Below are positions 1 through 64,000 of a DNA stretch of 64,000 nucleotides, piece after piece. The stretch comes from Vicinamibacterales bacterium. GTDB taxonomy: Bacteria; Acidobacteriota; Vicinamibacteria; Vicinamibacterales; JAMQPK01. Every line of letters begins with the position of its first letter. Position 1 is the stretch's first letter. The notes beneath the pieces were generated by a model. The model searched no databases and was not told the DNA's origin. It saw only the letters and a list, made by a program, of their open reading frames with translations. Both the position numbers and the translations under genes were made by a program. The DNA lies in NCBI GenBank assembly GCA_963821395.1, contig CAWGDY010000027.1, forward strand, positions 9,407 through 73,406. The letters are read 5' to 3'.

Positions 1-39
1 CTAGCCAAGATCGCGAAGAAGATGTAAGAACTTGTCGGC

Positions 40-480
40 GTGAACCGCCCGATCCTCACCTTCGTCGCAATCGTGCACGCCCTGTCGATTGCGCTCAGCC
101 TTGTCGTCGGCCTCTCCGGCGGATATCAGAGCCCACTGATTGGTCTCAGGTATCTCTATGTTCCCGCCCGCCATTGCCGTGGTCGTAGTCACGTGGGCGA
201 TGAACGAGCCTCCACCCAATCGCCTTATTTCGGCTGGCGAGCCTGGCTGCAGCCGAGGCTCGAAGATCGGATGGGGGCACGGCGCGCTGAACAACTGGGG
301 GCAGTACGCCTTCAAGTACATGAAGGATCCGGAGGGGCCTCACGTCGAGGAAGTCGCGGCTCGCGATCTGCCGGTGGCGGCGGTGGGATCGCTGGCGCTG
401 CTCGTAGTGGGGGTCGTTTTGTTGGCCACCATAAAGACACGCGGTGAAGAAGACCACGAAGACACGAAGGCACGAAGAGG
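40..480 (+). pseudogene. possible frameshifted remnant of a small membrane-protein gene (family not assignable)
   Basis: High-GC3 coding signal follows the frame of ORF 40..447 (NRPILTFVAIVHALSIALSLVVGLSGGYQSPLIGL) only to about nt 140. It then continues in the frame of ORF 140..685 (SMFPPAIAVVVVTWAM...SLALLVVGVVLLATIK). No single intact frame covers both parts. Confidence 0.3.
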
Positions 481-557
481 CAGACATAAAAACGCGACGA
501 CGCGACGAACTCGACGACGCGACGCGATCGGTCTAGCACGTCAGGTACATCGACTTC

Positions 558-654
558 GTGGGCCGCGTAGCGGCCCACCCAAGGAACAGGCGAGACCCAA
601 ATATCAAGAGCGCTCGATCGCAAACGGCTCTTGTATTTGTGTCTCGCCTGTTCC
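558..654. terminator. two adjacent stem-loops between the convergent remnant (+) and the SPFH gene (-)
   Basis: GTGGGCCGC-gta-GCGGCCCAC (558-578) is a perfect 9-bp stem. It is followed by an imperfect palindrome with ~30-nt arms: GGAACAGGCGAGACCCAAATATCAAGAGC ... GCTCTTGTATTTGTGTCTCGCCTGTTCC (583-654). Confidence 0.45.
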
Positions 655-749
655 CTGGGCGCCGAACGGCGCGAAGTCGATTTAGTGTCCTCAGTGTTGG
701 CCTTTGCGCCTTGGCGTCTTTGCGTTGGAGCTGTCTCGCTCTCTCATTC

Positions 750-1739
750 TTACGGCGCTACAGCCGCACGCGCGGATGCGGGCGGCGTGGGCGCGGGCGA
801 CGGCAGCACACCCGTCAACGGGACACCCATCGGGCCGACCGGGATGTACACCGTCGTGTGATTCGGCGAGTTCACCATCAGCTTCTGGGCCTCGATCGCC
901 TCGTGTTGGATGTACAGCGCATTCAACTGACCGCGGATAATCTGCATCGCGTTGGCGATGCCGGTCGCCTGTACCTCGCGCTTGGTTCGCTCCTTGCGCT
1001 CGATTTCGATCTCCGTGTCCTTGCGCTCGAGCTCCTGGGTTGCCGCGAGCTTGCGCGACACCGCGTCTGCTATCTCCGTCGGGTACTGCACGCTGCCAAC
1101 CACCACGCTGCTGATGACGAAGGGGCTCGCATCGGCATACTGGCGGATGCGGGCAAGCACGGCCTGTCCGATCGGAATCAGCTCGTCCTTCACCGACAGG
1201 CCATTGCGCCGCTGCACCTCATCGCGCGCGTAGGTCCGCAGCGGCTCGCGCACGAAGTGGGAGTAGGCGATGCGCACGATGGAGTCGGGGGATTTGTCGT
1301 GGTCGCCGTTGGTCACCGTCGTGCTGAAGCGATCCATGAACAACGGCACTCGCTGGTCGTCCACCCGCCACACCGTGTGTACGGCGAACGAGATCTTGAG
1401 GTTGTCGCGGCTCAGCACGGCCTGATCGCCGACGAACTCCTCGGTGTACGTGTACGGCGTCACGCTGACGTTGGTGACGTCGACGAGCCAGCTGCGGCCG
1501 GGCGAGGTAGGCCCGCGCTGGATGCCGTAGAAACGGCTCTGCCCGAACACTGCGCCCTTGGTGAGATAACCGACGTAACCGGCAGGTGTGTAGGGATTGC
1601 GCGATCCCAGCAACCAAATGAAAGACGCCAGGATGCCGGCGATGGTCACGAGCACCATCAAAACCGGAACCGTGTAACGAAGCGTGGATCGGAGAGACGC
1701 GACGGCAGAATCGCCATCGCCTTGCCAGAACTGCAGCAC
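750..1739 (-). CDS. SPFH/band-7 (prohibitin/HflC-like) membrane protein
   Basis: From ORF 750..1913. An N-terminal TM helix (VPVLMVLVTIAGILASFIWLLG) is followed by an SPFH-type core and a charged coiled-coil tail (ATQELERKDTEIEIERKERTKREVQATGIANA). I moved the start to the GTG at 1739 (VLQFWQGDG...) because GGAGG lies 6 nt upstream. The start remains uncertain. Confidence 0.8.
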   Translation of the reverse strand: MLQFWQGDGDSAVASLRSTLRYTVPVLMVLVTIAGILASFIWLLGSRNPYTPAGYVGYLTKGAVFGQSRFYGIQRGPTSPGRSWLVDVTNVSVTPYTYTEEFVGDQAVLSRDNLKISFAVHTVWRVDDQRVPLFMDRFSTTVTNGDHDKSPDSIVRIAYSHFVREPLRTYARDEVQRRNGLSVKDELIPIGQAVLARIRQYADASPFVISSVVVGSVQYPTEIADAVSRKLAATQELERKDTEIEIERKERTKREVQATGIANAMQIIRGQLNALYIQHEAIEAQKLMVNSPNHTTVYIPVGPMGVPLTGVLPSPAPTPPASARAAVAP

Positions 1740-1987
1740 GGCAGGCCTCCACACGCCGGCGAGGTTAGCTGACGGGCTCGAGCCTGGAGTTGCTCTATCC
1801 GCTTTCGCGGAATTCGCCCCGGTGCGCGTTGATTCGCGCCTTGGGTCCCCCGCGACGCCCGGTGGGCGTCTTAGACGTACCTCGAACATACGCCTGCGCC
1901 TGAACGGCGTCAAGCCCAGGCAATTAAGTGTAGTAGGTTCAGTATGTTACACGAGTGCCACGCAAAATGAGGCCGTGAATACGGCCC

Positions 1988-2012
1988 GCGGGCGACTCGC
2001 AAGGTCGCCCGC
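1988..2012 (-). terminator. stem-loop about 55 nt downstream of the giant gene stop
   Basis: GCGGGCGAC-tcgcaag-GTCGCCCGC is a perfect 9-bp stem. A second small hairpin (GGCCGT-gaat-ACGGCC) follows. There is no clear U-tract. Confidence 0.45.
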
Positions 2013-2067
2013 AGACTGCTGACTGACAACTGAAGACTGAGGCCTGCCGACTAGCGCCTGACGACTG

Positions 2068-5000
2068 CTAATCCGGCACCTGCTTCCATGCGAGCCGGAA
2101 GTACAACCCGGGGTCGTCGCCGCTCCCTTCGCTGCGGACGACCGATCCGGTCGGGCCAGCAGCGGTGAAAACCCGGTACGCAAACGCCAGCGACGTATCC
2201 TCTCCTGTCGTATTGCGCCATTGCTGCTGGCCACCCGGCACGCTCCAGCCCGTCGTGGGGGCCGACCAGCTGTTGTTCTCGTTCGAGAGCCAGCCAGCCA
2301 GCGCCAGCGTGCCAGCCGTGTTGGTCGCAAAGCTCGGCACCGTCACCGCACCGCCGCTGTGACCTGCTGAGAACACCGGCACGTCTATCTCTGGATGCAT
2401 TCCCGCCGACATGGCGAATGCGAAGTTATAGACGCTCAATGCTTCGGTTCCCGTCGTGTTCGTCACCGATGGCGTTCCGGCCCAGGTCCCGTTGAAGCGC
2501 GTCCAGAACACACGCGCCGTCACGCCGTTGGCCTGCGAAATGGACTCGGCGTTCCATGTCTGCCCGCCGGTGCCCGCCATACTCAGCGTAACGTTCCCTC
2601 GATAGGCCGCCACGATGACGTACAGGTCGCCGGCCTGCAGCGTCGCTGGAGGTGTCACGGCGCGTGGTCCCGGACCCGTGCCGTTCGTGTTGTCCACAGT
2701 CGGATAGTGACTGCCGACCGATCGGAACGTGAACGGGATGGGTGGCGGGGGCGGCAGCGCGGGCGTGAGGGCGTCCGCGATGTTCGAGTAGTTCGACGGA
2801 CTGAAGAGATTGTAGGCTCGCACCTGATACCGATACGTCGTTGTGCCGGCAACAGCGTTGTCGTTGTAGCTGGCCGTATTCGGTCCCACCACAGTGAGCG
2901 GGAGGAAGTTGGTGCAACCGATGCCGGCGCACCGCTCGATGTTGAATCCCGCTTCGTTGTTCGCGTTGTCAATCCAGGTCAGCGCCACTTGTCCGACCGA
3001 GGGCGTCGCCTGCAAGTCCGACGGATCTCCCGGAGGATTCGATGGCACCTCGAGCGCGCGGAAGCCCAGCCGGAAGTAGATGCCGGTATCTGGTCCACTC
3101 GCGCTCTGCGTGCGAACGATCGTTCCGGATGGCCCTGCTGGACCCAGGAGCCGATACGCGAACGCGACGGAACTGTCGGACCCGTTGCTGTTGCGCCACT
3201 GGGCTTGTCCGCCCGGCGTGCTCCAGCCGGCCGTCGGAGCAGACCACGAGTTGTTGTCGCCCGAAATCCAACCGGCCAGCGCCAGAACTCCCGTTGTGTT
3301 TGTCGTAAAGCTCGGCACCGTCACCGTCCCACCGCTGTGGCTGCCCGAGCCAAACGGGACGTCGATCTCCGGATAGAGCCCGGGCGCCATGTCAAAGGCC
3401 ATGCTGTAGACCGTCAGCGGCGACGTTCCGGTGGTGTTGCTGACGGCCGGGTTGGCCGTCCAGACGCCGTTGAACTGACTCCAGAACACGCGCACCGTTT
3501 GGCCATTGGCCTGGGTATTCGTCTCGCTCGTCCAGATCTGCCCGCCAGTCTCGGTCAACGTCAGCGTCGCCGTTCCTTGGTACGCCGCCACGATGACCAC
3601 CAGGTCGCCGAGCTGAAGCGATGCCGGCGGTACGATCGCCCGCGGGCCAGGTCCCGCTCCTTGATCGGCGTTCTCGACGGTCGGGAAGTGCGTGCCGACG
3701 CCACGGAAAGCAAACGCAGGTGTCGGTGTCGTTACGTCGGTGCTGGTCGAGTACTCCGAGGGGCCGAACACGTTGTTGGCCCGTACCCGATACCTGTATG
3801 TCGTCGTCCCGGCGACTGTGGTATCGCGATAGCTGGTGACGTTCGATCCAACCCCGGTCAGCGGTGCGAAGTTCGTGCACCCGGGATTGGTGCAGCGCTC
3901 GATCTGGAACGCAAATTCATTCGTCGATGTGTCCGTCCAGGTCAATTCGACCTGGCCGATCGATGCGCTTGCCAGCAGGTTCGCGGGATCGGACGGCGGC
4001 GTCGCGGGCGTAAGCTGCGTTGCCTTGAACGCCATCCGGAAGTAGAGACCGGTGTCCGGACCGTTCGTCTGCGTGCGGGCGATGGAGCCTGTCGCGCCCG
4101 CCGATGCGATGTTTCGGTACGCGAGCGCAATGGTGTTGTCCGCGCTCGAGTTGTTCCGCCACTGGGCCTGGCCACCAGGCATGCTCCAGCCGGTGGTCGG
4201 TGCCGCCCACGTGTTGTTGTCGGCCGAGATCCATCCCACCAGCGCCAGCGCTCCCGGCGTGCTGGTTGAGAAGCTCGGTACCGTCACTGTGCCACCGCTG
4301 TGGTTGCCCGATACGAAGGGCACGTCGATCTCGGGATACGTACCCGGCGCCAGGTCCACCGCGAAGCTGTAAACCGTGAGCGGCCCGGTACCGGTCGTAT
4401 TCGTGACCGCCGGATTCGCCGTCCAGGTGCCGTTGAACTGGGACCAGAACACGCGCACCGTCTGGCCGTTCGCCTGCGTATTGGCCTCGGCGGTCCACGC
4501 CTGCCCGCCCGTCTCCGACATCGTCAGCGTCGCTGTCCCTCCATACGCCGCCACAATCACTACCATGTCGCCGAGCTGAACCGCCGGTGGCGTTATCGCC
4601 CGAGGTCCAGGCCCGGGTCCGTCGGCGTTATCCACAGTGGGGAAGTGCGTGCCTACGCCAAGAGGCGTGAACGTCACCGGTGGAGCGACCGTGATTGAAA
4701 TCGTGGCCGCACTCGAGTCGACGCTGGGGCCGAACGCATTGCTGACACGGACCCAGTAGCTGGTCTGGGTCGTCAGCGCCGGGGTCGTGAAGTTGGCGCT
4801 GTTGGCCCCCACGGGCGTGGTCGTGGTACCCGACGGGCCCTGATACCACTGATACGAGAGATTCGTCCCGGTTGCGCCGACGCTGAGATTGGCCGTGGCC
4901 CCAGACACGATGGTCTGATTCTGCGGCTGCGTGGCAATGGCCGGGCCGACACCGATCGAGATTGTCGCGGTTGCCGAATTGACGCCGGGTCCGAACGCAT

Positions 5001-8000
5001 TGCTGACCCGCACCCAGTAACTGGTCTGCGTCGTCAGGTTCGGCGTCGTGAAGTTGGCGCTGTTACTGCCCACCGGCGTGGTGGTGGTGCCGGACGTGCC
5101 CTGATACCACTGATACGTGAGATTGGTGCCGGTGGCGCCGACGCTGAGATTGGCCGTGGTGTTCGACGCAATGGTCTGACTCTGCGGCTGGGTCCCGATC
5201 GCGGCAGCGACACCGATCGAGATGGTGGCGGTCGCCGAGTTGACGCTGGGCCCGAATGCGTTGCTGACGCGGACCCAGTAGCTGGTCTGCGTCGTCAGGT
5301 TCGGCGTGGTGAAGTTGGGGCTGTTACTGCCGACCAGATTCGTCGTATCGGGAGCGGTGCCGCGATACCACTGATACGTCAGATTCGTGCCGGTGGCGCC
5401 GACGCTGAGATTCGCCGAGGTGCCCGACGTGATGGTCTGGCTCTGCGGCGGCGTGCCGACGGCCGCGGCCACGCCGATCGAGATCGTGGCGGTCGCCGAG
5501 TCGACGCTGGGCCCGAACGCATTGCTCACACGGACCCAATAGCTGGTCTGCGTCGTCAGGTTCGGCGTCGTGAAGTTGGCGCTGTTCGTTCCTACCGAGT
5601 TCGACGTATCGGGGGCGGTACCCTGATACCACTGATACGTCAGACTCGTGCCGGTGGCGCCGACGCTGAGATTGGCCGTGGCATTGGAGGCAATCGTCTG
5701 ATTCTGCGGCGGCGTGCCGATGGCGGCGGCGACACCGATCGAGATGGTCGCGGCGCTGGAGTTGACGGCACCAAATGCATTGCTGACGCGGACCCAGTAG
5801 CTGGTCTGCGTCGTCAGATTCGGCGTGGTGAAGTTGGCGCTGTTCGTGCCCACCGCCGTGGTCGTGGTGCCTGATGGGCCTTGGTACCACTGATACGAGA
5901 GATTCTCCCCGGTCGCGCCGACGCTGAGATCGGCCGTGGTGCCCGACGCGATCGTCTGGCTCTGCGGGTGCGTGCTGATGGCAGCGCCGACGCCGATCGA
6001 GATAGTGGCGGTCGCCGAGTTGACGCTGGGCCCGAATGCATTGCTGACACGGACCCAGTAACTGGTCTGCGTGGTCAGGTTCGGCGTGGTGAAGTTCGGA
6101 CTGTTACTGCCGACCAGACTCGTCGTATCGGGTGCGGTACCGCGATACCACTGATACGAGAGATTCGTGCCGGTGGCGCCGACACTGAGATTGGCCGTGG
6201 TGTTCGACGCAATGGTCTGACTCTGCGGCTGCGTGCCGATGGCGGCGGCGACGCCGATCGAGATCGTCGCGGTTGCCGAGTTGACGCTGGGCCCGAACGC
6301 ATTGCTGACCCGCACCCAGTAGCTGGTCTGCGTGGTCAGGTTCGGCGTGGTGAAGCTTGAGCTGTTGCTGCCGACCGCATTCGACGTGTCTGGGGCGGTG
6401 CCTTGATACCACTGATACGAGAGATTGGTGCCGGTCGCGCCGATGCTGAGATTGGCGGTGGCTCCCGACGCGATCGTCTGACTCTGCGGCTGCGTGCCGA
6501 TGGCGGCGGCGATGCCGATCGAGATCGTCGCTGTCGCCGAGTTGACGCTGGGCCCGAACGCGTTGCTGACGCGGACCCAATAGCTGGTCTGCGTGGTCAG
6601 GTTCGGCGTGGTGAAGTTGGGACTGTTACTGCCGACCAGATTCGTCGTATCGGGAGCGGTGCCGCGATACCACTGATACGTCAGGTTCGTGCCGGTGGCG
6701 CCGACGCTGAGATTGGCCGTGGTGTTCGTCGTGATCGTCTGACTCTGCGGCTGCGTGCCGATGGCGGCGGCGACGCCGATCGAAATGGTGGCCGTCGCCG
6801 AGTCGAGGCTGGGCCCGAACGCATTGCTGACGCGGACCCAGTAGCTGGTCTCCGTCGTCAGGTTCGGCGTGGTGAAGTTGGGGCTGTTGCTGCCAACCGC
6901 CGTCGTCGTGTCGGGCGCGGTACCTTGGTACCACTGATAGATCAGATTCCCACCGGTGGCGCCGACGCTGAGATTAGCTGTGGTGTTCGACGCAATGGTC
7001 TGACTCTGCGGCTGTGTGCCGATGGCGGCGGCGACGCCGATCGAGATGACGGCGGCACTCGAGTCGACCGTCCCGTAGCTGTTGCTTACCCGCACCCAGT
7101 AGCTCGTGGCCACGGTCAGGTTCGGCGTGGTGAAGTTGGGGCTGTTCGTGCCCACCGCCGTGGTCGTGGTGCCTGATGGGCCTTGGTACCACTGATACGA
7201 GAGATTCTCCCCGGTCGCGCCGACGCTGAGATTGGCGGTGGCGCCCGACGCGATCGTCTGGCTCTGCGGCTGCGTGTCGATGGCGGCGCCGACGCCGATC
7301 GAGATGGTGGCGGTCGCCGAGTTGACGCTCGGCCCGAATGCGTTGCTGGCGCGCACCCAGTAGCTGGTCTGCGTGGTCAGGTTCGGCGTGGTGAAGTTGG
7401 GACTGTTACTGCCGACCAGATTCGTCGTATCGGGAGCGGTGCCGCGATACCACTGATACGAGAGATTGGTGCCGGTGGCGCTGACGCTGAGATTGGCCGT
7501 GGCGCCCGACGCGATCGTCTGACTCTGCGGCTGCGTGCCGATGGCGGCGGCGACGCCAATCGAGATCGTCGCGGTTGCCGAGTCGACGCTGGGGCCGAAC
7601 GCATTGCTGACCCGCACCCAGTAGCTGGTCTGCGTGGCCAAGTTCGGCGTGGTGAAGTTGGCGCTGTTGGTGCCGACCTGATTCGAGGTGTCGGGCGCGG
7701 TACCGCGGTACCACTGATACGAGAGATTCGTGCCGGTGGCGCTGACGCTGAGATTGGCCGTGGCCCCCGACGCGATCGTCTGACTCTGCGGCTGCGTGCC
7801 GATGGCGGGTGCGACGCCAATCGAGATTGTCGCGGTTGCCGAGTCGACGCTGGGGCCGAACGCATTGCTGACCCGTACCCAGTAGCTGGTCTGCGTCGTC
7901 AGGTTCGGCGTGGTGAAGTTGGCGCTGTTGGTACCCACCAGAGTCGTCGTGTCGGGCGCGGTGCCTTGATACCACTGATAGGTGAGCGGGGCTGTCCCGG

Positions 8001-11000
8001 TGGCGCCGACGCTGAGATTGGCCGTGGCCCCCGACGCGATGGTCTGACTTTGCGGCTGCGTCGTGATGCTCGCCGGGGTGCTGATGGCATCGGTCGTGAA
8101 CGACCAGGTTGGCCCGGTCACCGTCTGGTTCCCGTCGCTGACCGTCGCGTACCACTGGTACTGAGTATTCGGTGTCCGGCCAGCCCACGTGGTCTCGGCC
8201 GGAGTGCCTGACGGCACGCTGTTGTCCGTCCCGATCTGCGTGAACGGCACACCCTGCATGTTGAAGTCGAGCACGAACTGGCTGTTCGCGTCGGTCTCGA
8301 ACTGCAAGAGCTTCGGCGAGTACGTGTAGACGTAGATCTTGTTCTCGGACGGCTTGAAGGTCATGTAACGCAGCCAGCCGTCGCCGCCGTTCACACGGCT
8401 CTGGTAGTCGGACTCGAGCTGGTGAACCGTCCGGCTCGGGCAGGCCGCGTTGGTCGGCGTCGCATCCGATCGATTGGCCTCTCCCGGGTAGTGGCCGTTC
8501 AGGATGAGGAACACGTTGCAGTTCGGGACGATCAGATTGGTCCAGACCGTCGCGGCCGGCGTGCCATCCGTCGTCCGGTTGAGCACCGTCGTCGGACGGC
8601 TGCCCGAGTCGCTCAGGAACAGGTGCGTGGCGATGATGGCCTTGCGATTCGGGAATGCCTTGAGCACCCGGTCCGCCCACGCCACCGAATAGGTCGGCAT
8701 GTCGTACTCGAGGTGGATGACGACGAAGTCCATCCCGCCCACCGAGAAGAGCGAGTACTGATTCTTGTTCAGCCGGTTGATCGGATCGGTGAAGCTGAAC
8801 TGGTTCTGTCCAAGGTACCCGCCGTACCACGGGTACCCCGACATCCGGGATACGGGGAAGTACAGGTCATAGTTTGTCGACACGCCCGCCGAACTCATGT
8901 CGTGGTTGCCGGGAGCAATGCCGTACGGGACGGGGGGTGATGCGAGATCAAGTACGTCCATGCTCGCATCGGCCTTGGTCCACTCGGCGGGCTGAGCGTC
9001 GATGTGCTCGGCAATGTCGCCCAGGTGCGAGACGAACACGGTATTCAACGTTGGCCGGGAGCTGACGATCCACTGGGTCTGCTGGGTGAACGTCAGCGCG
9101 CGGTCTCCGTCGGCGTCGCTAGGATTGGTATCGTCGACATAATGCTGTGTGTCAGGGATGGCGACGATGGTGAAGTCACCCGCCGCCGCCGCGTTGGTGG
9201 CCCGGCCGAAGAACGTCACGTTCAGCGGCTGGCTCTCGGGATCCGAGACGTTGACGCTCAGGTTTGGTGCGTTGGTCTGGTCTGTGGCGCCATTCTCCGG
9301 CGTGTTCAACACCGGGAGATTCGGCGCCTGGTTGAAGACCAGGTTGAACGGCGCGCCGGCCGTGCGCGCCCAGCCGCTGCCGTTAATCGTGCCGTTGACC
9401 GGAATCGGGGTCGAGTCGAGGACAGTGGTCGTACTGCCGCTCTCGTTGAGACCCCAGCGCGCGACGAGGTTCGGCACGTTCAGGATTTGCTGGTTGATTC
9501 CCGCTTGAAGCTCCGACACGGTCAGCGCGCGATCCCAGATGCGCACTTCATCGATGACGCCGTTGAAGAAGCCTTCGGGTGTCCCGCTGGTGTTCAGCGC
9601 GGAACCGATCGAGGCATGCTGAATGCTGTCGAACCGGGGCGTGAAGGCACCCACCGCTGACGTGGCCTCGAGCGTGCCATCCAGGTACAAACGCCAGGTG
9701 CCGTCGCCGTAGGTCGCCGCGGCATGATGCCATGTGCCATCAGCGGGTATCGTCGTCACTCCCGCTATCGGGTGATTCAGGCCGGTATTGTTGTCCTCGA
9801 AATCGGCCGCCAGCACATCGCCGGTGGGGACGTCCTTGATGCCGAGGAAGAAGTTCATGTTGTTCGTGGTGGCTTCATCCTGAGCCCGGCCTTTGGCGAC
9901 GATCGGTATCGCCAGGAAGCCGCCGGTGCCCGTATCTGCCGGTGCGCCTTCGCCGTCGCGCTTGAACCATGCCTCGATCGTCATGGTCGAGACGCCCAGC
10001 CCGGGGGCTGCGCCAAAGGACACGTAGCCATTGGTTCCGGTGAAATCGATCGCGTTGTTTGGCTCGGTCGGATTCACGGTCACGGTGAGCTCATCAAATC
10101 CGTTGATCTCTCCGTCGGTGGCCGTCAGCCGAAGCACGTAGGTTCCAGGACCCGAGAAGGACGCCGTGGTCGTCGTCGTGTTCGGGTCATCGAATGTCAC
10201 GGTTCCAACGGCCGGCGTCTGGTTCGTCCATGTCGGGCTGACGTCGATGCCAGTGAAACCGTCGTCGTTCAGAGTTGCCGTGAGGGACGCATGGTTGGGC
10301 AGCGTGACGAACTGGTCCGCGCCGACGTTGACCATCGGCGGCAGATTGCCCGTGGCAGCCGTTACAGTAATGCTGACCGTGTCGCTGCGGACGTACTTGT
10401 TGTCGTCGACCGTCAACTGCAGAACATAGGTGCCGGCAGTGGTGAAGCCGACAGAGGTCACCGCGCTATTTGCGTTACCGAAGGCCGCGGCGGCCGGACC
10501 GCTCACCTGACTCCACGTGATCGTGTTCGGGCTGTCATCGGTGACGCTGCCGTTGAGTTCCGCCGCGCCGGCGTCGACTATTTGATCGGCGCCCGCGTTC
10601 ACGACGGGAGGCTGGCTGCCGGGCGCGCCGTGCACCGCGGCGGTGCCCGAATCGTTGAGTGCGTCGCCAGGGACCGGGATGAACTGCCAGTCGTACGACG
10701 AGTCGCGCAACGTGAACTTCATGATGCCGTGGTCGGTGTTGTTGCGAACTTCGCTGATCCCCGTCCTGAGATTTGGAAATGAACCGCTCACGGGGACGCC
10801 GCCGGTGCCGATGACGAACGTGCGGATACCGAAGGCGGGATCCGCGACGCCCAGCGCGTTCATCGGCGCCAGCCGCTCGTAGTTGTGCCAGTGGCCGCCG
10901 AGATAGATGTCGGTGCCGTAGTCGTAGAGGGCCTGCCACAGCGGCTGCGTGTACGCATGCATGTCGTCGTCGGAGCTGGAGCTGTAGCGCGGCCTGTGCC

Positions 11001-13968
11001 ACATCGCGATGATGTTGTTCGTCGGGCTGTTGGCGAGGTCGTCGCGCAGCCACTGTTCCTGTGGAGAACCTGCCGCGCATCCGTCTGCGTCCCAAAGCTC
11101 CGGCGACGCGCTGCACTCGCCGTTGAGGACAACGATGTGCCAGTTGCCGACGTTGTAGCTGTAGTAGCCGCCAAGCGTGCGATCGCCCGCGGGACCGTCC
11201 TGCACGCCATCGCCGTTGAAGTAGTCGTAATAGCCGGTCGCGCCCGGCGTGTTGTAGTCGTGATTGCCGGTCACCGGCCGCGTGCGCGCCTTGATGCCGG
11301 GACGGCCCCAGGTCGGCGTGTAGCAGGTGTCGAACTCGGCAGCCGTGCCGTTCACGTACGAGTTATCGCCGAGCGTGAACACCGGCCCTGGGAGCCCCTC
11401 GAGAAGCGTCGCGGTTGCGTTCGCGTTCGCGAGCGAATCTCCCGCGATACAGTTCGGCGCGACGTCTCCGGCGCCCAGCAGAATGAGGTTGACGGTGACC
11501 GTCATGTCGTCGAACGCCGATTTCGCGCCGTCGTCCGCAGTGAGGCGTAGCACATAGGTGCCCGCTTCCGTGAAGGTTGCGGTCGTGGCTGCCGAGGTGG
11601 CGCTGGCAAAGTTCACGACGCCAGGTCCGCTGACAAGCGTCCACAGGACGCCGAACGGGCCGTCATCGGTGGCAGCGCCGCTAAGCGTAGCGGTGCCGCC
11701 GAAGTCGATGACCCTGTCTGGCCCTGCCGTCACGATCGGGGTCTGATTCAGGCTCGCGAGGGGTGTCGCATCGTCTTCATTCGACGGTGCGGACGTATTG
11801 CCGAATCCGTCGACTGCGGTTACCACGTAGAAGTATTGAGTGCCATTCGCCGCGCCGAGATCGAGATAATTCGGCGACGTGACGAGAGTCGATCCATTGA
11901 GGGGAGCAATCGCTGTCGAGACGGGGCTCGTCAGGCTGCGATACACGTTGTAGCCCGCGAGATCCGACTCGGCATTCGCCGTCCATGTCAGCGAGACACG
12001 CGCGTTTAGTGGGTCAGCGAACAGGTTTTGCGGCGCCGCCGGCGGTGCGACATAGATAGGATACGGATAACCGGCGGTCCAGGTCGGCGTGCCGACCAGC
12101 GTACCGTTAATGGCCCTTGCGGAACCGGTCGCAACTAGGCCCGAAGCTTCGTTCAATGCCCAACGTCCAATCAGGGTGGGTTGCGTTGTCGGGTCGACCT
12201 CCTGAAACATCGAATTCTGAATTTGAACTTGGCTTCGCGCGACATTCCAGATTCGGACTTCGTCCATGAGGCCGTTGAAGAAGCCTGCCGCGGCCCCCGT
12301 CGATGTCATCGCAGTGCCGATACCAGCGTGCTGGATGCTGTCAAATCGTGGTGTGAAGGTGCCGAGAGTTGTCGTCTTCTCGAGTGCACCGTCGAGGTAG
12401 AGATTCCAGGTAGTCCCGTCGTACGTGACTGCCGCATGGTGCCAGGCAGTGGTGCTGATCGGGATTGGCGTTATGCCGGAAACGGGGTGATTGAGCCCGG
12501 TTCCCGTATCCTCGAAATCGGCGATAAGAACACCAGTTGTATCGTTGATGCCCAGAATGTAGTTCGTGTCCAGGTTGGAGCCGTCGGCCTGAGCCCTTCC
12601 CTTGGAGATCAACGGAATCGCGAGACCCGTAGTCGCATTCTCGAAGCCCCCGGCTCCGGTACTTGTTCCCACACCGAAGCCTGTCCGTTTAAACCAGGTT
12701 TCGATCGTAAAGGTTGAAGCGCCCAGAGCGCTTGTGCCGTCGGCGGGACCGAAAGTCACATACTGATTGATCCCATTGAATTGCATCGCTGCGCCTGCCA
12801 GCGCGTTTGGCGTTGCCACGACTGCGGTCGAAGGAGAGGAGAGATTGGCCGATGTATCGAGCGCCCTGACGGTGTAGCTGTAAAGCGTTCCGTTCGCGAC
12901 TGTGTTGTCCGTGAAGATTGCGCTTGTGAGAGGTGCGACGTTCAACGGTGTTCCGGAGCCGTTTCTGTACACGTTGTAGCCGGCCAGATCGAGCTCGGGA
13001 TTTTCAGGCCATGTGAGTGTAACCAGACCGTTGCCGATGTTCGCCGCGACGTTCTGCGGAACCGAGGGTGACACGCCATCCACAGGCAGAATATTTCCGA
13101 CGACTCGCCCCGGTCCGCTGACCAGCGTGCCATGCGGCCGGCCGGGGACTGAGTTGAGGGCCACTGAACCTGCGCCTTCGTTCAACCCCCAACGCCCGAT
13201 GAGCCCCGTGCCCGCGGTCACTTCCTTATACCTGTTGTCGGAGATTTCCTGCGCCGTGCGCGCGACGTTCCAGATACGGACCTCGTCGATCACGCCGTTG
13301 AAGAAACCGCCAGCGGTTCCGGCAGACGTGAGCGCGCTACCGATCGATGCGTGTTGAATGTTGTCGGAGCGTGGGATGCGCGTGCCCGTCGGCAGCGCCG
13401 GAACTGTGATGTTGCCAGGTAGAGCGACGCCGTTGAGATAGAGGGTAAAGATACCCGTTGAGCTGGTGTATGTCGCAGCGGCGTGATACCACGTGTTGTC
13501 ACTGATCGCTTGGGTCGAGGTGACCGCATGGTTGATTCCGGCTGCGGTATCTTCGAAATCGGCCGCCAGCGTATAGACGCCGGCCGAGAGACTTAATCCG
13601 AGGAAGTAGTTCATGTCGATGTTCGAACCGTCGCCTTCACCCCGTCCCTTCGCGACCAGCGGAACCGCTCCTCCTGATAAGCCGCCTCCGCCCGCTGCAC
13701 TGGTCGTCGTTGTCACGCCCGCGCCCTCTTTCTTGAACCAGAGTTCGAGCGTGAAGTCTGTCGCGTTGAGCCCGTTCGGACCCGTCGCTGGGCCGAACGT
13801 GATGTATTGATTCGCGGCTGTCGTTCCGAGGAAATCAATCGCATTTACAAATGTGGCGATCTGACCCGCCGGCCGGTCCCCGTTCATCAGCGCAAGGATG
13901 ACAACCGTAAGGATGCCGACACCAAAGCGCGTGGCAATGCTGAATCGGGCGCGGATGTACTGAGTCAT
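2068..13968 (-). CDS. giant secreted/surface multidomain protein: 3 LamG, FN3, PKD-like, 2 metallophosphoesterase domains, 13 Ig-like repeats, triplicated unassigned module with FN3
   Basis: A single intact ORF (2068..13983). The ATG at 13968 has GAGGA 8 nt upstream, and the N-terminus has a signal/anchor helix (FGVGILTVVILALMNG). LamG signatures occur three times (FTLELWFKK...FFNGVIDEVRIWNVART). FN3 units are present (LDLAGYNVYR...YSYTVRALD). PKD-like units are present (AGPDRVIDFGGTATLSGAATDD...GTYVLRLTADDG). Phosphoesterase motifs are present (GDNSY, GNHDY, GGHWHNYER; DTQHY, GNHDM, LNGHYPGE). Confidence 0.9.
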   Translation of the reverse strand: MTQYIRARFSIATRFGVGILTVVILALMNGDRPAGQIATFVNAIDFLGTTAANQYITFGPATGPNGLNATDFTLELWFKKEGAGVTTTTSAAGGGGLSGGAVPLVAKGRGEGDGSNIDMNYFLGLSLSAGVYTLAADFEDTAAGINHAVTSTQAISDNTWYHAAATYTSSTGIFTLYLNGVALPGNITVPALPTGTRIPRSDNIQHASIGSALTSAGTAGGFFNGVIDEVRIWNVARTAQEISDNRYKEVTAGTGLIGRWGLNEGAGSVALNSVPGRPHGTLVSGPGRVVGNILPVDGVSPSVPQNVAANIGNGLVTLTWPENPELDLAGYNVYRNGSGTPLNVAPLTSAIFTDNTVANGTLYSYTVRALDTSANLSSPSTAVVATPNALAGAAMQFNGINQYVTFGPADGTSALGASTFTIETWFKRTGFGVGTSTGAGGFENATTGLAIPLISKGRAQADGSNLDTNYILGINDTTGVLIADFEDTGTGLNHPVSGITPIPISTTAWHHAAVTYDGTTWNLYLDGALEKTTTLGTFTPRFDSIQHAGIGTAMTSTGAAAGFFNGLMDEVRIWNVARSQVQIQNSMFQEVDPTTQPTLIGRWALNEASGLVATGSARAINGTLVGTPTWTAGYPYPIYVAPPAAPQNLFADPLNARVSLTWTANAESDLAGYNVYRSLTSPVSTAIAPLNGSTLVTSPNYLDLGAANGTQYFYVVTAVDGFGNTSAPSNEDDATPLASLNQTPIVTAGPDRVIDFGGTATLSGAATDDGPFGVLWTLVSGPGVVNFASATSAATTATFTEAGTYVLRLTADDGAKSAFDDMTVTVNLILLGAGDVAPNCIAGDSLANANATATLLEGLPGPVFTLGDNSYVNGTAAEFDTCYTPTWGRPGIKARTRPVTGNHDYNTPGATGYYDYFNGDGVQDGPAGDRTLGGYYSYNVGNWHIVVLNGECSASPELWDADGCAAGSPQEQWLRDDLANSPTNNIIAMWHRPRYSSSSDDDMHAYTQPLWQALYDYGTDIYLGGHWHNYERLAPMNALGVADPAFGIRTFVIGTGGVPVSGSFPNLRTGISEVRNNTDHGIMKFTLRDSSYDWQFIPVPGDALNDSGTAAVHGAPGSQPPVVNAGADQIVDAGAAELNGSVTDDSPNTITWSQVSGPAAAAFGNANSAVTSVGFTTAGTYVLQLTVDDNKYVRSDTVSITVTAATGNLPPMVNVGADQFVTLPNHASLTATLNDDGFTGIDVSPTWTNQTPAVGTVTFDDPNTTTTTASFSGPGTYVLRLTATDGEINGFDELTVTVNPTEPNNAIDFTGTNGYVSFGAAPGLGVSTMTIEAWFKRDGEGAPADTGTGGFLAIPIVAKGRAQDEATTNNMNFFLGIKDVPTGDVLAADFEDNNTGLNHPIAGVTTIPADGTWHHAAATYGDGTWRLYLDGTLEATSAVGAFTPRFDSIQHASIGSALNTSGTPEGFFNGVIDEVRIWDRALTVSELQAGINQQILNVPNLVARWGLNESGSTTTVLDSTPIPVNGTINGSGWARTAGAPFNLVFNQAPNLPVLNTPENGATDQTNAPNLSVNVSDPESQPLNVTFFGRATNAAAAGDFTIVAIPDTQHYVDDTNPSDADGDRALTFTQQTQWIVSSRPTLNTVFVSHLGDIAEHIDAQPAEWTKADASMDVLDLASPPVPYGIAPGNHDMSSAGVSTNYDLYFPVSRMSGYPWYGGYLGQNQFSFTDPINRLNKNQYSLFSVGGMDFVVIHLEYDMPTYSVAWADRVLKAFPNRKAIIATHLFLSDSGSRPTTVLNRTTDGTPAATVWTNLIVPNCNVFLILNGHYPGEANRSDATPTNAACPSRTVHQLESDYQSRVNGGDGWLRYMTFKPSENKIYVYTYSPKLLQFETDANSQFVLDFNMQGVPFTQIGTDNSVPSGTPAETTWAGRTPNTQYQWYATVSDGNQTVTGPTWSFTTDAISTPASITTQPQSQTIASGATANLSVGATGTAPLTYQWYQGTAPDTTTLVGTNSANFTTPNLTTQTSYWVRVSNAFGPSVDSATATISIGVAPAIGTQPQSQTIASGATANLSVSATGTNLSYQWYRGTAPDTSNQVGTNSANFTTPNLATQTSYWVRVSNAFGPSVDSATATISIGVAAAIGTQPQSQTIASGATANLSVSATGTNLSYQWYRGTAPDTTNLVGSNSPNFTTPNLTTQTSYWVRASNAFGPSVNSATATISIGVGAAIDTQPQSQTIASGATANLSVGATGENLSYQWYQGPSGTTTTAVGTNSPNFTTPNLTVATSYWVRVSNSYGTVDSSAAVISIGVAAAIGTQPQSQTIASNTTANLSVGATGGNLIYQWYQGTAPDTTTAVGSNSPNFTTPNLTTETSYWVRVSNAFGPSLDSATATISIGVAAAIGTQPQSQTITTNTTANLSVGATGTNLTYQWYRGTAPDTTNLVGSNSPNFTTPNLTTQTSYWVRVSNAFGPSVNSATATISIGIAAAIGTQPQSQTIASGATANLSIGATGTNLSYQWYQGTAPDTSNAVGSNSSSFTTPNLTTQTSYWVRVSNAFGPSVNSATATISIGVAAAIGTQPQSQTIASNTTANLSVGATGTNLSYQWYRGTAPDTTSLVGSNSPNFTTPNLTTQTSYWVRVSNAFGPSVNSATATISIGVGAAISTHPQSQTIASGTTADLSVGATGENLSYQWYQGPSGTTTTAVGTNSANFTTPNLTTQTSYWVRVSNAFGAVNSSAATISIGVAAAIGTPPQNQTIASNATANLSVGATGTSLTYQWYQGTAPDTSNSVGTNSANFTTPNLTTQTSYWVRVSNAFGPSVDSATATISIGVAAAVGTPPQSQTITSGTSANLSVGATGTNLTYQWYRGTAPDTTNLVGSNSPNFTTPNLTTQTSYWVRVSNAFGPSVNSATATISIGVAAAIGTQPQSQTIASNTTANLSVGATGTNLTYQWYQGTSGTTTTPVGSNSANFTTPNLTTQTSYWVRVSNAFGPGVNSATATISIGVGPAIATQPQNQTIVSGATANLSVGATGTNLSYQWYQGPSGTTTTPVGANSANFTTPALTTQTSYWVRVSNAFGPSVDSSAATISITVAPPVTFTPLGVGTHFPTVDNADGPGPGPRAITPPAVQLGDMVVIVAAYGGTATLTMSETGGQAWTAEANTQANGQTVRVFWSQFNGTWTANPAVTNTTGTGPLTVYSFAVDLAPGTYPEIDVPFVSGNHSGGTVTVPSFSTSTPGALALVGWISADNNTWAAPTTGWSMPGGQAQWRNNSSADNTIALAYRNIASAGATGSIARTQTNGPDTGLYFRMAFKATQLTPATPPSDPANLLASASIGQVELTWTDTSTNEFAFQIERCTNPGCTNFAPLTGVGSNVTSYRDTTVAGTTTYRYRVRANNVFGPSEYSTSTDVTTPTPAFAFRGVGTHFPTVENADQGAGPGPRAIVPPASLQLGDLVVIVAAYQGTATLTLTETGGQIWTSETNTQANGQTVRVFWSQFNGVWTANPAVSNTTGTSPLTVYSMAFDMAPGLYPEIDVPFGSGSHSGGTVTVPSFTTNTTGVLALAGWISGDNNSWSAPTAGWSTPGGQAQWRNSNGSDSSVAFAYRLLGPAGPSGTIVRTQSASGPDTGIYFRLGFRALEVPSNPPGDPSDLQATPSVGQVALTWIDNANNEAGFNIERCAGIGCTNFLPLTVVGPNTASYNDNAVAGTTTYRYQVRAYNLFSPSNYSNIADALTPALPPPPPIPFTFRSVGSHYPTVDNTNGTGPGPRAVTPPATLQAGDLYVIVAAYRGNVTLSMAGTGGQTWNAESISQANGVTARVFWTRFNGTWAGTPSVTNTTGTEALSVYNFAFAMSAGMHPEIDVPVFSAGHSGGAVTVPSFATNTAGTLALAGWLSNENNSWSAPTTGWSVPGGQQQWRNTTGEDTSLAFAYRVFTAAGPTGSVVRSEGSGDDPGLYFRLAWKQVPD
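2071..4677 (-). repeat. three copies of an unassigned ~220-aa module (X1 4024-4677, X2 3052-3717, X3 2071-2733), separated by two FN3 units
   Basis: Shared blocks: GVGTHFPTV[DE]NA...GPGPRA[IV].PPA.LQ.GD[LM].VIVAAY.G..TL.[LM].[EA]TGGQ.W..E...QANG.T.RVFW..FNG.W...P.V.NTTGT..L.VY...F.[ML][AS].G..PEIDVP...G.HSGG.VTVPSF.T[NS]T.G.LAL.GW[IL]S..NN.W.APT.GWS.PGGQ.QWRN...D....AYR.....G..G...R......D.G.YFR[LM]. Confidence 0.85.
4678..8067 (-). repeat. 13 tandem ~261-bp coding repeats, each one Ig-like domain of ~87 aa
   Basis: Unit consensus: IGTQPQSQTIASGATANLSVGATGTNLSYQWY[QR]GTAPDTTN.VGSNS.NFTTPNLTTQTSYWVRVSNAFGPSV[ND]SATATISIGVAAA. It is counted 13 times in the translation. 3390 nt divided by 13 gives about 261 nt per unit. 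Copies are near-identical at DNA level. Confidence 0.9.
8270..9170 (-). other. metallophosphoesterase-like domain 2 within the giant protein (approximate bounds)
   Basis: Motifs IVAIPDTQHYVDD, HLGDIAEH, IAPGNHDM, ATHLFL and LILNGHYPGE are present. This second domain is more divergent. Confidence 0.6.
10780..11480 (-). other. metallophosphoesterase (calcineurin-like) domain 1 within the giant protein (approximate bounds)
   Basis: Motifs LGAGDVAP, FTLGDNSYVNG, VTGNHDYNTPG, MWHRPRYSS and YLGGHWHNYER appear in the canonical order. Confidence 0.75.
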
Positions 13969-14142
13969 CGGACAGGTCCTCAATTGATTGGGGGAGGCGG
14001 ACTATGGCCGCGGCTGCGCGGACGCGCAACTATTTGTGAAGGCACCATTGGATGTCCACGAAACCGGTCGATGGCGCGCATCGCACGCATCGCGCGCATG
14101 ACGCGCGTAGCGGAAGGACGGAAATTTAGGGGAGTTGACTGA

Positions 14143-14397
14143 CTACAGAAGGCCGAGGGCTCTTACGTAGCGGCGCGCTTCGCGGACGGGAATTCGAAAC
14201 ACGCGCTTGCGGCCCCGCCCGACGGGAACGGCGCGCAAGTATCCGTTGCAGATTTCCTTGCGGACGAACGTCGAGCTCATCCCGATCATGCCGGCGAGCT
14301 CGGCGGTGGTCAGCGGCGGGCCGGTCTTCTCGACCAGATCCTTCAGCCGCTGACTGACATCGGGTTGCCGGCGGGCGTGACCGTCCTGTCGCATCAA
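14143..14397 (-). CDS. small helix-turn-helix DNA-binding protein (excisionase/MerR-like HTH family)
   Basis: 84 aa. The HTH segment is PLTTAELAGMIGMSSTFVRKEICNGYLRAVPVGRGRKRVFRIPVREARRYV, typical of excisionase-family HTH domains. No recombinase gene is nearby. Confidence 0.65.
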   Translation of the reverse strand: MMRQDGHARRQPDVSQRLKDLVEKTGPPLTTAELAGMIGMSSTFVRKEICNGYLRAVPVGRGRKRVFRIPVREARRYVRALGLL

Positions 14398-14541
14398 GGC
14401 GTTTACAGGCAGTGCAGGATCGCTGCCGCCGGGACGTCTTCATTTCCGCTGATTTCAGGAGGGTTCGAATGGGGAGGTTCGCAAAGTCTGCTTCCAGGCA
14501 GACTTTGCGCTTCCCCGGGATGGGTCTACGGGCGGGCGCCT

Positions 14542-15810
14542 TTACTTCTTTGGGGCCAGCATCTTCGTGACACGGCCGACACTCGTGTCGCCGGCATACA
14601 GGTTGTTCTGCTTGTCGAACACCCAGTAGCTGGCTTCGATGAACTGGCCGTGCCCGATGCCCATGCCGTTGCCGATCGCGCCAAGCACTTTACCGTTCCG
14701 ATCGAGCTTCAGGAACTGCCCGTCCTGCCCGCTCGCCATCCAGGGCTGGCCTTGAGGATCGAATTTCAACGCGCACACGAGATTTCTCGTCTGGATCGTT
14801 TTGATGAATTTTCCATCGCCGCTGTAGATGACGATGCGATAGTCCTCGCGATCGCCGATCCACACATCGCCGTTCGTTGGATCGACCGCCAGCCCGTGCG
14901 CGGAATTGAATTTGCCCATGCCCACTTCGTTGCCGTACCACTGATTCTTGAACTTGCCGTTCTTGTCGAGATGAACGATGCGCGACGCGCCGATGTTGTT
15001 GGCCGCGTCGTTCGAATCGGTGTCGTTCGGACTTTCGTTGCCGTGCCCCTCCGCGATGTAGACATCGCCGTTCGGCGCGAACGCCACCATCACCGGTTCC
15101 CAGAGCAGCCGTTGTCCCTTGGCCTCGTCCCAGTCACCTCGACGTCCGGTCTCGCCGATCTTGAGAAGCAGCTTGCCGTCAGGGCCGATCTTCATCACGG
15201 TCGCGCTGCCCGCGGCCGTGATCCAGACGTTGTCTTCGGGGTCGACGGCCATGCCGTGCGCCTTCGTCTGGTACCCGATCACATCGGGTGCGACCTGATG
15301 GATGAGCTTGAAGTTCGGATCGAATTTGAAGAGCTGTGGCTTGCCGACGTCCGCGCGCTGGAACACCCAGAGGTTGCCCTTCGAATCGAGCGCGACAGAC
15401 GGCACGCCGCCAAAACCGGGAGGCAGCACGACCGGGTAGGTGAACGTGTACCCCATCGTCTGCTTCCACTGCACGCGCTGCATCTGTCCGCGCGGGAAGC
15501 CGCCGCGCCGGCCGCACACTGGCGACTGGCGGCATGGCGGCACCTGGACGACCGGCGAGTTCTGAACCTCGCCGTTGGGCGCCGCGCCGCGGCCAGGTCC
15601 GCCGCTCCGCGGGGGCACCGTGACGTTGCCTTTCTCATCGACGATCGTCCGTCCGGTCGGGTCGGGGAACGAGGCCTGCAGGAACCAGGCGGGCGAGCCG
15701 TCGGCGGCCGGACCTTCGATTGGCGGCTTCGTTTGAGAGAACGTCAGCGTCGTGGCCCACATCACACCCGCAGCCACACAGACGACTCCGGCAACAGCGC
15801 GTCCCTTCAT
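14542..15810 (-). CDS. secreted NHL-repeat six-bladed beta-propeller protein
   Basis: The internal ATG (aa 161 of ORF 14542..16290) has GGAGG upstream and a signal peptide (MKGRAVAGVVCVAAGVMWATTLTFSQ). NHL-like blades repeat: HGMAVDPEDNVWITAAG, PNGDVYIAEGHGN, HGLAVDPTNGDVWIGD, NNLYAGDTSVGRVTKM. Confidence 0.8.
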   Translation of the reverse strand: MKGRAVAGVVCVAAGVMWATTLTFSQTKPPIEGPAADGSPAWFLQASFPDPTGRTIVDEKGNVTVPPRSGGPGRGAAPNGEVQNSPVVQVPPCRQSPVCGRRGGFPRGQMQRVQWKQTMGYTFTYPVVLPPGFGGVPSVALDSKGNLWVFQRADVGKPQLFKFDPNFKLIHQVAPDVIGYQTKAHGMAVDPEDNVWITAAGSATVMKIGPDGKLLLKIGETGRRGDWDEAKGQRLLWEPVMVAFAPNGDVYIAEGHGNESPNDTDSNDAANNIGASRIVHLDKNGKFKNQWYGNEVGMGKFNSAHGLAVDPTNGDVWIGDREDYRIVIYSGDGKFIKTIQTRNLVCALKFDPQGQPWMASGQDGQFLKLDRNGKVLGAIGNGMGIGHGQFIEASYWVFDKQNNLYAGDTSVGRVTKMLAPKK

Positions 15811-15929
15811 TTCAGCCTCCTGCAAAACGTGTTGGTGAGACGAGAAGTGTCGCACAGTTGATCGGCCAGAGTCACTTCCGGCCGTGCTGCCGGGCACGCG
15901 CGGGTGAGGCTTCAGCCGGGCCTGGAAGG

Positions 15930-16298
15930 TTATTGAAGAACGAGCAGGTCTTCGAACGCCAGCGCGCCGTGATACTGAACGCGGTCGCTGGTGAGCGTGG
16001 CCACCTGACAGCGGAGCACGGTGGCCTTCACCCTGTACGGGGCCGTCGGGCTGCCCAACTGCAGTTCGACCCGCATGCCCGGGAACAGCCGGCATTCGGT
16101 CTCGAGCAGCACGCCCCCGGGGCTGACATCGACGATGCGGGCGCTTCGACCGGGCCGCAGGCGACCGGTCGACATGCCGGTCCAGTCCGCGGTCGAGACG
16201 CGGGGAAAGGCTCTTCGTTCGGGAGTTTCGGTGGGTAATGCTTCGGCCACGGAAGTGGCCAAAGATACGACGGCGGCTCTTGGGAGGCAATCCTCCAT
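15930..16298 (-). CDS. stand-alone PilZ-domain protein (putative c-di-GMP receptor)
   Basis: 122 aa from the internal ATG of ORF 15930..16703. It carries both PilZ signatures: RRAFPR (RxxxR) and DVSPGG (D/NxSxxG). Confidence 0.75.
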   Translation of the reverse strand: MEDCLPRAAVVSLATSVAEALPTETPERRAFPRVSTADWTGMSTGRLRPGRSARIVDVSPGGVLLETECRLFPGMRVELQLGSPTAPYRVKATVLRCQVATLTSDRVQYHGALAFEDLLVLQ

Positions 16299-16369
16299 CG
16301 GGCTATGCCGACGGATTAGCCACGAACGGCTGGCCGGGGGAGCGGGCCGTCGCGTGACCGTGTGCTGGC

Positions 16370-16753
16370 CTACGCCGTCGCGATATCGGGACCCGCGGCA
16401 CGCAGGCGACCGAAGCCGGTCAGCTGACGCTTGGGAAGGTGCAGCCGGGCGCTCGCCTCGATCATCGCGAATCTCCCGGCGCCGGCAAACCGGACACGAT
16501 AGTGCCGGACGGTGCCGTGTGACGTATCGGGCATGACGGTCATGCACACGTCGGCTTCGTTCCGGTTGTCGACAAACTCGACGAAATCGATTTCCGGCTT
16601 GATCTCGTCTTCGAGCCAGGCGTCGCAATCCAGAAACACTTTCAGGTCGCGGGAATCGTATTGGCCGGTCATGTCGGCCTCTTGCCGGGCAATGGCGGCC
16701 CACGCCATCAACATGGCCCGCACGGGGGTAGACGTAACGGTGGTCGCAATCAT
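16370..16753 (-). CDS. small acidic hypothetical protein, paralog P1 of a 3-member family
   Basis: Start MIATTVTSTPVRAM, with GGAGAG 5 nt upstream. It is colinear with the ORFs at 21600..21977 and 26198..26539. Confidence 0.7.
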   Translation of the reverse strand: MIATTVTSTPVRAMLMAWAAIARQEADMTGQYDSRDLKVFLDCDAWLEDEIKPEIDFVEFVDNRNEADVCMTVMPDTSHGTVRHYRVRFAGAGRFAMIEASARLHLPKRQLTGFGRLRAAGPDIATA

Positions 16754-16859
16754 GCGCACTCTCCAGTCAGCATCGTTTTCGATGCTCGACAAGTTATAGC
16801 CAACACCGCATGAGGGCTCGATGAAGCAAGATCGTGACCAGCTTCACAAATCCTTCATG
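16754..16859 (-). promoter_or_regulatory. P1 leader hairpin, conserved 37-nt box and upstream CTTCA half-sites
   Basis: Box at 16790-16826 (plus strand): CAAGTTATAGCCAACACCGCATGAGGGCTCGATGAAG. On the coding strand it reads ...GTTGGCTATAACTTG with a -10-like TATAAC. The leader hairpin is AGCATCG-tttt-CGATGCT (16769-16786). The motif CTTCACaAAtcCTTCAT (about 16843-16859) is also conserved upstream of P2. Confidence 0.6.
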
Positions 16860-16974
16860 TTCCCGGCACGCGTTGGCTGCGGGCAGATCGCGACTTCTAA
16901 CGAAGGTGAGCGGGGGACTGCAGTCTATCCGCGGTGTCCGCGGCGTGTCCACGTTCTTTTTCAGTAAGCGGGTC

Positions 16975-17184
16975 TCATCGGAGATACGTGCGGAAGAAGC
17001 CCAGAGCGAAACCCAGAAGGGCGGCGAGCAAGAGCTGATAGTCCATCACTATCACAGTGGCGGCGACGCCGCTGCCCTCGCCGCTCTGCATGTGGAAGGC
17101 GCGGAAGACGCCTATGAGAACCCAGAGGACGATCACGACCGTGGCCGTGATGGCGCCGATGAGAAGGCTCTTGAAAAGCCGCAT
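16975..17184 (-). CDS. small two-helix membrane protein (hypothetical)
   Basis: 69 aa with two hydrophobic helices (LLIGAITATVVIVLWVLIGVF; LLLAALLGFALGFF). No clear SD sequence. Confidence 0.4.
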   Translation of the reverse strand: MRLFKSLLIGAITATVVIVLWVLIGVFRAFHMQSGEGSGVAATVIVMDYQLLLAALLGFALGFFRTYLR

Positions 17185-17273
17185 CGGAAAGCGGGTACTG
17201 TAACCCTGAATCGACGGGGCACGGCAGCCTTTTCATGGCCCCGTTTCGTCTAATTCCCCCGAGGAGGGTCCGC

Positions 17274-19684
17274 ATGAGCGGCATCGTTCAGGACCTGCGG
17301 TACGCGCTTCGCGGTTTGAGAAGAAACCCGGCGTTCACGTCGGTCGCGCTCGTCACCCTGGCGCTCGGCATCGGCGCCAACACGGCGATGTTCAGCGTGC
17401 TGAACGCCGTGCTGCTGAGGCCGCTTCCATATCCGGCTTCCCACGAGCTCGCGATGTTGTGGACGGAGCGGCCGAACCAGAACCTGCGCGAGGGGCGGTC
17501 GGCCTATCACGACGTCGAAGAATGGCGCGCGCGCAGCCGCACGCTGGCAGACGTCGGGGTTTTCGATCCGATGACGGCCAGGCTCACCGCGCCGGGTGAG
17601 CTGGAGCGAATCAGCACACTGAGGCTCTCGCCGAATGTCTTTGCGATCCTCGGCGTGCAGGCGTATCGGGGTCGCGTCTTCTCGACCCAGGAAGCCGACG
17701 AGCGGCGCAGGGTCGCCGTCGTCAGCTATCGATTCTGGCAGTCCCGCCTCGGCGGCGCCGACAACGTCATCGGCTCGACGATCGAGCTCGACGGCCTTCC
17801 GTCCGAAGTGATCGGTATCCTGCCCGCGGATTTCCGGTGGTCCGACTCAGACGTCTGGGAACCGCACACCCTGTTTCCCGACTGGGACGTACGTCGAGGT
17901 GAGCGTGGCGATGCGTCCTGGTTCGTGCTCGCGCGGTTGCGTCCCAACGTGACGATCGAGCAGGCGCAGGGAGAGCTGAGCGGCATCGCACGGGGTCTCG
18001 ACGAGCAGCGGATCGCGTCCGAGCAGGGACGCGGCATCGGCGTCATGCCGCTGAGCCTGCATATCGTCGGACCACGATGGCGGCTGACCCTGTGGATGCT
18101 GACGGGCGCGGTGTTCTTCGTCCTGCTCATCGGCGTGACGAACATCACGAGCCTGTCGCTGGCTCGCAGCACGGGACGCGCGCGCGAGTTCGCGTTGCGC
18201 GCGGCGCTTGGCGCGAGCCGCGGTCGCGTGCTGCGCCAGTTGTTTTCCGAAAGCCTGGTACTTGCCGTCCTTTCCGGACTTGGCCGGTCTCGCCGTTGCC
18301 TGGGTCGCACTTCCGATCATCGTGGCGTTCAAGCCGGCCGATCTCGTCACGCTGGGCGAGGTGCGACTCGACGTAGCCACTCTTGCGTGGACGCTGGGGC
18401 TGTCGATGCTCACCGGTGTGCTCGTGGGCCTCGTTCCCGCCATCACCATGACTCGCTGGAATCTTCAGGCGCCGCTGCACGAATCAGCCCGCGGGACGTC
18501 GGCGGGCGCTTCCGCGCGTCTTACGCGCCGCGCGCTCGTGGTGGCGGAATTCGCGCTGGCGATCGTGCTGCTCGTCGGCGCCGGGTTGCTGACGCGCAGC
18601 CTGATGAACGTGCAGCGCGTCAACCCTGGTTACAGCTCCGAGCGCGTGCTCTCGATGCAGCTCGCGATTCCACCAATCGACGCGACCAATCAGCGGGCTG
18701 ACTACTACCAACAGGTTTTGGATCGGGTCGTCAACACGCGCGGCGTCGAGGGCGCCGGCGTCATCGGCGATCTCTTCATCAATGCGAGCCCGGAACAGAG
18801 CGTGACGGTGGAAGGGAGCGCGCGAGGCGCCGAACGGTTGCGGCTGCGGCGCGACGAGGTGAGCGGCGGCCTGTTCGAAACGCTGCGGATTCCGCTCGTT
18901 CGCGGGCGTGCGTTCTCCTCGGAAGACGGGCCGAACGCTCCCAGGGCGGCGATCGTCAACGAAACGATGGCGCGCCGGCTGTGGCCGGGGCAGGATTCCG
19001 TCGGCAAACGATTCAAGATGGGTGTGACCTCGGCGGATGGTCCCTGGTTCACGGTAGTCGGCGTGGTCGGCGACGTGCGCCGGCAGGGGCTCGAAGAAGA
19101 ACCTGCCGCCCAGATGTTCGAGCCCGTGGCCCAGAATCCATCGCGGCTCGCGACGCTGCTGGTCCGCACCTCTGGCGAGCCCATCGCGATGGCTGCCACG
19201 CTCCGCGCGGCCATTCAGCAGATCGATCGGCGCGGGCTGGTGTACGGAGTGAACACGCTTGGCGCGCGCATCTCGGGATTCCAGGCGGAGCGGCGGTTCC
19301 AGACATGGTTGCTCATGGTGTTCTCGAGCCTCGCACTGCTCCTGGCCGCAATCGGTATCTACGGCGTGGTGCAGTACCTCGATTTCGACGCGCACGCGGG
19401 AAATCGGCGTGCGCATGGCGGTCGGCGCCGATCGTCGCGACATCTTCAAGATGGTGGTGGGGGAAGGGCTGAAGATGAGCCTGACCGGTCTGGCGCTCGG
19501 TCTCGTTGGGGCCCTGTGGCTGGGGCACCTGGGAGCGAGCCTGCTCTTCGGTGTCTCGTGGATGGACCCTGTGACCTACGTAGGCGTCTCGCTGCTTTTG
19601 ACGACGGTAGCGCTCGCCGGCTGCTATTTCCCAGCACGCCGCGCCGCGCGTATCGATCCGCTTGTAGCGCTCAAATACGAATAA
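17274..19684 (+). pseudogene. ADOP-type duplicated MacB/FtsX-like permease, disrupted by two 1-nt insertions
   Basis: Homology to the intact paralog (23792..26197) runs through three frames: ORF 17235..18701, then 18208..19734, then 19259..19684. The frame switches fall near 18279-18283 (cttgGcc) and 19377-19379 (tacCtcg). The N-terminus (LRYALRGLRRNPAFTSVALVTLALGIGANTAMFSV) and C-terminus (RRAARIDPLVALKYE) are family-typical. Confidence 0.8.
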
Positions 19685-19699
19685 ATTGGGTGCGGTGGC

Positions 19700-19717
19700 A
19701 CAGGGCTTCAGCCCTGT
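19700..19717. repeat. REP-like GC-stem tetraloop hairpin
   Basis: ACAGGGC-TTCA-GCCCTGT. Related copies lie at 22820, 22858 and 63773, plus a degenerate copy at 48848. Confidence 0.6.
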
Positions 19718-19718
19718 T

Positions 19719-19771
19719 GAGATTAGGAGACTAAGAGCGATTCTTCTTTCGAGAAGAATTCTCCTAATCTC
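19719..19771. terminator. nested palindrome between convergent genes (putative bidirectional terminator)
   Basis: The outer arms are GAGATTAGGAGA ... TCTCCTAATCTC. The inner hairpin is ATTCTTC-tttcga-GAAGAAT. It lies between the permease stop (19684) and the PhoX-like gene stop (19795). Confidence 0.55.
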
Positions 19772-19794
19772 CTAATCTCTTGTTGAGTCCCTCG

Positions 19795-21189
19795 CTACTT
19801 CGGAATCGTAAATTCGATGGTCCTGTCGTTGCCGCTCGATGGGTGCTGGATGTTCACCCAGCCTCTGCGCTTGTCGGTCGGGTCGAAATACAGGCCGGTG
19901 AATTCCGAGCCGCCTGTCCCGTTCGATGCCCAGCGGCCGATGCCTTCGCCCTGATCGGTCAAATCGCCGTCCTTGTTCAGATCCTTCGCGAACCAGATGT
20001 CGTCGTCGGAGCCGCCATTCCGGTCTTCGATGATGTAGATGTTTCCGTCGTGGTCGATGGCCAGATTGTCCGGGTTGGCCAGCGCCGTGCCCACCGCTGC
20101 GCCCGTGGCGAGATCGATGGTGTTTCGGTTCGCGAACACTGAGATCGTGTTGTTCTTGAGATCGATCCGGTAGACCTCGTGCGTCGTGGTCGTTGTCATG
20201 TAGAGATAGTCGACGCCGCTCAGCGTCTGGATTTGCAGATCCTCCGGGCGCTGGTAATCGGTTCCTTTGAAGGATGGCAGGTTGGTGGTGTTGCGGGCAT
20301 CCACCGACGTGACGCCGTTCGAGTCGGTGATCGTGAGCGCGCCTGGCAGGGGAGCGCCATTCACATCAGTGAACGGAACCCACGTGAAGGCTCCCGTCGC
20401 GTTCGCCACGCTCCCGTCGCCGACGCGCAAGACGAAGGTCTGTCCCGCAGCGAAGTAGTCGGCCTGACCGCCCTTGACCTTGCCGAAGTTGGCCGCCGAC
20501 GTGAACCTGTAGACGTTGCCGCCGTTGAGCTCATCGATGAAGTACATGTTGCCGGGCTTGTCGAACTGAACGCCCTCATGCGACGTGCGCGGGACGACGT
20601 TCCGATGCACGAAGTCGGCGCCCGCATTGCTCAGGCCTGTCACCGGGTTGAGGATGCCCGGGGCTTCGATCGGGTTCTTCAGCTCGAAGAGCCGGCCGTA
20701 GATTTGCGGATGTCCGACGTCGCCGAGGGTCGACCAGGACTCTTCGGCGGTAATCAGCGTTCCCCAAGGCGTCCAGTAACACGCGTCGAACGAGACATAG
20801 CGCCCTGCGGCCGGGCTTTGCCAGATCGTGTCGGTTACACCAGTCTCCAGGTCGTGGCGTTGCACGCCTGAATTGCCCGTCTCGAAGACGGTGAACAGGT
20901 AGCGGCCCTTGTGAGGTCCCGTCTCATTCACGGTGATCATGTCCCACGAACCCGAGTTCGGCTTGTTTGCGGCGAGCTGTGTGGTGCGCTCCGCAATGGA
21001 CTGCTGGTGAAAATCGGGATTGCCGAACGTGATGGGCTCGTCTTCGCTGAGGACGGGGATGGCAGGGGACGTTGAAGCGGTGAGCGGTGTGTAATCCGAG
21101 AATCGTGTGCCATCTGCGACGAGGACCGTTCCCGCAAGCACCAGACCTCCCACGGCGACGAGCCTCGCGCGATGAATCGGCATCTTCAT
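19795..21189 (-). CDS. secreted PhoX/DUF839-like beta-propeller protein
   Basis: Start MKMPIHRARLVAVGGLVLAG (signal peptide, GGAGA upstream). The C-terminal motif NPDNLAIDHDGNIYIIEDRNGG and the overall pattern resemble PhoX-type (DUF839) phosphatases. Assignment is by motif recognition only. Confidence 0.65.
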   Translation of the reverse strand: MKMPIHRARLVAVGGLVLAGTVLVADGTRFSDYTPLTASTSPAIPVLSEDEPITFGNPDFHQQSIAERTTQLAANKPNSGSWDMITVNETGPHKGRYLFTVFETGNSGVQRHDLETGVTDTIWQSPAAGRYVSFDACYWTPWGTLITAEESWSTLGDVGHPQIYGRLFELKNPIEAPGILNPVTGLSNAGADFVHRNVVPRTSHEGVQFDKPGNMYFIDELNGGNVYRFTSAANFGKVKGGQADYFAAGQTFVLRVGDGSVANATGAFTWVPFTDVNGAPLPGALTITDSNGVTSVDARNTTNLPSFKGTDYQRPEDLQIQTLSGVDYLYMTTTTTHEVYRIDLKNNTISVFANRNTIDLATGAAVGTALANPDNLAIDHDGNIYIIEDRNGGSDDDIWFAKDLNKDGDLTDQGEGIGRWASNGTGGSEFTGLYFDPTDKRRGWVNIQHPSSGNDRTIEFTIPK

Positions 21190-21439
21190 ATTCGATTTCT
21201 CCAGTCGCGCCAACAAGGGTTCGTGTGAACGTTGTCCCGCAGGCAGGCGGCTGGCGCGAACCTTCCTGTTCGGGGTACTCGACTCGTGCGCACAAGTCGG
21301 TCGACGAACCTAGTTATAGAAAGCGGATGTTGCGCGAGGGAGAATGGGACATCACGCGCGAGCAAAATTTCAGACGCGGGTTGTGTGGTGAATCCCGACA
21401 CCATGTCTGTGAAGCGACGACCGTGCGACGCAACGATCG

Positions 21440-21475
21440 TTCGGTGCGACAGGTGCGACAGGTGCGACAGGTGCG
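21440..21475 (-). repeat. tandem 9-mer array (CGCACCTGT-type, 4 units) about 250 nt upstream of the PhoX-like gene
   Basis: The plus strand reads ttcggtgcg acaggtgcg acaggtgcg acaggtgcg. Two further units lie at about 21520-21537 (ggatgcgat aggtgcgac). Confidence 0.8.
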
Positions 21476-21599
21476 TTGGGCTTGTCCGCCGGAGCGATGG
21501 GCGCCGTCTGCGCGGCGGCGGATGCGATAGGTGCGACTTACTTGTTGCGGTAGCGCAAGGGCGACGGCAGAGCTGGGGGCTGGCCGTCGCTTGTTGCAG

Positions 21600-21977
21600 T
21601 TACGCCGTCGCCGATGTCATGGCAGTGTGCAGACGAGGGAAGTGCACAACCCGGGGATGCGCCAGATGCACACGCGCGCTCGCCTCGATGAAGGCGAATG
21701 GCCCGGCGCCGACGAACCGCACGAGGTGCTGGCGGCCACCGCGTGAGATATCGGGTCTGACGGTCATGCAGAGGTCTGCCTCTTCGCGGTCATCGACATA
21801 CTCGACGAAGTCTTCATCGGACTTGACGTCGTCCTCGAGCCAGGTCTCGCAGTCGAGGTAGACCTTCAGGCGACGGATGCCGTCCTGGTCGTTCGCGGCG
21901 GCAAACTGCTGTGCAAGCGAGAGCCATCCCTGGACGAGGGCGTGAACGGGAGTGGACGTGGCGTCGGTGGTCAACAT
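21600..21977 (-). CDS. small acidic hypothetical protein, paralog P2
   Basis: 125 aa, MLTTDATSTPVHALVQGWLSLAQQF..., with GGAGAA upstream. It is colinear with P1 and P3. Confidence 0.7.
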   Translation of the reverse strand: MLTTDATSTPVHALVQGWLSLAQQFAAANDQDGIRRLKVYLDCETWLEDDVKSDEDFVEYVDDREEADLCMTVRPDISRGGRQHLVRFVGAGPFAFIEASARVHLAHPRVVHFPRLHTAMTSATA

Positions 21978-22085
21978 GCTCGTTCTCCAATCAGCATCAC
22001 TCGTCGATGCTGGAGCAAGTTATATCCAACGCCACATGAGGACTCGATGAAGCGCGTTGGGGGTGCGCTTCACGAATGCTTCATC
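21978..22085 (-). promoter_or_regulatory. P2 leader hairpin, conserved 37-nt box and upstream CTTCA half-sites
   Basis: Box at 22016-22052: CAAGTTATATCCAACGCCACATGAGGACTCGATGAAG. The leader hairpin is CAGCATC-actcgtc-GATGCTG (21992-22012). CTTCACgAAtgCTTCAT lies at about 22069-22085. An inverted repeat GAAGCGC ... GCGCTTC is visible on the coding strand. Confidence 0.6.
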
Positions 22086-22118
22086 TTTGCGACCCTGTGG
22101 TAAGGTCCTGTTTTCAGG

Positions 22119-22808
22119 ATGAACGACGAGGCGATTCTCAACGATCAGGTTGTGTACTACCGCGCACGCGCGGGCGAGTACGACCAGTGGTTCCTTCGCG
22201 AAGGCCGCTACGATCGCGGCGCCGGACACCGGGCGCAATGGTTTGGCGAGATCGCCACGATACGACGGGCGCTCAGCGAGTCAGTGAAGGATCGGAACGT
22301 GCTCGAGCTGGCGTGTGGCACGGGACTGTGGACCGAGCAGCTCGGACGGGAGAATCGCAGTGTCCTCGCCGTCGATGCTTCCCCCGAAGTCATCGCCATC
22401 AACCGGGACAGGGTGCACGCCGCGCACGTGCGGTACGAGACAGCAGACATCTTTTCCTGGACACCGCCCACGCTGTTCGATGCTGTCTTCTTTGCGTTCT
22501 GGCTCTCGCACGTCCCTGCGAGCCGGTTCGAGAGCTTCTGGCAGACCGTCAAAGCATCGGTCGAGCCTGGCGGGACGGTGTTCTTTGTCGACAGCCTGCT
22601 CGAGCAAACCTCGACCGCGACCGATCACGCACCAATAGACGACTCGGGTGTCGTCCGCCGGAAGCTGAACGACGGCCGCGAGTTCGAGATCGTGAAAATG
22701 TTTTACCAACCCGAAGAACTGGAACGGCGCCTCTCGCAACTGGGCTGGCAGGCCAGAGTGCAGTCGAGCGGGAAGTTCTTTCTGTTCGGCGAGTGCACGC
22801 GCGCGTAG
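22119..22808 (+). CDS. class I SAM-dependent methyltransferase
   Basis: 229 aa. Motif I is VLELACGTGLWTEQL, followed by the typical D-loop (AVDASPEVI) and motif IV region (FDAVFFAFWLSHV). Confidence 0.85.
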   Translation: MNDEAILNDQVVYYRARAGEYDQWFLREGRYDRGAGHRAQWFGEIATIRRALSESVKDRNVLELACGTGLWTEQLGRENRSVLAVDASPEVIAINRDRVHAAHVRYETADIFSWTPPTLFDAVFFAFWLSHVPASRFESFWQTVKASVEPGGTVFFVDSLLEQTSTATDHAPIDDSGVVRRKLNDGREFEIVKMFYQPEELERRLSQLGWQARVQSSGKFFLFGECTRA

Positions 22809-22819
22809 ACAGCGATCTG

Positions 22820-22877
22820 GCAGGACTGAAGTCCTGCACCACCGGCGAGAAGCTCGCGGCGGGACTAAAGTCCCGCC
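22820..22877. repeat. two REP-like tetraloop hairpins downstream of the methyltransferase
   Basis: GCAGGAC-TGAA-GTCCTGC (22820-22837) and GGCGGGAC-TAAA-GTCCCGCC (22858-22877). Confidence 0.65.
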
Positions 22878-22900
22878 CTACCGGGGATCGCCCAAGACTA

Positions 22901-22945
22901 CCGCACCCATGCACCTGTCGCACCTAACGCACCCATCGCACCTAT
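22901..22945 (+). repeat. tandem 9-mer array (5 units, CGCACCYNN) immediately upstream of the EamA gene
   Basis: ccgcaccca tgcacctgt cgcacctaa cgcacccat cgcacctat. The last unit overlaps a TATAAA (22943-22948) that ends 8 nt before the ATG at 22957. Confidence 0.8.
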
Positions 22946-22956
22946 AAACTCTCTTC

Positions 22957-23787
22957 ATGTCTCTCGGCATCCTTCTCGCCCTCGTCTCCGCCATGGTGTG
23001 GGGCAGTGGCGACTTTGTCGGCGGCGCCGCGACCAGGCGCAGCCACCAGTTTCAGGTCCTGGCCCTCTCGGCGCTCTCGGGCATCGTGCTGTTGACGATG
23101 CTCGCGTGGATCTTCGAGCCGCTTCCATCGCGTGCGAACGTGGCGTGGGCGGCCGCAGCCGGTCTGGTGGGCGCGGTCGGCATCGCCTCGCTCTATCACG
23201 GCCTGGCTATCGGCGGCGCGGCGATGGTGGCGCCGGTCGCGGCCGTCGTGACGGCGGCGATTCCCGCTGTTTACACGGCCTTTGCCGTTGCGCCGCCGAG
23301 TGCATGGCAGTTGGCCGGGTTTCTCGCGGCGGTCGCCGGCATCTGGCTCGTCACTCGCCAGCCGCAGACGGCCGAAGCACAGTCGCGCAAGGGCGTCAGC
23401 CAAGCCGTTGCCGCAGGAATCGGGTTCGGCGCTTTCCTGATTCTGATCGCACAGGTCGACCGCACGCTCGTGTTCGGCCCACTGGTCGTCGCGCGGACGG
23501 TCATGCTGGCCATGGGCCTTGTGCTGATGATCGTGCGCGGCATCAGCTTTCCCGGGCTGACGTCGAATCCGCTCGCGCTCGTAGCCGGTTTGCTCGACGC
23601 CGGCGGCAACATCTTCTTCGTGCTGGCGCGTCAGCATACGCGGCTCGACGTCGCCGCGGTGCTGTCGTCCCTGTATCCGGTCGCCACCGTCGTGCTGGCC
23701 CGCATCGTCTGGCGAGAGCCTGTCGCGCCGCAGCAATGGGCGGGCGTTGGAATGTGCCTGCTGGCAGTGGCCTTGATGGCAGAATGA
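22957..23787 (+). CDS. EamA/DMT-family transporter
   Basis: 276 aa with about 10 hydrophobic helices. The N-terminus is EamA-type (ILLALVSAMVWGSGDFVGGAATRR). Confidence 0.85.
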   Translation: MSLGILLALVSAMVWGSGDFVGGAATRRSHQFQVLALSALSGIVLLTMLAWIFEPLPSRANVAWAAAAGLVGAVGIASLYHGLAIGGAAMVAPVAAVVTAAIPAVYTAFAVAPPSAWQLAGFLAAVAGIWLVTRQPQTAEAQSRKGVSQAVAAGIGFGAFLILIAQVDRTLVFGPLVVARTVMLAMGLVLMIVRGISFPGLTSNPLALVAGLLDAGGNIFFVLARQHTRLDVAAVLSSLYPVATVVLARIVWREPVAPQQWAGVGMCLLAVALMAE

Positions 23788-23791
23788 GTCG

Positions 23792-26197
23792 GTGATGTAC
23801 GCGCTGCGAAGCTTGATGAAGTCGCCCGGTTTCACCCTGCTGACGGTGCTGATCCTCGCCATCGGCATCGCAGGAACGGCGGTGATGGTCGCGCTCGTCC
23901 AGGGCGTGCTCGTCAGGCCGCTGCCGGTACGCGACGAGGAACGCCTCATCGTTGCGTGGAAAGAGCTGCAGTCGTCGGGCTACGCCCACTATTCGTTCGG
24001 AGATGACGGAATAGAAGAGGCCGCGCGATCGAGCCGGCTGCTCGAAAGTGTGGCGGGCGTGGGAACCAACGGCGTGTCGCGCTCCGCGGTCGACGTCGAC
24101 GGCACCACCGACTATGTGAACGATGCGCTGGTGACCGGAGGGTTCTTCGAGGTCCTTGGTGTGAAGCCCATCCTTGGCCGGACGCTCACCCGTGCCGACG
24201 ATGCGGATGGCGCCGAGCGTGTGGTCGTCATCAGCTACGCGCTGTGGCAGCGTCGCTATCACGGATCGCGAGATGTCATCGGCCGTCGCTTCTGGGGCAA
24301 AGAGGGCTTCCCTATTGTCGGCGTCATGCCGCCCGACCTCGATTACCCGAGAGGAGTGGACATCTGGCGGACCACGAAATCCGTGGGAGAAGGGAAGTTC
24401 AGAGACGCCGCGCAGATGGAAGTCGATCTGATCGGAAGACTTCGGCCGGGCGTCACGAAGGAACAGGCCGCTGGGGAGCTCGCGGTGTTGATACGGCAGC
24501 TCGAATCGCAGGCGCCGCCTGACGCGCCTCGCGGACTCCTTCCCGTCGTTCGTCCTTTCAAAGACGAAGTCGTCGGGAACGTTCGGTTGACGATGCTGAC
24601 CCTCTCGGCAGCGGTTCTGCTCATGCTGCTCGTCGCGAGCGCGAATGCGGCGAACCTGCTGCTGATGCGGAACGAAGCACGCAGAACGGATCTCGCCGTG
24701 CGGATGGCGCTGGGGGCGGGACGGGGAAGGATTGTGGCGCAGGTGCTGGCCGAGAGCCTGGTGCTGGCGATTGCCGCCGGCGTTGCGGGGCTGGCCCTGA
24801 CGTGGTGGTCGCTTCAGCCCCTCGTGCGGCTCGTTCCGGACGGGCTGCCGCGAGTCGAGTCGGTCCGCGTCGACTGGACGGTCTGCCTGATTGCGATTGG
24901 GATCGCCCTCGCGACCGCGGCGATCTCCGGGCTGGCGCCGGCCCTGTCGATCAGCTCCGATCTCGTTTCGCACTTGAGAAGCGCGGGCCGTGGTGTGGCG
25001 GGATCGGCGTCGCGAGCTCTTCGTAGATCCTTTGTTGTCGTGCAGGTGGCCCTGGCGGTCACGATCGTTGCGGCGGCGGGATTGCTGACCCGCACGGTCT
25101 TGAACCTGCAGGCGATCGACACTGGCCTGGCCGCGGATCGACTGGTCCTGGTCGAGCTCAGTGTGCCTTCGGCGGACCACGCCAATCGGGTGCGTCACTC
25201 TCAGTTCCTGGATACCGTCGTGCGGCAGCTCGAGGAACTTCCTTTTGTCGAGGCGGCGACGCCCATCAACATGCCGCCATTTTCGGGGACCGTCGGATGG
25301 TCCGTGCCGAGAATCGCGGCCGAAGGGCAGACCGCCGACGAGGCCGCGGCGAATCCTTCGACGAACTTCGAGTCAATCTACCCGAACTACTTCCGGACGT
25401 TCGGCGCGAGGATAGCCGCCGGACGCCCCTTCACCGACGCCGATGGGGAAGGCGCGCAGAAGGTGGCGATCGTCAGCGAGGACGTGGCCCGCCGCACGTG
25501 GCCTGGCCAGGATCCCATCGGCAAGCGCATGAAGCTCGGTGGCCCGGCCTCGGAAGGAGACTGGCTCACCGTGGTTGGCGTGGCAGCTCCCACGCGGTAC
25601 CGCGCGCTGACCCAACCCAACGCCATGTTGTATCTCCCGGCGGCGCAATTTCTCGTCACCGCCCAGATGCTTGCGATACGCACCGCGGCGCCGCTCGATC
25701 AGGTGATGTCGGTCGCGCGCACGCACGTGCGCGCCGCCAATCCGCGCGCACACGTCATGCGCGTGAGCTCGTTCGCATCGCTGATGGACGCTCCGCTGGC
25801 GGCCCCGAAATTCAACGCGTTTCTTCTGAATCTTTTCGGGACCGTCGCACTGCTGCTATCGGCCATAGGCCTTTACGCCGTGATGAGCACCTACGTTCGC
25901 CAGCGGGATCGCGATATCGCCGTCCGCAGGGCGCTGGGTGCTACGACCTCTGATGTACAGCGGCTCGTGTTCGGGGAAGCAGTCTGGCTGGCCGGCATCG
26001 GTGCGGCCATCGGGCTGGGCGGGGCATTTAGTGCAGCACGCCTCGTGCAGGGCATGCTCTACGGCATTGATTCGCTGGATCCCGTGACGATGTTTGGTGC
26101 GGCAGGCGTGTTGATTGCCGCGTCCATGCTCGCCTCGTACTTACCGGTTCGTCGTGCGACCCGCATCGATCCGCTCGTGGCGCTGCGCTGCGAGTGA
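23792..26197 (+). CDS. ADOP-type duplicated MacB/FtsX-like ABC permease (intact)
   Basis: 801 aa. The N-terminus is LRSLMKSPGFTLLTVLILAIGIAGTAVMVALVQGVLVRPLP. It has two FtsX-like halves, each followed by a periplasmic domain. The C-terminus is VRRATRIDPLVALRCE. It starts 4 nt after the EamA stop. Confidence 0.9.
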   Translation: MMYALRSLMKSPGFTLLTVLILAIGIAGTAVMVALVQGVLVRPLPVRDEERLIVAWKELQSSGYAHYSFGDDGIEEAARSSRLLESVAGVGTNGVSRSAVDVDGTTDYVNDALVTGGFFEVLGVKPILGRTLTRADDADGAERVVVISYALWQRRYHGSRDVIGRRFWGKEGFPIVGVMPPDLDYPRGVDIWRTTKSVGEGKFRDAAQMEVDLIGRLRPGVTKEQAAGELAVLIRQLESQAPPDAPRGLLPVVRPFKDEVVGNVRLTMLTLSAAVLLMLLVASANAANLLLMRNEARRTDLAVRMALGAGRGRIVAQVLAESLVLAIAAGVAGLALTWWSLQPLVRLVPDGLPRVESVRVDWTVCLIAIGIALATAAISGLAPALSISSDLVSHLRSAGRGVAGSASRALRRSFVVVQVALAVTIVAAAGLLTRTVLNLQAIDTGLAADRLVLVELSVPSADHANRVRHSQFLDTVVRQLEELPFVEAATPINMPPFSGTVGWSVPRIAAEGQTADEAAANPSTNFESIYPNYFRTFGARIAAGRPFTDADGEGAQKVAIVSEDVARRTWPGQDPIGKRMKLGGPASEGDWLTVVGVAAPTRYRALTQPNAMLYLPAAQFLVTAQMLAIRTAAPLDQVMSVARTHVRAANPRAHVMRVSSFASLMDAPLAAPKFNAFLLNLFGTVALLLSAIGLYAVMSTYVRQRDRDIAVRRALGATTSDVQRLVFGEAVWLAGIGAAIGLGGAFSAARLVQGMLYGIDSLDPVTMFGAAGVLIAASMLASYLPVRRATRIDPLVALRCE

Positions 26198-26539
26198 TCA
26201 GAACGCGAACCCGGCGTTCGGCAGATGCAGGCTCGCGCTGGCCTCGATGCACGCGAACGAGCCGGAGCCGATGAACCGCACCAGGTGCTGGCGACCGGCG
26301 CCGTGCGAGCCGTCGCGCTCGACCTGAATGCAGACGTCGGCGTCCTCGCGGTCGTCGACGCACTGAACGAAGTCGTCTTCAGGGGCGATCGCGTCCCCGA
26401 GTCCGTTTTCGCAGTCGAGAAACACCTTCAGACGGCGGGTGCCTTCCTCGTCATTCGCGGTCGCAAACTGCTGTGCCAGTGCGAGCCATCCCTGGACGAG
26501 GGCCCGAACGGGAGTGGACGTAACGTCAGTGGTCATCAT
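26198..26539 (-). CDS. small acidic hypothetical protein, paralog P3
   Basis: 113 aa from the internal ATG (MMTTDVTSTPVRALVQGWLALAQQF) of ORF 26198..26770. Its stop codon abuts the ADOP stop codon with zero spacing. Confidence 0.7.
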   Translation of the reverse strand: MMTTDVTSTPVRALVQGWLALAQQFATANDEEGTRRLKVFLDCENGLGDAIAPEDDFVQCVDDREDADVCIQVERDGSHGAGRQHLVRFIGSGSFACIEASASLHLPNAGFAF

Positions 26540-26580
26540 GCGGCAAGTTATACCGAACCCCGCATGAGGGCTCGATGAAG
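26540..26580 (-). promoter_or_regulatory. P3 conserved 37-nt box lying 4 nt from the start codon
   Basis: Box at 26544-26580: CAAGTTATACCGAACCCCGCATGAGGGCTCGATGAAG. On the coding strand it reads TATAAC-ttgccgc-ATG, which predicts a leaderless or near-leaderless transcript. The P1/P2 leader hairpin is absent. Confidence 0.55.
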
Positions 26581-26808
26581 AGCCCCAGAGAGTCATCTCC
26601 GGTGATGACTCTGTATCCCTGATGCAGCGGTGTTGTATCCGCACCGCAACGAGCGATACGCGCCGTGAATATCCGAGGCGGCGCAGACAAATCCGACAAT
26701 AGTTCTGAAGCAGGCAGAATTTCTTCCGAAAGCCCGTCCGGTCAATAGGGGATACATACAGTTTTCGCACACAGCGGATCAGGCATGGTGGTTGCTGAAT
26801 GAGACGCC

Positions 26809-29800
26809 ATGCTGACCCCGCTGGGCTTGTTGGGCCCGTCGTCTACCCGTGCGTCTCGATGCTCTTTTATCGGACGGCTGGCTTTCATCATTCAAATTAT
26901 TCTCGGCCCGTTCCTGTGGTCGGACGGCGCCGTCGTCCGCGCGCAGGAGACTTGGACGGTGCTTCCCTCGCTGCCGACGTCGGACGATACGTCGACGACG
27001 GTGCAGTCGAAAGCCTGGTTCCATGGGCACACGTGGTGGGCGGTGCTGTCGAGCAGCACGCCGACGAGCGGGTCGTGGCTGTACAGGCTCGAGTCCAACA
27101 ACACGTGGACGCAGGTGCTGAAGGTATCGTCGATGAAGGGCAAGGCCGACACCAAAGCCAGCGGCGATCTCACTCATATTTTGATCGTCTCCAGCGACGC
27201 GCAGATCGTCACGATTGAGTACGTCCCCGCGCTCCGTACGTATCGACTCTGGCCCGCAAATCCGACTCCGGTGCCGGTGTTCGTCGGGGAAACGGGCTCG
27301 CTCGAAGTGGATTCCACCGGACGACTCTGGCTTGCCACAGATCATTTCAACTGGGTGTACGTCTACTACGCCGACTATCCGTTTTCGACGTTCAACGGTC
27401 CGGTCATCCTGACCGAGGACACCAATCTCGGCGACGTCAATCAAATCGTGGCGTTCCCCAACCACACGATCGGCGTCTTCTGGGGCAACGGCATTTTCGA
27501 GCGGTGGGGATTCAGAGTTCACGTGGACGGCACGGACCCAAACGTCTGGCTCGATGACGAAATGCCGGCAGCGGCGGGCCATGAGAACCTCAACATGGCC
27601 GACGACCACATCAACCTGGCGCTCCGCGCAGACGGCACGTTGTACGCGGCTGTGAAGCCGAAGAACTCATCGAGCGTCGTCCCGCCGTTGTACCTGCTCG
27701 TCCGGCGACCGCAGCCCGGATTGCCCGGCGGTGTCTGGGACAACACGCTCTATCCGGTCGATCCCGTCGCCGCAGGGAGCGAGTCGGGCAGCGGCCGGCG
27801 TCCGCAGGTCGTGCTCGACGAAGACACGAACACATTGCGCGTCTTCTACCACAACTCCTCTGGCGCCGTGTTCTTCCGGGAGTCTGACTCGACCAACATC
27901 AACTTCGGGCCACGCCAGCAGGTGCTGACAAGCGGCTACGAGTACGTCTCCAGCACGAAAGATGCCTGGGCGGGCAGGCTCGTGGTACTTACGACGAACT
28001 CGGGGACAACAGGCGTGCTCATCACGACCAACCCCGGTCTGGTGGGTTACTGGAAGATGGACGATGGGGCGGGCGTGCAGGCACGCGACCTGTCGGGTTG
28101 GGGGAACGACGCGACGCTGTCGGGCACTTCCACATGGACGGCGGGCATCAAAGGGTTCGCACTGAATCTCGACGGTTCCAGCACCTATGGGTCCGTATCC
28201 GATCAGGAAGGACTCGATGCCACGACTGGTCTCACGCTGAGCGCGTGGATCAAGCCGCAGGCGCAGGGCGCGCAGGACGTCATCAGCCGGGCCACGATCG
28301 GAGCGGCCGATGGATACAGCCTGTATCTGAATGCCACGAATGCCACGACCAATCCAGGCAAGGTGATCTTCCAGTTGAACGAAGCGACGTCGGGCAATAC
28401 ATTCCGCGTCAATTCGGACACGAGCTATCCATCCAACGGCAGCACGTGGATGCACGTGGCGGCAACCTACGACGGCACCGCGATGCGCATGTACATCAAC
28501 GGCGTCGAAGAAGCGTCGAGCCTCGGCCCGCCGTCGATTGTCGCCAATGCGATCGCCGTCGGCATCGGTGCACAGGCCAACGGCAGCCGCAAGTTCCGCG
28601 GACACATGGACGAAGTGCGGATCTACCGGCACGCGCTGACGGCCGCGGAAATCACGGATCTGGCAAGCGTGCCTCATGCAGATCTGAGCATCACGAAGAC
28701 CGATGGTGTTTCGAACGTCACCGTGGGACAGCAGACGACGTACACCATTCAGGCCATGAACTCCGGCCCGGAAGATGTGCTGGCGATCGTCTCCGATCCA
28801 CTGCCGAGCCGACTGACGGGAGCGACGTGGACGTGCGTCGGCACAAATGGTGGCTCGTGTACGGCAAACGGCACGGGCAGCATCAACGACGTGGTGGACC
28901 TTCCGGTGGGCGGCAGCGTCTGGTACACACTGCAAGCGAGTGTGACACCCGGCTCGAGCACGCCGCTTCTCAACACCGCAACGGTTTCGCCCAACGGCAT
29001 CGATGCGGCGCCGGGCAACAACAGCGCGACCGACACCGACACCATTCTGCAGCCTGTTTCTCCGGTGATTACGACGCAGCCTGCCAGCGTGTCGGTGACG
29101 GCACCGTCTGCGGCCACGTTCTCGGTCGTGGCGAGCGGGGCCTCGCCGATGACATATCAGTGGCGGCGAAACGGCAGCGTCATATCGGGCGCCACCAGCT
29201 CGAGCTACACGATCAATCCCACCGCGGTTGCCCTCAGCGGCTCCTCGTTCACGGTCACGGTCTCGAACGCCGGTGGCAGCGCGACGAGCACCGCGGCCAT
29301 CCTGACGGTGAACGCGGCACCGGTTCCGCCCAGTATCACCACGCAGCCGGCCAGCGCGTTCGCCATCGAGCCGGGCGGCGCGACGTTCTCTGTCGTCGCC
29401 ACCGGCACGTCGCCGCTGAGTTACCAGTGGCGGCGCAACGGCACCGCGATTCCCGGAGCGACCAGCGCCAGCTACACGCTCAACTCGACATCAGGGGCCG
29501 ACAGCGGCGCCTCGTTCACCGTGGTGGTGTCCAACAGCGTTGGCTCGGCCACCAGCTCGGCTGCAATTCTCACCGTCTTCGGCAGTGGCAGCGCGACGCT
29601 GCTCGAGGCCCATTTCGACAGCGGCCCCGACGGATTCACGTACGCAGACGATCTGTTCCGCGGCACGAACCAGGCGCAATACGCGAGTGGTGCCCACATC
29701 GCCAGCGGCGGCTATACGGGCGGCGCCCTCCGAGTTCAGGTCGGCGGCGTCAACAGCCAGAACGCTCAGAACATGTCTGGTGGATGGCAGACCAGCTTCA

Positions 29801-32800
29801 CGCTCGCCGGGCCGACACCGATGTTTCTGCTGTTCCGGCACCGGTTGACGGAAGAGAACACGTACGAGAGCGACGAGTACACCGAGATGTTGGTGAGCTT
29901 CGATGGCGTCCTGCGTGGGTTGTCGCCCAACGATTACATCGCCAGGGTCGTTGGAGGCGGACCGACGACGACGGGTTGGCAGCTCGTGCAGATTGATCTC
30001 GGCCTGGTGTCGGCCGGCTCGCACGTGCTGGCGCTTGGCGCCTACAACAACCAGAAGACCTATCCCAACGAGTTTGCCGAAGTGTTGATCGATGACCTGA
30101 TGCTGCAGGTGGCCGGGCCTTCTTCGACGCCGCCGAGCATCACGACACCTCCCGCGAATCTGACGGTGACCTCGCCGGCGCAGGCGACGTTCTCTGTCGT
30201 GGCCAGTGGGACGGCGCCGCTGAGTTACCAGTGGCGGCGCAACAGTGTCGCGATCGCCGGGGCCACCAGCGCCAGCTACACGCTCACACCGACGGCGGTG
30301 TCCGACAGCGGCGCGGCGTTCGACGTCGTCGTCACGAATAGCGCGGGCAATGCGACCAGCTCATCCGCCACGCTGACCGTGAACTCGGCAGCCGTGGGAC
30401 CGACGATCACCGCACCGCCTGCTAACGTGACGGTGACGGCGCCGGCGCAAGCCGCGTTCTCCGTCGTCGCGACGGGCACGGCGCCGCTGAGCTATCAGTG
30501 GCGGCGCAACGGTACGGCAATCCCGGGTGCGACGAGCGCCAGCTACGTGCTGAACCCCACAGCGGTGAGCGATAACGGCGCGTTGTTCAGCGTCGTTGTC
30601 TCGAACAGCGTGAACTCGGTCACTAGCGCGGCCGCCACGTTGACCGTGAATGGGGCGGCGGTCGCCCCGAGCATCACGACGCCGCCTGCCAACTTGACGG
30701 TGACCGCTCCGGCATCAGCGTCTTTCTCCGTCGTTGCGACGGGCACAGCGCCGCTGAGCTATCAGTGGCGGCGCAACGGCACGGCGATCCCGGGCGCAAC
30801 AAGCGCCAGCTATGTGCTCAACCCGACGGCGGTGAGCGACAGCGGCGCGCAGTTCAGCGTCTCCGTCTCGAACAGCGTGAACACGGTCACCAGTGCGGCC
30901 GCCACGCTGACCGTGCTCAACGGTGGAGGCGGCGGAGGTTCGACGATCTTCGAGGCGCACTTCGATGCGGGGGCGGACGGCTTTGCCTACGCCGACGATC
31001 TGTTCCGTGCAACCACGCAGCCGAACTACGCCAGCGGCGCGCAGCTCGGCAGCGGCGGGTTTACGGGCGGAGGCCTCCAGGTTCTCCTTGGCGGCATCAA
31101 TGGTTCGAATATTCAGAAGATGTCGGGCGGCTGGCAGAGCAGCTTCACGCTGGCGACTGCTGGTCCGACGACGCTGACGTTCCGGTACAAGCTCGGTATC
31201 ACGGCCCTCAGAAGCGACAGGTACGGCCAGATGCTGGTCAGCCTGAACGGCGTCCTCTACGGCGTGCCGCCCAATACGTATGTGGCACAACTCCTCGGTG
31301 GCCTCGGTGGCGTCACAGCCACGACGGGATGGCAGCAGGCGCAGATCGATCTTGGCTCGCTCCCGGCCGGCACCCACACGCTGGCGCTCGGGGGGTACCT
31401 CAGCGGGAAGAGCGCGTCCGGCGAAACGTCGGACGTCGTCATCGACGACGTCGTGGTGCAGAACGGTTCGGCTGGTCCGGTACCACCGAGCATTACAACG
31501 CCGCCCGCCAACGTCACCGTGACGGCGCCGGCGCAGGCGTCCTTCTCCGTCGTCGCAACGGGCACGGCGCCGCTGAGTTATCAGTGGCGGCGGAATGGCA
31601 CCACCATCCCTGGTGCGACGAGCGCCAGCTACGTGCTGGATCCGACGGCTGAGAGCGACAACGGCGCGCAGTTCAGCGTCGATGTGTCGAACAGCGTGAG
31701 CACGGTGACGAGCGCGGCGGTTACGCTGACGGTGAATGGGGCAGCGGTGGCGCCGAGTATCACCACCCAGCCCGCCAACGTGACGGTGACGGCGCCGGCG
31801 CAGGCGTCCTTCTCCGTCGTCGCGACGGGCACCGGGCCGCTGAGCTATCAGTGGCGGCGCAACGGCACGGCCATCCCTGGTGCGACGAGTGCCAGCTACG
31901 TGCTGGACCCGACGGCCGTGGGCGATGGCGGCGCGCTGTTCCGCGTCGATGTGTGGAACAGTGTGGACATCGTGACCAGCTCGGCGGCGACGTTGACCGT
32001 GAATGCGGCAGCGGTGGCACCGAACATCACCACACCGCCCGCAAATGTGACGGTAACGGCACCCGCGCAAGCGACGTTCTCTGTCGTCGCGACGGGCACG
32101 GCACCGCTGAGCTATCAGTGGCGGCGCAACGGCACGGCGATCCCTGGTGCGACGAGCGCGAGCTACGCGTTGAACCCGACAGCGGTGGGCGAGAACGGCG
32201 CGCAGTTCAGCGTCGATGTCTCCAACAGCGTGAACACGGTCACCAGCGCGGCCGCCACACTGACCGTACTCAACGGTGGTGGCGCCAATCTTCTCGACGC
32301 CAACTTCGATACGGGCACGGACGGCTTTGCCTACGCCGACGATCTGTTCCGTGCAACCACGCAGCCGAACTACGCCAGTGGCGCGCAGCTTGGCAGCGGC
32401 GGGTTTGCCGGCGGAGGCCTGCAGGTCCTCCTCGGCGGCATCAACGGCTCCAATATTCAGAAGATGTCAGGCGGCTGGCAACGCAGCTTCTCGCTCGCGA
32501 GCGCCGGAACGGCAACGCTGTCGTTCCGGTACAAGCTCAGTGCGACGAGCCTCAAGAGCGACAGGTTCGGCCAGATGCTGGTGAGCGTCAACGGCGTCCT
32601 CTACGGCGTGCCGCCAAACGCCTACGTGGCGCAGGTGCTCGGTGGCCTGGGCGGCGTCAGTTCCACGACCGGGTGGCAGCAGGTGACGATCACTCTCGGA
32701 CCGCTCCCGGCGGGCACCAACGTGCTGGCGCTCGGCGGCTATCTCAGCGGAAAGAGCGCGTCCGGCGAGGTCGTGGAGGTCCTGGTCGATGAAGTGGTGG

Positions 32801-32811
32801 TGACGCAGTAG
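26809..32811 (+). CDS. giant secreted multidomain protein: N-terminal propeller-like region, LamG, DUF11-like repeat domain, 8 Ig-like repeats interleaved with 3 copies of an unassigned ~175-aa module
   Basis: Intact 2000-aa ORF with a signal-like N-terminus (RLAFIIQIILGPFLWSDGAVVRAQE). LamG segment: WKMDDGAGVQARDLSGWGNDATLSG...LTLSAWIKP...GHMDEVRIYRHALTAAEI. DUF11-like segment: ADLSITKTDGVSNVTVGQQTTYTIQAMNSGPEDV. Ig units: PPSITT.PANVTVTAPAQA.FSVVATGTAPLSYQWRRNGTAIPGATSASY. Confidence 0.9.
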   Translation: MLTPLGLLGPSSTRASRCSFIGRLAFIIQIILGPFLWSDGAVVRAQETWTVLPSLPTSDDTSTTVQSKAWFHGHTWWAVLSSSTPTSGSWLYRLESNNTWTQVLKVSSMKGKADTKASGDLTHILIVSSDAQIVTIEYVPALRTYRLWPANPTPVPVFVGETGSLEVDSTGRLWLATDHFNWVYVYYADYPFSTFNGPVILTEDTNLGDVNQIVAFPNHTIGVFWGNGIFERWGFRVHVDGTDPNVWLDDEMPAAAGHENLNMADDHINLALRADGTLYAAVKPKNSSSVVPPLYLLVRRPQPGLPGGVWDNTLYPVDPVAAGSESGSGRRPQVVLDEDTNTLRVFYHNSSGAVFFRESDSTNINFGPRQQVLTSGYEYVSSTKDAWAGRLVVLTTNSGTTGVLITTNPGLVGYWKMDDGAGVQARDLSGWGNDATLSGTSTWTAGIKGFALNLDGSSTYGSVSDQEGLDATTGLTLSAWIKPQAQGAQDVISRATIGAADGYSLYLNATNATTNPGKVIFQLNEATSGNTFRVNSDTSYPSNGSTWMHVAATYDGTAMRMYINGVEEASSLGPPSIVANAIAVGIGAQANGSRKFRGHMDEVRIYRHALTAAEITDLASVPHADLSITKTDGVSNVTVGQQTTYTIQAMNSGPEDVLAIVSDPLPSRLTGATWTCVGTNGGSCTANGTGSINDVVDLPVGGSVWYTLQASVTPGSSTPLLNTATVSPNGIDAAPGNNSATDTDTILQPVSPVITTQPASVSVTAPSAATFSVVASGASPMTYQWRRNGSVISGATSSSYTINPTAVALSGSSFTVTVSNAGGSATSTAAILTVNAAPVPPSITTQPASAFAIEPGGATFSVVATGTSPLSYQWRRNGTAIPGATSASYTLNSTSGADSGASFTVVVSNSVGSATSSAAILTVFGSGSATLLEAHFDSGPDGFTYADDLFRGTNQAQYASGAHIASGGYTGGALRVQVGGVNSQNAQNMSGGWQTSFTLAGPTPMFLLFRHRLTEENTYESDEYTEMLVSFDGVLRGLSPNDYIARVVGGGPTTTGWQLVQIDLGLVSAGSHVLALGAYNNQKTYPNEFAEVLIDDLMLQVAGPSSTPPSITTPPANLTVTSPAQATFSVVASGTAPLSYQWRRNSVAIAGATSASYTLTPTAVSDSGAAFDVVVTNSAGNATSSSATLTVNSAAVGPTITAPPANVTVTAPAQAAFSVVATGTAPLSYQWRRNGTAIPGATSASYVLNPTAVSDNGALFSVVVSNSVNSVTSAAATLTVNGAAVAPSITTPPANLTVTAPASASFSVVATGTAPLSYQWRRNGTAIPGATSASYVLNPTAVSDSGAQFSVSVSNSVNTVTSAAATLTVLNGGGGGGSTIFEAHFDAGADGFAYADDLFRATTQPNYASGAQLGSGGFTGGGLQVLLGGINGSNIQKMSGGWQSSFTLATAGPTTLTFRYKLGITALRSDRYGQMLVSLNGVLYGVPPNTYVAQLLGGLGGVTATTGWQQAQIDLGSLPAGTHTLALGGYLSGKSASGETSDVVIDDVVVQNGSAGPVPPSITTPPANVTVTAPAQASFSVVATGTAPLSYQWRRNGTTIPGATSASYVLDPTAESDNGAQFSVDVSNSVSTVTSAAVTLTVNGAAVAPSITTQPANVTVTAPAQASFSVVATGTGPLSYQWRRNGTAIPGATSASYVLDPTAVGDGGALFRVDVWNSVDIVTSSAATLTVNAAAVAPNITTPPANVTVTAPAQATFSVVATGTAPLSYQWRRNGTAIPGATSASYALNPTAVGENGAQFSVDVSNSVNTVTSAAATLTVLNGGGANLLDANFDTGTDGFAYADDLFRATTQPNYASGAQLGSGGFAGGGLQVLLGGINGSNIQKMSGGWQRSFSLASAGTATLSFRYKLSATSLKSDRFGQMLVSVNGVLYGVPPNAYVAQVLGGLGGVSSTTGWQQVTITLGPLPAGTNVLALGGYLSGKSASGEVVEVLVDEVVVTQ
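29590..30108 (+). repeat. Y module copy 1 (unassigned ~175-aa domain)
   Basis: LLEAHFDSGPDGFTYADDLFRGTNQAQYASGAHIASGGYTGGALRVQVGGVNSQNAQNMSGGWQTSFTL...VLIDDLMLQ. Confidence 0.8.
30940..31460 (+). repeat. Y module copy 2
   Basis: STIFEAHFDAGADGFAYADDLFRATTQPNYASGAQLGSGGFTGGGLQVLLGGINGSNIQKMSGGWQSSFTL...VVIDDVVVQ. By eye it is about 90% identical to copy 3 at DNA level. Confidence 0.85.
32284..32808 (+). repeat. Y module copy 3 (C-terminal end of the protein)
   Basis: ANLLDANFDTGTDGFAYADDLFRATTQPNYASGAQLGSGGFAGGGLQVLLGGINGSNIQKMSGGWQRSFSL...VLVDEVVVTQ. Confidence 0.85.
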
Positions 32812-32876
32812 AGTCCCGGAGTCTGGAAGAGTCCGGAGAGTCGGAAGAGTCGGGGAGAGGGGAGAGTCGAGGAGTC
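32811..32876 (+). repeat. purine-rich array with 7 GAGTC words
   Basis: GAGTC occurs at 32811, 32819, 32829, 32838, 32847, 32864 and 32872. The array starts inside the stop codon of the 2000-aa gene. Confidence 0.85.
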
Positions 32877-32881
32877 GACCT

Positions 32882-33105
32882 ATCCTGGAAGGCTGTCGGG
32901 TTGACGTCGATGCAGCGCAAATCCGTACAAGGCGGCCGACATGATGCGCCTGACCGCGCGAGAAGCCCGTTGGGCCTCGAGCGAGGTTGACTGAGCGACG
33001 TCGGGGACCTCGCGTCGAGCGGTCGACGTCGGCCTCGCAGCGCGGTCCGGCCCCGGAGCTCCGGATTTGCGAGGCAGCGACGTCAACCCGACAGCCTTCC
33101 AGGAT
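32882..33105. repeat. ~224-nt imperfect palindromic intergenic element, copy A
   Basis: The terminal 28-nt arms are perfectly inverted: ATCCTGGAAGGCTGTCGGGTTGACGTCG ... CGACGTCAACCCGACAGCCTTCCAGGAT. The interior is homologous to 63551-63750 (for example GGCGGCCGAC..GCCTGACCG.GCGAGAAGCC...GGGCCTCGAGCGAGG...CCTCGCGTCGAGCGGTCG...CGGCCTCGCAGC.CG.GTCCGGCCCCGGAGCT.CGGATT). Confidence 0.8.
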
Positions 33106-33593
33106 TAGCAATCGAAACGCTTCGTGAGGACTTCCGCGTGGTTGCCGAACCCCGCACGGGCGTAGAGGTCCTTCGCCGTGCGGTTCGCGCTCAGGACGCC
33201 GATCCGTAACTCGGTGGCGCCGCAGTCGCGGGCGAATCGTTCGGCGGCGTCCAGGAGCGCGCGACCGTATCCATGCCGGCGGAAGCGCTCGAGCACCACG
33301 AGATCGGTGATGAGCGCGAACTCGCCGGGCGGATCGTCGAGCTCGAGGAACGGCATGCGCGCAAGCACTGTGGTGAATCCCGCCACCACGTTCGCGCACT
33401 CGGCGACGAACACGCGGCCGGTGTAGTCGTTGCAGCGCGCCAGCGTCTGCGCGAGATACTCGGCCGCCATCGACGAGCCGGGCCTGAGACGAGGATCGAT
33501 CCGGCGCTCGTAATCCTGCAGCTCGACGATGCATGCTTCGATCGCGCGCGCATCGGCCGCACGAAACTCCCGGATCACCGCGTCGTGATTCAT
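33105..33593 (-). CDS. GNAT-family N-acetyltransferase
   Basis: 162 aa from the internal ATG (MNHDAVIREFRAADARAI). The acetyl-CoA binding motif is LVVLERFRRHGYGRALLDAAERFARDCG. Confidence 0.85.
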   Translation of the reverse strand: MNHDAVIREFRAADARAIEACIVELQDYERRIDPRLRPGSSMAAEYLAQTLARCNDYTGRVFVAECANVVAGFTTVLARMPFLELDDPPGEFALITDLVVLERFRRHGYGRALLDAAERFARDCGATELRIGVLSANRTAKDLYARAGFGNHAEVLTKRFDC

Positions 33594-33760
33594 CGCTTGT
33601 CGCGCGACGTTCGCACGCCTCATGCTCACAACTGCACTGGCCGTCGTACGTTCGCGAACAAATCTTGACACAGGTTGACGGGGGCAGTTTCGGTCGCGGA
33701 TAATTTGCGTCTGCGCGTCGTCCCTCGCGCGATCACCGCGAACAACACTGGTACTTCAAG

Positions 33761-33970
33761 ATGCCCACGCGTCTTCCGCCGTGCCCGCATTGCCACGACA
33801 ATCTCTTTGTCCGCGTTGAATGGGTGCTCTCTGGCCGCCGGGTCAGCAGCGCGTATCATTGCGGCCGTTGCAATCACGAATGGCGGGTCGACACGGCGCC
33901 GCCGGAGCGCCCGGGCGAGCGCCGCGGCGCCGACCGGCGCCGCCAGCTTCGCGTGGAAGTGAAAGCTTAG
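33761..33970 (+). CDS. small zinc-ribbon-like protein with an Arg-rich tail (hypothetical)
   Basis: 69 aa. Two Cys pairs (CPHC ... CGRC) are followed by the tail ERRGADRRRQLRV. GC3 is high, but there is no clear SD. Confidence 0.4.
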   Translation: MPTRLPPCPHCHDNLFVRVEWVLSGRRVSSAYHCGRCNHEWRVDTAPPERPGERRGADRRRQLRVEVKA

Positions 33971-33980
33971 GGTGTGAGGC

Positions 33981-34229
33981 TCAGGCGCGAGCGCGATTCT
34001 GTCGAACCACGACGAAGTCGCTCACTTCCCACGTAAAGGGTGGCTTCGCGCGCCGATCGGTGGTGCGCCGGTCGCCCCGTACCTCGCTCGATTCCGCACG
34101 CCGGTCCTGCTGGCGGCGATCCCATGACACGTTCACGGGCAGTTCGGCGGCCTTCTGTTTGAGCTTGTGAAACCGGCGGAGCGCGCCCCGCCGTACGATG
34201 AGGTCTACATCCGGTTTTCGCGTCCCCAT
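33981..34229 (-). CDS. small Arg-rich hypothetical protein with DRR repeats
   Basis: 82 aa from the internal ATG (MGTRKPDVDLIVRRGALRRF...). It contains WDRRQQDRRAESSEVRGDRRTTDRRAKPPFTW. GC3 is high. Confidence 0.35.
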   Translation of the reverse strand: MGTRKPDVDLIVRRGALRRFHKLKQKAAELPVNVSWDRRQQDRRAESSEVRGDRRTTDRRAKPPFTWEVSDFVVVRQNRARA

Positions 34230-34264
34230 GGCAGATGTATCGGCCGCACCCGCGGTTCCCTTAA

Positions 34265-34426
34265 GGGGCCAGTTTAGGGGTGCCCCGAGAGAGCGGCAAT
34301 TATTATCTGCTGTCGTACGTGTCGACCAACGACAAGCCCGACGGCACATATCGCCGGACGCAGATCACGGTGAAACGAGCGGGCATACAGGCCTTCTACC
34401 GGGCCGGCTACCTGGCCCGGCGATAA
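34265..34426 (+). pseudogene. 3-prime remnant of a VWA-domain protein gene (acidobacterial VWFA-related type)
   Basis: An open frame not listed in the ORF track (it has no start codon) reads ...ESGNYYLLSYVSTNDKPDGTYRRTQITVKRAGIQAFYRAGYLARR-stop. This matches the C-terminal signature Y.L.Y....DG..R.I.V.V.R.G.....R.GY of that family. The upstream ~300 codons are missing. Confidence 0.5.
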
Positions 34427-34467
34427 GGGCATAAGTCCGGTAAAAGGCAGACTAAAGTCGTCCTGCG

Positions 34468-34902
34468 CTAGAACACCGGACCGCCGCCCTTCGGCATGAC
34501 GATCTTCTCGCCGTCGGCCAGCTTCGTCAGGGTTTCCGTGTAGACGTGACCGCCCGCTTCGAGATCGGTCCACTCACCGGTCAACTCTTTCGTGCCGTTG
34601 AGCTTGTAAATCACGACCCCCGCGGTCGTCCCCACATAGCCCACCGCGAGCGTGTTGCCGTTCAACACGCCGACGCCCACATTGACGACGCCCTTGGGCG
34701 TCAGCCACTGCACGACGAAGGTCTCGCCGTTCTTGGCGATGTGGACGGCCGCACGATATTTCAGGCCGTCGGGACTTATGCCGTCGCAGCGGTACGCGCC
34801 GCTGGGATCAGCAGTCGCCGGAGCAGACGCCGGAGATTGAACGTGAACTCGCGCGCTCGCCACGACCAACGCCAACAGGAGGAGCAGGGCGTATCGTTTC
34901 AT
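34468..34902 (-). CDS. small secreted hypothetical protein
   Basis: 144 aa from the internal ATG, with a signal peptide (MKRYALLLLLALVVASARVHVQS) and a beta-rich body. Confidence 0.6.
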   Translation of the reverse strand: MKRYALLLLLALVVASARVHVQSPASAPATADPSGAYRCDGISPDGLKYRAAVHIAKNGETFVVQWLTPKGVVNVGVGVLNGNTLAVGYVGTTAGVVIYKLNGTKELTGEWTDLEAGGHVYTETLTKLADGEKIVMPKGGGPVF

Positions 34903-34957
34903 GGGCGCTTGGCCAGCAAAAGCGATGCCGCTATTATCGGAGTCGTGAGGTGCCCGA

Positions 34958-35563
34958 ATGGCCGAGAAGTGGGAACTGAAAGGTGACGTTCTCGTGTCCT
35001 GCAATTGCGACTGGGGTTGTCCGTGCAATTTCAACGCGCGGCCGACGAAAGGCAAATGCGAGGGAGGCTGGACGTGGCAGGTCCGGCGCGGACACTACGG
35101 CGATCTCACGCTCGATGGCCTGTGCTTTTCCGTCTACGCGAAGTGGCCCGGTGCCATTCATGAAGGCAAGGGCGAAGCACTCCTCCTCATCGACGAGCGC
35201 GCCAGCGCCGATCAGCAATCGGCCATCGAAACGCTGCTTGGTGGAAAAGTCGGCGGACCCTGGGAAGTGCTGGGCTGGACGTGGCCGACCGCGCACGGTC
35301 CCTATCGCGTGGCGTACGACATCGCCTTCAATGGCATTCACTCGACCGCGAAATGTGGCGACTACGTCGAGATCGCATGCGGGCCGATCAAGAACCCCGT
35401 GACCGGCGCCGAGGCGCGTCCGGGAGTCGTGCTGCCCGAAGGGATCATCTTCAAGCAGGGCGATCTCGGCGCCACCACGCGCTTCAAGGTGAATCACGCG
35501 ATGGGGTACGACCATTCGGGTCAATACATGGCGGTCGGTCCCTTCGAGTACGCCTCAAAGTAG
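34958..35563 (+). CDS. DUF1326-family protein
   Basis: 201 aa. The N-terminal WELKGDVLVSCNCDWGCPCNF (CNC...CPC) motif is characteristic of DUF1326. Confidence 0.75.
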   Translation: MAEKWELKGDVLVSCNCDWGCPCNFNARPTKGKCEGGWTWQVRRGHYGDLTLDGLCFSVYAKWPGAIHEGKGEALLLIDERASADQQSAIETLLGGKVGGPWEVLGWTWPTAHGPYRVAYDIAFNGIHSTAKCGDYVEIACGPIKNPVTGAEARPGVVLPEGIIFKQGDLGATTRFKVNHAMGYDHSGQYMAVGPFEYASK

Positions 35564-36508
35564 CGGGACACCGCGGGCCTGCATCACGAGGTCGCGGATC
35601 GCGCCGGCGACGAGCCCCACATCGTCGAGATGAATCCAGTGCCCGCTCTGCGGCGACACGACGTGGCGGCCGCGGCGTGACAAACCCGCGAGTCGCTCGT
35701 CGGCCGCGATCCAGCGTGGATCGCGGCGCTCGGCCGACAGCACCACGACCGGCATCTCACCGAAGGCATCTTTGCCGTTCAACATCTCGGCGCTGCAGGC
35801 TTGCAGCGCCGCGAGGTGCTGCCACATGCCGCGAAACGATTTCGGATTCGACCAGTGTTCCCGCACGGCTGCCTGTGCCTCGGCCGGCAGTTTTTGTACT
35901 TCGCCCACCATGTTGGTGAGGAGCGTTGCAACTGAAGGACCGAACATGCGGCTGACACGCCTCGGCAGGCCCGGGGCGCCGCCGCTGAGCCGCGCGAGAA
36001 GAAACCGCACGAGACCGGTGCGCGCGAAGCCTTCGCCCACCCGCGAGAAGAGCATGCCTCCCCGAAGCCTGCGGCGCTGGTCGCTGGGAGGATCGGACCA
36101 CTCCTCGGGATGCAGCGGATCGACGAACACCAGCCCCGCCACCTCGGACGGATGGGCGCGCGCGTAGGCCCTGATGACGAGGGCGCCGAACGAGTGTCCG
36201 ACGAGCACGACGGGTGCAGCGATCTGTGCGTGAGCGATCACCTGACGAAGCTCGTCCACCAGCGTCGCCATCGTCCGCGGGGTGTCGCTCAGGTCGCTCC
36301 AGGCGAGTCCGGCGCGGTCGTAGCTGCACGCGCGCGTGAAGCGCGCCACTTCGGGCTGCACACGGCTCCAGCTCAGCGACGAGGCGGCGATGCCCGCATC
36401 GAAGACCACGGCGGGCGTGCCGGCCCCTTCGCAACGGTAGTGAAGACGATGTCGTCCGACGCGTACGAAGGTGCCGGGCGCCGGGACAGGCGGCGGAAGA
36501 GCCATCAC
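35555..36508 (-). CDS. alpha/beta-fold hydrolase
   Basis: 317 aa. The nucleophile elbow is VVLVGHSFGALV, and there is a C-terminal His region (SGHWIHLDD). It overlaps the convergent DUF1326 gene by 9 nt. Confidence 0.85.
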   Translation of the reverse strand: MMALPPPVPAPGTFVRVGRHRLHYRCEGAGTPAVVFDAGIAASSLSWSRVQPEVARFTRACSYDRAGLAWSDLSDTPRTMATLVDELRQVIAHAQIAAPVVLVGHSFGALVIRAYARAHPSEVAGLVFVDPLHPEEWSDPPSDQRRRLRGGMLFSRVGEGFARTGLVRFLLARLSGGAPGLPRRVSRMFGPSVATLLTNMVGEVQKLPAEAQAAVREHWSNPKSFRGMWQHLAALQACSAEMLNGKDAFGEMPVVVLSAERRDPRWIAADERLAGLSRRGRHVVSPQSGHWIHLDDVGLVAGAIRDLVMQARGVPLL

Positions 36509-36576
36509 TCCAGAATGCGCAAAATCGGGTGTAACATGCTCACGCTTAAACGACGTACTAGTTTAGGAGGTTCACC

Positions 36577-37521
36577 ATGCTGACTCGTCGCGAGTTCATC
36601 GGTACGGGCATCGCTGCGACGGTGGCCGCGCAGGCATTTGCGCTGCCCGGCGACAAGATGCGCTATGCCATGAGCGGTCATCAGTTTCGAGGACTGAAGC
36701 CCCATCCGGAGACCGGCATCAAGATGGCGGCTCAGTACGGCTATCACGGGCTCGAGCCGTTCCAGGACGATATGCCGCAGTACCTGACGCAGCCGCCCGA
36801 GGTCTTCAAGAAGGTGATGGACGCGTCGGGCCTGGCGTTGTGCACGGTCGGCAGCGGCGGCCAGTATCTCGATCCGAAGCGCGTGCCCGAGACGATCGAG
36901 AGCAATGCCGCCCGCGCGCGCTACATCGCGCACTTCGGCTGCAAGCATCTGAAGGTGAACCTGAGCCAGCGGGTCGGTCCCGAGAATCTCAGCGCCGAGA
37001 ATGCGAAGGTGCTCGGGCGCAACCTCAACGAAGTGGGCAAGCGCACCGCTGACGCGGGCATCAAGTTCGCCTTCCATCCGCACGCGTGGACGCTCGTCGA
37101 GCGGCAGCCCGAGCTCGACATGGTGATGGAGCTGACCGATCCGAAGTACGTGTGGCTGGTGCTCGACACCGGGCACGCGACGCTCGGCGGCATCGATCCC
37201 GTCAAGGCCCTGCGCGACTACTACTCGCGCATCGCCGCCATTCACCTGAAGGACGCAGAAGGGAAATACAGCACAGCCAAGGGATGGAAAGGCCCGGCGC
37301 CAAGCCCGGAAGAACACGAGCGCGTGAATCTCTACAAGCTGATGGGGAGCGGTGGCGTCGATTTCGTCGCGTTTTTCCAGGAGTTGCGGAAGCGGAACTA
37401 CGACGGGTGGGTGACCATGGACTTCGACATGCCGAGGCCCGGCGCGGGCACGGTCGAACAGTTCATGGACGCGCACAAGAAGTACCTGACGGAGACGCTG
37501 AAGGGGCAACTCAGAACCTGA
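36577..37521 (+). CDS. xylose-isomerase-like TIM-barrel protein (sugar phosphate isomerase/epimerase family) with a twin-arginine signal
   Basis: 314 aa. The TAT-type N-terminus is MLTRREFIGTGIAATVAAQAFA. AGGAGG lies upstream. The body shows the TIM-barrel AP-endonuclease-2-like pattern (FHPHAWTLVE, DTGHATLGG, HLKD). Confidence 0.85.
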   Translation: MLTRREFIGTGIAATVAAQAFALPGDKMRYAMSGHQFRGLKPHPETGIKMAAQYGYHGLEPFQDDMPQYLTQPPEVFKKVMDASGLALCTVGSGGQYLDPKRVPETIESNAARARYIAHFGCKHLKVNLSQRVGPENLSAENAKVLGRNLNEVGKRTADAGIKFAFHPHAWTLVERQPELDMVMELTDPKYVWLVLDTGHATLGGIDPVKALRDYYSRIAAIHLKDAEGKYSTAKGWKGPAPSPEEHERVNLYKLMGSGGVDFVAFFQELRKRNYDGWVTMDFDMPRPGAGTVEQFMDAHKKYLTETLKGQLRT

Positions 37522-37523
37522 TC

Positions 37524-37585
37524 GGGTAGGGGTCGGGAGGGGTTTTCGGAATCCGGTGTGCGAAAACCCCTCCCGACCCCCTACC
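37524..37585. terminator. 20-bp perfect GC-rich hairpin between convergent genes
   Basis: GGGTAGGGGTCGGGAGGGGTTTTCG - gaatccggtgtg - CGAAAACCCCTCCCGACCCCCTACC. The right arm contains the stop codon of the ACS-family gene (37581-37583). Confidence 0.7.
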
Positions 37586-39575
37586 TCCCGCCGCGCAACT
37601 GATCCAATACCCGCACATCCTCGAGCGCTGACACATCGCCGGGATCCTGTCCCGAGTACACGGCGCGGATGACGCGCCGCATCACCTTCCCATTCCGGGT
37701 CTTCGGCAGCTGCGGGACGAAGACGATCTCGTCGGGCTTCAGGGCAGGACCCATCGCGTTCCGCACCGACTCTTTCAGCTCCTGTTCGAGCGCCGCGCCA
37801 CCCGCGGTTCCATCGCTGAGCACGCACACGCACACCAGGCGTTCGCCCTTGATCTCGTCGGGGAGGCCGACGGCCGCGGCTTCGGCGACGGCCGGATGCG
37901 CCACCAGGACGGATTCGATTTCGGCAGGCCCGACGCGCTTGCCCGCGATCTTCAGCGTGTCGTCGGAGCGGCCGACGATGAACCACTGGCCGTCGTCGTC
38001 TACGAGCGCCCAGTCGCCGTGCACCCACACGTCGGGAAATCGCGACCAGTAGCTGCGCAGGTAGCGGTCGGGATCGTTCCAGAATCCGCGGCACATGCCG
38101 ATCCACGGCGCGCGGATTACGAGCTCGCCGACCGTGCCGCGCACGGGCTTCCCGTCGGCGTCGAACACATCGGCCGCCATTCCGGGCAGCGGTCCCGCAA
38201 ACGCACACGGCTTCATCGGCGACATGACGTTGCCCGAGAGAATGCCGCCGGAGATTTCGGTGCCGCCCGCGTAGTTGATGATCGGAAGCCGGCGCTTTCC
38301 AACGGTATCGAACAACCACCACCACGGGTCCGGATTCCAGGGCTCGCCGGTCGACCCGAGGACCCGGAGCGATGAAAGGTCGTGCTGTGCCGGCGCCGAG
38401 CCGCGCGCGTGCATCAACATCCGGACGAGCGTGGGCGAGATGCCGAGGATCGTCACGCGGTGCTCGTCGACGATGCTCCAAAGGCGGTTGGGCGTCGGGT
38501 AGTCGAGCGCACCGTCGTACAGCACGGCGGTTGCGCCGAGGAGGGCGGTGCCCAGAAGCTCCCACGGACCCATCATCCATCCCAGATCGGTGACCCACAG
38601 CATCGTGTCGGACGCCGACATGTCGAGCCCGTGCTGGAGATCCTGTGCGGCCTTGATCGGAAATCCGCAATGCGTGTGCACAGCGCCCTTCGGTCTGCCC
38701 GTGGTACCCGACGTGTAGATCAACATGAAAGGGTCTTCGGCCCCGGTGCGGGCCGTGCTGCACTCGGGCGATTCGGCCGGCACGATGTCGTCCCACCACC
38801 AGTCGCGACTCTGCTGCATCGCGACGGCGTCTCCGAGCCGCCGGACGACGATCACGTGTCGCAGTGATGGCACGCGTGTGACGGCGTCGTCGGCCACCGG
38901 CTTCATGAGAATCGAGCGCCCACGCCGCCGCGCTCCGTCGGCGGTGATGAGCCCTGCAGCGCCCGAGTCCTGCAGCCGGGTGGCGATGGCATCGGCGCCG
39001 TAGCCGGAAAAGAGGGGGAGTGCGATGGCGCCGATCTTGATGATGGCGAAGAACGCCACGACAATCTCCGGCACCATCGGCATGCAGATGCCGATGACGT
39101 CGCCCTTTGAAAATCCGAGCCGCTGCAGCGCGTTGGCCGCGCGATTCACCTGCTGCGACAGCTCCCCGTAGGTCAGGATGCCGCTCGTGCCTTCCTCGGC
39201 CGTCCATCGAATCGCCGCTCGATGTTCCGTTGGCGTCCCATTCCACTTGTCGAGACAGTTGTGGACGATGTTCATCTCGCCGCCGACACACCATCGCGTC
39301 CATGGCAGGCCGGCAGATGTGTCGATGACCTTGTCGTAGGGCTTGTAGAACGCGATGTTGAGATCGGCCAGCACCGCGTTCCAGAACCACTGCGGATCGG
39401 CGATGGATCGGCGATGCAGCTCGGAGAGCTCCTGGATGCCGTGCGCCGACATGAACCGGCGGAGCTGGCTCTTCGCGATCACGTCCGGCGTTGGCCGCCA
39501 CGCGAACTCGTTCGGCGCGCTCAAAGCCAATCCTCTGCAGTGCACCAGCAGCGTTCGGAAGCACCGCTGTCGCAA
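37581..39575 (-). CDS. AMP-forming acyl-CoA synthetase, acetyl-CoA synthetase (ACS) family
   Basis: 664 aa. The N-terminal region is ACS-type (SIADPQWFWNAVLADL...GGEMNIVHNCLDKW). The AMP-binding motif LIYTSGTTGRPKG and the C-terminal LPKTRNGKVMRR are present. The start is uncertain. Confidence 0.85.
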   Translation of the reverse strand: MRQRCFRTLLVHCRGLALSAPNEFAWRPTPDVIAKSQLRRFMSAHGIQELSELHRRSIADPQWFWNAVLADLNIAFYKPYDKVIDTSAGLPWTRWCVGGEMNIVHNCLDKWNGTPTEHRAAIRWTAEEGTSGILTYGELSQQVNRAANALQRLGFSKGDVIGICMPMVPEIVVAFFAIIKIGAIALPLFSGYGADAIATRLQDSGAAGLITADGARRRGRSILMKPVADDAVTRVPSLRHVIVVRRLGDAVAMQQSRDWWWDDIVPAESPECSTARTGAEDPFMLIYTSGTTGRPKGAVHTHCGFPIKAAQDLQHGLDMSASDTMLWVTDLGWMMGPWELLGTALLGATAVLYDGALDYPTPNRLWSIVDEHRVTILGISPTLVRMLMHARGSAPAQHDLSSLRVLGSTGEPWNPDPWWWLFDTVGKRRLPIINYAGGTEISGGILSGNVMSPMKPCAFAGPLPGMAADVFDADGKPVRGTVGELVIRAPWIGMCRGFWNDPDRYLRSYWSRFPDVWVHGDWALVDDDGQWFIVGRSDDTLKIAGKRVGPAEIESVLVAHPAVAEAAAVGLPDEIKGERLVCVCVLSDGTAGGAALEQELKESVRNAMGPALKPDEIVFVPQLPKTRNGKVMRRVIRAVYSGQDPGDVSALEDVRVLDQLRGGR

Positions 39576-39791
39576 ACAAGGGAAGTCGGCGTGGCAAACC
39601 GCGTCGCCGTCACGCCGCCTTCATTGTTTGCGCCAGCGGCGCTCCCGAACGCTGCCGGTTGCCAGCCGGCGATTAGTTGCGCGTCGTCACCATGCGGCAG
39701 GCCGATCCGTCTGCCAGCCGGACGTGTTCGTGCAGCGTCAGTTCCGGCCGGCAGGCAGACGGATCTGCCTGCGGCGTTGGTATCGACGCGC

Positions 39792-41432
39792 TCAATTGGC
39801 ATAGACGCGCTTCTTGAACGCCTCGACGAAGCCGCGCAGGATGGGGGACACGTCGCCCTGCTGCAGTCCCACCTCGATCAGCGTGAATCGCGTCTCGTCG
39901 TACGCCGCGTTCAGCGCGTCGCGAAGCTGGCGTGGCGTGAACGCGCGGAAACCGCGCCCGCCCCAGAGATCGGCCAGCTTGGCAAACGGCCAGCCGACCG
40001 TGTCGTTGTAGCTCGCGTCGGGGAAAAAGGCCTGGAGCATTTCCCAGCGCTGGTTGTTGAAGAGCACGATGATGGGGTTGCACCCGTAGCGGCGGGCCTG
40101 CGAGATTTCGCTGCCCGTCATCTGGAACGCGCCGTCGCCCACGAGCACCAGGGGCCGCCGGCCGCCGGCAATCTGCACACCGAGCGCCGCCGGCACGGAA
40201 AATCCCATGGTGCCGTAGTAGGCGGGCGCGATGCACTGATTGGCGCGGATGTCGACGCTCGCGAAGAGCGCGTCGCCCGTGTCGGCGATGAGCGGCATCT
40301 CGTCGTGCTCGCGGACGAACTCGTTCAGCAGGTTGATCGCGTGACGCACCTTGATTGCCTCGTCCTGCTTGAAGGGATCGAAGACCTCGGGAGAGACGTC
40401 GGTGCCGATCGCTTTGATCGGATCCCGGGACACCGGCAGGGCCGGCGCGGTCAGCAGGCGGTCGACCACCAGCTCGAGCGGCGTGTGCTCGTACTGATGC
40501 TGCCCGATGAAGACGTCGCGTGCGACGGCCGTCATGAGGTCGTGCCCCTTCAGGAGATCCGCCGAGACGCCGAGGTTGACATCGCTGAGCCGCTCGCCGA
40601 GCAGCAGCAGGCAATCCGAGCCCTCGACGAGCGTCCGCATCGGTTGAGGACTGACGGCTCCGAGATAGGTGCCGATGAACTGCGGATGACGGGTCGGGAA
40701 GATGCCGCGGCCGAGAAACGACGAGGTCACCGGAATGCGCAGGCGTTCGGCGAGTCGAATCACCTGCTCGGTCAGCTGGAACCGGTGCACCTCGACGCCG
40801 ACGATCAGCACCGGACGCTCCGCCCGCGACAGATGGTCGATGATTTCGGCGGCCGCCTCGGCGACGGCGCTCTCGTTGACCTCGAGCTCGACCTCGTCGA
40901 AGCTCGGCGGAACGGTGATATCGGCAAACACCATGTCGCGCGGAATCTCGAGATAGACCGGCCGCTTGAACTTGCGCGCGACGTCAATGGCGCGGTGAAT
41001 CGTGGCCGCGGCCGTCTGCTTGTTGTCGACGATCGCGGCGAATTCGACGACCTCCTGATAAATCCTGAGCTGAGATTCGAACGACTTCACCTCGTGATGC
41101 ACCAGAAGCCCGGAGGTACGCTCGAGCCTGCTTGGGCCGCCCGAAATGACGATGAGCGGCGATTCCTCCGCGTACGCGCAGGCGATCGAATTGATCATGT
41201 TCAGGCCGCCGGCGCCGTAGGTGACCAGGCACACGCCCAGCCCGTTGGTGATGCGCGACGCGCCATCGGCGGCGAAGCCCACGGCGGGCTCGTGGCCCAG
41301 GGTCACGAGGCGGAAGCGCTGGTCCTGCTGCAGCGCGTTGTACAGGCTCAGCACGAAGTCGCCGGGAATCCCGAAGATGTGGCGGACGCCGTTCGCGTGC
41401 AGTTGATCGAAGAGGAATTCGTGAAGCTTCAT
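39792..41432 (-). CDS. thiamine-diphosphate-dependent 2-keto-acid decarboxylase (indolepyruvate/phenylpyruvate decarboxylase family)
   Basis: The N-terminus is MKLHEFLFDQLHANGVRHIFGIPGDFVLSLYNAL. The TPP-binding region is VLVGDGAFQMTGSEIS...NNQRW. The ATG at 41432 overlaps the fahA stop (ATGA). Confidence 0.85.
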   Translation of the reverse strand: MKLHEFLFDQLHANGVRHIFGIPGDFVLSLYNALQQDQRFRLVTLGHEPAVGFAADGASRITNGLGVCLVTYGAGGLNMINSIACAYAEESPLIVISGGPSRLERTSGLLVHHEVKSFESQLRIYQEVVEFAAIVDNKQTAAATIHRAIDVARKFKRPVYLEIPRDMVFADITVPPSFDEVELEVNESAVAEAAAEIIDHLSRAERPVLIVGVEVHRFQLTEQVIRLAERLRIPVTSSFLGRGIFPTRHPQFIGTYLGAVSPQPMRTLVEGSDCLLLLGERLSDVNLGVSADLLKGHDLMTAVARDVFIGQHQYEHTPLELVVDRLLTAPALPVSRDPIKAIGTDVSPEVFDPFKQDEAIKVRHAINLLNEFVREHDEMPLIADTGDALFASVDIRANQCIAPAYYGTMGFSVPAALGVQIAGGRRPLVLVGDGAFQMTGSEISQARRYGCNPIIVLFNNQRWEMLQAFFPDASYNDTVGWPFAKLADLWGGRGFRAFTPRQLRDALNAAYDETRFTLIEVGLQQGDVSPILRGFVEAFKKRVYAN

Positions 41433-42727
41433 GTGATGATGCCGGTGCACTCGCCAAAGCCGATCCGCGCATACCCGGCCCGCTCGCAGCAGGCACGCAT
41501 GACGATCTCATCGCCGTCTTCGAGGTAGGTGCGGGACTCGCCGGTGGGCAGCTGAAGCGGGATCTTGCCGCCCTCGGTCATTTCTATCAACGATCCTCTG
41601 GCGTCTTTGGTTGGTCCCGAGAGCGTGCCGGTCGCGATCAGATCGCCCGGGATGATATTGCAGCCGTTGCTCGTCTGGTGCGCAACCATCTGCCCGAGGG
41701 TCCAGTACATGTCGCGAAGCAGGGATCGGCTGAGCCGCACCGGCGGAACGCCACGCTGGCGCATCTCCGCCGATTGCAGCAGCACGTCCACCACCACGTC
41801 GAAGCCGCCAGATTCGTCGATCGAACGTGACGACAGGTACGCGAGCGGCCTGGGGTCGTCCGCCTCGCGCGGTGCGGCCGGACTGCGGAACGGCGCGAGC
41901 GCGTCGTAGGTGACGACCCATGGCGAGACGGTGGTCGTGAAGCTCTTACTGAGAAACGGCCCAAGAGGTTGGTACTCCCAGGCCTGAATGTCGCGCGCGG
42001 ACCAGTCGTTGACCAGGCACAGTCCGAAGATCTGCGATTCGGCGGCATCGATGGGAATGGGCTCGCCGAGCATATTTCCCGGGCCGCAGAAGCATCCAAC
42101 TTCGGCTTCGTAGTCGAGACGCTCGCACGGCCCAAACACTGGTGCGTCTCCCGGGCCCTTCATTTGACCCGCGGGCCGCCTGACGCGCGTCCCGCTGATG
42201 ACAATGGACGAGGCGCGCCCGTGATACGCGATCGGCACGTGCCGGTAGTTGGGCAGCAGCGGATTGTCGGGCCTGAAGAGCCTGCCGACATTGCGCGCGT
42301 GGTGGATCGACGCGTAGAAGTCCGAGTAGTTCGCGATCGCGACAGGAACGAACAGCTCGGAGTCGGCCGCCGGCGTGAGCAGGCGCTCGTCGGCGCCCCA
42401 CCCGTCGGCCCCGAGAATCCTGCTGACTTGCCGTCGCAGGGCCGACGCTTCGCCGTGGCCGAGCGCGATTAGGGGATTCAGCGTCGGCGCCTCCGTTGCG
42501 GCGCGAAGCGCGGGCGAGAGTCCCTCGAGAAGGCCGCGGGTTCCGGCCTGACGCAGGTCGAGAATCTGATCGCCAATCGCAATACCAATGGCCGGAGCGC
42601 TGGAACTGCCGCGGCGGCGAAACACGCCGAGCGGCAGATTCTGGATGGGGAAGTCGGTCTCCGCCGCATTCGCGGACGCCACCCAGCTGCGTCGTTGAGG
42701 ATCGTGCGTCTCGTTGAGGTCAGCCAT
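41429..42727 (-). CDS. fahA: fumarylacetoacetase
   Basis: 432 aa from the internal ATG (aa 318 of ORF 41429..43678): MADLNETHDPQRRSWVASANAAETDFPIQNLPLGVF...IGDYTDF-like SDFYASIHHA. The C-terminal FAH-fold motifs are present. The upstream 317 codons of the ORF are Arg-rich shadow sequence. Confidence 0.9.
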   Translation of the reverse strand: MADLNETHDPQRRSWVASANAAETDFPIQNLPLGVFRRRGSSSAPAIGIAIGDQILDLRQAGTRGLLEGLSPALRAATEAPTLNPLIALGHGEASALRRQVSRILGADGWGADERLLTPAADSELFVPVAIANYSDFYASIHHARNVGRLFRPDNPLLPNYRHVPIAYHGRASSIVISGTRVRRPAGQMKGPGDAPVFGPCERLDYEAEVGCFCGPGNMLGEPIPIDAAESQIFGLCLVNDWSARDIQAWEYQPLGPFLSKSFTTTVSPWVVTYDALAPFRSPAAPREADDPRPLAYLSSRSIDESGGFDVVVDVLLQSAEMRQRGVPPVRLSRSLLRDMYWTLGQMVAHQTSNGCNIIPGDLIATGTLSGPTKDARGSLIEMTEGGKIPLQLPTGESRTYLEDGDEIVMRACCERAGYARIGFGECTGIIT

Positions 42728-42729
42728 CG

Positions 42730-43611
42730 TCAAAGGAGATGCAGCGCCGCAAGCTCGTCGGCAGGCTCGCGAAAGCTGCAGGAGCCGAACGAACGAAAGA
42801 AATGCCGCCGGGTGTCGGCGAGATCCTGCAGTCCGATCGCGTAGTGCCGGTAGACGAGGCCGTCCGGGCCGAACTCGAACGCTCCCGCAGACGATTCGGC
42901 CAGCGCCTCCTCGATGTCGGCCGGCGGCGCGCCCCTTCGTGCAAGCGCCGCGGCCACGCTGACGTTCAGAAAACCATGCATCACAGCCGTGGCGCTGTCG
43001 CGCTCGTAGGTTAGAGAGTAACAGTTTCGGATGGCGTGATGGAGGCCCGCGGTCGCCTTGAAGGCAAGACCGCGCGTCGCGCATCCGTGGAGGAAGCGCG
43101 CGACCGCGGAGAGTTCCGGAATCGCGGTTGCCACCGTTCCGCCGGTGCGAACCTTCGCGGCGGCGCGCGCCTTCGCGATCGCGTCGAGGCGGCTCTCGAG
43201 ATCCCCGTCCAGGGGCGTCTCGAAGAACCTTACCAGGGACGGATCCGGTCTTTCCGCCAGACGGGCAATGTCCGTCGCCGCTGCTGGCGGGTACTCGACC
43301 GACACCACCCGCGCGCGTCCCATTCCCTGCTGGTTGAACGCCGCGACGCGCGCAAGCTGCGGCAGCGGGTCGCCGCTCAGGATGACGCTGATCTCGTGCT
43401 CGTCGCCTGGTGGCTGAGGGAGCAGTGTCTCGAGCGCGTCGAGGCCGGCGGCGGGCACGACGAGCCGTCCCAGGAGCCAGGCCCGGGGACCGCTTCGTTC
43501 CTGCGCGTAGTTCGCCACGGCCTCGGGCAGCGACAGCGTGGCGGGTGGAAACGTCCCGGCGTAGTCGACAGAGCGCTGGAGCAGCGCGAAGGTTGAGAGC
43601 GGAGCGGTCAC
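42730..43611 (-). CDS. hypothetical protein (293 aa) translationally coupled between lrp and fahA
   Basis: From the frame of ORF 42730..43779. The GTG at 43611 overlaps the Lrp stop (GTGA), and the stop lies 2 nt before the fahA ATG. Motifs include LAFKATAGLHHAIRN and MHGFLNVSVAAALA. No family is recognised. Confidence 0.6.
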   Translation of the reverse strand: MTAPLSTFALLQRSVDYAGTFPPATLSLPEAVANYAQERSGPRAWLLGRLVVPAAGLDALETLLPQPPGDEHEISVILSGDPLPQLARVAAFNQQGMGRARVVSVEYPPAAATDIARLAERPDPSLVRFFETPLDGDLESRLDAIAKARAAAKVRTGGTVATAIPELSAVARFLHGCATRGLAFKATAGLHHAIRNCYSLTYERDSATAVMHGFLNVSVAAALARRGAPPADIEEALAESSAGAFEFGPDGLVYRHYAIGLQDLADTRRHFFRSFGSCSFREPADELAALHLL

Positions 43612-44102
43612 AGGGGCAGCGAGGTCGACGTCTTGACTTCCTTGACGACGATGCTCGTTCTGGTGCGGTCGATGCCACCGGCCTTCATGAGCTTGCCGAA
43701 CAGAAACTTCTCCAGGTGGTCGTGATTGGCGACGACCACCTTCAGCAGGTAATCGAACTCGCCGGTCAGGAAGTGGCACTCGAGCACTTCGGGCATCTTC
43801 TTGATCTTGTCGGGAAACTGCTTCACCGAGTTCGTCCGGTGATGCGCCAGGGTGACATGGATGAAGCAGAGCAGGTCGAGCCCCACGGCCTCGCGGTTGA
43901 TGACGGTCGAGTAGCCGCGAATCACGCCCTGGTCCTCGAGCTTGCGGAGGCGTTTCTGGAGGCCCGGGCCTGAGAGATCGAGCCGCCGGGCCAGCTCGGC
44001 GGTCGGTACCCGGGCGTCATCCTGCAGATGCGACAGCAGCCGGCGGTCGAGATCGTCGAGCCGGAAGGCGGTCGTCCGGGGTCCCGATTGCAATTTTGTC
44101 AT
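43608..44102 (-). CDS. Lrp/AsnC-family transcriptional regulator
   Basis: 164 aa. The HTH is LDDLDRRLLSHLQDDARVPTAELARRLDLSGPGLQKRLRKLEDQGVIRGY, followed by an RAM/AsnC_trans_reg domain. Confidence 0.9.
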   Translation of the reverse strand: MTKLQSGPRTTAFRLDDLDRRLLSHLQDDARVPTAELARRLDLSGPGLQKRLRKLEDQGVIRGYSTVINREAVGLDLLCFIHVTLAHHRTNSVKQFPDKIKKMPEVLECHFLTGEFDYLLKVVVANHDHLEKFLFGKLMKAGGIDRTRTSIVVKEVKTSTSLPL

Positions 44103-44174
44103 GGTTACGATTCTAAACCGTTTCTGTATTTTTTGTTTGCATTATGCGGGCCGAGTGCGAAAATGGTTTGTATT
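44103..44174. promoter_or_regulatory. AT-rich divergent lrp/hppD control region with a direct repeat
   Basis: GTTTGCATTATG (44135-44146) and GTTTGTATTATG (44166-44177) are spaced 31 nt apart. The region is unusually AT-rich for this window. Confidence 0.4.
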
Positions 44175-45266
44175 ATGGCTGACTTCTGCCCCATTAAACG
44201 CATCGACCATCTCGAGTTCTACGTGGGCAACGCCAGGCAGTCTGCCGCGTTTTACGAGAGTTGCTTCGGATTCCAGCGCACCGCGTATCGCGGGCTCGAA
44301 ACCGGCAGCCGCGATTCGGCTTCCTATGTCGTCGAGCAGGGGGATATCCGGTTTGTCCTGACGTCGCCGCTCGGCCCTGACCACTATGCGGCGGAGTTCG
44401 TGCGCCGGCATGGCGATGGCGTGGGCGTCATTGCGCTCCAGGTTCCCGACGCCGCGGCGGCCTTTGAAGAGACGACCAGCCGGGGCGCCGAGCCGGCCAT
44501 GCCGCCGTCGGACACCAGCGACGAGAAAGGCGTGTTGCGGACGGCCGCGATCCATGCCTACGGCGACACGCTCATCAAGTTCGTCGAGCGCGACGATTAC
44601 GCGGGCAGCTTCGCCCCCGGATTCCGGCCCCTGCCGGGTACTCCCGCCCACCCGGGCGTCCTGAAAGCGATCGACCACATCGTCGGCAACGTCGAGCTGG
44701 GCGAGATGGAGAAATGGGTCAGGTTCTTTGCCGAGACGATGGGTTTCACCCAGCTCGTGCACTTCGACGACAAGACCATCACGACCGAATATTCGGCGCT
44801 GATGTCGAAGGTGATGCAGGACGGCACCGGGCGCGTCAAGTTCCCGATTAACGAGCCGGCGACGGGGAAGCGCAAGTCGCAGATTCAGGAGTATCTGGAC
44901 TACTACCAGGGCCCCGGCGTGCAGCACATCGCGTGCGTGACCGACGACATCGTCAAGGCCGTGCGCCGGCTGCGCGCGTGGGGCGTCGAGTTTCTCCGGG
45001 TGCCCCCCACCTATTACGACGATCTCGAGCGGCGCGTCGGGAAGATCGACGAGCCCGTCGCCGAGCTCGCCGAGCTCGGCATTCTCGCGGATCGTGACGA
45101 GGAGGGCTACCTGCTTCAGATCTTCACGCAGCCGGTGCAGGACCGGCCCACGCTTTTCTTCGAGGTCATCGAACGGCACGGCTGTCGCGGGTTTGGCGAA
45201 GGCAACTTCAAATCGCTCTTCGAAGCCATCGAACGGGAACAGGCGCGAAGAGGCAATCTGGTATGA
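44175..45266 (+). CDS. hppD: 4-hydroxyphenylpyruvate dioxygenase
   Basis: 363 aa (alternative ATG at 44163). It starts MADFCPIKRIDHLEFYVGNARQSAAFYESCFGF. The two vicinal-oxygen-chelate halves and the C-terminal motif (FFEVIERHGCRGFGEGNFKSLFEAIEREQ) are typical of HppD. Confidence 0.9.
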   Translation: MADFCPIKRIDHLEFYVGNARQSAAFYESCFGFQRTAYRGLETGSRDSASYVVEQGDIRFVLTSPLGPDHYAAEFVRRHGDGVGVIALQVPDAAAAFEETTSRGAEPAMPPSDTSDEKGVLRTAAIHAYGDTLIKFVERDDYAGSFAPGFRPLPGTPAHPGVLKAIDHIVGNVELGEMEKWVRFFAETMGFTQLVHFDDKTITTEYSALMSKVMQDGTGRVKFPINEPATGKRKSQIQEYLDYYQGPGVQHIACVTDDIVKAVRRLRAWGVEFLRVPPTYYDDLERRVGKIDEPVAELAELGILADRDEEGYLLQIFTQPVQDRPTLFFEVIERHGCRGFGEGNFKSLFEAIEREQARRGNLV

Positions 45267-46429
45267 GCTATTACTTCAAGCTCGGCCGGCTTCCGCACAA
45301 GCGTCACACGCAGTTCCGTCAGCCGGACGGCTCTCTGTACCACGAAGAGCTGATGGGCATTCACGGCTTCGTCGGGAACAAGTCGCTGCTCTATCACCTG
45401 CGTCCGCCCACCCAGGTGACCCAAATCGACCGCGGCTGCGAAGTGAAGATTCCGTATGCGGACCCCGGGCCGGTTCAGCATCGGCTGCTGAATACCGCGA
45501 ACGTGCCCGCGGGCGGCGACGCGATTAGCAGCCGGGTGCCGTTGATGGCCAACAGCGACGTGTGCATCTCGGTGGCACGGCCCACGGACCAGATGCCGTA
45601 CTGGTACCGGTACGCACATGGCGACGAGGTGATCTTCGTCCACGAGGGCACGGGCGTCCTCGAGAGCCAGTTCGGCACGCTGCGCTACGGGTCGGGCGAT
45701 TACCTGGTCGTTCCGACAGGGGTCATCTGGCGCATCGTGCTCGACGCCGGCGTCGGGCAACGCATGCTCGTGGTCGAAACCTCGGGCGGCCACATTTCAC
45801 CGCCACGGCGCTATGTGAACCAGTACGGACAGTTCCTCGAGAGCGCGCCCTATTCGGAACGCGATATTCGCCCGCCCGATGCGCTGGTCACGCACGACGA
45901 AACAGGGGAATTCGAAGTTCGTGTGAAGGCACGCGGATTCGTTTCGAGGTATCACTATCCGCACCATCCGCTCGACGTGGTGGGGTGGGACGGGCACCTC
46001 TGGCCGTTTGCGTTCAACATCGAGGATTTCGAGCCCATCACGGGGCGGGTGCATCAGCCCCCGCCGGTGCACCAGACCTTCGACGGTCCCGGCTTCGTGC
46101 TGTGTTCGTTCGTGCCGCGCCTGTTCGACTATCACCCGCAGTCGATCCCCGCGCCGTACAACCATTCGAACGTCGATTCGGACGAGATGATCTACTACGT
46201 CAAAGGCGACTTCATGTCGCGCAAGGGCATCGAAGCGGCGGCCATCACGGTGCATCCCAACGGCATTCCGCACGGACCGCATCCCGGCACTTACGAAGGA
46301 TCGATCGGCAAGACACGCACGGACGAGCTGGCGGTGATGGTCGATACGTTCAGGCCGCTTCAGCTCACGACTCACGCACTTACCCTGGAGAACACGACGT
46401 ACCCGTTCAGCTGGACCCATCGCGCCTGA
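45263..46429 (+). CDS. hmgA: homogentisate 1,2-dioxygenase
   Basis: 388 aa, starting MSYYFKLGRLPHKRHTQFRQPDGSLYHEELMG. The cupin core has His/Glu ligands in the region HSNVDSDEMIYY...HPNGIPHGPHPG. The ATG overlaps the hppD stop (ATGA). Confidence 0.85.
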   Translation: MSYYFKLGRLPHKRHTQFRQPDGSLYHEELMGIHGFVGNKSLLYHLRPPTQVTQIDRGCEVKIPYADPGPVQHRLLNTANVPAGGDAISSRVPLMANSDVCISVARPTDQMPYWYRYAHGDEVIFVHEGTGVLESQFGTLRYGSGDYLVVPTGVIWRIVLDAGVGQRMLVVETSGGHISPPRRYVNQYGQFLESAPYSERDIRPPDALVTHDETGEFEVRVKARGFVSRYHYPHHPLDVVGWDGHLWPFAFNIEDFEPITGRVHQPPPVHQTFDGPGFVLCSFVPRLFDYHPQSIPAPYNHSNVDSDEMIYYVKGDFMSRKGIEAAAITVHPNGIPHGPHPGTYEGSIGKTRTDELAVMVDTFRPLQLTTHALTLENTTYPFSWTHRA

Positions 46430-46451
46430 GACGAGCATCAAGGAGGCATTC

Positions 46452-47300
46452 ATGGCTGGGAAGAATTTCGAGGCGTTCAAGCAGACCATCGAGGAACGGT
46501 TCATGGGCCATCCGGTGGTGACCGACAACGCCTACACGAAGTGGTTTTCGCGCGGCGACATGCCTTTGGATCACCTCCGGCGGTTCACCATCGAGTTTTC
46601 CGTGTTTTCGAACCAGTTCCTGCTCGCCGCGCTCAATCGAGCGATCAACGCGGACTCGCTGCACGCCGCGCGGGAATCGAAAGAGATTCTCATGAATGAG
46701 CTCGGCGTCATCTACAACAGCAAGGGCGGACACGGCATGGCGGCAGGGGAGCCGGCCGGATCGAGCCACGACTCGGACCGGGAAGGCGATCCCGCGCTGG
46801 TCGCGACCGAGGGCACGGTGGACGGCGGCAAGTTCCGTTTCCAGGCCGCGCACTTCGAGTGGCTGTTGCGTTTCGGCCAGTCGCTGGGCCTCACGTTCGA
46901 CGACATGGGCAAGCGCCGGCATGGCATTCCGAGCACGTTGTTCTTCTGCGACGAGCTGTTCCGGCTGTACGGGAGCGACGACTACAACCAGGCGATGGGC
47001 GCGGCGTTCGCCGTCGAGAACTGGGCCGCGGCTGGGTTCTGGAAAGAACTGATTGCCGGGCTCGAGCGGATGAAGGCGACCCGCGTGCCCGACATGCCGC
47101 TGGCGTTCTTCACCTGGCACGACAAGATCGAGGACCAGCACAAGGCGCACGTGTGGGACGAGCTGCGTGAGTGCTACGAGTCGCCGAAGTTCCGCGAGGA
47201 GCCGTTTCTCACCGTGGGCGTGAAAATGCTCGACGGCGTGAAGGTGTTCTGGGACGGACTTGACGGCGAGCGGCGGAAGATGGGGAAATTCGCCGCGTAG
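46452..47300 (+). CDS. heme-oxygenase-like / iron-containing redox enzyme family protein (TenA/PqqC/CADD-like helical fold)
   Basis: 282 aa. The pattern HPVVTDNAYTKWFSRGDMPLDHLRRFTIEFSVFSNQFL...ESKEILMNELG...HFEWL...AVENWA...WHDKIEDQHKAH is typical of that family. The E/H residues are placed like diiron ligands. Confidence 0.65.
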   Translation: MAGKNFEAFKQTIEERFMGHPVVTDNAYTKWFSRGDMPLDHLRRFTIEFSVFSNQFLLAALNRAINADSLHAARESKEILMNELGVIYNSKGGHGMAAGEPAGSSHDSDREGDPALVATEGTVDGGKFRFQAAHFEWLLRFGQSLGLTFDDMGKRRHGIPSTLFFCDELFRLYGSDDYNQAMGAAFAVENWAAAGFWKELIAGLERMKATRVPDMPLAFFTWHDKIEDQHKAHVWDELRECYESPKFREEPFLTVGVKMLDGVKVFWDGLDGERRKMGKFAA

Positions 47301-47316
47301 GTGATGTTGCTCACCT

Positions 47317-47384
47317 GACGCAGAGGCGCAGAGACGCAGAGATCTTTTTCAAAAGAATTCTCCGCGCCTTTGCGGCTCTGCGTC
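47317..47384 (+). terminator. imperfect word-repeat palindrome downstream of the HDO-like gene
   Basis: The outer pair is GACGCAGAG ... CTCTGCGTC. GCAGAG words repeat three times on the left arm. The AT-rich centre is GATCTTTTTCAAAAGAATTCTCC. Confidence 0.45.
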
Positions 47385-47411
47385 GAGCACCGATCGGACT
47401 AGAATCCATCA

Positions 47412-49379
47412 GTGCTCGCCCGCGCGGGGTCGTTCCGATCGCACATCGTTCCTCTGATGCTGCTGGCCGCCATGTCCGTCTTGTGGACCTGGCCGCTCGT
47501 CCTCCACCTGCAGGATCACATCCCCGGACTTCCCGGCGACAACTACAGCTTTCTGTGGAACCTGTGGTGGATGCGCAAGGCCCTGAGCGCACCCGAGCTC
47601 GACTTCTTCCATTCGCAGTATCTCTTCAGCCCGTTCGGCGTCGATCTGATCAACCATCCGCACACGGCGCTTCAGGCCTATCTGACCGCCACCGTGTTCT
47701 CCGGGCTGTCCATAATCCAGGCCGAGAATTTCTACGTCATCACGTCCGTCTTCCTGAACGCGGCGTGCGCGTACGCGCTCGCGTGCGACATGACGGGCGG
47801 CCGCCGAATGGCGTTGCTCGCGGGCGTCGCCTTTGGCGGCTCGCCGTATGTGGGCGCGCACCTGCTGGGCCACTTCGATCTGCTGACGGCGTGGGTGATT
47901 CCGCTCTTCGCGCTGTTTCTACGCCGGTCGCTTCGGACAGGCCGCGTCGGACCGGCGATCGGCTGTGGCGTGTGTCTCGCGGTGGCGGCCTACTCGGCGT
48001 ACTACCACGTTGTCTATCTCGCGTTGCTGACCGTGGCGTACGTGGCGGCATCGTGGCACATCGGTCGCGCCTCGATCGAAACACGGCCACAGCATCAAGC
48101 GCTTTTTACGGTGCGCCTGATCCTCGTGGGACTCGCCGCACTCGACGCCTTCCTGATTGTTCTGATCGCCACGACCGGAGGAGGGACGTTCTCTGTGGGT
48201 GGAGCCGCGATTTCCGCCCGTGGCGTCCAGAATCCGCTGCTCGTCCTGTGGCTCATCCTGCTCGCCTGGGGGCTCACGCAGTGGCGCCTGAGAATTCGAT
48301 TCGAGCCTCCAGGCGCGGAAATGTTCTGGCGCGGTGCGCAAGCCGTGATGATTGCCGTGGCGACGTTCACGGTGGTCTGCCTGCCTCTTATCGTTCAGGC
48401 GTTCCGGCTGGCCGTGAGTGGACGTTACGTGAGCCAGACCTATTTCTGGCGTAGCGCGCCGCGCGGCATCGATGCGCTGGCGCCTGCGCTCGGTAATCCT
48501 TTTCATCCGCTGTTCGGCGGCCTCGCAACGGGTTTGTACGAACGGTTGGGCCTCGATCGAATCGAGGCGGTCGGGTGGCTGGGGGTGGTGCCGTTCGTTG
48601 TGTTGCTGACGGGAAGAGGGAAGTGGAGTGACGTCGAGGAGGCGCGGCGCTGGAAGGTCGTGCTCTGCGTGTTCGCGGTCTGGGCGCTCGGGCCGTTCCT
48701 GACGATAGCCGGCTTCGACGCGGGCCTGCCGTTGCCGCAGGCGCTCGCGCGATTCGTGCCGGTCGTCGAGAACGCGCGCATGCCGGGGCGCGCGATGGTT
48801 GGTGTGTACCTGGCGTTGGGCGTGTTGATGGTGTTGAGGGGGGTAGCGCAGGGCTTCAGCCCGGCCTATTCGAGGGCAATCATCGCCCTCCTCGCGCTCG
48901 ACTATCTTCCCGCGCCCATCCCGCTGACCGCGCTCGATCGGCCCGCCGTGTACGAGCAGCTCCGGACGATCGACGACAGCGGCCCGGTCATCGAAGTTCC
49001 GTTCGGGATCGGCGATGGTCTGTCGCCGGGCCGTGGCAGCCAGGAGCGCCGGCGGCTGTACTACGCGACGATTCACGGCCATCCCCTCGTCGGCGGCTAC
49101 ATCGGCCGCATGCCGCCAAACGTCGCGCAGGCGTACGAAGCGATGCCGGTTGTGGGAAATCTGCTGCGGCTGTCGAGCGGCGAGGACGTCATCACGGACG
49201 AGACCCCGGTTGGGTTGCCGTTCCGCTACCTCGTCCTTGATACGAACGCGGCGTCGCCCGAGTTGGTCGAATACGTGCGCGGCACGCTCGACATGGACCT
49301 CATCACGTCGGGCGACGGGAAGCAGTTGTATGCGGTGCAGGGGATGCGGCCGTCGAGCCTCAGAGCGTCGCGACAATGA
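47412..49379 (+). CDS. large polytopic membrane protein (possible GT-C-type glycosyl/lipid transferase; family not assigned)
   Basis: 655 aa with more than 10 hydrophobic helices. The N-terminus is WPLVLHLQDHIPGLPGDNYSFLWNLWWMRKAL, and there is a soluble C-terminal domain. It contains a REP-like sequence in frame at about 48848-48865 (aa GVAQGFSPA). Confidence 0.75.
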   Translation: MLARAGSFRSHIVPLMLLAAMSVLWTWPLVLHLQDHIPGLPGDNYSFLWNLWWMRKALSAPELDFFHSQYLFSPFGVDLINHPHTALQAYLTATVFSGLSIIQAENFYVITSVFLNAACAYALACDMTGGRRMALLAGVAFGGSPYVGAHLLGHFDLLTAWVIPLFALFLRRSLRTGRVGPAIGCGVCLAVAAYSAYYHVVYLALLTVAYVAASWHIGRASIETRPQHQALFTVRLILVGLAALDAFLIVLIATTGGGTFSVGGAAISARGVQNPLLVLWLILLAWGLTQWRLRIRFEPPGAEMFWRGAQAVMIAVATFTVVCLPLIVQAFRLAVSGRYVSQTYFWRSAPRGIDALAPALGNPFHPLFGGLATGLYERLGLDRIEAVGWLGVVPFVVLLTGRGKWSDVEEARRWKVVLCVFAVWALGPFLTIAGFDAGLPLPQALARFVPVVENARMPGRAMVGVYLALGVLMVLRGVAQGFSPAYSRAIIALLALDYLPAPIPLTALDRPAVYEQLRTIDDSGPVIEVPFGIGDGLSPGRGSQERRRLYYATIHGHPLVGGYIGRMPPNVAQAYEAMPVVGNLLRLSSGEDVITDETPVGLPFRYLVLDTNAASPELVEYVRGTLDMDLITSGDGKQLYAVQGMRPSSLRASRQ

Positions 49380-49941
49380 TGGCGAAGCAGATGGCGCCGG
49401 AACCGAGCGCCAGCCATCCCCATCCGCGCGTGGCGGGCAAGTGCCACCACATATAGATTCCGGTCGCAATCCACAGCAGCAGCCCCACGCAAACCATGTC
49501 GACAAACAGCGCCCAGATAGAATCCCAGGCGCCGCCCATGTCGTAGCCGCCCCGCGTGTGCATGCTCGTGATGAACTGCCGGGCGGAGAAGTTCCGGTGC
49601 TCGACCGTCATCCTGCCCCGATCGGCGTAGTAGATGATCCGAACCGGCGTCAGAAAGTTCGGATGGTTGACGTTCACCTGTCGCGGATTGGCGCGGTTGA
49701 CGAAATAGCCCCCGTTCACCCCCGCGGCGTCCATCAACTGGCGGCCGAGCGGACGGAGATTCTCTCCCGCGGCGGGTACGGTCGCGTCGAACTGGCGTTC
49801 GGCGACCTGCGTCCAGCTGACGGGATTGGGCGACAGGGTGTGGTTGATGGGGATTGTGCTGACACCGAACATGATCATCCACGGCAGCAGGAACAGCCCC
49901 ATGTAGAGGTGGGTGCGACGGATGAAATGCAGGAACGTCAT
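49360..49941 (-). CDS. PepSY-associated TM-helix protein (paralog 2 of a tandem pair)
   Basis: 193 aa from the internal ATG (MTFLHFIRRTHLYMGLFLLPWMIMFG). The ATG overlaps the upstream paralog's stop (ATGA). Confidence 0.7.
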   Translation of the reverse strand: MTFLHFIRRTHLYMGLFLLPWMIMFGVSTIPINHTLSPNPVSWTQVAERQFDATVPAAGENLRPLGRQLMDAAGVNGGYFVNRANPRQVNVNHPNFLTPVRIIYYADRGRMTVEHRNFSARQFITSMHTRGGYDMGGAWDSIWALFVDMVCVGLLLWIATGIYMWWHLPATRGWGWLALGSGAICFAIIVATL

Positions 49942-50513
49942 ATGGTCAGCGCGAAGAGCGCAAAGATTCCGGCGCCGGTCACGGCGCACGCAAGTCCCCA
50001 CCAGCGCGTCGCGCGCATTTCCCACCACATCCACAAACCCGACAGGGCCCAGAACACCATGGCGACGATCACGGCATCGACGCTCACCGCCATCGCCATG
50101 TCGGCCGCGTACGGCTGCTGATAGCCGCGCCGGCGGTGAAAGCGATTGAGGAAGCCGCTGGTTTCGAGGTCGAGGCGCTCGACGACGATGCGGCGATCCT
50201 GCGGGGTGAAGGTGATGCGCCGCGGCGACAGCATGCCCTGGCGATTGATCGTGAGCCGCCCGTCCGGTCCCGGCCCCTGCACGCCGAACGCGCCGTCGAG
50301 ATTCAGATCGAGCAGGATCTGCCGGGCGATTTCACGAGGCGGCGTGGTGGGCTCGAACGTGTTGCCGTAGGTCTCCTCCTGCTCTTTGATGAACGTCGTC
50401 GGCCGCGCCATTCGATGCTGCATGGCGATGGTGCTGATCGCGTAGACGATCATCCACGGCGTCAGAAACAGCGCGAGATACATGTGCGTCCGGCGGACGA
50501 CCCTGGAAAACAT
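49938..50513 (-). CDS. PepSY-associated TM-helix protein (paralog 1)
   Basis: 191 aa: MFSRVVRRTHMYLALFLTPWMIVYAIS..., with C-terminal helices (VIVAMVFWALSGLWMWW, WWGLACAVTGAGIFALFALTI). Confidence 0.7.
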   Translation of the reverse strand: MFSRVVRRTHMYLALFLTPWMIVYAISTIAMQHRMARPTTFIKEQEETYGNTFEPTTPPREIARQILLDLNLDGAFGVQGPGPDGRLTINRQGMLSPRRITFTPQDRRIVVERLDLETSGFLNRFHRRRGYQQPYAADMAMAVSVDAVIVAMVFWALSGLWMWWEMRATRWWGLACAVTGAGIFALFALTI

Positions 50514-50530
50514 GCGCTCCTTGTATCACA

Positions 50531-53401
50531 TTGCAGTGCCGGACTCGATATACTACCGGCGGCCAAGTGAAACCGCGTTTCGTCCGCCCGCGGATTGCCG
50601 ATCTTCTCGTTGCCATCCTGACGGCGGCAGTCGCCGCCGCCGTCTATCGTACGTGCGTCTTTTCTCAATTCGAACCGATCCGGGCGGACGTTGTGAGCAC
50701 GAAGCTCCAGTCGTCGGGTCATCTCGTCAGCGTCGCCCTTCCCGATTTGTCGAACGTGCGCGGGCAGACGGCCGAGCTCGGCGTACGGCTTCAGAACACG
50801 CTTCTCGTACCGAGGCGGATTGGCGTGTTGCGCGCGGGCTTCCCGCCCGAACCCATCGTGCTGCCGCCGAGCGGCACGATCAGCTGGGACATCGTGTTGC
50901 CGCCGGAAGCCGTCCGGGCGCTCGACATGGAGGTGGGCGAGAGAGCGAGGACGCTGGAATTCACGGGCGACGCGGATGGCTGGGCGGTCACCGCCGTCGA
51001 GATTCGCAACTATCACGCTCGGGTGGGCGATCCGCTGAAGTTGGTGGTTCTGGCGAATGGGCCAGACTCACATGCGCCCGGAACGGGGTTTCTCTCCATC
51101 ACGTTGCTGGTCTGTGTTCTGGCGATCGTGAACGCGTTCGAGCCGAAGCCCGCGCGAACGTCACTGCGATTGGTCGGCAGCGGCCTCGTGTTCTCGGCTT
51201 TTCTCCTGGCCCTGATCTGCTTACTCCTTCCGGCAGTCTCTGCCTACCGGGTGCTCCTGTCGCCGTCCACATTCCTGTTGCTCACCGCCGTGCTCTTCGC
51301 GCCGGGCGTTCTCCATGTTGGGGCGAGGTGGATCGCCGCGATCGCCGGCAACATTACTCTTGCCGCGCGTTACTGGAAGCGCCACGAGCTGACGTTCGAA
51401 CGAGGCGCAATGATGTTCGGGCTCTCGGCGATCGCCATCGCTCAGCCTGTCTTCGAGGTGGTGTCGAACAGTCCAGAGTTTTTTGCGGCGAGGGGCACGA
51501 CTGCTGCGACGGCTATTGCAGCCGTGGTGGTCATCTGTGCCGGCGTGCCTGCCGTGCTCCTCGGGATCGAGCGGGCGATTCGTATGGTCAGCCCGCGCGT
51601 GGCGACCGCATTTTACGGCCTCACGTTGGCGGTCCTGTCGGCGGCCATCCTGATGCCGATCGTCCAGCGGAGCGGCCGTGTCGCGCCGCCCTGGGACGGC
51701 CTGGCCGCTGGTCTCGGTGCGGTTGCGGTAGCCCTGGCCGCTCGAAGCCGAGTCGTTCGCCAGTTCCTCACGGCTCTTGCGCCCGCGGCCCTTGTCGTTC
51801 CTGTGCTGTTCGTCTTCGACCCGGGCGTCAGACAGAATTTTCTCCCCTCGGAATCGGCGGCCGGCGTGCAGACGATCGAACGGACGCCGCCGATCGTGTT
51901 CGTCATATTCGATGAGTTGCCGTTGACCAGCCTGCTCGACGTCGAGGGCAACATCGATACCGCGCGGTTTCCGAATTTTGCGGCGCTGGCGAGCGACGCC
52001 TACTGGTTCCGCAACGCCAGCACGGTTGCGTCGAACACCGAGCATGCCGTGCCTGCCATCCTGTCGGGCCGATATCCGACGTCGCCCAACGCCGTCCCGA
52101 CGCTGCGGTACTATCCGGTCAACTTGTTCACGACGCTCGCGCAGCATTACGAGATCCAGGCGTCGTTGAGATTTCAGCATCTCTGTCCGCCCAGGGCGTG
52201 CCAAGACGATGCCGGCATGGCCGGTGACACGGTCGAGTCGCTCGTGTCGGACCTTGGCCTGGTGTGGCTGCACATCGTTCTGCCGCGGACGTTTGCAGAA
52301 GGGCTGCCGCCCGTGACCGAAGACTGGGCTGAATTCGGTCAGCCTCGTCAGACGAAAACAGGTGAAGGCCAATACGGCCGCGGCGGTGTGTTTGCGGAAT
52401 TCGTGTCGGCCATCGATGCCCGGCCGGCGCGGCTTCACTTCATCCACTCGATGTTGCCGCACATGCCGTTCGAGTACGTGCCGTCGGGGCGGCGCTACCG
52501 GCGTCCCGAAAACGAAAACCAGGTGTTCCGCCGGAACCGGATGTTCGAAGGAGCCAGCGCGGCGTACACCGATGTCCTTCACCAGCGGCATCTGGCGCAG
52601 GCCGGATTCGTGGATCGGCTGGTGGGGGACCTGGTCTCGCGCCTTCGCCAGGTCGGGGCCTACGACAAGGCACTTGTCGTCATCACGTCCGACCACGGTG
52701 CGAGTTATCGCGAAGGCCGCTCGAGACGGCAGCCGCAGGAGCACCGCAATCTTTCCGACATCCTGTCAGTGCCCCTGCTGGTGAGGGTGCCGGGCCAGCA
52801 ACGCGGTGAGGTCGTGGACCGGATAGTCGAATCCGTCGACATCCTCCCGACGATTCTCGACGTCATCGGCGCGAATGCGTCGCTTCGATTCGACGGACGG
52901 TCGCTCGTGGACGGCCGGGCGCCGGCACGTTCCTCGCGGACGTTCGTCTGGCGAAACCGATCCAACGCGGAGTTGCGGACCATGGACGATCTGTCCGCGG
53001 AACGAGCCGCCAGCCTCGGGCGGAGAGAACGAAGGTTTGCCCCGGGAGATGCGGCAGCGTTGTACGCGCCACCCGAGGCGCGCCATCTGTTGGGCACGAA
53101 TGTCAGTCGCGCGCCGATGCACGCGCCCCAGGACGTGCAAGTGACGATTCGAAACGAGCGACAATTTCAAGCGGTGAACGTCGCCCGCGATCCTCTTCCG
53201 CTCTACGTCAGCGGAGTGCTGAGCACGTCGCGATCGGAACCGCTCACCGTGGCGGTGGCGGTCAACGGGATCGTCGCCGCGGTTACGCATTCATATCGCG
53301 AACGCGACACCCATATGTTTGCGACGCTTATTCCGGAGACGTCCCTGCGAAATGGAGATAACGCGGTCACGGCCGTCGTTGTCGATACGCCGACGCGCTG
53401 A
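50531..53401 (+). CDS. membrane-anchored sulfatase/LtaS-like (alkaline-phosphatase superfamily) protein
   Basis: 956 aa. The N-terminal ~430 aa are polytopic. The catalytic domain follows, with VFVIFDELPLTSLLD and VVITSDHGASYREG. The start is uncertain (TTG at 50531 or GTG at 50567). Confidence 0.8.
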   Translation: MQCRTRYTTGGQVKPRFVRPRIADLLVAILTAAVAAAVYRTCVFSQFEPIRADVVSTKLQSSGHLVSVALPDLSNVRGQTAELGVRLQNTLLVPRRIGVLRAGFPPEPIVLPPSGTISWDIVLPPEAVRALDMEVGERARTLEFTGDADGWAVTAVEIRNYHARVGDPLKLVVLANGPDSHAPGTGFLSITLLVCVLAIVNAFEPKPARTSLRLVGSGLVFSAFLLALICLLLPAVSAYRVLLSPSTFLLLTAVLFAPGVLHVGARWIAAIAGNITLAARYWKRHELTFERGAMMFGLSAIAIAQPVFEVVSNSPEFFAARGTTAATAIAAVVVICAGVPAVLLGIERAIRMVSPRVATAFYGLTLAVLSAAILMPIVQRSGRVAPPWDGLAAGLGAVAVALAARSRVVRQFLTALAPAALVVPVLFVFDPGVRQNFLPSESAAGVQTIERTPPIVFVIFDELPLTSLLDVEGNIDTARFPNFAALASDAYWFRNASTVASNTEHAVPAILSGRYPTSPNAVPTLRYYPVNLFTTLAQHYEIQASLRFQHLCPPRACQDDAGMAGDTVESLVSDLGLVWLHIVLPRTFAEGLPPVTEDWAEFGQPRQTKTGEGQYGRGGVFAEFVSAIDARPARLHFIHSMLPHMPFEYVPSGRRYRRPENENQVFRRNRMFEGASAAYTDVLHQRHLAQAGFVDRLVGDLVSRLRQVGAYDKALVVITSDHGASYREGRSRRQPQEHRNLSDILSVPLLVRVPGQQRGEVVDRIVESVDILPTILDVIGANASLRFDGRSLVDGRAPARSSRTFVWRNRSNAELRTMDDLSAERAASLGRRERRFAPGDAAALYAPPEARHLLGTNVSRAPMHAPQDVQVTIRNERQFQAVNVARDPLPLYVSGVLSTSRSEPLTVAVAVNGIVAAVTHSYRERDTHMFATLIPETSLRNGDNAVTAVVVDTPTR

Positions 53402-53404
53402 CAC

Positions 53405-54196
53405 TCACCGTGGTGCCCAGAGCGGCTCTCCGGCCTTGACGAGCTGGACGGGCACCTCGGGCACGAACCCCTTTATCCAGTCGGCCATTTCGAGCATGCC
53501 GGCCTCCTCGGAAATCGCGTGGCCGAGCATGATCCAGCCTTTGGTGATCCCCAGCGTCATCGCGTCGAGCACGTACGCCGGACTGTCGAGCGTGCCGTCG
53601 GTCTCCTGCTGTTCGCCGCTGATCACGACATCGATCTCAGAGCTGTGTACCGGCGGAGTGGCATAGCCGACTCCGAGCTGGATGCGGCTGACCCTCGCGT
53701 TCGGATTCCCCACGACTCTCAACGCGCGCGCGCCGCTGCGCTTCTGCACGTCGGCGGCCAGTTGGCCGAGCGTGGTTTCGGGAATGACGAAGCGGTGCGA
53801 GCCTGGCGCCGTTTCATACCGGCTCTCGAGGCCGATGGCCCGCGCGGACCCAACCCAGGTGAAGTCGGGCCGCTGCGCGTGCATGTGGTCGTGCATGCGG
53901 AAGATGACGATGTCGTACTTCTTCAGCAGATCGACCTTGGTTTTGTAGAGCGGATCCGCACTGACGATCGTGGTGTCGTCGCGATCGTTCCAGAACGTGT
54001 CTTCGTGCGGGATGATCATGTTCAGGCCCGCGGCGCCGGCACGCTCGATCACCTCGAGCGACACGAACACCGTCGTCGCGATACCCCTGACGAGGGTATC
54101 GGGTCCTCCTGATTTGAAGGTGTCGCGATACGTCGTGTCGCGCCACGGCACGCCCAGATTCTTCTTGATGCGGTCGACGACGTCTCCTGCGGTCAT
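53405..54196 (-). CDS. Nif3-like (DUF34) protein, no signal peptide
   Basis: 263 aa from the internal ATG. VRGIATTVFVSLEVIERAGAAGLNMIIPHEDTFW, IFRMHDHMHA, DVVISGEQQETD and MLGHAISEEAG align by eye to the YbgI/Nif3 motifs. The ATG overlaps the upstream gene's stop (ATGA). Confidence 0.7.
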   Translation of the reverse strand: MTAGDVVDRIKKNLGVPWRDTTYRDTFKSGGPDTLVRGIATTVFVSLEVIERAGAAGLNMIIPHEDTFWNDRDDTTIVSADPLYKTKVDLLKKYDIVIFRMHDHMHAQRPDFTWVGSARAIGLESRYETAPGSHRFVIPETTLGQLAADVQKRSGARALRVVGNPNARVSRIQLGVGYATPPVHSSEIDVVISGEQQETDGTLDSPAYVLDAMTLGITKGWIMLGHAISEEAGMLEMADWIKGFVPEVPVQLVKAGEPLWAPR

Positions 54197-55104
54197 GATG
54201 CCGGTCTCCAGTACGGATCGCCGGCCGGAATGTGCCGGACGGGTGCTTCTGTCACGAACGTCTTGAGCCAGTCGGCGCAGACTTTCATGCCGGGCTCCTC
54301 GGACACCACGCGGCCGACCAGAATCAAACCCTTCCCGGCAGCGGCGAAGACCTTGTCTCTGACGTATTCGGCCGTTTCCCATTCGCGGACCTCGCCGGCC
54401 ACGATGACATCGACATTCGGGAGCATCTTGAGCGCGGCCTGAATGGGCGTGGTACCCGGGAGCAGCCCGACGCGTCGCACGTTCGTGCGCGGGTCGCCGA
54501 TGACGCGAATGCCACCGCGCGACTCCAGGCTCTTTTTGACGCTTGCCGCCAGTGCTTCCAGTGTCAGGGCCGGGACATCAAAGCGGAGCGGATCGTTTGG
54601 GGATTGATATCTGGTCCAGCCGAGCGATTCCGCAATCCCTCGTGCGAGGGGATCGGGCTGCCGCGTCCGCCAATGCTCGCTGAGGCGGAAGACCAGCAGG
54701 TTGTTCTGTTTGATGAATTCGGCCTTTGCCGTGAACACGCGATCTGGTTCGGCAACAAGATTGGCCGGGCCACCGCCACGTGGCGGAGGCGGAGTCTGGG
54801 CGTCGCTTCTCGAGTAGAACGTGGGCTGCGCGGTGATCACCATGTTGGCGCCGGCCTTCACCGCGCGCTGAAGCACGTCCAGCGTGGCCATCGATGTGGT
54901 CACGATGCCCTTGAGCACGATTGAGGGATCGCCGGCCTTCACGCCATCGACGGTATCGGGCTTCCACTCGCTGCCGAGGTTCTTCTTGATGCGATCGATG
55001 ACGTCCTGTGCGGCGATCGCCGCAGCGGCATGCTGGCCGAACACGAACGGCGCGGCGGCGGCCGCCGTCAGGGTGGCGAACTCGCGTCGAGAAAGCTGAG
55101 GCAT
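54193..55104 (-). CDS. Nif3-like paralog with a twin-arginine signal and degenerate metal-ligand motifs
   Basis: 303 aa from the internal ATG. It starts MPQLSRREFATLTAAAAAPFVFGQHAAAA. LKGIVTTSMATLDVLQRAVKAGANMVITAQPTFY has AQ in place of HH. GRVVSEEPG stands in place of GHH.TE..G. Confidence 0.65.
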   Translation of the reverse strand: MPQLSRREFATLTAAAAAPFVFGQHAAAAIAAQDVIDRIKKNLGSEWKPDTVDGVKAGDPSIVLKGIVTTSMATLDVLQRAVKAGANMVITAQPTFYSRSDAQTPPPPRGGGPANLVAEPDRVFTAKAEFIKQNNLLVFRLSEHWRTRQPDPLARGIAESLGWTRYQSPNDPLRFDVPALTLEALAASVKKSLESRGGIRVIGDPRTNVRRVGLLPGTTPIQAALKMLPNVDVIVAGEVREWETAEYVRDKVFAAAGKGLILVGRVVSEEPGMKVCADWLKTFVTEAPVRHIPAGDPYWRPAS

Positions 55105-55271
55105 GCCAGATTCTAACGGCAGACCGCCGGAAAAGAGATAGTCCCGCGCCCGGGAGACAAAAGTCCGCATCCCGGTCTCGCCCACCGAACAGCGGCGCAA
55201 TTTGGGCCCGAACTCACGGCACGCACCGGCAGCAAGTTTGCCTAGGCAAACCACGTCTACCTCGTCCAAGG

Positions 55272-58200
55272 ATGATTCAGGCCTTTCGGTCTCGCGCTAT
55301 CGCTGCGCGTGCGGAACGATCCGCACGCGGGTGTCGCATTGCGCGCGCCATGGCGATGCTGCTTGCCGCCATCCTGATGGCGCCTGTCTCTTTGCAGGCG
55401 CAAACAATCACAGTAAGCCTGGCCTCGGCGCCGACGGGTACGACGAACGACACGAATCCCGAGATTCGTGTCGTCGCACCCGATAAGGTCTGGTACAAGT
55501 ACAGCTTCAACGGCGGGCCGTACTCTCCCGAACTGCCGATTGCCACGCCCATCAGGCTCACGGGCGGGGTCGAACTCGGCGGCAGTCCGTTTACGGCAGG
55601 AAGCCGTGCGCTCATCGAATTCCTGCGCCTGAGGAGCACCGACACCGGGTTCACCGACTTCATCAATCGAATCACATTCGATCACGTCGCATCGCAGGTG
55701 CAGGTCACATACACGGTCAACAAGAAGCGAACGGCGGTCGCGCCGGAAAACGTCCTGAATCTTCAGGGCGCGGGCGTGGCAGATCTGGGCGTCACGCTGC
55801 AGGAGAAGACTCCTGTTGGCCCTCGGTTCGAGCTGAGCGCCCTCGCGATCGGCGGAGGAAAGCTCGTGCAACGATCGAGCTCGGCCAACTTGCGACAGTT
55901 CACCCTGGCGCTGCCGAGCAATGCGCTCGAGGTCGCGCTGACTCCGCAGGTGAACAACAGTCAGACGGCTATCGTCGTCAACGGCCAGCCGTCGCCGTCC
56001 GGTCAGACGGTCGTGCTGCCGGCACCAGGAGAGGGACAGTCGGTCAACATCCAGACGGTGGGGCCCGACAGTCTGGTGACGACGTACGCGATCGAAATTC
56101 GCTACGACGCTGCGCTCCAGCCGACCGAGTACCGCGCGTACTACCTGCGCGCGTTCGTGCCGGCTTCGTCGTATGTAAGCATCCAGAACCTCGGCACGGA
56201 TCTCGTTGATTACAACCTGAGCTTCAATCAGAAATTCGGCGTCACCGCTCAGGATCTTGTCCGGGAGATCCAGGAGATGGCGCCCGAGTATCCAGGCGAG
56301 GCGATGTCACGCAAGGTGTGGCGCTTCGTTCGCGACAATCGGTACCACGCCGACCCTTTGACAGGGGCGAACTGGAATCATTCCCCGGGACTGTTCTTCA
56401 ATTCGATCGGGTTCGGATACTGCGACGACAGCGCCTCGGTGTTTCGTCATCTGATGACGGCGATGGGCTATCTGTCACGTGTGTGGGGGTTGAACGGGCA
56501 CGTCGTGGCCGAGGTGCTCGTTGACAACCGATGGGAGATGTGGGATCCGGACCTCCAGGTGTATTACTTGAACCACGCCGGGCTTGTGGCCGGCGTGGAG
56601 GAGCTTGCGGCAAATCCGGACCTGATCCTCAATCCTGTGGAGAGGCTGCCGGGCGCGACCAGCGCGGCGTACGATCCGTACTACGCAAACTACTACGCGA
56701 CGCCCGCCGACAACGCCGTCATCGCGTGGTACGACTCGCTTCCGGTCCTCGGAGATTCGTCGATGGTCTTCGAGATCCCTCCGGGGAGCACGTTCGAATT
56801 TCCGGATGTCTACGATTCGTCCTTGTCGTCCGTGTACGGAACCCGCGTGCCGACGTACGCCAACGCGCGCCTGGTAGTGCCGGAGGCCTTTGCGGGCACG
56901 GTAACGATGCCGCTGGTGATCCAGTCGATAGGCTGGTCGAACACGCCGACCTTGCGTGTAATGACGAAGGACGGCCAGGGAAATTGGGATGCGGCGCCAA
57001 CGGTCGCCTCCTGGATCGTCGATGCCGAACCGCCGTTCACGATGGCGATTCAGCCATCGGGCGTCTACACACCCGGTGAGCCCATCACGCTGAAGGCCAG
57101 CGAACCGGCCGCGATCTACTACACGACGGACGGGAGCACGCCCTCCGAGAGCTCGTCGACCTACACAACTCCCATCGTGATGCCGTCAGGCGGCATGGTG
57201 AAGTTTTTCGGCGTGGATCAGATCGGGAACCGCGAACTCGAACGGCTTTACGGCGCCGTGCCCGTCCAGCAGGTGCAGCTGCAGCTTGCGAGCCTGACGG
57301 CCACAACGGCGACGTTTACGGCGAGCGCATCGGGAGGAACTGGATCGTACGAATACCTGTTCGAGCTGAAAGACCCGGCAGGGAACAGCTCGATCGCGCA
57401 GTTCTACGGACCCTCCGATGCGTGGAGCTGGAACAAGTCGAGCGCGGCGCCAGGCGCGTACGCGGTGCGTGTCTGCGTGCGCAATCGTGGAACGATGAGC
57501 GGCTGCGAGCGTTCCGCAACGGTGGGAATGGTGATCATCCAAGAAGCGGCTCCCATCCTCATCAATCCGGGCGATCAAGTCGACACCGTCGACCAGCACT
57601 CGTACGTCGAGACCGTGTTGGTCGATCATCCCGTCGCCTACTGGCGGCTTGATGAAGAAGCCGGTTCCGTGGTGGTCGACCGGGCCGGCGACAATGCCGG
57701 TCAACGCTTTGGCGCGGTCTCGCGAGTTGAACCGGGCGCTCTCGCCGACGCCACAGCCGCGAACGCGTTTGACGGGGTTACCGGCTATGTGCGCGTCCCC
57801 AACAAGCCGGCACTCCAGCTCGCCGGCGATCTGACGATCGAGCTCTGGGTCAACGTCTCGCTCGCAACGCGGCAAACGCTGGTTTCGAAGGACTTCCTCC
57901 GCGAGTTCGAGCTGACGCTCGAAACCAACGGCAAGCTGAATTTGTACCAGGGCAACGGCGTGCTCATCGGGAACGTGTGGTCGGCGCAGGGGTCCGTCAG
58001 CCCCAACATCTGGCAGCACGTCGTGGTGACGCGGTCGGCGGCAACCAGAGAGATTCGGTTCTTCGTCAACGGGCAGGCGAAGGGAGCCGCGACGTACACC
58101 ATCGATCCGGTACCCGGGACAAATGCGATCGTGATTGGGCGAAGTGCGGCGGGTGGACAGTACGTGAATGGCCGTCTGGATGAGGTCGCGCTGTATCCAA

Positions 58201-60878
58201 CGGCGCTGACTGCCACGCAGGCGCTGAAGCATTACGTGATGAGGCTCGCGAATGGCGCCGGCGTTCCAGTTGAACTGCCGTTAATCGCCAGCGATGCGAA
58301 TGGCGATGCGCTGACGTACGTCGCAAATGGACTGCCTCCCGGGCTGACGATCAACGCGTCGACCGGGCTCATCTCCGGGTCACTTGCCCAGGCCGGCGCC
58401 GGTGTGTATCAGGTTCTGGCGGCGGTGTCAGACGGGTTTCTCTCGCACAGTCAATCGTTCCAGTGGACGGTCACGCGTACCAACAGAGTCCCGGAGTTGA
58501 CGACGCCCGTTGCGCAAATGCACGCCGAGAACATGCCGGTCGGGTTGCAGTTGGCCGCCACCGATGCGGATGGCGATCCGCTCACCTTCAGCGCTGTCGG
58601 GTTGCCGCCGTCGCTGACGATCGATCCCGCGACCGGCCTCATCTCCGGTGTCCTCTCTTTCAGCAGCGCCGGCAGCTATCAAGTAACCGCAGGCGTGTCC
58701 GATGGCGTCGATGCGACCGCTGTCACCTTCACGTGGGCGGTCACGAATACCAACCGGGCGCCGGTCTTGACCAATCCTGGTGCGCAGACCCACTACGCCC
58801 GGGGCGAATACGCGATGGCTGTGCTGCGCGATCATCCCGCGGCATATTGGCGGCTCGGAGAGTCGGGCGGATCGATCGCCGAAGACAGTGTTGGCCCGCA
58901 TCCGGGCGCGCTGACGGGCAACGTTGCCGCGGCGCAACAAGGCGCACTGGCCGACGGTGACCGCGCCATGCTGTTTGACGGGACGAGCGGCGCCATCCAG
59001 GTGCCGGGCACGCCGGCCTTTGCGCTGAGCGGCGATCTGACGCTCGAACTGTGGGTCAACGTTTCGAATGGCGGGCGCCAGACGTTCGTCTCGAAGGATT
59101 ATCTCCGCGAGTTCGAGCTGACGCTGGAGGCCAACGGCGAGCTGAATCTCTACCAGGGCAACGGCGTCGTGAGCGGGAACGTGCGGTCGGTCAGCGGCGC
59201 GGTCGCGCGGAACGTCTGGCAGCATGTGGTCGTGACGCGATCGGGGAACACGATTGCGTTCTATGTGAACGGAGTGGCCCGGGGGACGGGCATGGCGACC
59301 GTGGTGGCGACAACGGGGAGCGCACCGATTTCGATTGGGCGGGCGAAGAGCGGGGGCCGCTACACGAACGGCTGGCTCGACGAGGTGGCGATCTACCCGG
59401 CCGCGCTCAGCCCGGCTCAGGTCGCCACGCACTACCTGCTCGCCCCGGACGCATCGGTCGCGACGCGCGTTGGACTTCAGTTGACGGCATTCGATCCCGA
59501 CGGAGACGTCCTCACCTTCAACGCGACCGGACTGCCTGCCGGCGTCGTTATTGATGCGGCCACAGGTCTGATCTCCGGGGCGCCCGTTCCGACGGGCGCG
59601 GGTATCTGTCAGGTGACGGTGACCGTGACCGACGGCGCGGGGTCCGACAGTGAATCGTTTACATGGACCATCGAGAGAGTGAACCAGCCTCCAGCGCTGA
59701 GTCCACCGAATCAGGTGAGCGCGGAAGGCTCGAGCATCTCGTTGCTCTTGTCTGCGAGCGATCCTGATGGTGACTGGCTGACCTACGCCGCGACGGGCCT
59801 GCCGCCTTCGGTGGTCCTCGATCCCGCGACCGGGCTCATCTCGGGCACGCTGTCGTTTGCGAGTGCGGGTGAATATGTCGTGTCGGCCACGGTGTCGGAC
59901 GGCCGGCTGTCCACGAGCAGCACGTTCACCTGGTTGGTCACGAATACGAACCGGGCCCCGCTCGTGACCAATCCTGGTGCGCAGAGCTATGACGGACGCA
60001 GCGACTATGCCATGGCGGTGCTGCAAGATCATCCCGCGGCGTACTGGCGGCTCGGAGAGTCGGCCGGGTCGATCGCCGAGGACAGCGCCGGCCCGCATCC
60101 GGGCGTGCTGACGGGCAATGTCATCGTGGGGCAATCAGGCGCGCTGGCCGATGGTGACCGCGCCATGCTTTTCGATGGGGTGAGCGGCGCCATCCAGGTT
60201 CCTGGCGCACCGTCGCTCTCGCTGAGCGGCGATCTGACGCTCGAACTGTGGGTCAACCTGTCGCATGGCGGGCGGCAGACGCTGATCTCGAAAGATTATC
60301 TCCGCGAGTTCGAGCTGACACTGGAGTCCAACGGTGAGCTGAATTTCTACCAGGGCAACGGCGTCGTGAGCGGCAACGTCCGTTCGGTCGCCGGTGCGGT
60401 GATGCGCAACGTCTGGCAGCATGTGGTCGTGACGCGATCGGCGGCCACGAACACGATTGCGTTCTACGTGAACGGCGTGGCCAAAGGGACGGGCACGACC
60501 TCAATCGCGGCGACGCCGGGGAGCGCGCCGATTTCGATCGGCCGGGCAAAGAGCGGCGGCCGTTACACGAGCGGCCTGCTGGACGAAGTGGCGATCTACT
60601 CAGCCGTTCTTACCCCGGCTCAGGTGGCAGCGCATTACGTGATGAGCACGGCCGGACTCGACCAGGTTACTCTTCAGCTCTCGGCCACCGACCCTGACGG
60701 CGATGTTCTGTCGTACACGGCGGTGGATCTACCGCCAGGACTCACGCTGCATCCGCAGACCGGGCTGATCACCGGGACGGTGGCGGCAGATTCCGCGGGC
60801 ACCTATCAGGTGACCGTAACCGCTGGCGACCAGACGGCATCGTCCAACCAGACTTTTACCTGGACGGTGCTGGACTAG
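55272..60878 (+). CDS. giant secreted multidomain protein: cadherin-like beta-sandwich, transglutaminase-like core, chitobiase-C-like domain, then 3 x (LamG + He_PIG-type putative Ig domains)
   Basis: From the intact ORF 55008..60878. The start is taken at MIQAF (55272); MAMLLAAILMAPVSLQAQ at 55350 is an alternative. The LamG unit occurs three times (HP.AYWRL.E..GS...D..G...G...G...FDG..G...VP....L.L.GDLT.ELWVN.S...RQT..SKD.LREFELTLE.NG.LN.YQGNG). He_PIG-like units occur five times (DADGD.LT[FY]...GLPP.L..D..TGLISG). Confidence 0.9.
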   Translation: MIQAFRSRAIAARAERSARGCRIARAMAMLLAAILMAPVSLQAQTITVSLASAPTGTTNDTNPEIRVVAPDKVWYKYSFNGGPYSPELPIATPIRLTGGVELGGSPFTAGSRALIEFLRLRSTDTGFTDFINRITFDHVASQVQVTYTVNKKRTAVAPENVLNLQGAGVADLGVTLQEKTPVGPRFELSALAIGGGKLVQRSSSANLRQFTLALPSNALEVALTPQVNNSQTAIVVNGQPSPSGQTVVLPAPGEGQSVNIQTVGPDSLVTTYAIEIRYDAALQPTEYRAYYLRAFVPASSYVSIQNLGTDLVDYNLSFNQKFGVTAQDLVREIQEMAPEYPGEAMSRKVWRFVRDNRYHADPLTGANWNHSPGLFFNSIGFGYCDDSASVFRHLMTAMGYLSRVWGLNGHVVAEVLVDNRWEMWDPDLQVYYLNHAGLVAGVEELAANPDLILNPVERLPGATSAAYDPYYANYYATPADNAVIAWYDSLPVLGDSSMVFEIPPGSTFEFPDVYDSSLSSVYGTRVPTYANARLVVPEAFAGTVTMPLVIQSIGWSNTPTLRVMTKDGQGNWDAAPTVASWIVDAEPPFTMAIQPSGVYTPGEPITLKASEPAAIYYTTDGSTPSESSSTYTTPIVMPSGGMVKFFGVDQIGNRELERLYGAVPVQQVQLQLASLTATTATFTASASGGTGSYEYLFELKDPAGNSSIAQFYGPSDAWSWNKSSAAPGAYAVRVCVRNRGTMSGCERSATVGMVIIQEAAPILINPGDQVDTVDQHSYVETVLVDHPVAYWRLDEEAGSVVVDRAGDNAGQRFGAVSRVEPGALADATAANAFDGVTGYVRVPNKPALQLAGDLTIELWVNVSLATRQTLVSKDFLREFELTLETNGKLNLYQGNGVLIGNVWSAQGSVSPNIWQHVVVTRSAATREIRFFVNGQAKGAATYTIDPVPGTNAIVIGRSAAGGQYVNGRLDEVALYPTALTATQALKHYVMRLANGAGVPVELPLIASDANGDALTYVANGLPPGLTINASTGLISGSLAQAGAGVYQVLAAVSDGFLSHSQSFQWTVTRTNRVPELTTPVAQMHAENMPVGLQLAATDADGDPLTFSAVGLPPSLTIDPATGLISGVLSFSSAGSYQVTAGVSDGVDATAVTFTWAVTNTNRAPVLTNPGAQTHYARGEYAMAVLRDHPAAYWRLGESGGSIAEDSVGPHPGALTGNVAAAQQGALADGDRAMLFDGTSGAIQVPGTPAFALSGDLTLELWVNVSNGGRQTFVSKDYLREFELTLEANGELNLYQGNGVVSGNVRSVSGAVARNVWQHVVVTRSGNTIAFYVNGVARGTGMATVVATTGSAPISIGRAKSGGRYTNGWLDEVAIYPAALSPAQVATHYLLAPDASVATRVGLQLTAFDPDGDVLTFNATGLPAGVVIDAATGLISGAPVPTGAGICQVTVTVTDGAGSDSESFTWTIERVNQPPALSPPNQVSAEGSSISLLLSASDPDGDWLTYAATGLPPSVVLDPATGLISGTLSFASAGEYVVSATVSDGRLSTSSTFTWLVTNTNRAPLVTNPGAQSYDGRSDYAMAVLQDHPAAYWRLGESAGSIAEDSAGPHPGVLTGNVIVGQSGALADGDRAMLFDGVSGAIQVPGAPSLSLSGDLTLELWVNLSHGGRQTLISKDYLREFELTLESNGELNFYQGNGVVSGNVRSVAGAVMRNVWQHVVVTRSAATNTIAFYVNGVAKGTGTTSIAATPGSAPISIGRAKSGGRYTSGLLDEVAIYSAVLTPAQVAAHYVMSTAGLDQVTLQLSATDPDGDVLSYTAVDLPPGLTLHPQTGLITGTVAADSAGTYQVTVTAGDQTASSNQTFTWTVLD
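56380..56560 (+). other. transglutaminase-like Cys-His-Asp core within the giant protein
   Basis: The Cys is in FGYCDDSASVF (codon 56421-56423). The His is in NGHVVAEV (56499-56501). The Asp is in EMWDPD (56544-56546). Order and spacing match transglutaminase-like cysteine peptidases. Confidence 0.7.
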
Positions 60879-60948
60879 GGACTGGGGACTGGGGACTGGG
60901 GACTGGGGATTAGGGATTGGGGATTAGGGATTAGGGATTAGGGATTTT
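60878..60948 (+). repeat. tandem heptad array (GGGGACT x4, then GGGATT[AG] x6) filling the whole convergent intergenic gap
   Basis: Ten G-runs of 3-4 nt are separated by 3-4 nt. The array begins in the stop codon of the giant gene and ends 5 nt before the stop of the 60953..61243 gene. Confidence 0.9.
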
Positions 60949-60952
60949 AGGT

Positions 60953-61243
60953 TTATCCGAGGCGCGATAGCCACTCGGTGACATCGAAATACAGTCCGCG
61001 CGTCGTGCCGTCACTCAGCACGACCTGATACACGTCATAGGTCTTGTTGTCGCGCTGCTGGAGTTCCTGCCGGTTCAGCGTCCAGTCCGTGCCCCGTTTG
61101 CCGAACCATTTCTGCAAGAGCATCAGCTCCGCGCCGGCCGCGCTGAGCCCGCGTGGGGTCTTCTTGATGACGATGGCGGTGGCGGGGGAGTCGCCGGGAC
61201 CGCCGGTGACGACGAGCGTGCCTTCGTTGATGGAAAGATCCAT
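60953..61243 (-). CDS. small hypothetical protein (96 aa)
   Basis: MDLSINEGTLVVTGGPGDSPATAIVIKKTPRGLSAAGAELMLLQKWFGKRGTDWTLNRQELQQRDNKTYDVYQVVLSDGTTRGLYFDVTEWLSRLG. The composition is balanced and coding-like. No SD and no recognised family. Confidence 0.55.
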   Translation of the reverse strand: MDLSINEGTLVVTGGPGDSPATAIVIKKTPRGLSAAGAELMLLQKWFGKRGTDWTLNRQELQQRDNKTYDVYQVVLSDGTTRGLYFDVTEWLSRLG

Positions 61244-61250
61244 GGGGGCG

Positions 61251-61311
61251 AATCTGAAATCTAGAAACTAAAATCTAGAAACTAGAATCTGAAACTGGTT
61301 CCAGATTCTAG
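61251..61311. repeat. AT-rich word-repeat region with a 9-bp inverted repeat, immediately upstream of the 96-aa gene
   Basis: AATCTGAAA TCTAGAAAC TAAAATCTAGAAAC TAGAATCTGAAAC. The inverted repeat is TAGAATCTG (61283-61291) / CAGATTCTA (61302-61310). There are two TCTAGA palindromes. Confidence 0.7.
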
Positions 61312-61426
61312 CTGTAGACGTCGGTTCGGCGCGGGATCGCCTGTCATCTGATAGAATTTCCTGTTTGCGGCTGACGATCGGGTAGCTCAGTGGTAATCGT
61401 TGGCGAATGATAGGATCTAACGGAGT

Positions 61427-61501
61427 GACCTGGTAGCTCAGTGGTAGAGCATCGCACTTTTAATGCGAGGGTCGCGGGTTCGAGCCCCGCCCGGGTCACC
61501 A
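61427..61501 (+). tRNA. tRNA-Lys: tRNA-Lys (anticodon UUU), CCA encoded
   Basis: A manual cloverleaf fits. Acceptor: GACCTGG/CCGGGTC (one G-U pair). D arm: GCTC-AGTGGTA-GAGC. Anticodon arm: TCGCA-CTTTTAA-TGCGA. Variable loop: GGGTC. T arm: GCGGG-TTCGAGC-CCCGC. Discriminator A, then CCA. Confidence 0.9.
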
Positions 61502-61818
61502 TTTCTTGACGATGCTCCGGCCCACGCTGCGTTATCGCAAGCTGAATCCGGCCTCCTTGAGCGACTGACGGCGACACACCTGAGTCGTTCGGCGCGACCC
61601 GGTTCGCCGCCTGCGAGCTCAGTCGCAAGGCGGTCGTCCGTTGCAATCAGCTTGACCCGCTCGATGAGATCAGGTTCTCGTGTCGCCACGGCCAGCCGAA
61701 CCGCCCCGTGTGTGGCGATTCCTTGATAGCCACGCAAGCGCGCCCTTGCAATGCCGATGATCCTCTGCCTGCCTGCGGTTTCCGGAGCCGATAACAAAGG
61801 CGAGGTGTCTAATCAGTC

Positions 61819-62883
61819 ATGCTCAGAACGGTCGGTCTTATCCGAGGGTTCCTGGTCTTCATCCTCCTCGCCGTTCAGCCCACCAGCGCATTCGAACAGG
61901 GTGTCCAAAGTGGCAGTGACCGACCAGGCGCCATTACCGTCCCCCTCGGATCAGAAGACGCGATCACCTTCAGGGGTTCTCAAGGTATCACCACGGACAT
62001 TGATCTCCATGTGCGCGGCGCGGACTTCACCGTGCCATTTCAATGCGCGGGTGGACTGAGGAACGTTCATGTTGAAACTGCCCAATTGCACGGTGAGCAG
62101 GAGGAGTGGGCGGAAGGTACGTTCGCTCTGTTGTTTGACGTGGGGAACGAGCAAGACAGGCGATTCGGTAAACTCCCCCACGTTCAGCTGAGCTTTTATC
62201 GGCGACGGCTGGTCGATATGCTCGTAACGACGCAGACGAGTGAGCGTTCGGCATTTTCGTCAAAGCTGTGTTCGACTCTGCCAGTTGGCCCCGTCACTTG
62301 TAAAGACACGCGGCAATTGCAGGGTCTCCCACCAAAAGACCTCGTGGAACAGTTGCGAGATCTCCCAGCACCGATGCCTGCCTCGGCCAACGCACAACTG
62401 CTTGCCCCCGAGATCAGGAGGAGGAACATCTACGAGGAGCTACTGGACTGGGGCGCCGCGAGTATTCCAGCACTTGTGATCGGCTTGAACGATCCCGATG
62501 TTCGTCTACGAAGAAACGCCGCGATTGCGCTGATGGCTCTCAGCGGCGGCTGGTGGCTGTTCGAGTGTGGGCCCGCCAAAGTGGATATTACGCCAGCGCT
62601 GCCGGCACTGGTGATGGCATTCAGGGACTCTGATTTTTATGTGCGGGCATGGGCGGCGCAGGCGGCCGGCGGGCTGGGCCCGGGCGCGGCGAGTGCTGTT
62701 CCAGCCTTGATTGAGCTTCTTACGGATGACGTCGAAGCCCGTGGTAGTGCCTGCCTGGCGCTCGGCAAAATCGGTGCGGCGGCGGAGGCGGCGCTGCCGG
62801 CGCTGCGTGCCGCGCTCGCCGACCCGAACGAAAGCGTCCGTCGGTTCGCCGCGCGCGCGATTCTGCAAATTGAGGAAAAGTAA
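61819..62883 (+). CDS. secreted HEAT-repeat protein
   Basis: 354 aa with a signal peptide (MLRTVGLIRGFLVFILLAVQPTSAFE). The C-terminal HEAT/PBS-lyase-type repeats include DPDVRLRRNAAIALMAL, DSDFYVRAWAAQAAGGLG, DVEARGSACLALGKIG and DPNESVRRFAARAILQI. Confidence 0.8.
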   Translation: MLRTVGLIRGFLVFILLAVQPTSAFEQGVQSGSDRPGAITVPLGSEDAITFRGSQGITTDIDLHVRGADFTVPFQCAGGLRNVHVETAQLHGEQEEWAEGTFALLFDVGNEQDRRFGKLPHVQLSFYRRRLVDMLVTTQTSERSAFSSKLCSTLPVGPVTCKDTRQLQGLPPKDLVEQLRDLPAPMPASANAQLLAPEIRRRNIYEELLDWGAASIPALVIGLNDPDVRLRRNAAIALMALSGGWWLFECGPAKVDITPALPALVMAFRDSDFYVRAWAAQAAGGLGPGAASAVPALIELLTDDVEARGSACLALGKIGAAAEAALPALRAALADPNESVRRFAARAILQIEEK

Positions 62884-62917
62884 GTCGCTAATTGGGTAGC
62901 GACATGCGAGGCATGAC

Positions 62918-63478
62918 ATGCTGACTGTAGCTACGCTCTTGGTGGCGTTGACGCTGGCTCGCCAGGCAGACACGACTCATGTTCTCGGCCACGCCGAACG
63001 AGATCTGACCGGCGACGGCAAGCCGGAGATCCTTCGCGTTGTTGGCGTCGGGCCGTCGATTGAAGACCTCAGAGTGACCTTCACGATCGAATCCGCGGGT
63101 AAGACGATCTACACGCACGAGATGCGGCGCATGACGCGCACGGGTCCCGACGCGGGTCGACGTGTCATGTCACCGACGCAATATCGCGCGTGGATCAAGG
63201 AGTATGGGCAGGCGTTCTTCCTCGACAAGAAGTTCATGCGGCCACTGGAATACGTCGAATACCTTCGTGTTCACGCACGCCTACACATCGACGACATTCC
63301 GAAGGTCATTGACGCTGATCGGCTGCCATCCGACCAGGTCCCCGGAACTGTCATTTGGGATGAAATTCAGCAGGCGCGGGTCACGATCTTCAGGTTCTCA
63401 CCGGGCGGAGACATTATCGAGGCGATCGGATGGAACGCTCGGGCAGGCCGCTTCTACAGACTCTTATCGTGCTGTTAA
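62918..63478 (+). CDS. hypothetical protein with an N-terminal signal/anchor
   Basis: 186 aa, starting MLTVATLLVALTLARQADT. Composition is coding-like. No recognised family. Confidence 0.55.
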   Translation: MLTVATLLVALTLARQADTTHVLGHAERDLTGDGKPEILRVVGVGPSIEDLRVTFTIESAGKTIYTHEMRRMTRTGPDAGRRVMSPTQYRAWIKEYGQAFFLDKKFMRPLEYVEYLRVHARLHIDDIPKVIDADRLPSDQVPGTVIWDEIQQARVTIFRFSPGGDIIEAIGWNARAGRFYRLLSCC

Positions 63479-63550
63479 ACCTGACACACTATCTGACCCA
63501 CTAGTGCGTGGTCGCCGGCAGACAGAACCGACAGCCGCGTTCGGCGCGGT

Positions 63551-63750
63551 AGTTGGGTTGGCGCCGCTGCGGCGCGAAGCCGTGCGCAGGCGGCCGACGG
63601 CTGACGCCTGACCGTGCGAGAAGCCTGCGGGCCTCGAGCGAGGATGAAGTGCGAAGTCAGTGTCCTCGCGTCGAGCGGTCGCGGGCGGCCTCGCAGCACG
63701 CGTCCGGCCCCGGAGCTTCGGATTCGCGCGGCAGCGACGCCAACCCAACT
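63551..63750. repeat. ~200-nt imperfect palindromic intergenic element, copy B
   Basis: The arms are AGTTGGGTTGGCGCCGCTGC ... GCAGCGACGCCAACCCAACT. The interior is colinear with copy A (32882-33105) at roughly 80% identity by eye. Confidence 0.8.
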
Positions 63751-63772
63751 CCATCCGGTCCGAACGTACCCG

Positions 63773-63790
63773 GTCCGGCTAAAGCCGGAC
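63773..63790. repeat. REP-like tetraloop hairpin
   Basis: GTCCGGC-TAAA-GCCGGAC, located just downstream of the partial receiver gene's stop. Confidence 0.6.
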
Positions 63791-63801
63791 ACTATGTACT
63801 G

Positions 63802-64000
63802 CTACGCTTGGGTTGGAAGCTTCGCGCTGTTGATCATCTCGTTCAGCGCTTCCACGAGCATGGTCAGCGAGTAGGGTTTCTGCACGAGGCGCGTCCGCGG
63901 GCGCAGACGCTCGAGCTCGGCAGATTCGGACGGAACGCCGGAAAAAATGATGACCGGTGTGCCGGCCGGCATCGAGATCACCACGTCGCGCCCCGACCCG
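63802..64000 (-). CDS. C-terminal part of a response-regulator receiver domain (partial; continues beyond the window)
   Basis: The frame is open to the window edge. It reads ...DVVISMPAGTPVIIFSGVPSESAELERLRPRTRLVQKPYSLTMLVEALNEMI, which matches the beta4-alpha4-beta5 (..PVI..S......KP....L) part of REC domains. Confidence 0.5.
   Translation of the reverse strand, partial: GSGRDVVISMPAGTPVIIFSGVPSESAELERLRPRTRLVQKPYSLTMLVEALNEMINSAKLPTQA

Follow-up and report, generated by a model that had tools for sequence, protein, structure and literature searches.

A triplicated C-terminal module of a giant Vicinamibacterales protein belongs to a widespread, so far unnamed all-beta family and may be a distal binding head

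The giant protein encoded in the 64-kb stretch of Vicinamibacterales DNA analysed here (the window) was found to end in three copies of a module, here designated X. This module belongs to an all-beta domain family of about 220 aa that is widespread but has had no name so far. The contexts in which this family occurs and its predicted fold tip the balance towards X being a binding head, trivalent in this protein, at the distal end of an enzyme-bearing fibre.

The product of the giant ORF (Table 1) has a hydrophobic signal or anchor segment at its N-terminus, and the domains identified in it are three Laminin_G_3, PKD-like domains, two Metallophos (calcineurin-like phosphoesterase) domains, 13 Ig_7 and then the X modules. 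The first Ig_7 repeat begins at residue 1971 and the array would form a stalk ahead of the X modules, which together with their spacers make up the final 870 residues of the 3966/3971-aa protein. Four residues beyond copy 3 the protein stops (..FRLAWKQVPD, then the stop codon). Export and orientation of the protein are read from its N-terminal hydrophobic segment alone, and the protein is presumably surface-exposed. The neighbouring genes in the window include Band_7, NHL-repeat, MacB/FtsX and PhoX genes; no secretion gene adjoins the giant ORF in the 64 kb, and no prepilin-like N-terminus was present in any ORF of the window.

Table 1 Features of the giant ORF and of its C-terminal region, in coordinates of the window.
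Feature	Position	Strand	Residues	Remarks
Giant ORF	2068..13983	(-)		3971 codons from TTG; 3966 aa from ATG at 13968
Ig-like array, ~13 repeats (Pfam Ig_7, CHU_C-associated)	4678..8073, approximate	(-)		13 stretches, E 2.5e-91
X module copy 1	4024..4677	(-)	3103-3320	
Spacer 1, FN3-like by motif only	3718..4023	(-)		..LTWTDTSTNEFAFQIERCTNPGC..YRYRVRA..; no significant Pfam match
X module copy 2	3052..3717	(-)	3423-3644	Copy used for the AlphaFold2 model, 14 strands
Spacer 2, FN3-like by motif only	2734..3051	(-)		..LTWIDNANNEAGFNIERCAGIGC..YRYQVRA..; PPPPPIP linker after; no Pfam/PDB sequence match
X module copy 3	2071..2733	(-)	3751-3971	Most divergent copy; stop codon 2068-2070

A triplicated module of about 220 aa had been reported in a preliminary description of this DNA, and the three intervals indeed translate and align over their whole length, copies 2 and 3 being 74% and 62% identical to copy 1 in the full-length alignment, with a mean column identity of 79%. 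All of the motif blocks quoted there were found, namely GVGTHFPTVDNA..GPGPRA, LQ.GD..VIVAAY, TGGQ.W, RVFW..FNG.W, PEIDVP, HSGG.VTVPSF, LAL.GW.S..NN.W.APT.GWS.PGGQ.QWRN and YFR. The repeat is far beyond chance, as a profile built from the three copies matched just these three places in the genome (E ~1e-130). The IERC..GC pair described for the two spacers of about 100 aa is present in both. They appear FN3-like by eye, from a W.D...E.GF.IER (W.D..NE.GF.IER) / Y.Y.V.A pattern, and the FN3 label denotes this motif pattern only, because the search against Pfam fn3 gave nothing at E<=1, the single match being a weak one to Ig_J_second (E 0.046), and the PDB sequence search with a spacer gave no significant match.

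The three copies occur in the same order in all five orthologous Vicinamibacterales loci, where orthologous copies are 75-95% identical as against 57-73% for paralogs. The dN/dS values of the X copies are 0.06-0.34; copy 1 of the window shares 77-94% identity with its orthologous counterparts in four Vicinamibacterales MAG loci (L007-L010), at a dN/dS of 0.12-0.25. The X copies are under purifying selection. Within the order, X is confined to one genus.

The family is large, the 3-copy profile retrieving 789 cluster representatives at E<=1e-3 and 631 at E<=1e-10 from 1.84 billion clusters. The module had been described as not relatable to any named domain, and this held: whether a single module or a profile of 3 or 71 sequences served as the query, searches of Pfam, NCBIfam, PHROGs and PDB sequences were all blank, and no clear profile match to a carbohydrate-binding, sorting or lectin domain arose. 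The motifs P.DN, GDL, GGQ.W, FW.(R/Q)FNG.W..NP, DDN.W and Q(Y/W)RN..G.D of the family are found in all three window copies, in each of which Trp takes the place of the conserved Tyr in QYRN. Q60 and W62 are invariant, and a polar set comprising D15, D38, Q60, N83, D154/N156, Q173, R175, N176 and D181 is common to the members from pili, phages and giant proteins. Weak matches to Phage_Coat_A were also seen in 6 of 71 family members (best E 9.6e-5).

The search for X in other proteins and for its fusion partners, suggested in the preliminary description, disclosed many homologs in pili, phages and giant proteins. Their settings are four: the N-terminus of MshQ-like proteins, the C-terminal head of pilin-like proteins lacking Glu5, the structural blocks of tailed phages, and giant surface proteins. 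Of the collected homologs, 100 consist of X alone, 82 carry it at the N-terminus, 35 at the C-terminus and 18 internally. The stand-alone homologs, about 100 proteins of <=290 aa, end in short conserved tails (..LGVG, ..GFFGM, YRTNMPxYLLD), and in Chitinophagaceae tandem X-only paralogs adjoin a gene for a 9665-aa protein. In other proteins X is fused mainly to carbohydrate-binding or Ig-like domains, including Malectin, GBD_T9SS_assoc, Laminin_G_3, an L-type lectin domain and CBM_2.

AlphaFold2 modelling of copy 2 with a 71-sequence alignment gave an all-beta structure of 14 strands (pLDDT 92.9, pTM 0.91), which replaced a poor model obtained from the three copies alone (pLDDT 61). This confident model and the stand-alone homologs suggest that X folds autonomously. 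The preliminary description had proposed a Foldseek comparison of one module, and its outcome was divided, in that predicted phage proteins were matched and no neighbour was found in the PDB, where nothing fell below E 0.02 and TM did not exceed 0.3. Jelly-roll, ConA and cupin folds appeared against the PDB merely as Foldseek noise, and for this reason X is not called a jelly roll. Against BFVD there were 47 matches at E<1e-3, several of which bear a minor tail protein annotation, with TMq of 0.52-0.75 in 46 of the 47 (weakest 0.47; mostly 0.65-0.75 in the best 16). The superposition had a Foldseek probability of 1.0 over about 230 columns, with predicted models on both sides. Phage minor tail and tail-tip proteins sharing the predicted fold include those of Mycobacterium phages Hawkeye, Tweety, Shauna1 and Phabba and of Gordonia phage GodonK, although they are known as predicted models and their sequence identity to X is just 13-25%.

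ConA-like/Laminin_G_3 lectins and carbohydrate-binding modules resemble X in being all-beta, of similar size and found in the same kinds of protein, even in the same protein. No relationship to ConA-like/Laminin_G_3 domains was detectable, however: hhalign of the X profile with the protein's own Laminin_G_3 copies gave a probability of 0.1%, there was no Pfam match, and ConA appeared in Foldseek at E>0.05 and TM<0.2.

Homologs closer to X in sequence were found within the structural gene blocks of tailed phages that are uncultured, on 21 IMG/VR contigs and at 25-40% identity, where the gene is located behind a tape-measure gene (L055), behind a tail-fibre-like gene (L065) or inside head/tail blocks (L069, L052). 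In 50,697 deposited phage genomes, neither a module of the window nor a stand-alone homolog had a tblastn match, and PHROGs gave none either.

In the bacterial loci, a related-locus search by a 10-sequence alignment was used. In at least six loci of Syntrophaceae/Thermodesulfobacteriota, X makes up the globular C-terminal portion of a pilin-like protein that lacks Glu5, and the gene for this protein comes fourth, right behind three canonical GFTLIE pilin genes; at L016 the pilin-like X gene lies between T2SSF and the genes for PilM/N, PilO and the secretin. The pilin-fused domains are 37-43% identical to X of the window. By gene position, and with X as the globular part, these proteins and those of Nitrospirae are similar to GspK/PilX-type tip minor pilins, an equivalence of gene order and missing Glu5 and not of family match, whereas the window protein has no pilin-like N-terminus.

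A C-terminal DUF6701 (PF20419) was found in 10 of the 58 multi-domain X homologs and in none of 14 control genomes. In these MshQ-like proteins the N-terminal ~210 residues match the X profile at E 1e-31 to 1e-35 (positions 15-219 at E 1e-33 to 1e-35 in the DUF6701-positive P0036, P0038 and P0044), and X comes immediately after the predicted signal-peptide cleavage site (AxA before and AITYF after the cut, by eye). At L021 and L043 the DUF6701/X genes come straight after three prepilin-like genes. In V. cholerae, MshQ has been proposed, by AlphaFold prediction only, to be a PilC/PilY1-like tip adhesin whose extreme C-terminus docks on the minor pilin MshP (PMC13533445), and in DUF6701 proteins elsewhere ice-binding heads occupy the same slot (PMC11645318). 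If MshQ docks by its C-terminus, an N-terminal X would therefore lie at the far tip. Taking the settings together, X appears to serve recurrently as the outermost head of filamentous appendages.

The window protein resembles the MshQ-like ones in being a large, multi-domain surface protein with LamG and Ig domains and homologous X, and in a quick tree the closest relatives of the window copies outside the acidobacteria include MshQ-like sequences, the copies clustering with the X domains of MshQ-like and of some pilin-fused proteins (SH-aLRT 92, under the cut-off of 95). It differs in having three C-terminal X modules instead of a single N-terminal one, and in lacking DUF6701 and pilin neighbours. 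DUF6701 was matched neither in the 3971-aa protein nor elsewhere in the genome (94% complete), and, with no pilin-like gene in the window, the pilus context applies to this protein by homology only.

The preliminary description had left the choice between ligand binding, anchoring and sorting. Of these, ligand binding is favoured by the distal position at pilus tips, the occurrence in phage structural blocks and the minor-tail-like fold; anchoring is a weaker rival and sorting is disfavoured. We infer that X acts by binding, that its ligand is a glycan and that there are three copies because they make the binding multivalent. Three X heads, with spacers of about 100 aa between them, would be displayed at the free C-terminal end of a ~4000-aa molecule with the Ig array as its stalk; they would bind an external ligand multivalently, most plausibly a polysaccharide or the envelope of another cell, and their binding would keep the fibre, with its enzymes, on its substrate or surface. 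Two observations count against X being a head. The polar set is identical across pili, phages and giant proteins, which is unexpected for heads with different receptors, and could equally well reflect a ligand or metal shared by all, a structural network, or catalysis. Moreover, most phage X proteins carry X at their extreme N-terminus, followed by a variable C-terminal extension, and in phage tail proteins this end is the usual site of virion attachment and not of receptor binding.

It is also conceivable, though unlikely, that the modules bind an envelope polymer of the producer itself (LPS, capsule or EPS) with the enzymatic N-terminal part directed outward, in the manner of a triple SLH/LysM array. 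Such arrays likewise consist of three similar modules in a terminal position on a large surface protein, the copy number of X is fixed in all orthologs, and no other recognisable anchor was matched in the giant protein, where Pfam and NCBIfam models of PEP-CTERM, Por_Secre_tail/T9SS CTD, LPXTG and SLH all failed; were the N-terminal segment a cleaved signal peptide, another part would have to retain the protein. SLH modules, however, are helical and of ~55 aa, neither SLH nor LysM is related to X in sequence or fold, and X elsewhere is single and N-terminal. Wherever orientation can be inferred (MshQ-like proteins, pilin fusions, phage blocks), X is opposite to the attachment point, the phage and pilus homologs must bind foreign targets, and X is restricted to one genus of the order although envelope polymers are general.

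That X is a small enzyme, such as a polysaccharide-modifying or depolymerising domain, is quite improbable. The strictly or nearly invariant Asp/Gln/Arg/Asn constellation in all contexts would suit catalysis, depolymerases are frequent on phage tail proteins, and the carbohydrate-binding modules fused to X are the usual companions of catalytic domains. Against this, Foldseek disclosed no similarity to a solved enzyme fold, no enzyme model of Pfam or NCBIfam was matched, tandem catalytic triplets are unusual, the Tyr of QYRN is Trp in all three window copies, and two phosphoesterase domains are present in the window protein as it is.

A structural docking or oligomerisation adaptor, attaching proteins to a filament, baseplate or partner, would account for the N-terminal, conserved X of phage proteins with variable C-terminal extensions, for the tails of the stand-alone homologs, which could be docking strands, and for the X-only paralogs of Chitinophagaceae beside their giant gene. 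This reading is very doubtful, as docking is assigned to the opposite, C-terminal end in MshQ-like proteins and to the N-terminal pilin helix in the pilin-fused ones, and some phage proteins consist of X alone or have X at the C-terminal end (L055, L064, L062). Last, a sorting or secretion signal for a dedicated export or attachment system, suggested by the window protein ending with X, is scarcely credible: three repeats with spacers, a length of 220 aa, an autonomous fold, occurrence in phage virion genes, the lack of any sorting-domain match and of a secretion gene adjoining the ORF in the window all speak against it, and it is largely refuted by the positional data, since the position of X among its homologs is free.

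Returning to X as a distal head, a bolder extension seems unlikely to hold in full. According to it, X would be a previously undescribed fold family exchanged among giant adhesins and the tips of phage tails and type IV pili, recognising one conserved ligand via an invariant Asp/Gln/Arg/Asn-Trp site, and the three Vicinamibacterales copies would fold back as an intramolecular pseudo-trimer mimicking a trimeric phage receptor-binding head.

X comprises hundreds of clusters, among them pilus-tip proteins of the MSHA type, tip pilins of anaerobic deltaproteobacteria, structural proteins of tailed phages and giant surface proteins from soil bacteria, yet has been without a name, a Pfam, NCBIfam or PHROGs model, or a solved structure. 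If it is a binding head, the business end of MshQ-type pili would be explained, recognition modules of pilus tips and phage tails would be joined by common descent, and a handle would be at hand for annotating many 'hypothetical' phage tail genes. For the Vicinamibacterales host, it would point to the means by which a phosphoesterase-bearing fibre of 4000 aa is kept at its target.

When read from its first ATG at position 13968, the giant open reading frame of the window encodes a protein of 3966 aa, the length given in the preliminary description, and terminates four residues beyond the last copy of a ~220-aa module, here called X. The three proposed copies can be aligned over their entire length: the other two share 74% and 62% identity with copy 1, the mean column identity is 79%, and every motif block quoted for them was recovered. 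A profile of the three copies found the same three places (E ~1e-130) and no further copy in the whole 5.69-Mb, 57-contig genome. Both ~100-aa spacers between the copies carry the IERC..GC pair; since Pfam and a PDB sequence search do not recognise fn3 in them, their "FN3" label is an impression at motif level only. At its N-terminus the protein has a basic segment and then a hydrophobic one, which could be a signal peptide or signal anchor.

Features of the giant ORF, its neighbourhood and locus L022 (another Acidobacteriota MAG)
Feature	Position	Strand	Basis
Giant ORF, 3971 open codons	2068..13983	minus	
X copy 1	residues 3103-3320	minus	translation of 4024-4677
X copy 2	residues 3423-3644	minus	translation of 3052-3717
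X copy 3	residues 3751-3971	minus	translation of 2071-2733
Laminin_G_3, three	upstream of X modules, giant protein	minus	Pfam
K319L-like PKD domains	upstream of X modules, giant protein	minus	Pfam
Metallophos (calcineurin-like), two	upstream of X modules, giant protein	minus	Pfam
Ig_7 repeats, 13	upstream of X modules, giant protein	minus	Pfam
MacB_PCD/FtsX permease genes, duplicated	17235-19734 and 23792-26197	plus	
PhoX alkaline phosphatase gene	19795-21216	minus	
Second giant surface-type protein, 2000 aa	26809-32811	plus	
Third giant surface-type protein, 1956 aa	55008-60878	plus	
L022 X copies	1050-1718, 8001-8675	plus	X search
L022 X copies	13422-14012, 15911-16579	minus	X search

No secretion gene, pilus gene or pilin-like N-terminus occurs anywhere in the 64-kb window. 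Near the phosphoesterase-bearing giant ORF lie genes for Band_7, an NHL-repeat protein, the MacB/FtsX permeases and PhoX; a tie of permeases and PhoX to phosphate scavenging is conceivable. X is absent from the two other giant surface-type proteins, one with Laminin_G_3, DUF11 and an Ig_3/I-set array (2000 aa), the other with three Laminin_G_3, five He_PIG, Big_9, cadherin-like and CHB_HEX_C_1 domains (1956 aa).

As had been stated from the sequence, X corresponds to no named domain: single modules and profiles matched nothing in Pfam, NCBIfam, PHROGs or PDB sequences. The search for it in other proteins disclosed a large family, with 789 matches at E<=1e-3 and 631 at <=1e-10 among 1.84 billion cluster representatives. 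Besides those described below, fusion partners were Malectin, GBD_T9SS_assoc with Por_Secre_tail, Calx-beta, fn3 and CBM_2. The Pfam family Phage_Coat_A (filamentous-phage g3p) weakly matched 6 of the 71 sequences of the family alignment (best E 9.6e-5).

AlphaFold2 reached a pLDDT of 61 when the alignment held just the three copies; with the 71 sequences it predicted an all-beta domain of 14 strands (pLDDT 92.9, pTM 0.91). Foldseek of this model against the PDB gave no match with E under 0.02, and TM did not exceed 0.3. Against BFVD, where both sides are predicted models, it returned 47 matches at E<1e-3 and probability 1.0; TM lay within 0.52-0.75 in 46 cases and, among the best 16, mostly within 0.65-0.75. 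The matches comprise uncharacterised Caudovirales proteins, large phage proteins also bearing GDPD or CenC-like modules, and proteins annotated as minor tail proteins, from Gordonia phage GodonK and the Mycobacterium phages Hawkeye, Shauna1, Tweety and Phabba. Kinship with LamG_3 was rejected, profile comparison with the protein's own LamG_3 domains giving a probability of 0.1%. None of the sequence, profile, Foldseek and LamG_3 comparisons gave the clear match to an established lectin, CBM or sorting domain that the preliminary description had set against its proposal. The X family has no name, no model and no solved structure.

Two pilus settings were found. C-terminal DUF6701 occurs in 10 of 58 multi-domain homologs, usually separated from X by Ig-like and Laminin_G_3 domains; in these MshQ-like proteins X begins exactly past the predicted signal-peptide cleavage site (AxA|AITYF, read by eye). 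In Methylotenera (L021) and a Burkholderiaceae locus (L043) the X-DUF6701 gene directly follows three prepilin-type genes. From AlphaFold models, V. cholerae MshQ has been predicted to dock on the minor pilin MshP through its extreme C-terminus, and it has been proposed to be functionally equivalent to the PilC/PilY1 tip adhesins (PMC13533445); if so, an N-terminal X would be the most distal pilus element. Other DUF6701 proteins are reported to bear ice-binding DUF3494 domains instead (PMC11645318), which fits DUF6701 being a docking module with exchangeable surface-binding heads. In the second setting X makes up the last ~210 aa of a protein of 360-485 aa whose N-terminus is pilin-like without Glu5. 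Such proteins occur in Syntrophaceae, Thermodesulfobacteriota and 'Deltaproteobacteria' MAGs (L012-L016, L020) and in Nitrospirae (P0182, P0171, P0195), the gene always standing behind three canonical GFTLIE pilin genes; the order in L016 is T2SSF, three N_methyl pilins, X protein, PilM-PilN, PilO, secretin. Gene position and missing Glu5 match the signature of GspK/PilX-type tip subunits, with which we tentatively identify these proteins. X lies at the outer end of the appendage in both settings, where orientation can be inferred.

Homologs of 25-40% identity are carried by 21 IMG/VR contigs; 50,697 deposited phage genomes gave no match. The X gene encodes a 249-aa protein third past the tape-measure gene (L055), comes after the gene of a 1255-aa protein that has a tail-fibre match (L065), stands between major head and tape-measure-like genes (L069) or precedes terminase, portal and major head genes (L052). 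X-only proteins lacking a signal peptide (e.g. P0043, P0148, P0156, P0187, P0196, P0170, P0216, P0226), which may come from phages or from cells, start MAITYF, and their recurring short tails (..LLGVG(R/P), ..LGVG, ..G(F/I)FG(M/I/L)) might be docking peptides.

The closest relatives of the window locus are Vicinamibacterales (Acidobacteriota) MAGs, and in 5 of 5 orthologous loci there the gene has three copies, in an unchanged order. Identity is 75-95% between orthologous copies versus 57-73% between paralogs, each window copy groups with its own orthologs in a quick tree, and dN/dS (Nei-Gojobori) is 0.06-0.34 for orthologs and 0.18-0.25 for paralogs; judged from these comparisons, the triplication is older than these species and each of the three copies is being maintained. 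Copy 3 branches first, with copies 1 and 2 as sisters, and the L022 copies, four within 16.6 kb in several genes, are sister to the window's clade. Within 2071-4677 copy 1 is closest to the orthologous locus L007 (94%) and copy 3 to the orthologous locus L008 (95%), a mosaic that suggests recombination between lineages inside the giant gene. In the Vicinamibacterales MAG locus L006 (ENA contig_6711, 1683-10918) the ortholog is called as genes of 1819, 871 and 305 aa, most likely through frameshift errors rather than real pseudogenisation. Of 13 genomes searched from the window's genus, 6 have X, versus 0 of 138 from 78 other genera of the order, which suggests a gain specific to this lineage. 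In the quick tree acidobacterial X groups with MshQ-like and some pilin-fused domains at SH-aLRT 92 (below the 95 cut-off), a hint that the module may derive from a pilus-tip protein. In Chitinophagaceae, secreted paralogs that consist of X only (~250 aa, with the ending YRTNMPxYLLD) stand in tandem just downstream of a 9665-aa gene; in L004 (JGI Ga0573897_019, Chitinophagaceae-like, 7565-11687) this gene precedes genes of 256, 128, 245, 250 and 250 aa, at least two of which (P0177, P0205) are such paralogs with the tail YRTNMPxY(L/M)(L/F).

Of the functions proposed earlier, ligand binding is favoured over anchoring and sorting. That X anchors its own protein, as its terminal place here would also allow, seems unlikely. 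Family-wide conserved positions are P13, D15, P30/31, G37-D38, G58-G59-Q60-x-W62, F78-W79, N83-G84-x-W86, P90, D119, W150, D154/N156, W158, W165, Q173-x-R175-N176, G179, D181 and D210, about half of them in loops of the predicted model. The polar residues among them are the same in pili, phages and giant proteins, and could equally serve catalysis, a structural network or the binding of one shared ligand or metal; an enzyme is quite unlikely. The N-terminus of a phage protein is the classical place of a virion-attachment domain, and in most IMG/VR proteins X starts at residue 1-5, with 0-600 variable residues behind it; the L062 protein has it at the C-terminus. A docking or adaptor module is improbable. 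A sorting signal is scarcely credible, as it is contradicted by the free position of X, which among the homologs collected in this analysis is stand-alone (<=290 aa) in 100, N-terminal in 82, C-terminal in 35 and internal in 18.

We lean, with moderate confidence, towards X as a putative binding head, the simplest mechanism, because it is outermost in the pilus settings, lies in phage tail and structural blocks and occupies the far end of the window protein; the identical polar constellation and the N-terminal X of phage proteins hold this confidence down. Binding heads on surface fibres are already known as a kind; that one domain is shared by pilus tips, phage tail genes and giant adhesins has, to judge by our searches, not been described before. 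In the window protein the Ig_7 array would form a long stalk with the X heads beyond it, opposite the N-terminal export or anchor segment. The three putative heads would bind an external ligand, probably a polysaccharide, and such trivalent binding would tether the enzyme-bearing fibre to it.

Follow-up and report, generated by a model that had tools for sequence, protein, structure and literature searches.

Three short acidic paralogs of a Vicinamibacterales bacterium with homology to the N-terminal domain of a long outer-membrane protein family

A stretch of 64,000 nucleotides from the contig of a Vicinamibacterales bacterium, an acidobacterium from soil (referred to as the window) encodes three small proteins, P1, P2 and P3, which in an initial annotation were recognised as colinear acidic paralogs with no assignable family. 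The locus raises the question of what these proteins are, in which compartment of the cell they reside, and how they relate to the envelope and export genes that surround them.

Three conserved paralogous genes

The three genes are present on the minus strand at the positions originally annotated: P1 at 16370..16753 (127 aa), P2 at 21600..21977 (125 aa) and P3 at 26198..26539 (113 aa). Their C-termini read IATA, SATA and GFAF, respectively. A six-frame HMM search of the window returned exactly these three copies and none beyond them. The identities obtained with MAFFT were 54% for P1-P2, 53% for P1-P3 and 63–66% for P2-P3 (53–66% for the trio), in agreement with the estimate by eye of about 60% for P2 and P3 and a more distant P1. 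The alignment comprises 49 invariant columns, which contain all of the shared blocks noticed before as well as the two invariant cysteines (C43 and C70, P1 numbering). The net acidic charge was borne out by pI values of 5.55 (P1), 5.20 (P2) and 4.41 (P3).

Orthologs of each paralog type occur several times in other metagenomes; for the P3 type these are P0017, P0022, P0023, P0033 and a gene in L014. The sequences range from nearly identical (98% between P1 and its ortholog in L003) to strongly diverged (the P protein of L005 is only 38% identical to P2). The dN/dS ratios (NG86) were 0.16 (P1) and 0.52 relative to the L003 orthologs, 0.24–0.31 for more distant orthologs and 0.34–0.38 between the paralogs, and were below 1 in all nine comparisons. 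A ratio near 1 among orthologs, proposed beforehand as a sign that the reading frames are not genes, was not observed, and values of 0.3–0.5 indicate moderate constraint only. The length and the C-terminal motif of the short family are kept across clades, with ATA as the C-terminus in 25 of the 40 clusters and FAF in four P3-type clusters. Judged from their sequences, P1–P3 are real, conserved genes, because the dN/dS values lie between 0.16 and 0.52 and each paralog type has several orthologs. Their description as three old, retained paralogs, belonging to a small-protein family of Vicinamibacterales MAGs and related metagenome contigs, is well supported.

Relationship to a long outer-membrane family and predicted localisation

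P1–P3 did not match any entry of Pfam, NCBIfam, PADLOC or the PDB, nor any structure in Foldseek, and DUF481 (PF04338) reached its gathering threshold neither with these proteins nor in a scan of 26 family members. The initial view that P1–P3 belong to no family or fold with a name was upheld, and no defence model matched them. The description as proteins with no assignable family held only in part, as they are clearly, if remotely, homologous to the N-terminal domain in a very large family of long proteins. Alignment of the profiles of the short and long families with hhalign gave a probability of 99.2% (E 7e-20, 88 columns), and P1–P3 were matched by the HMM of the long family at 1e-14 to 1e-16. 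An exhaustive profile search of 1.84 billion proteins yielded 849 matches with E≤1e-3, of which 60 reached E≤1e-10, with matches to the domain at E 1e-9 to 1e-13; many of the matching proteins are about 420 aa long. The motifs VFLDC, FV.YV, ADV and F.G.G.F are common to the short proteins and the long-family domain.

The long family comprises more than 5,400 clusters, labelled as DUF481 or hypothetical. Its members consist of a signal peptide, an N-domain of ~100 aa (LRVFLDC..C..DYVR.EV.FVDYVRDR.DADVHVLVT..G.G.EY..F.G.G.F.G), a helix and a C-terminal DUF481-like barrel of ~250 aa and ~12 strands, and end in NPRF. The PF04338 model spans the barrel only; for the N-domain, which has no known function, neither Pfam nor NCBIfam provides a model. 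P1–P3 correspond to about the first quarter of such a protein, and no barrel-like sequence follows any of the three 113–127 aa proteins in the window. From this homology, P1–P3 are truncated derivatives of a widespread protein, and the proposal that they are stand-alone derivatives of the N-terminal periplasmic domain of a very abundant outer-membrane protein family is well supported. The core homology thereby places P1–P3, albeit next to a family that is itself uncharacterised. In the long proteins, two cysteines after strand 1 (C46 and C49, a C-x2-4-C pair) are invariant and probably form a disulfide in these periplasmic relatives. The short family has kept only the first cysteine of this pair, and its other cysteine, C70, lies in strand 3.

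The AF2 model of P2 (pLDDT of 78.7 overall, 84–94 in the core) starts with a helix (residues 9–28), followed by the elements E-H-E-E-E-E. The model of the long protein P0106 has the same E-H-E-E-E-E core (pLDDT 76–86), a helix at 115–134 and ~12 strands; the agreement between the two models refers to the order of the secondary-structure elements. In Foldseek, P0106 matched outer-membrane barrels exclusively (OmpG, autotransporter beta-domains, FapF and NanC; E down to 3e-4), and the domain modelled for P2 had no significant structural relative (best E 0.27).

In the short family, a conserved amphipathic helix is located where the relatives have their signal peptide. This N-terminal segment is significantly less hydrophobic than the signal peptides of the long family (mean hydrophobicity of 0.46 versus 0.68, p about 1e-6) and has a higher hydrophobic moment (0.31 versus 0.15, p about 1e-6). 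The helix is conserved much like the core (0.67 versus 0.71), whereas the long-family signal peptides are not (0.34 versus 0.67 for their core), and, unlike genuine signal peptides, it is free of indels. In the P2 model the helix has a pLDDT of ~90, a confidence as high as that of the core. A Sec signal peptide as in DUF481-type proteins is thus not recognisable at the N-terminus of P1–P3, and with an amphipathic helix in its place the proteins are probably cytoplasmic.

On the other hand, the short N-terminus retains a signal-peptide-like layout (an Arg, a moderately hydrophobic stretch and A-x-A), and in all long-family proteins examined the homologous domain is periplasmic and preceded by a signal peptide, so that export is conceivable. 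P1–P3 could then be soluble periplasmic paralogs of the N-domain, with an atypical, weakly hydrophobic Sec signal, that bind the partner or ligand of the barrel-tethered domain, for instance as competitor or shuttle. This would be in line with the n-h-c-like N-terminus, clearest in P1 (R12, then AMLMAWAAIA), with the hhalign result, in which the short AAA/ATA-ND segment falls on the long family's signal-peptidase region, and with the exported and envelope proteins encoded by the neighbouring genes. It conflicts, however, with the properties of the helix described above, with the n-region of P2, which lacks a positive charge, and with the loss of the probable disulfide pair. We consider periplasmic P1–P3 unlikely, though a reading to be kept in mind.

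Upstream elements and gene neighbourhood

Each P gene had been reported to carry its own conserved control box. The 37-nt box CTTCATCGAGCCCTCATGCGGnGTTGGnTATAACTTG was found exactly three times in the window when up to 3 mismatches were allowed (0 expected from 100 shuffles), at 16790-16826, 22016-22052 and 26544-26580, one for each gene. For P1, the conserved element (16793..16858, minus strand) consists of two TGAAG half-sites (16857-16853 and 16846-16842), a 13-nt spacer of variable sequence, an inverted CTTCA (16826-16822) and, after it, the invariant core CGAGCCCTCATGCGG, followed by a G at -14 and a -10-like TATAAC (16798-16793). The leader (16754..16792) holds a predicted 5'-terminal hairpin, AGCATCG-AAAA-CGATGCT (16786-16769), and a GGAG (16764-16761) 7 nt ahead of the ATG. 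P2 has the same architecture, with the element at 22019..22084 (TATAAC at 22024-22019) and the leader at 21978..22018 (hairpin at 22011-21993, GGAG at 21988-21985), all on the minus strand. The stem pairing of the leader hairpin survives GC/GU/AU changes. In the case of P3, the box and -10 sequence occupy 26540..26580 (minus strand), and TATAAC (26552-26547) is separated by 7 nt (TTGCCGC) from the ATG at 26539, with neither a hairpin nor a Shine-Dalgarno sequence in the 5' region. In the window, a deletion of ~40 nt relative to L014 has brought a palindrome specific to the P3 type, CAGAGTCATC-ACCGGA-GATGACTCTG (26586..26613, minus strand), into the place of the two upstream TGAAG half-sites. 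The P3-type genes of L014 and L051 have the same 7-nt spacing between TATAAC and ATG. The consensus element spans ~70 nt: two direct TGAAG, a 13-nt spacer, an inverted CTTCA, the core CGAGyCyTCATGCG and GnTATAAC.

The element is better conserved than the P protein itself. The box was present at all eight loci that had been found by protein similarity alone (three in the window, two in L003, and one each in L001, L004 and L005). A metagenome scan gave 93 raw box matches, six of which had the extended box plus TATAAC, each 5' of a P gene; the remaining 87 had neither these features nor a P gene. Overall, the extended box preceded a P gene in 14 of 14 instances, and it was seen before no other type of gene in the window or in the metagenome scan, for which a near-exact box was required. 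It is also absent from the genes of the long family. Each P gene is, by these sequence criteria, a self-contained cassette with a private putative promoter element.

A scan with the sigma-70 consensus called nothing at the box and found no good -35. The hexamer TATAAC ends in C instead of the canonical T, and what is seen at the P genes in place of a canonical sigma-70 promoter (-35 and -10 spaced by 16–18 nt) is only GnTATAAC. We infer from the spacing only that this is the extended -10 of a promoter, with transcription predicted to start ~7 nt after TATAAC. In P1 and P2 the start would then coincide with the first base of the conserved hairpin, with GGAG after it, and in P3 with the A of the ATG, giving a leaderless mRNA. 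The upstream 40 nt, which include the TGAAG/CTTCA half-sites and the invariant core, matched no identifiable regulator site, and no Rfam covariance model matched at E≤1 in 14000-33000.

The gene neighbourhood was as annotated. P1 heads a minus-strand string comprising a PilZ-domain gene 71 nt downstream (15930..16298; PF07238, 31.4 bits), an exported NHL/SGL beta-propeller of 431 aa with a signal peptide (14542..15837), a protein with a weak HTH_17 match (14143-14397) and, at the end, a 3971-aa giant with Ig_7, LamG, PKD and metallophosphatase domains (2068..13983). Divergent from P1 is an ADOP permease gene (17235..19734, plus strand), which is frameshifted near 18280 and intact in its L013 ortholog (802 aa); gene decay or assembly errors therefore occur in this region. 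A PhoX-like gene (19795..21216, minus strand) lies downstream of P2 after a gap of 383 nt. P3 is convergent with a second ADOP permease gene (23792..26197, plus strand; TIGR03434, 751 bits versus a cut-off of 622), the stop codons abutting, and divergent from the gene of a 2000-aa Ig/LamG/DUF11 protein (26809..32811, plus strand).

The layout around P3, with the ADOP permease and the 2000-aa protein, recurs in L014, and the layouts around P1 and P3 are each kept in independent contigs. The most persistent neighbour of the P genes is the exported NHL propeller, which follows a P gene in the window, in L001, in two P0030 contigs, in L013 and in L082. The suggested linkage to giants and ADOP permeases held within the Vicinamibacterales and broke down for the most divergent members: P0039 and P0040 lie upstream of glycosyltransferase and ABC-exporter genes. 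P0029 is surrounded by hydrolases. Adjacency to ADOP permeases may mean little, since these genes are multi-copy, with two in the window alone.

The varying context between clades, together with a non-canonical promoter element that moves with the gene and is more conserved than the protein, could also mean that P1–P3 are condition-specific (e.g. stress-induced) proteins of one regulon under an alternative sigma or transcription factor. Their cassettes would have landed in intergenic sites of a variable genomic region, and their neighbours would be incidental. We regard this as distinctly unlikely. With the extended box solely before P genes, no broader regulon is visible at the near-exact stringency of the scan; moreover, the pairing of P gene and NHL propeller recurs in clades as divergent as L082, and the P1 and P3 layouts are retained as described.

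An immunity-type role, put forward initially, is disfavoured. P1–P3 are indeed small, acidic, multi-copy and encoded beside very large exported proteins, as would suit antidotes against toxin-like activities of the adjacent Ig/LamG giants, and the 3971-aa protein has one Ntox3 match below threshold (26.0 bits versus a cut-off of 26.9). This match covers only 30 residues in the Ig-repeat region, not a C-terminal toxin tip, and the giants contain no toxin domain above threshold. The gene order is also wrong, in that P genes precede the giants or diverge from them rather than lying directly downstream; each has its own promoter element, uncoupled from any toxin gene, and related P genes exist with no giant nearby. 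Together with the missing PADLOC match, this makes immunity proteins very improbable.

It might further be argued, from the match to roughly the first quarter of a long protein and from the frameshift in the nearby ADOP gene, that P1–P3 are decaying, functionless leftovers from the N-terminal part of disrupted outer-membrane protein genes. Such remnants would not be expected to show dN/dS below 1 throughout, a length and C-terminal motif kept across clades, three paralog types with orthologs for each, a constrained N-terminal helix, or a dedicated and strongly conserved promoter element missing from the long genes, and barrel-like sequence does not follow any copy. The conservation data effectively refute this reading, which we hold to be scarcely credible.

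Proposed role and comparison with known systems

The explanation that we put forward as a whole, and for which we judge the chances to be about even, is that P1–P3 are cytoplasmic derivatives of an outer-membrane N-domain, carried in promoter cassettes and serving as co-regulated, non-enzymatic binding modules. This function as binding modules, and their association with envelope and export genes, is a best guess, held with low confidence. We speak of a binding module because catalytic features are missing and not on the grounds of similarity, since the domain has no significant Foldseek relative; a small domain of sheet and helix whose surface is acidic and whose tail is disordered may be suited to such a function. 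This tail ends in the conserved non-polar ATA or FAF terminus, a type of end that C-terminal-tail binders or proteases recognise. A single factor recognising the common box could switch on all three P genes together, and their products would act on or with the adjacent envelope and export genes, the NHL propeller foremost, and also the ADOP permeases and Ig/LamG giants.

A further comparison is with bacterial mRNAs, leaderless or hairpin-led, that are driven from extended -10 promoters. P3 resembles the former, as its start codon follows GnTATAAC at 7 nt and a Shine-Dalgarno sequence is missing; P1 and P2 resemble the latter, with a -10 followed at the predicted +1 by a stem-loop and, after this, by GGAG. 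They differ from known cases in the final C of the hexamer and in upstream and leader sequences that match neither a regulator site nor Rfam.

The best Foldseek neighbours of the P2 model, all non-significant, were the N-terminal domain of TolB, the C-terminal domain of LpoB and GNA1162 (E 0.3–1.6, TM-scores <0.5, no sequence similarity), with a TM above 0.5 and a Foldseek E below 1e-3 taken as the mark of significance; the top entries were 7mx5_B (TMq 0.44, probability 0.63, E 0.61), 4q6z (TMq 0.39) and 4hrv (TMq 0.34). All of them are protein-binding domains from the cell envelope, small and of mixed alpha/beta type, and the likeness serves as a lead only.

With the DUF481-type outer-membrane proteins (PF04338-related, ~420 aa), P1–P3 share a homologous core with the same predicted beta-alpha-beta4 order, but not the signal peptide, the barrel or the C-x2-4-C pair. 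The flanking helix is N-terminal to this core in P2 and C-terminal in P0106, and the private promoter box, together with the conserved ATA/FAF C-terminus, sets the P genes apart from the long DUF481-type genes.

Three conserved paralogous genes

Three small open reading frames on the minus strand, described in the initial annotation as colinear paralogs, are present at 16370–16753 (P1), 21600–21977 (P2) and 26198–26539 (P3), with translations of 127, 125 and 113 amino acids, respectively. A six-frame HMM search yielded exactly three copies in the 64-kb window. Alignment of the three sequences gave 49 invariant columns, which include TSTPV, LKV[FY]LDC, DFV, AD[VL]C and VRF.G.G.FA.IEASA..HL as well as two shared cysteines. 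The identity between P2 and P3, estimated by eye at about 60% with P1 more distant, was calculated as 63–66% (54% for P1–P2 and 53% for P1–P3), and the acidic character is borne out by computed pI's of 5.55 (P1), 5.20 (P2) and 4.41 (P3).

A word-indexed search of 5.8 billion proteins returned only 40 clusters, all unnamed and none with a Pfam domain. The nearest genomes carrying relatives are metagenome-assembled genomes of Vicinamibacterales; all three paralogs are present in a close relative (locus L003), and the more distant loci L001 and L004 have a single copy each within the 20 kb fetched per locus. In a neighbour-joining tree the P1-type sequences form a separate clade, and P0019, a single-copy sequence, falls with those of the P2 and P3 types. 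Several metagenome orthologs exist for each paralog type, which indicates that the duplications are old and that all three copies have been retained.

The ratio of dN to dS (Nei-Gojobori), proposed initially as a check on the reality of the genes, was 0.16 and 0.52 for P1 and P2 against their L003 orthologs, 0.34–0.38 between the paralogs and 0.24–0.31 among distant orthologs. P1–P3 are real genes. That they are gene remnants is hardly credible, as this is contradicted by the selection data, by the existence of orthologs and by the presence of a dedicated, predicted promoter.

The exact 113-aa sequence of P3 is missing from a collection of 15 billion proteins that contains P1 and P2 of the same 79.6-kb contig. 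Gene callers have probably chosen another start for P3, since it has no Shine-Dalgarno sequence; the reading frame reaches back to a GTG at 26770. The C-terminal ends of P1 and P2 are encoded at 16370–16381 and 21600–21611. The C-terminus is ATA-COOH in 25 of the 40 family clusters and FAF (GFAF-COOH) in the four P3-type clusters; the tail itself is disordered and variable. Tails bound by proteases or PDZ-type binders typically have a non-polar C-terminus like this one; the conserved terminus may be a degradation signal or the ligand of a tail-binding protein.

Relationship to a DUF481-type outer-membrane family

The proteins had been considered to have no assignable family. This holds for named families, but the core is homologous to the N-domain of a large DUF481-type family. 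Scans of P1–P3 against Pfam, NCBIfam and PADLOC gave no match, the sole output being noise (PP1_inhibitor, E 0.07), and a Pfam scan across 26 family members gave no recurrent match. A profile of the short family (P1–P3 and relatives without a barrel) matched flavodoxin and eL22 in the PDB with E values of 0.05 or worse; these matches were dismissed as acidic-segment noise. An exhaustive profile search of 1.84 billion representatives yielded 849 matches at E≤1e-3, 60 of which at E≤1e-10. Many of these are proteins of about 420 aa, in which a signal peptide is followed by a segment homologous to P1–P3 (LRVFLDC..C..DYVR.EV.FVDYVRDR.DADVHVLVT..G.G.EY..F.G.G.F.G) and a long region with the end ...GSIFNNVVNPRF. 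The short and long families aligned over 88 columns with a probability of 99.2% and an E value of 7e-20 (hhalign).

The long family comprises more than 5,400 clusters, labelled, where labelled at all, as DUF481 or hypothetical. Its N-domain has no counterpart in Pfam, NCBIfam or the PDB, the long-family profile matched no PDB sequence, and a literature search on DUF481 retrieved no paper with DUF481, or an N-terminal domain on it, as the subject of title or abstract. The genes adjoin those for peptidase S9 and ABC transporters, a context that is uninformative. Two proteins from the profile search carry the domain in unusual architectures: P0139 (551 aa) has two P-like domains in tandem ahead of the barrel, and P0175 (1026 aa) combines a signal peptide, a P-like domain, hydrophobic segments, an F5/8-type C-like region and DUF2334 (polysaccharide-deacetylase-like). 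The latter may have arisen by chimeric assembly; if it is a real fusion, it hints at a link to polysaccharides.

The AlphaFold2 model of P2 (mean pLDDT 78.7; 84–94 across residues 10–105) consists of a helix (9–28), a strand (37–42), a helix (45–51) and four strands (58–61, 69–76, 83–90 and 98–104), followed by a disordered tail. Foldseek searches with this model of the PDB and BFVD returned nothing at E≤1e-3; the best neighbours, non-significant and to be taken as leads only, were the TolB N-domain (TMq 0.44), LpoB (0.39) and GNA1162 (0.34). The long-family model is weak overall (pLDDT 62.8; 76–86 for the N-domain). It has the same strand-helix-strand-strand-strand-strand core as P2, then a helix (115–134) and about 12 strands, and its Foldseek matches are all outer-membrane barrels (OmpG, autotransporter beta-domains, FapF and NanC).

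Long-family proteins have a barrel and a C-x2-4-C pair, and the short proteins have neither. At the position of the long-family signal peptide the short proteins carry T-x-x-P-V-R-A-L-x-x-x-W-x-x-L-A. This segment is less hydrophobic than the signal peptides (0.46 vs 0.68, p 3e-6) and twice as amphipathic (0.31 vs 0.15, p 2e-6). Its conservation (0.67) is on a par with that of its own core (0.71), whereas the signal peptides score 0.34 and their N-domain 0.67. The segment is modelled as a helix with a pLDDT of about 90; in the models the flanking helix thus lies ahead of the core in the short form and after it in the long form. These properties lead us to infer that Sec does not export the short proteins and that a structural helix now occupies the former signal-peptide position. 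The main alternative, that P1–P3 have an atypical signal peptide and are exported to the periplasm, draws on the periplasmic location of the homologous domain everywhere else; given the properties of the N-terminal segment it seems unlikely. Two intermediate forms, P0058 and P0059, are short but have the long-family C-x2-C pair and the ADIH motif, which is in keeping with an origin of the short family in the long one.

A conserved upstream element

Each copy had been reported to have its own conserved control box, and the 37-nt box was indeed found three times in the window at ≤3 mismatches, with none expected by chance. It belongs to an element of about 70 nt that contains GnTATAAC. The 5' region is conserved in all instances found via the protein alone: three in the window, two in L003, and L001, L004 and L005. 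L005 has the element though its protein is 38% identical to P2, which shows that the element is better conserved than the coding sequence. From 5' to 3' the region reads ATGAAGgATTnGTGAAGC, a variable spacer of 13–14 nt, GCTTCATCGAGyCyTCATGCGnnnTnnGnTATAAC, about 7 nt followed by a hairpin (AGCATCG-loop-CGATGCT), and finally GGAG, 7 nt and ATG. When a 17-base core was used to scan 241 million metagenome records, 93 raw matches resulted; six have the extended box with TATAAC, all six lying ahead of a gene of the P family, and the other 87 have neither. The box was not found upstream of long-family genes. The box thus appears private to the P genes and to move with them.

We read GnTATAAC as an extended −10 element. 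In the P3-type genes (window, L014 and L051) TATAAC lies exactly 7 nt before the ATG, without a Shine-Dalgarno sequence, which is a leaderless geometry; in P1 and P2 the same distance reaches the first base of the hairpin, and the G at the second position before the hexamer never varies. The leader hairpin is supported by RNAalifold, with one pair varying between GC, GU and AU and two further pairs with wobble-compatible single changes. Half-sites TGAAG, TGAAG and CTTCA are located at about −69, −58 and −38 relative to the predicted start, and together with the invariant core they form a candidate operator for some factor. Compared with L014, which carries both upstream half-sites, P3 in the window has a deletion of about 40 nt that removes them, and it may therefore be regulated unlike P1 and P2. 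A perfect palindrome (CAGAGTCATC-ACCGGA-GATGACTCTG, 26586–26613, minus strand) stands there instead, directly upstream of the P3 box; it is also found in the P3-type L014.

A sigma-70 consensus scan called nothing at the box, no intrinsic terminators were found after the P genes, and an Rfam scan of 14000–33000 gave no match. TGAAGC-N17-CATCGA was considered as an ECF-like or sigma-32-like promoter. A sigma-54 reading of TGG-N8-TTGC was rejected, as the spacing is one base short and TTGC is not kept in L001, L004 and L005. Two upstream mini-ORFs (ATG-AAG-..-TGA and ATG-CGG-...-TAA) were discarded because changes fall at codon positions 1 and 2 with invariant third positions; the ATG of the first is also missing in L082. 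A divergent 107-aa ORF called in L001, starting on the reverse of GCTTCAT, is not a conserved gene, as the frame upstream of P2 stops after 18 codons.

If the reading is correct, the element is a short promoter/operator (about 70 nt) under strong conservation in the Acidobacteriota, where promoters have, to our knowledge, received little study. Its natural variants (leadered, leaderless and one without the upstream half-sites) make it directly testable.

Neighbourhood and possible role

The gene neighbourhoods are as first described. P1 is followed on the same strand by PilZ, then an exported NHL/SGL propeller, a weak HTH_17 protein and finally a 3971-aa Ig_7/LamG/PKD/metallophosphatase protein; P2 lies upstream of a PhoX-like gene; and P3 converges with the gene for an ADOP permease (TIGR03434, 751 bits), while the gene for a 2000-aa Ig/LamG/DUF11 protein runs divergently from P3. 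Another ADOP gene runs divergently from P1. The suggested co-occurrence with ADOP permeases and LamG giants recurs in Vicinamibacterales, but P0039, P0040 and P0029 have other neighbours. In Vicinamibacterales three kinds of neighbour recur: ADOP permeases, in some cases with PadR; giant LamG/Ig proteins; and the exported NHL propeller, which follows the P gene on its own strand in the window (P1), in L001, in two P0030 contigs, and in L013 and L082. The P3 layout (ADOP convergent, giant divergent) is repeated in L014, and that of P1 (ADOP divergent, then P, PilZ and NHL) in L013. Downstream of P0039 and P0040, the most divergent members, stand genes for a GT4 glycosyltransferase and an ABC exporter; P0029 is surrounded by hydrolases. 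The shared theme is envelope or exported products; no partner is universal.

Several other features of the neighbourhood were noted. In the 3971-aa giant (2068–13983, minus strand), 13 Ig_7 stretches occur together with three LamG domains and PKD domains, and a calcineurin-like phosphoesterase is embedded in the protein. The 2000-aa giant (26809–32811, plus strand) has LamG, DUF11 and Ig repeats from 267-nt DNA repeats (8 copies); both are predicted surface proteins, and in L001 and the P0030 contigs orthologs of the giants flank P genes. The ADOP permease divergent from P1 (17235–19734, plus strand) has a frameshift near 18280: ORFs 17235–18701 and 18208–19734 overlap in different frames, and the TIGR03434 match ends at residue 349 of the first. 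It is either a pseudogene or the product of an assembly indel error; L013 has an intact ortholog of 802 aa, and in L001 the ADOP gene beside P0019 is likewise in two pieces (528 + 326 aa). A 69-aa ORF (16975–17184), upstream of P1 and on its strand, encodes two very hydrophobic segments (MRLFKSLLIGAITATVVIVLWVLIGVF...LLLAALLGFALGFF) and may represent a genuine small membrane protein; its sole Pfam match is weak (DUF5518, E 0.047). Downstream of P2, the 9-mer GGTGCGACA forms a tandem array of about 3.5 copies plus a degenerate copy (21443–21479 and 21521–21538), with an inverted copy 1.4 kb away (22906–22942), so that the arrays flank P2 and ORF 22076–22927. Five matches were found vs 0.1 expected, and the arrays could be REP-like or a mobile-element remnant.

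The identity of P1–P3, their origin from a domain of an outer-membrane protein and the cassette structure are, in our view, very probable. In the most far-reaching scenario considered, the periplasmic N-domain of a barrel protein would have become a small cytoplasmic protein in an Acidobacteriota lineage, with loss of the barrel and conversion of the signal peptide into a structural amphipathic helix. The gene would have come under a dedicated promoter/operator, better conserved than the protein and existing in leadered and leaderless versions, and the cassette would have multiplied into co-regulated adaptors or regulators of the production or export of giant surface proteins and the exported NHL propeller. 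The functional part of the preferred explanation, that P1–P3 are non-enzymatic binding modules, probably cytoplasmic, co-regulated and tied to the envelope or export, is put forward tentatively. It is improbable that they are condition-specific proteins without relation to their neighbours. A role as immunity proteins is very improbable: P1–P3 have no PADLOC match, no toxin domain in the giants scores above threshold, and the order of the genes does not fit. The far-reaching scenario taken as a whole, which would make P1–P3 a previously undescribed class of envelope-linked small regulators, is improbable.

The practical weight is limited, the family being confined to uncultured Vicinamibacterales-like soil bacteria. 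If the relationships hold, a small stand-alone family shares an unannotated domain with more than 5,000 clusters of predicted outer-membrane proteins, and this domain merits a family model. The short family would also be a clean natural case of a secreted-protein domain changing compartment, with the signal peptide apparently reused as a structural helix. Of specialist interest are this apparent conversion, a promoter/operator that outlasts its gene in conservation, and a leadered/leaderless pair in nature. The superfamily to which these proteins belong is large and catalogued though uncharacterised; their stand-alone form is undescribed, and their own family carries no annotation.

Follow-up and report, generated by a model that had tools for sequence, protein, structure and literature searches.

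What keeps a 37-nt non-coding sequence nearly unchanged in front of three diverged genes? The question is raised by a 64-kb stretch of Vicinamibacterales DNA (hereafter the window), in which three paralogous small proteins of 53-64% identity, designated P1, P2 and P3 and collectively P, are each encoded downstream of such a box. A first-pass annotation of the DNA had located the three boxes, counted 32 of 37 invariant positions and judged the non-coding box better conserved than the coding sequence. All of this is borne out. A degenerate 37-mer search tolerating up to three mismatches returns exactly three matches in the window, all of them exact (Table 1), while 100 shuffles of the window sequence return none, and alignment of the three leaves five variable positions and 32/37 invariant. 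Box identity among the window paralogs is 86-92%, against 64-76% for the coding nucleotides and 47-63% for third codon positions. Between copies with a protein identity below 65%, the box retains a mean identity of 85%, compared with 63% for the coding sequence and 50% for third codon positions in the same pairs.

The association extends beyond the window. A core profile search of the window plus 20 related loci, together ~151 kb (150.8 kb), yields 25 matches at E<=0.01, and all 25 lie directly upstream of a P homolog, including homologs that are just 37-50% identical; a distant P homolog in locus L018 has no box. Loss of conservation in orthologous loci and occurrence in random contexts had been named at the outset as signs against a functional element. 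Instead, the box is kept in orthologs and distant paralogs, and its matches in the ~151 kb fall solely upstream of P genes. The box is thereby confirmed as real, strongly conserved and, across the scanned sequence, tied exclusively to this gene family, preceding nearly every sampled member of it in Vicinamibacterales soil Acidobacteria. Two coding explanations of the conservation were rejected. A five-codon mini-ORF inside the box (ATG..TAA) is broken in L006 (ATC) and carries premature stops in L016 and L003; its variable sites are first and second codon positions, and it was judged a by-product of CATG plus TATAA. As for an antisense or overlapping reading frame, the mechanical ORFs end at differing places inside the box.

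The box is the downstream half of a larger module of ~75 bp. On the coding strand this module reads ATGAAG-N5-RTGAAG, 15-16 nt, CTTCAT-N5-CCTCAT, 11 nt and TATAACT, that is, four hexamers phased by 11 bp that form two pairs facing head to head. In all 18 distinct upstream sequences reaching far enough, hexamer 4 ends 11 nt before TATAAC, and the starts of hexamers 3 and 4 fall at -28 and -17 from it; those of hexamers 1 and 2 fall at -60/-49 or -61/-50. The distance from TATAAC to the ATG takes values of 7, 24 or 39-47 nt while the internal geometry stays rigid, which indicates that the element is positioned relative to itself and not to the start codon. The direct repeat CTTCAT-N5-CCTCAT, with its 11-bp periodicity, is present in every box, the upstream pair is equally spaced, and exact CTTCAY-N5-CYTCAY is confined to these modules within the scanned sequence. 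The spacer of the upstream pair (GATTY) is A/T-rich and that of the proximal pair (CGAGY) is G+C-rich. As a separate observation, the box spacers CGAG(C/T) and GCGG, together with TT at box positions 24-25, are conserved beyond the need of a simple response-regulator box plus -10 element, so additional contacts, or a different factor, are possible.

Part of this arrangement had been noticed earlier. The CTTCAC..CTTCAT sequence said to lie beyond the box in P1 and P2 is indeed present in both (16842-16858 and 22068-22084), at a distance of 15 nt rather than the 17 nt given; the CTTCAC-N5-CTTCAT upstream pair is absent from window P3. The inverted half-sites proposed from it are real but incomplete, belonging to the four-hexamer pattern, of which the second box hexamer, CCTCAT, had been missed. 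Relative to the P3 orthologs in L003, L010, L011 and L017, window P3 has lost the upstream pair through a deletion of ~40 nt. Hexamers 3 and 4 with TATAAC alone are kept there, in L008 and at the second gene of L019, and constitute the minimal unit. The second L019 box overlaps the final codons of the preceding P gene, and is thus predicted to serve as an internal promoter. At P2, the ATG of a divergent methyltransferase gene lies just 35 nt beyond hexamer 1.

Table 1. Positions in the window of the P genes, their boxes and the associated hexamers and leader elements
Feature	Coordinates	Strand	Remarks
P1 CDS	16370..16753	-	127 aa, no Pfam family
P1 Shine-Dalgarno GGAGAG	16759..16764	-	GGAGA of the first-pass annotation at 16760-16764
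P1 leader stem-loop AGCAUCG-AAAA-CGAUGCU	16769..16786	-	begins at predicted +1
P1 37-nt box	16790..16826	-	
P1 -10-like TATAACT	16792..16798	-	invariant in 17/17 distinct boxes
P1 hexamer 4 CCTCAT	16810..16815	-	11-bp phase with hexamer 3; 11 nt separate it from TATAAC
P1 hexamer 3 CTTCAT	16821..16826	-	inverted relative to hexamers 1-2; 5' end of 37-nt box
P1 hexamer 2 GTGAAG	16842..16847	-	11-bp phase with hexamer 1
P1 hexamer 1 ATGAAG	16853..16858	-	
P2 CDS	21600..21977	-	125 aa
P2 Shine-Dalgarno GGAGA	21984..21988	-	
P2 leader stem-loop CAGCAUCG-ACGAG-UGAUGCUG	21992..22012	-	
P2 37-nt box	22016..22052	-	hexamer 3 22047-22052, hexamer 4 22036-22041, TATAACT 22018-22024
P2 hexamer 2 GTGAAG	22068..22073	-	
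P2 hexamer 1 ATGAAG	22079..22084	-	
P3 CDS	26198..26539	-	113 aa
P3 37-nt box	26544..26580	-	hexamer 3 26575-26580, hexamer 4 26564-26569, TATAACT 26546-26552

The downstream end of the module resembles a -10 element. TATAAC matches the sigma-70 -10 hexamer TATAAT at five of six positions, including the A at position 2, and has C at position 6 in 17/17 distinct boxes; a G stands two bases upstream of TATAACT (about -14) in 16 of the 17, next to a variable base at -15. Sigma-70 promoters almost always carry T at the last -10 position, where the box has C, and a consensus sigma-70 scan, which demands that T, does not call the boxes. The -35 consensus TTGACA is likewise missing at the expected distance of 16-18 nt, where direct reading finds TCGAGC (3/6 matches), and its lack would fit a promoter that depends on an activator or is of extended -10 type. 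Visual comparison of the aligned boxes with promoter patterns of the sigma-54, sigma-28, ECF and Bacteroidetes types showed a misfit in spacing or key bases. TATAACT itself is 20-fold over-represented in the window. Two copies lie outside the boxes, one conserved upstream of a PhoX-like gene (19795-21216) that has no hexamer pair, and the other within an ORF of 3971 aa. The promoter and leaderless-transcript reading offered earlier fits these comparative data, namely the fixed box geometry, the variable ATG distance and the recurrence of TATAACT before the PhoX-like gene. The box is most likely the core of a regulator-dependent promoter in front of the P genes, and a promoter combined with a protein-binding operator of some kind can be proposed with good confidence from the sequence comparison.

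The mechanism favored here, with odds somewhat better than even, is a transcription-factor-dependent promoter/operator of which each P gene has its own copy, with an OmpR/PhoB-type regulator as the leading candidate reader and with leaderless or leadered output. CTTCAT-N5-CCTCAT would occupy about -40 to -24, the normal -35 site; if TATAAC is taken as -12 to -7, hexamer 3 of P1 falls at about -40 to -35. Hexamers 11 bp apart lie on the same helix face, and a winged-helix regulator of this type could bind each direct-repeat pair as a head-to-tail dimer. Once bound, it would recruit RNA polymerase in place of the -35 contact, acting as an activator rather than a repressor. An 11-nt spacer with the near-invariant G at about -14 would then lead to TATAAC(T), with transcription presumably starting ~7 nt downstream. 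The inverted ATGAAG-N5-RTGAAG pair, 15-16 nt further upstream, would be an accessory second binding site, apparently dispensable as in window P3, L008 and the second L019 gene.

Two kinds of transcript are expected from this single promoter type. TATAAC lies 7 nt from the ATG in P3, and 39 and 41 nt from it in P1 and P2, whose leaders measure 36-38 nt, as described previously, when counted from the box end. The 7-nt interval first noted at P3 recurs as TATAAC-N7-ATG, without a Shine-Dalgarno sequence, in six of six distinct P3-type sequences. This predicts a leaderless P3-type mRNA with its ATG at the predicted +1, and the 7-nt interval lends indirect support to a transcription start 6-8 nt beyond the -10-like element. 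In Acidobacteria, leaderless expression has been predicted for about 13% of genes, marked by a TA-rich signal ~12 nt before the start (PMC3160421). As in the leaderless mRNAs of Actinobacteria and Deinococcus and those predicted in Acidobacteria, the P3-type genes have a TA-rich -10-like hexamer 7 nt before the AUG and lack a Shine-Dalgarno sequence, an arrangement kept in every P3-type ortholog; they differ in that the hexamer ends in C rather than T and that this promoter would also serve leadered paralogs of the same genome.

The P1- and P2-type output would instead carry a short leader with a 5'-terminal stem-loop followed by GGAGA. Both elements are found in P1 and P2 and neither in P3, as the first-pass annotation had it; its restriction of the AGCATCG..CGATGCT hairpin to P1 and P2 holds within the window but not outside it, since relatives beyond the P1 and P2 orthologs also have the hairpin (e.g. 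L019). Its energy is -14.5 to -15.2 kcal/mol (z about -3) in window P1 and P2 and in L004-type leaders; the L001 variant is weaker (-11.4 kcal/mol, z -0.7). Inner pairs vary among G-C, G-U and A-U and between C-G and U-G, around a loop of 4 or 5 nt. Because such changes are tolerated on the mRNA strand alone, they fit a sense-strand RNA. The stem-loop, which lies at the predicted 5' end, is probably a 5' stabilizer. Like hairpin 1 of E. coli ompA and the B. subtilis aprE leader, it starts 0-1 nt from the predicted +1 and is followed within a few nucleotides by a strong Shine-Dalgarno sequence that is left unsequestered. Unlike in those stabilizers, the stem GCAUCG/CGAUGC is conserved across distant relatives and does not drift. 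This conservation in sequence, rather than free covariation, makes a sequence-specific partner or ligand possible.

Which factor would read the module? A member of the OmpR/PhoB family is the leading, if tentative, candidate by analogy with known boxes. In the E. coli phoA promoter, CTGTCATAAAGTTGTCAC-N10-TATAGT has the same orientation and spacing as the module. PHO boxes are built of 11-nt direct-repeat units with the core CTGTCAT in E. coli or GTTCACC in Streptomyces (PMC4415409, PMC2275107). The module shares with PHO-box-type promoters (E. coli PhoB, Streptomyces PhoP, Salmonella PhoP/PmrA) two direct repeats with 11-bp periodicity and a TCAY core (CTTCAT/CTTCAC, compared with GTTCAC(C) in Streptomyces and CTGTCAT/TTGTCAC in E. 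coli). In both, the repeats lie on the non-template strand, point toward the -10 element and end 10-12 nt upstream of it, in place of a -35, and further boxes are often found upstream. Locus L013 has the module between the P operon and an operon, transcribed divergently, for an OmpR-type regulator and a histidine kinase, as in autoregulated two-component systems. On the opposite strand there, the upstream pair reads as a mirror-image promoter, CTTCAT-N5-CTTAAT-N10-TAGAAT. In L018, a histidine kinase gene is divergent from the P homolog, and the intergenic region contains GTTCAT-N5-GTTCAT.

The differences from PHO boxes are also clear: the second pair of the module is inverted rather than tandem, the spacer of the proximal repeat is G+C-rich (CGAGC) and not A/T-rich, and the sequence between box and -10 is itself conserved. 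Moreover, the window encodes no OmpR-type regulator (none by tblastn with the L013 regulator), and the hexamers are missing before the neighboring PhoX-like gene, the one phosphatase-like neighbor with a conserved promoter. This lack, like that of pst or phoU genes in the window, counts against a classical Pho regulon; PhoB itself is an improbable candidate. The tor boxes of TorR (CTGTTCATAT) are decamers in the E. coli torC-torR divergent region. The module resembles that system in that an operon is preceded by a TTCAT-containing motif in four copies, one of them adjoining the -35 region, and, in L013, in its divergently encoded regulator; tor boxes differ in their decameric length and arrangement, and the regulators are not known to be homologous. 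A search of the literature on CTTCAT repeats or Vicinamibacter promoters found nothing relevant. An 83-aa HTH_17-like ORF (14146-14394) was also considered as the regulator. It is confined to P1-orthologous loci and is thus not a general partner.

The P proteins themselves are acidic (pI 4.4-5.6) and have no Pfam match and no helix-turn-helix or other known DNA-binding fold. An AlphaFold model of P (pLDDT 77) has no significant structural match in the PDB or in BFVD (viral structures). These data lend no support to P as a DNA-binding autoregulator. Remote homology links P to the N-terminal domains of proteins that carry signal peptides; one of these has a DUF481 region. The P genes head operons encoding secreted beta-propeller proteins.

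The strongest competitor of the activator-dependent promoter, although rather unlikely, reverses the sign of control. TATAACT would be a self-sufficient, constitutive promoter of extended -10 type, and the four hexamers would bind a repressor as a dimer of dimers, which would block access to -40 to -24, perhaps with a loop to the upstream pair; this repressor would be a dedicated regulator or P acting on its own genes. The palindromic head-to-head pairs, with an inner spacer of 13-14 nt that is constrained in length and variable in sequence, are typical of operators for symmetric oligomers, and the G at -14 could make a -35 dispensable. Autoregulation would explain the near one-to-one pairing of box and P gene, but the acidity of P, its lack of a known DNA-binding fold or structural match and the nature of its remote relatives speak against it, and direct repeats phased by 11 bp at the -35 position are more typical of activators.

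A lineage-specific alternative sigma factor, reading CGAGCCCTCATGCGG..GTTnGnTATAACT directly in place of the housekeeping sigma plus activator, is improbable. It would account for the near-complete conservation over -40 to -6, including positions that are free in a response-regulator box, and for the invariant C that ends the -10-like hexamer, atypical for the primary sigma, as well as for the sigma-70 scan calling no box. No ECF (GGAAC..CGT), sigma-54 or sigma-28 pattern is recognizable, however; as read by eye, GG and GC stand one base closer together than in sigma-54 promoters, and the GG is unconserved. Such a factor would also leave the repeated hexamers and the inverted upstream pair unexplained, and TATAACT stands alone, with no other part of the box, before the PhoX-like gene.

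A structured 5'-UTR, with transcription starting upstream of hexamer 1 and the hexamers folding into a long imperfect hairpin as a riboswitch-like or protein-binding leader, is very unlikely. RNAalifold does pair hexamer 1 with 4 and 2 with 3, the primary sequence is as highly conserved as in riboswitches, and the P1 module is preceded by a sigma-70-like match (16951-16922), but this match is restricted to P1 orthologs. Across 13 distinct upstream regions, none of the 14 RNAalifold pairs shows a compensatory change and the covariation term is positive, and the RNA reading was set aside because the palindrome does not covary. The boxes have no Rfam match, either in a gathering-score scan of the whole window or in an E<=1 scan of 16300-27000. 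Natural variants (window P3, L008, second L019 gene) dispense with the 5' half, the methyltransferase ATG at P2 crowds hexamer 1, and P3-type genes, with their 7 nt between TATAAC and ATG, would have no Shine-Dalgarno sequence. That the boxes are a generic repeat, a mobile-element end or a recombination site flanking the paralogs by chance, as three nearly identical 37-mers lying in the same direction within 10 kb might suggest, is barely conceivable given their fixed position upstream of P genes solely across differing genomes and contexts, 0 box matches in 2.9 million viral contigs, the lack of a transposase or integrase nearby and a conservation that outlasts protein divergence at which synonymous sites saturate.

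A bolder version of the promoter/operator model, and a doubtful one, envisages a closed, lineage-specific Vicinamibacterales circuit. Its palindromic operator of four hexamers, found before P genes only, would be recognized by a dedicated two-component system (as beside the L013 module) or else by P, using a DNA-binding fold not yet described, and evolution would have toggled the promoter between leaderless and hairpin-leadered forms among paralogs of one genome. If true, this would allow the two modes of translation initiation to be compared in a natural system within the Acidobacteria.

Vicinamibacterales, an order of soil Acidobacteria, is abundant yet seldom cultured. To our knowledge, almost nothing is known of its promoters and regulons. 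The module provides a well-defined cis-regulatory motif for this order, validated by comparison across loci, with the consensus CTTCAY-N5-CYTCAT-N11-TATAACT and an optional inverted upstream pair. The likely class of mechanism is an ordinary one, so the value of the motif is practical rather than conceptual: it can be used to define a regulon, to fish for the regulator, to anchor predictions of start sites and to study how leaderless and leadered output of a single promoter compare. Its presence also points to the P proteins as a family under tight regulation.

The three paralogous small-protein genes of the window, P1, P2 and P3, are each preceded by the conserved 37-nt box, at the coordinates reported in the first-pass annotation. 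A degenerate search allowing ≤3 mismatches returned only these three sites in the window, all of them exact matches, and 0 in 100 shuffles. Five positions of the 37-mer vary among the three boxes, leaving 32 of 37 invariant, as claimed. The box was also said to be better conserved than the coding sequence, and this is borne out: among the window paralogs, whose proteins share 53-64% identity, the box is 86-92% identical, compared with 64-76% for coding DNA and 47-63% for third codon positions. The 7-nt gap between TATAAC and the ATG of P3, and the leader hairpin and GGAGA found in both P1 and P2, likewise match the earlier description. The upstream CTTCAC-N5-CTTCAT repeat is present in P1 and P2 as described, but it lies 15 nt beyond the box, not about 17 nt.

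Coordinates of the box, the P genes and other features of the window
Feature	Position	Strand	Remarks
P1 box	16790-16826		plus-strand coordinates; exact 37-mer match
P2 box	22016-22052		plus-strand coordinates; exact 37-mer match
P3 box	26544-26580		plus-strand coordinates; exact 37-mer match
P1 gene	16370-16753	minus	127 aa
P2 gene	21600-21977	minus	125 aa
P3 gene	26198-26539	minus	113 aa
Upstream CTTCAC-N5-CTTCAT, P1	16842-16858		15 nt beyond box
Upstream CTTCAC-N5-CTTCAT, P2	22068-22084		15 nt beyond box
TATAACT outside boxes	2424-2430		within 3971-aa ORF
TATAACT outside boxes	21312-21318	minus	upstream of PhoX-like gene
Giant ORF	2068-13983	minus	3971 aa; 13 Ig_7 repeats, Laminin_G_3, PKD, calcineurin-like phosphoesterase domains
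Giant ORF	26809-32811	plus	2000 aa; Ig, Laminin_G_3, DUF11 domains
Giant ORF	55008-60878	plus	1956 aa

Twenty related loci were retrieved, and the sequence preceding each P homolog was extracted. The box precedes P homologs in several genomes, even at 37-50% protein identity (loci L009a/b, L013, L016 and L019a/b, where a and b denote the first and second P gene of one locus). For pairs with proteins <65% identical, mean identity is 85% in the box, 63% in the CDS and 50% at third positions, so that the conservation in orthologous loci proposed as a check is indeed found. A 38-nt core profile gave 25 matches at E≤0.01 in 150.8 kb (window plus related loci), every one directly upstream of a P homolog, and the next-best matches have E>0.2. 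The distant P homolog at L018 has no box, and a search of a viral contig collection gave 0 matches. Overall, the original observation holds, and its interpretation gains support and can be extended. P genes occur as tandem pairs at L019 (2092-2857) and L009 (2252-3113), each copy keeping its own box.

Alignment of distinct upstream regions identifies the box as the downstream half of a ~75-bp module with the consensus ATGAAG-N5-RTGAAG(C)-N13/14-(G)CTTCAT-N5-CCTCAT-GCGGnGTTnGn-TATAACT. The module carries four copies of one hexamer, the upstream two (hexamers 1 and 2) in one orientation and the downstream two (3 and 4) in the opposite one, with 11-bp phasing within each pair. Hexamer 4 is a perfect CTTCAT in L013 and L016, which confirms CCTCAT as a repeat of the same unit. 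Exact CTTCAY-N5-CYTCAY occurs five times in the window, always in P modules (three on the coding strand, two inverted), and is likewise confined to P modules in the related loci. In each of the 18 distinct upstream sequences that are long enough, hexamers 3 and 4 begin 28 and 17 nt ahead of TATAAC; hexamers 1 and 2 begin at -60/-49 or -61/-50. The inner hexamers are separated by a spacer of 13-14 nt that varies freely in sequence. The start codon follows TATAAC at a distance of 7, 24, 39-44 or 47 nt. This rigid internal geometry, set against a variable ATG distance, indicates that the element is positioned relative to itself and not to the coding sequence, as would be the case for a promoter. 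The upstream hexamer pair is predicted to be dispensable: it is missing in window P3 and L008, which have a ~40-nt deletion relative to other P3 orthologs, and the second tandem P gene of L019 has hexamers 3-4 and TATAACT only, which overlap the end of the first gene, its final codons and stop included. Directly upstream of the P3 box lies a perfect 9-bp inverted repeat, AGAGTCATC-N6-GATGACTCT (26589-26612), also present farther upstream in the P3 orthologs of L017, L010, L011 and L008 and absent in L003. Lacking a T-run, it is not an obvious terminator, and it may serve as a further operator.

All 17 distinct boxes carry TATAACT unchanged, and 16 of them have a G two bases upstream (about -14). 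The window contains five copies of the heptamer, three of them in the boxes, where 0.25 would be expected. The copy preceding the PhoX-like gene is kept in orthologous loci, with no hexamers beside it, which suggests a -10-type element in more general use in this lineage. All six distinct P3-type sequences place the ATG exactly 7 nt after TATAAC and have no SD, the geometry expected of a predicted leaderless mRNA. In Acidobacteria, ~13% of genes are predicted to be leaderless, with a TA-rich signal ~12 nt before the start (PMC3160421). Several features speak against a plain housekeeping promoter: TATAAC ends in C instead of T, TCGAGC occupies the -35 position, and a consensus promoter scan does not call the box site. 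Together they fit a predicted activator-dependent promoter. A sigma-70-like match, TGGACA-18-TAGACT (16922-16951, minus strand), lies ~55 nt upstream of P1 hexamer 1, just past a small co-directional ORF that encodes a hydrophobic peptide at its C terminus; the match is kept in close P1 orthologs only.

The layout of the box suggests an OmpR/PhoB-family response regulator as a candidate factor. In the E. coli phoA promoter, the arrangement is CTGTCATAAAGTTGTCAC-N10-TATAGT. As in boxes of this family, the P module has two direct repeats in 11-bp phase that point to the -10 element, end 10-12 nt before it and take the place of a -35. The PHO box core is CTGTCAT in E. coli and GTTCACC, in 11-nt repeat units, in Streptomyces (PMC4415409, PMC2275107). 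No OmpR/PhoB-type regulator is encoded in the 64-kb window. Two distant loci have two-component genes adjoining. At L013, the module separates the P operon from a divergent operon with genes for a secreted protein, an OmpR-type regulator and a histidine kinase. Read on the other strand, the upstream pair there is CTTCAT-N5-CTTAAT-N10-TAGAAT, a promoter of like design in mirror image; for this region the consensus scan proposes TTGACC-17-AATCAT instead. At L018, the P homolog and a gene for a cNMP-binding histidine kinase are divergent, and the intergenic region that they share contains GTTCAT-N5-GTTCAT (1009-1025), adjoining a TATAAA on the strand of the kinase. There is no support for a classical Pho regulon, since the PhoX-like neighbour lacks the hexamers. 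Conservation also extends to the TT at box positions 24-25 and to the CGAGY and GCGG spacers, which could be explained by either of two viable alternatives, a repressor that binds symmetrically or a sigma factor specific to this lineage.

The sole DNA-binding candidate in the window is an 83-aa ORF (14146-14394, minus strand) with a weak HTH_17 match (excisionase/MerR-like), flanked by the NHL propeller gene and the 3971-aa gene. This ORF is found in P1-orthologous loci only, at 64-74% identity, far below the 94-98% of P1 itself. A strong hairpin, GCAAAGTCTGC-N6-GCAGACTTTGC (~14500-14530), precedes it directly after the NHL stop.

The leader hairpin of window P1, P2 and L004-type sequences begins at the predicted +1 and folds with -14.5 to -15.2 kcal/mol (z about -3; 1-3 of 200 shuffles fold equally well). 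Two inner pairs vary (G-C/G-U/A-U and C-G/U-G), changes tolerated on the mRNA strand only, and the loop has a length of 4 or 5 nt. Both observations fit an RNA hairpin better than a DNA operator. Because it leaves the SD unsequestered, a predicted role as a 5'-stabiliser is the simplest inference. The stem GCAUCG/CGAUGC is kept in L019 too, so a sequence-specific partner may exist. In L016, L009a/b and L013 the hairpin is missing or not convincing. The four-hexamer palindrome could also be folded into a long RNA hairpin, but several results speak against this: compensatory changes affect 0 of 14 pairs and the covariation term is unfavourable, one arm is missing in natural variants, the divergent methyltransferase ATG at P2 is only 35 nt past hexamer 1, and Rfam has no match even at E≤1.

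The PhoX-like gene (19795-21216) has a ~125-nt leader (21187-21320), nearly invariant in L004 and L017, that may be structured; given this leader and its own conserved TATAACT, P2 is probably monocistronic. Tandem 9-nt repeats (CGCACCTGT and variants; ~21440-21475, minus strand) between the two genes differ in copy number between the window, L004 and L017. A MacB-like permease appears to be split into two overlapping plus-strand ORFs in different frames (17235-18701 and 18208-19734), while its neighbours and relatives are single ~800-aa proteins (23792-26197; L017); this could be a frameshift, pseudogene or assembly error. L014 also has two adjacent MacB-like genes. Elsewhere, a full-length c-di-AMP riboswitch (ydaO/yuaA type; 1742-1887, minus strand; 65.5 bits) is located upstream of a mechanical ORF (750-1913) with an SPFH/Band 7 domain.

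No Pfam family matches the P proteins, and searching 5.8 billion clustered proteins with a profile found only 40 clusters; among species-representative genomes, matches are limited to two Vicinamibacterales (Acidobacteriota) MAGs, the remainder being soil metagenome contigs. An AlphaFold model shows a single long helix and a beta-sheet (pLDDT 77), with no significant structural match in PDB or BFVD. P1-P3 are acidic (pI 4.4-5.6), and a conserved ...ATA-COOH tail ends P1-type and P2-type proteins and is lacking in P3-type ones. An exhaustive profile search found 823 remote relatives (E down to ~1e-13), hundreds of them longer proteins with the P domain near the N terminus; each of the five long ones examined carries a signal peptide at its N terminus, and P0145 has a DUF481 region too. 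The P gene is typically the first of its unit; an NHL/SGL beta-propeller gene comes next, or glycosyltransferase and ABC exporter genes in distant relatives. The element that precedes the P gene is a predicted promoter and operator module, specific to this lineage, whose mechanism is familiar in kind and not new.
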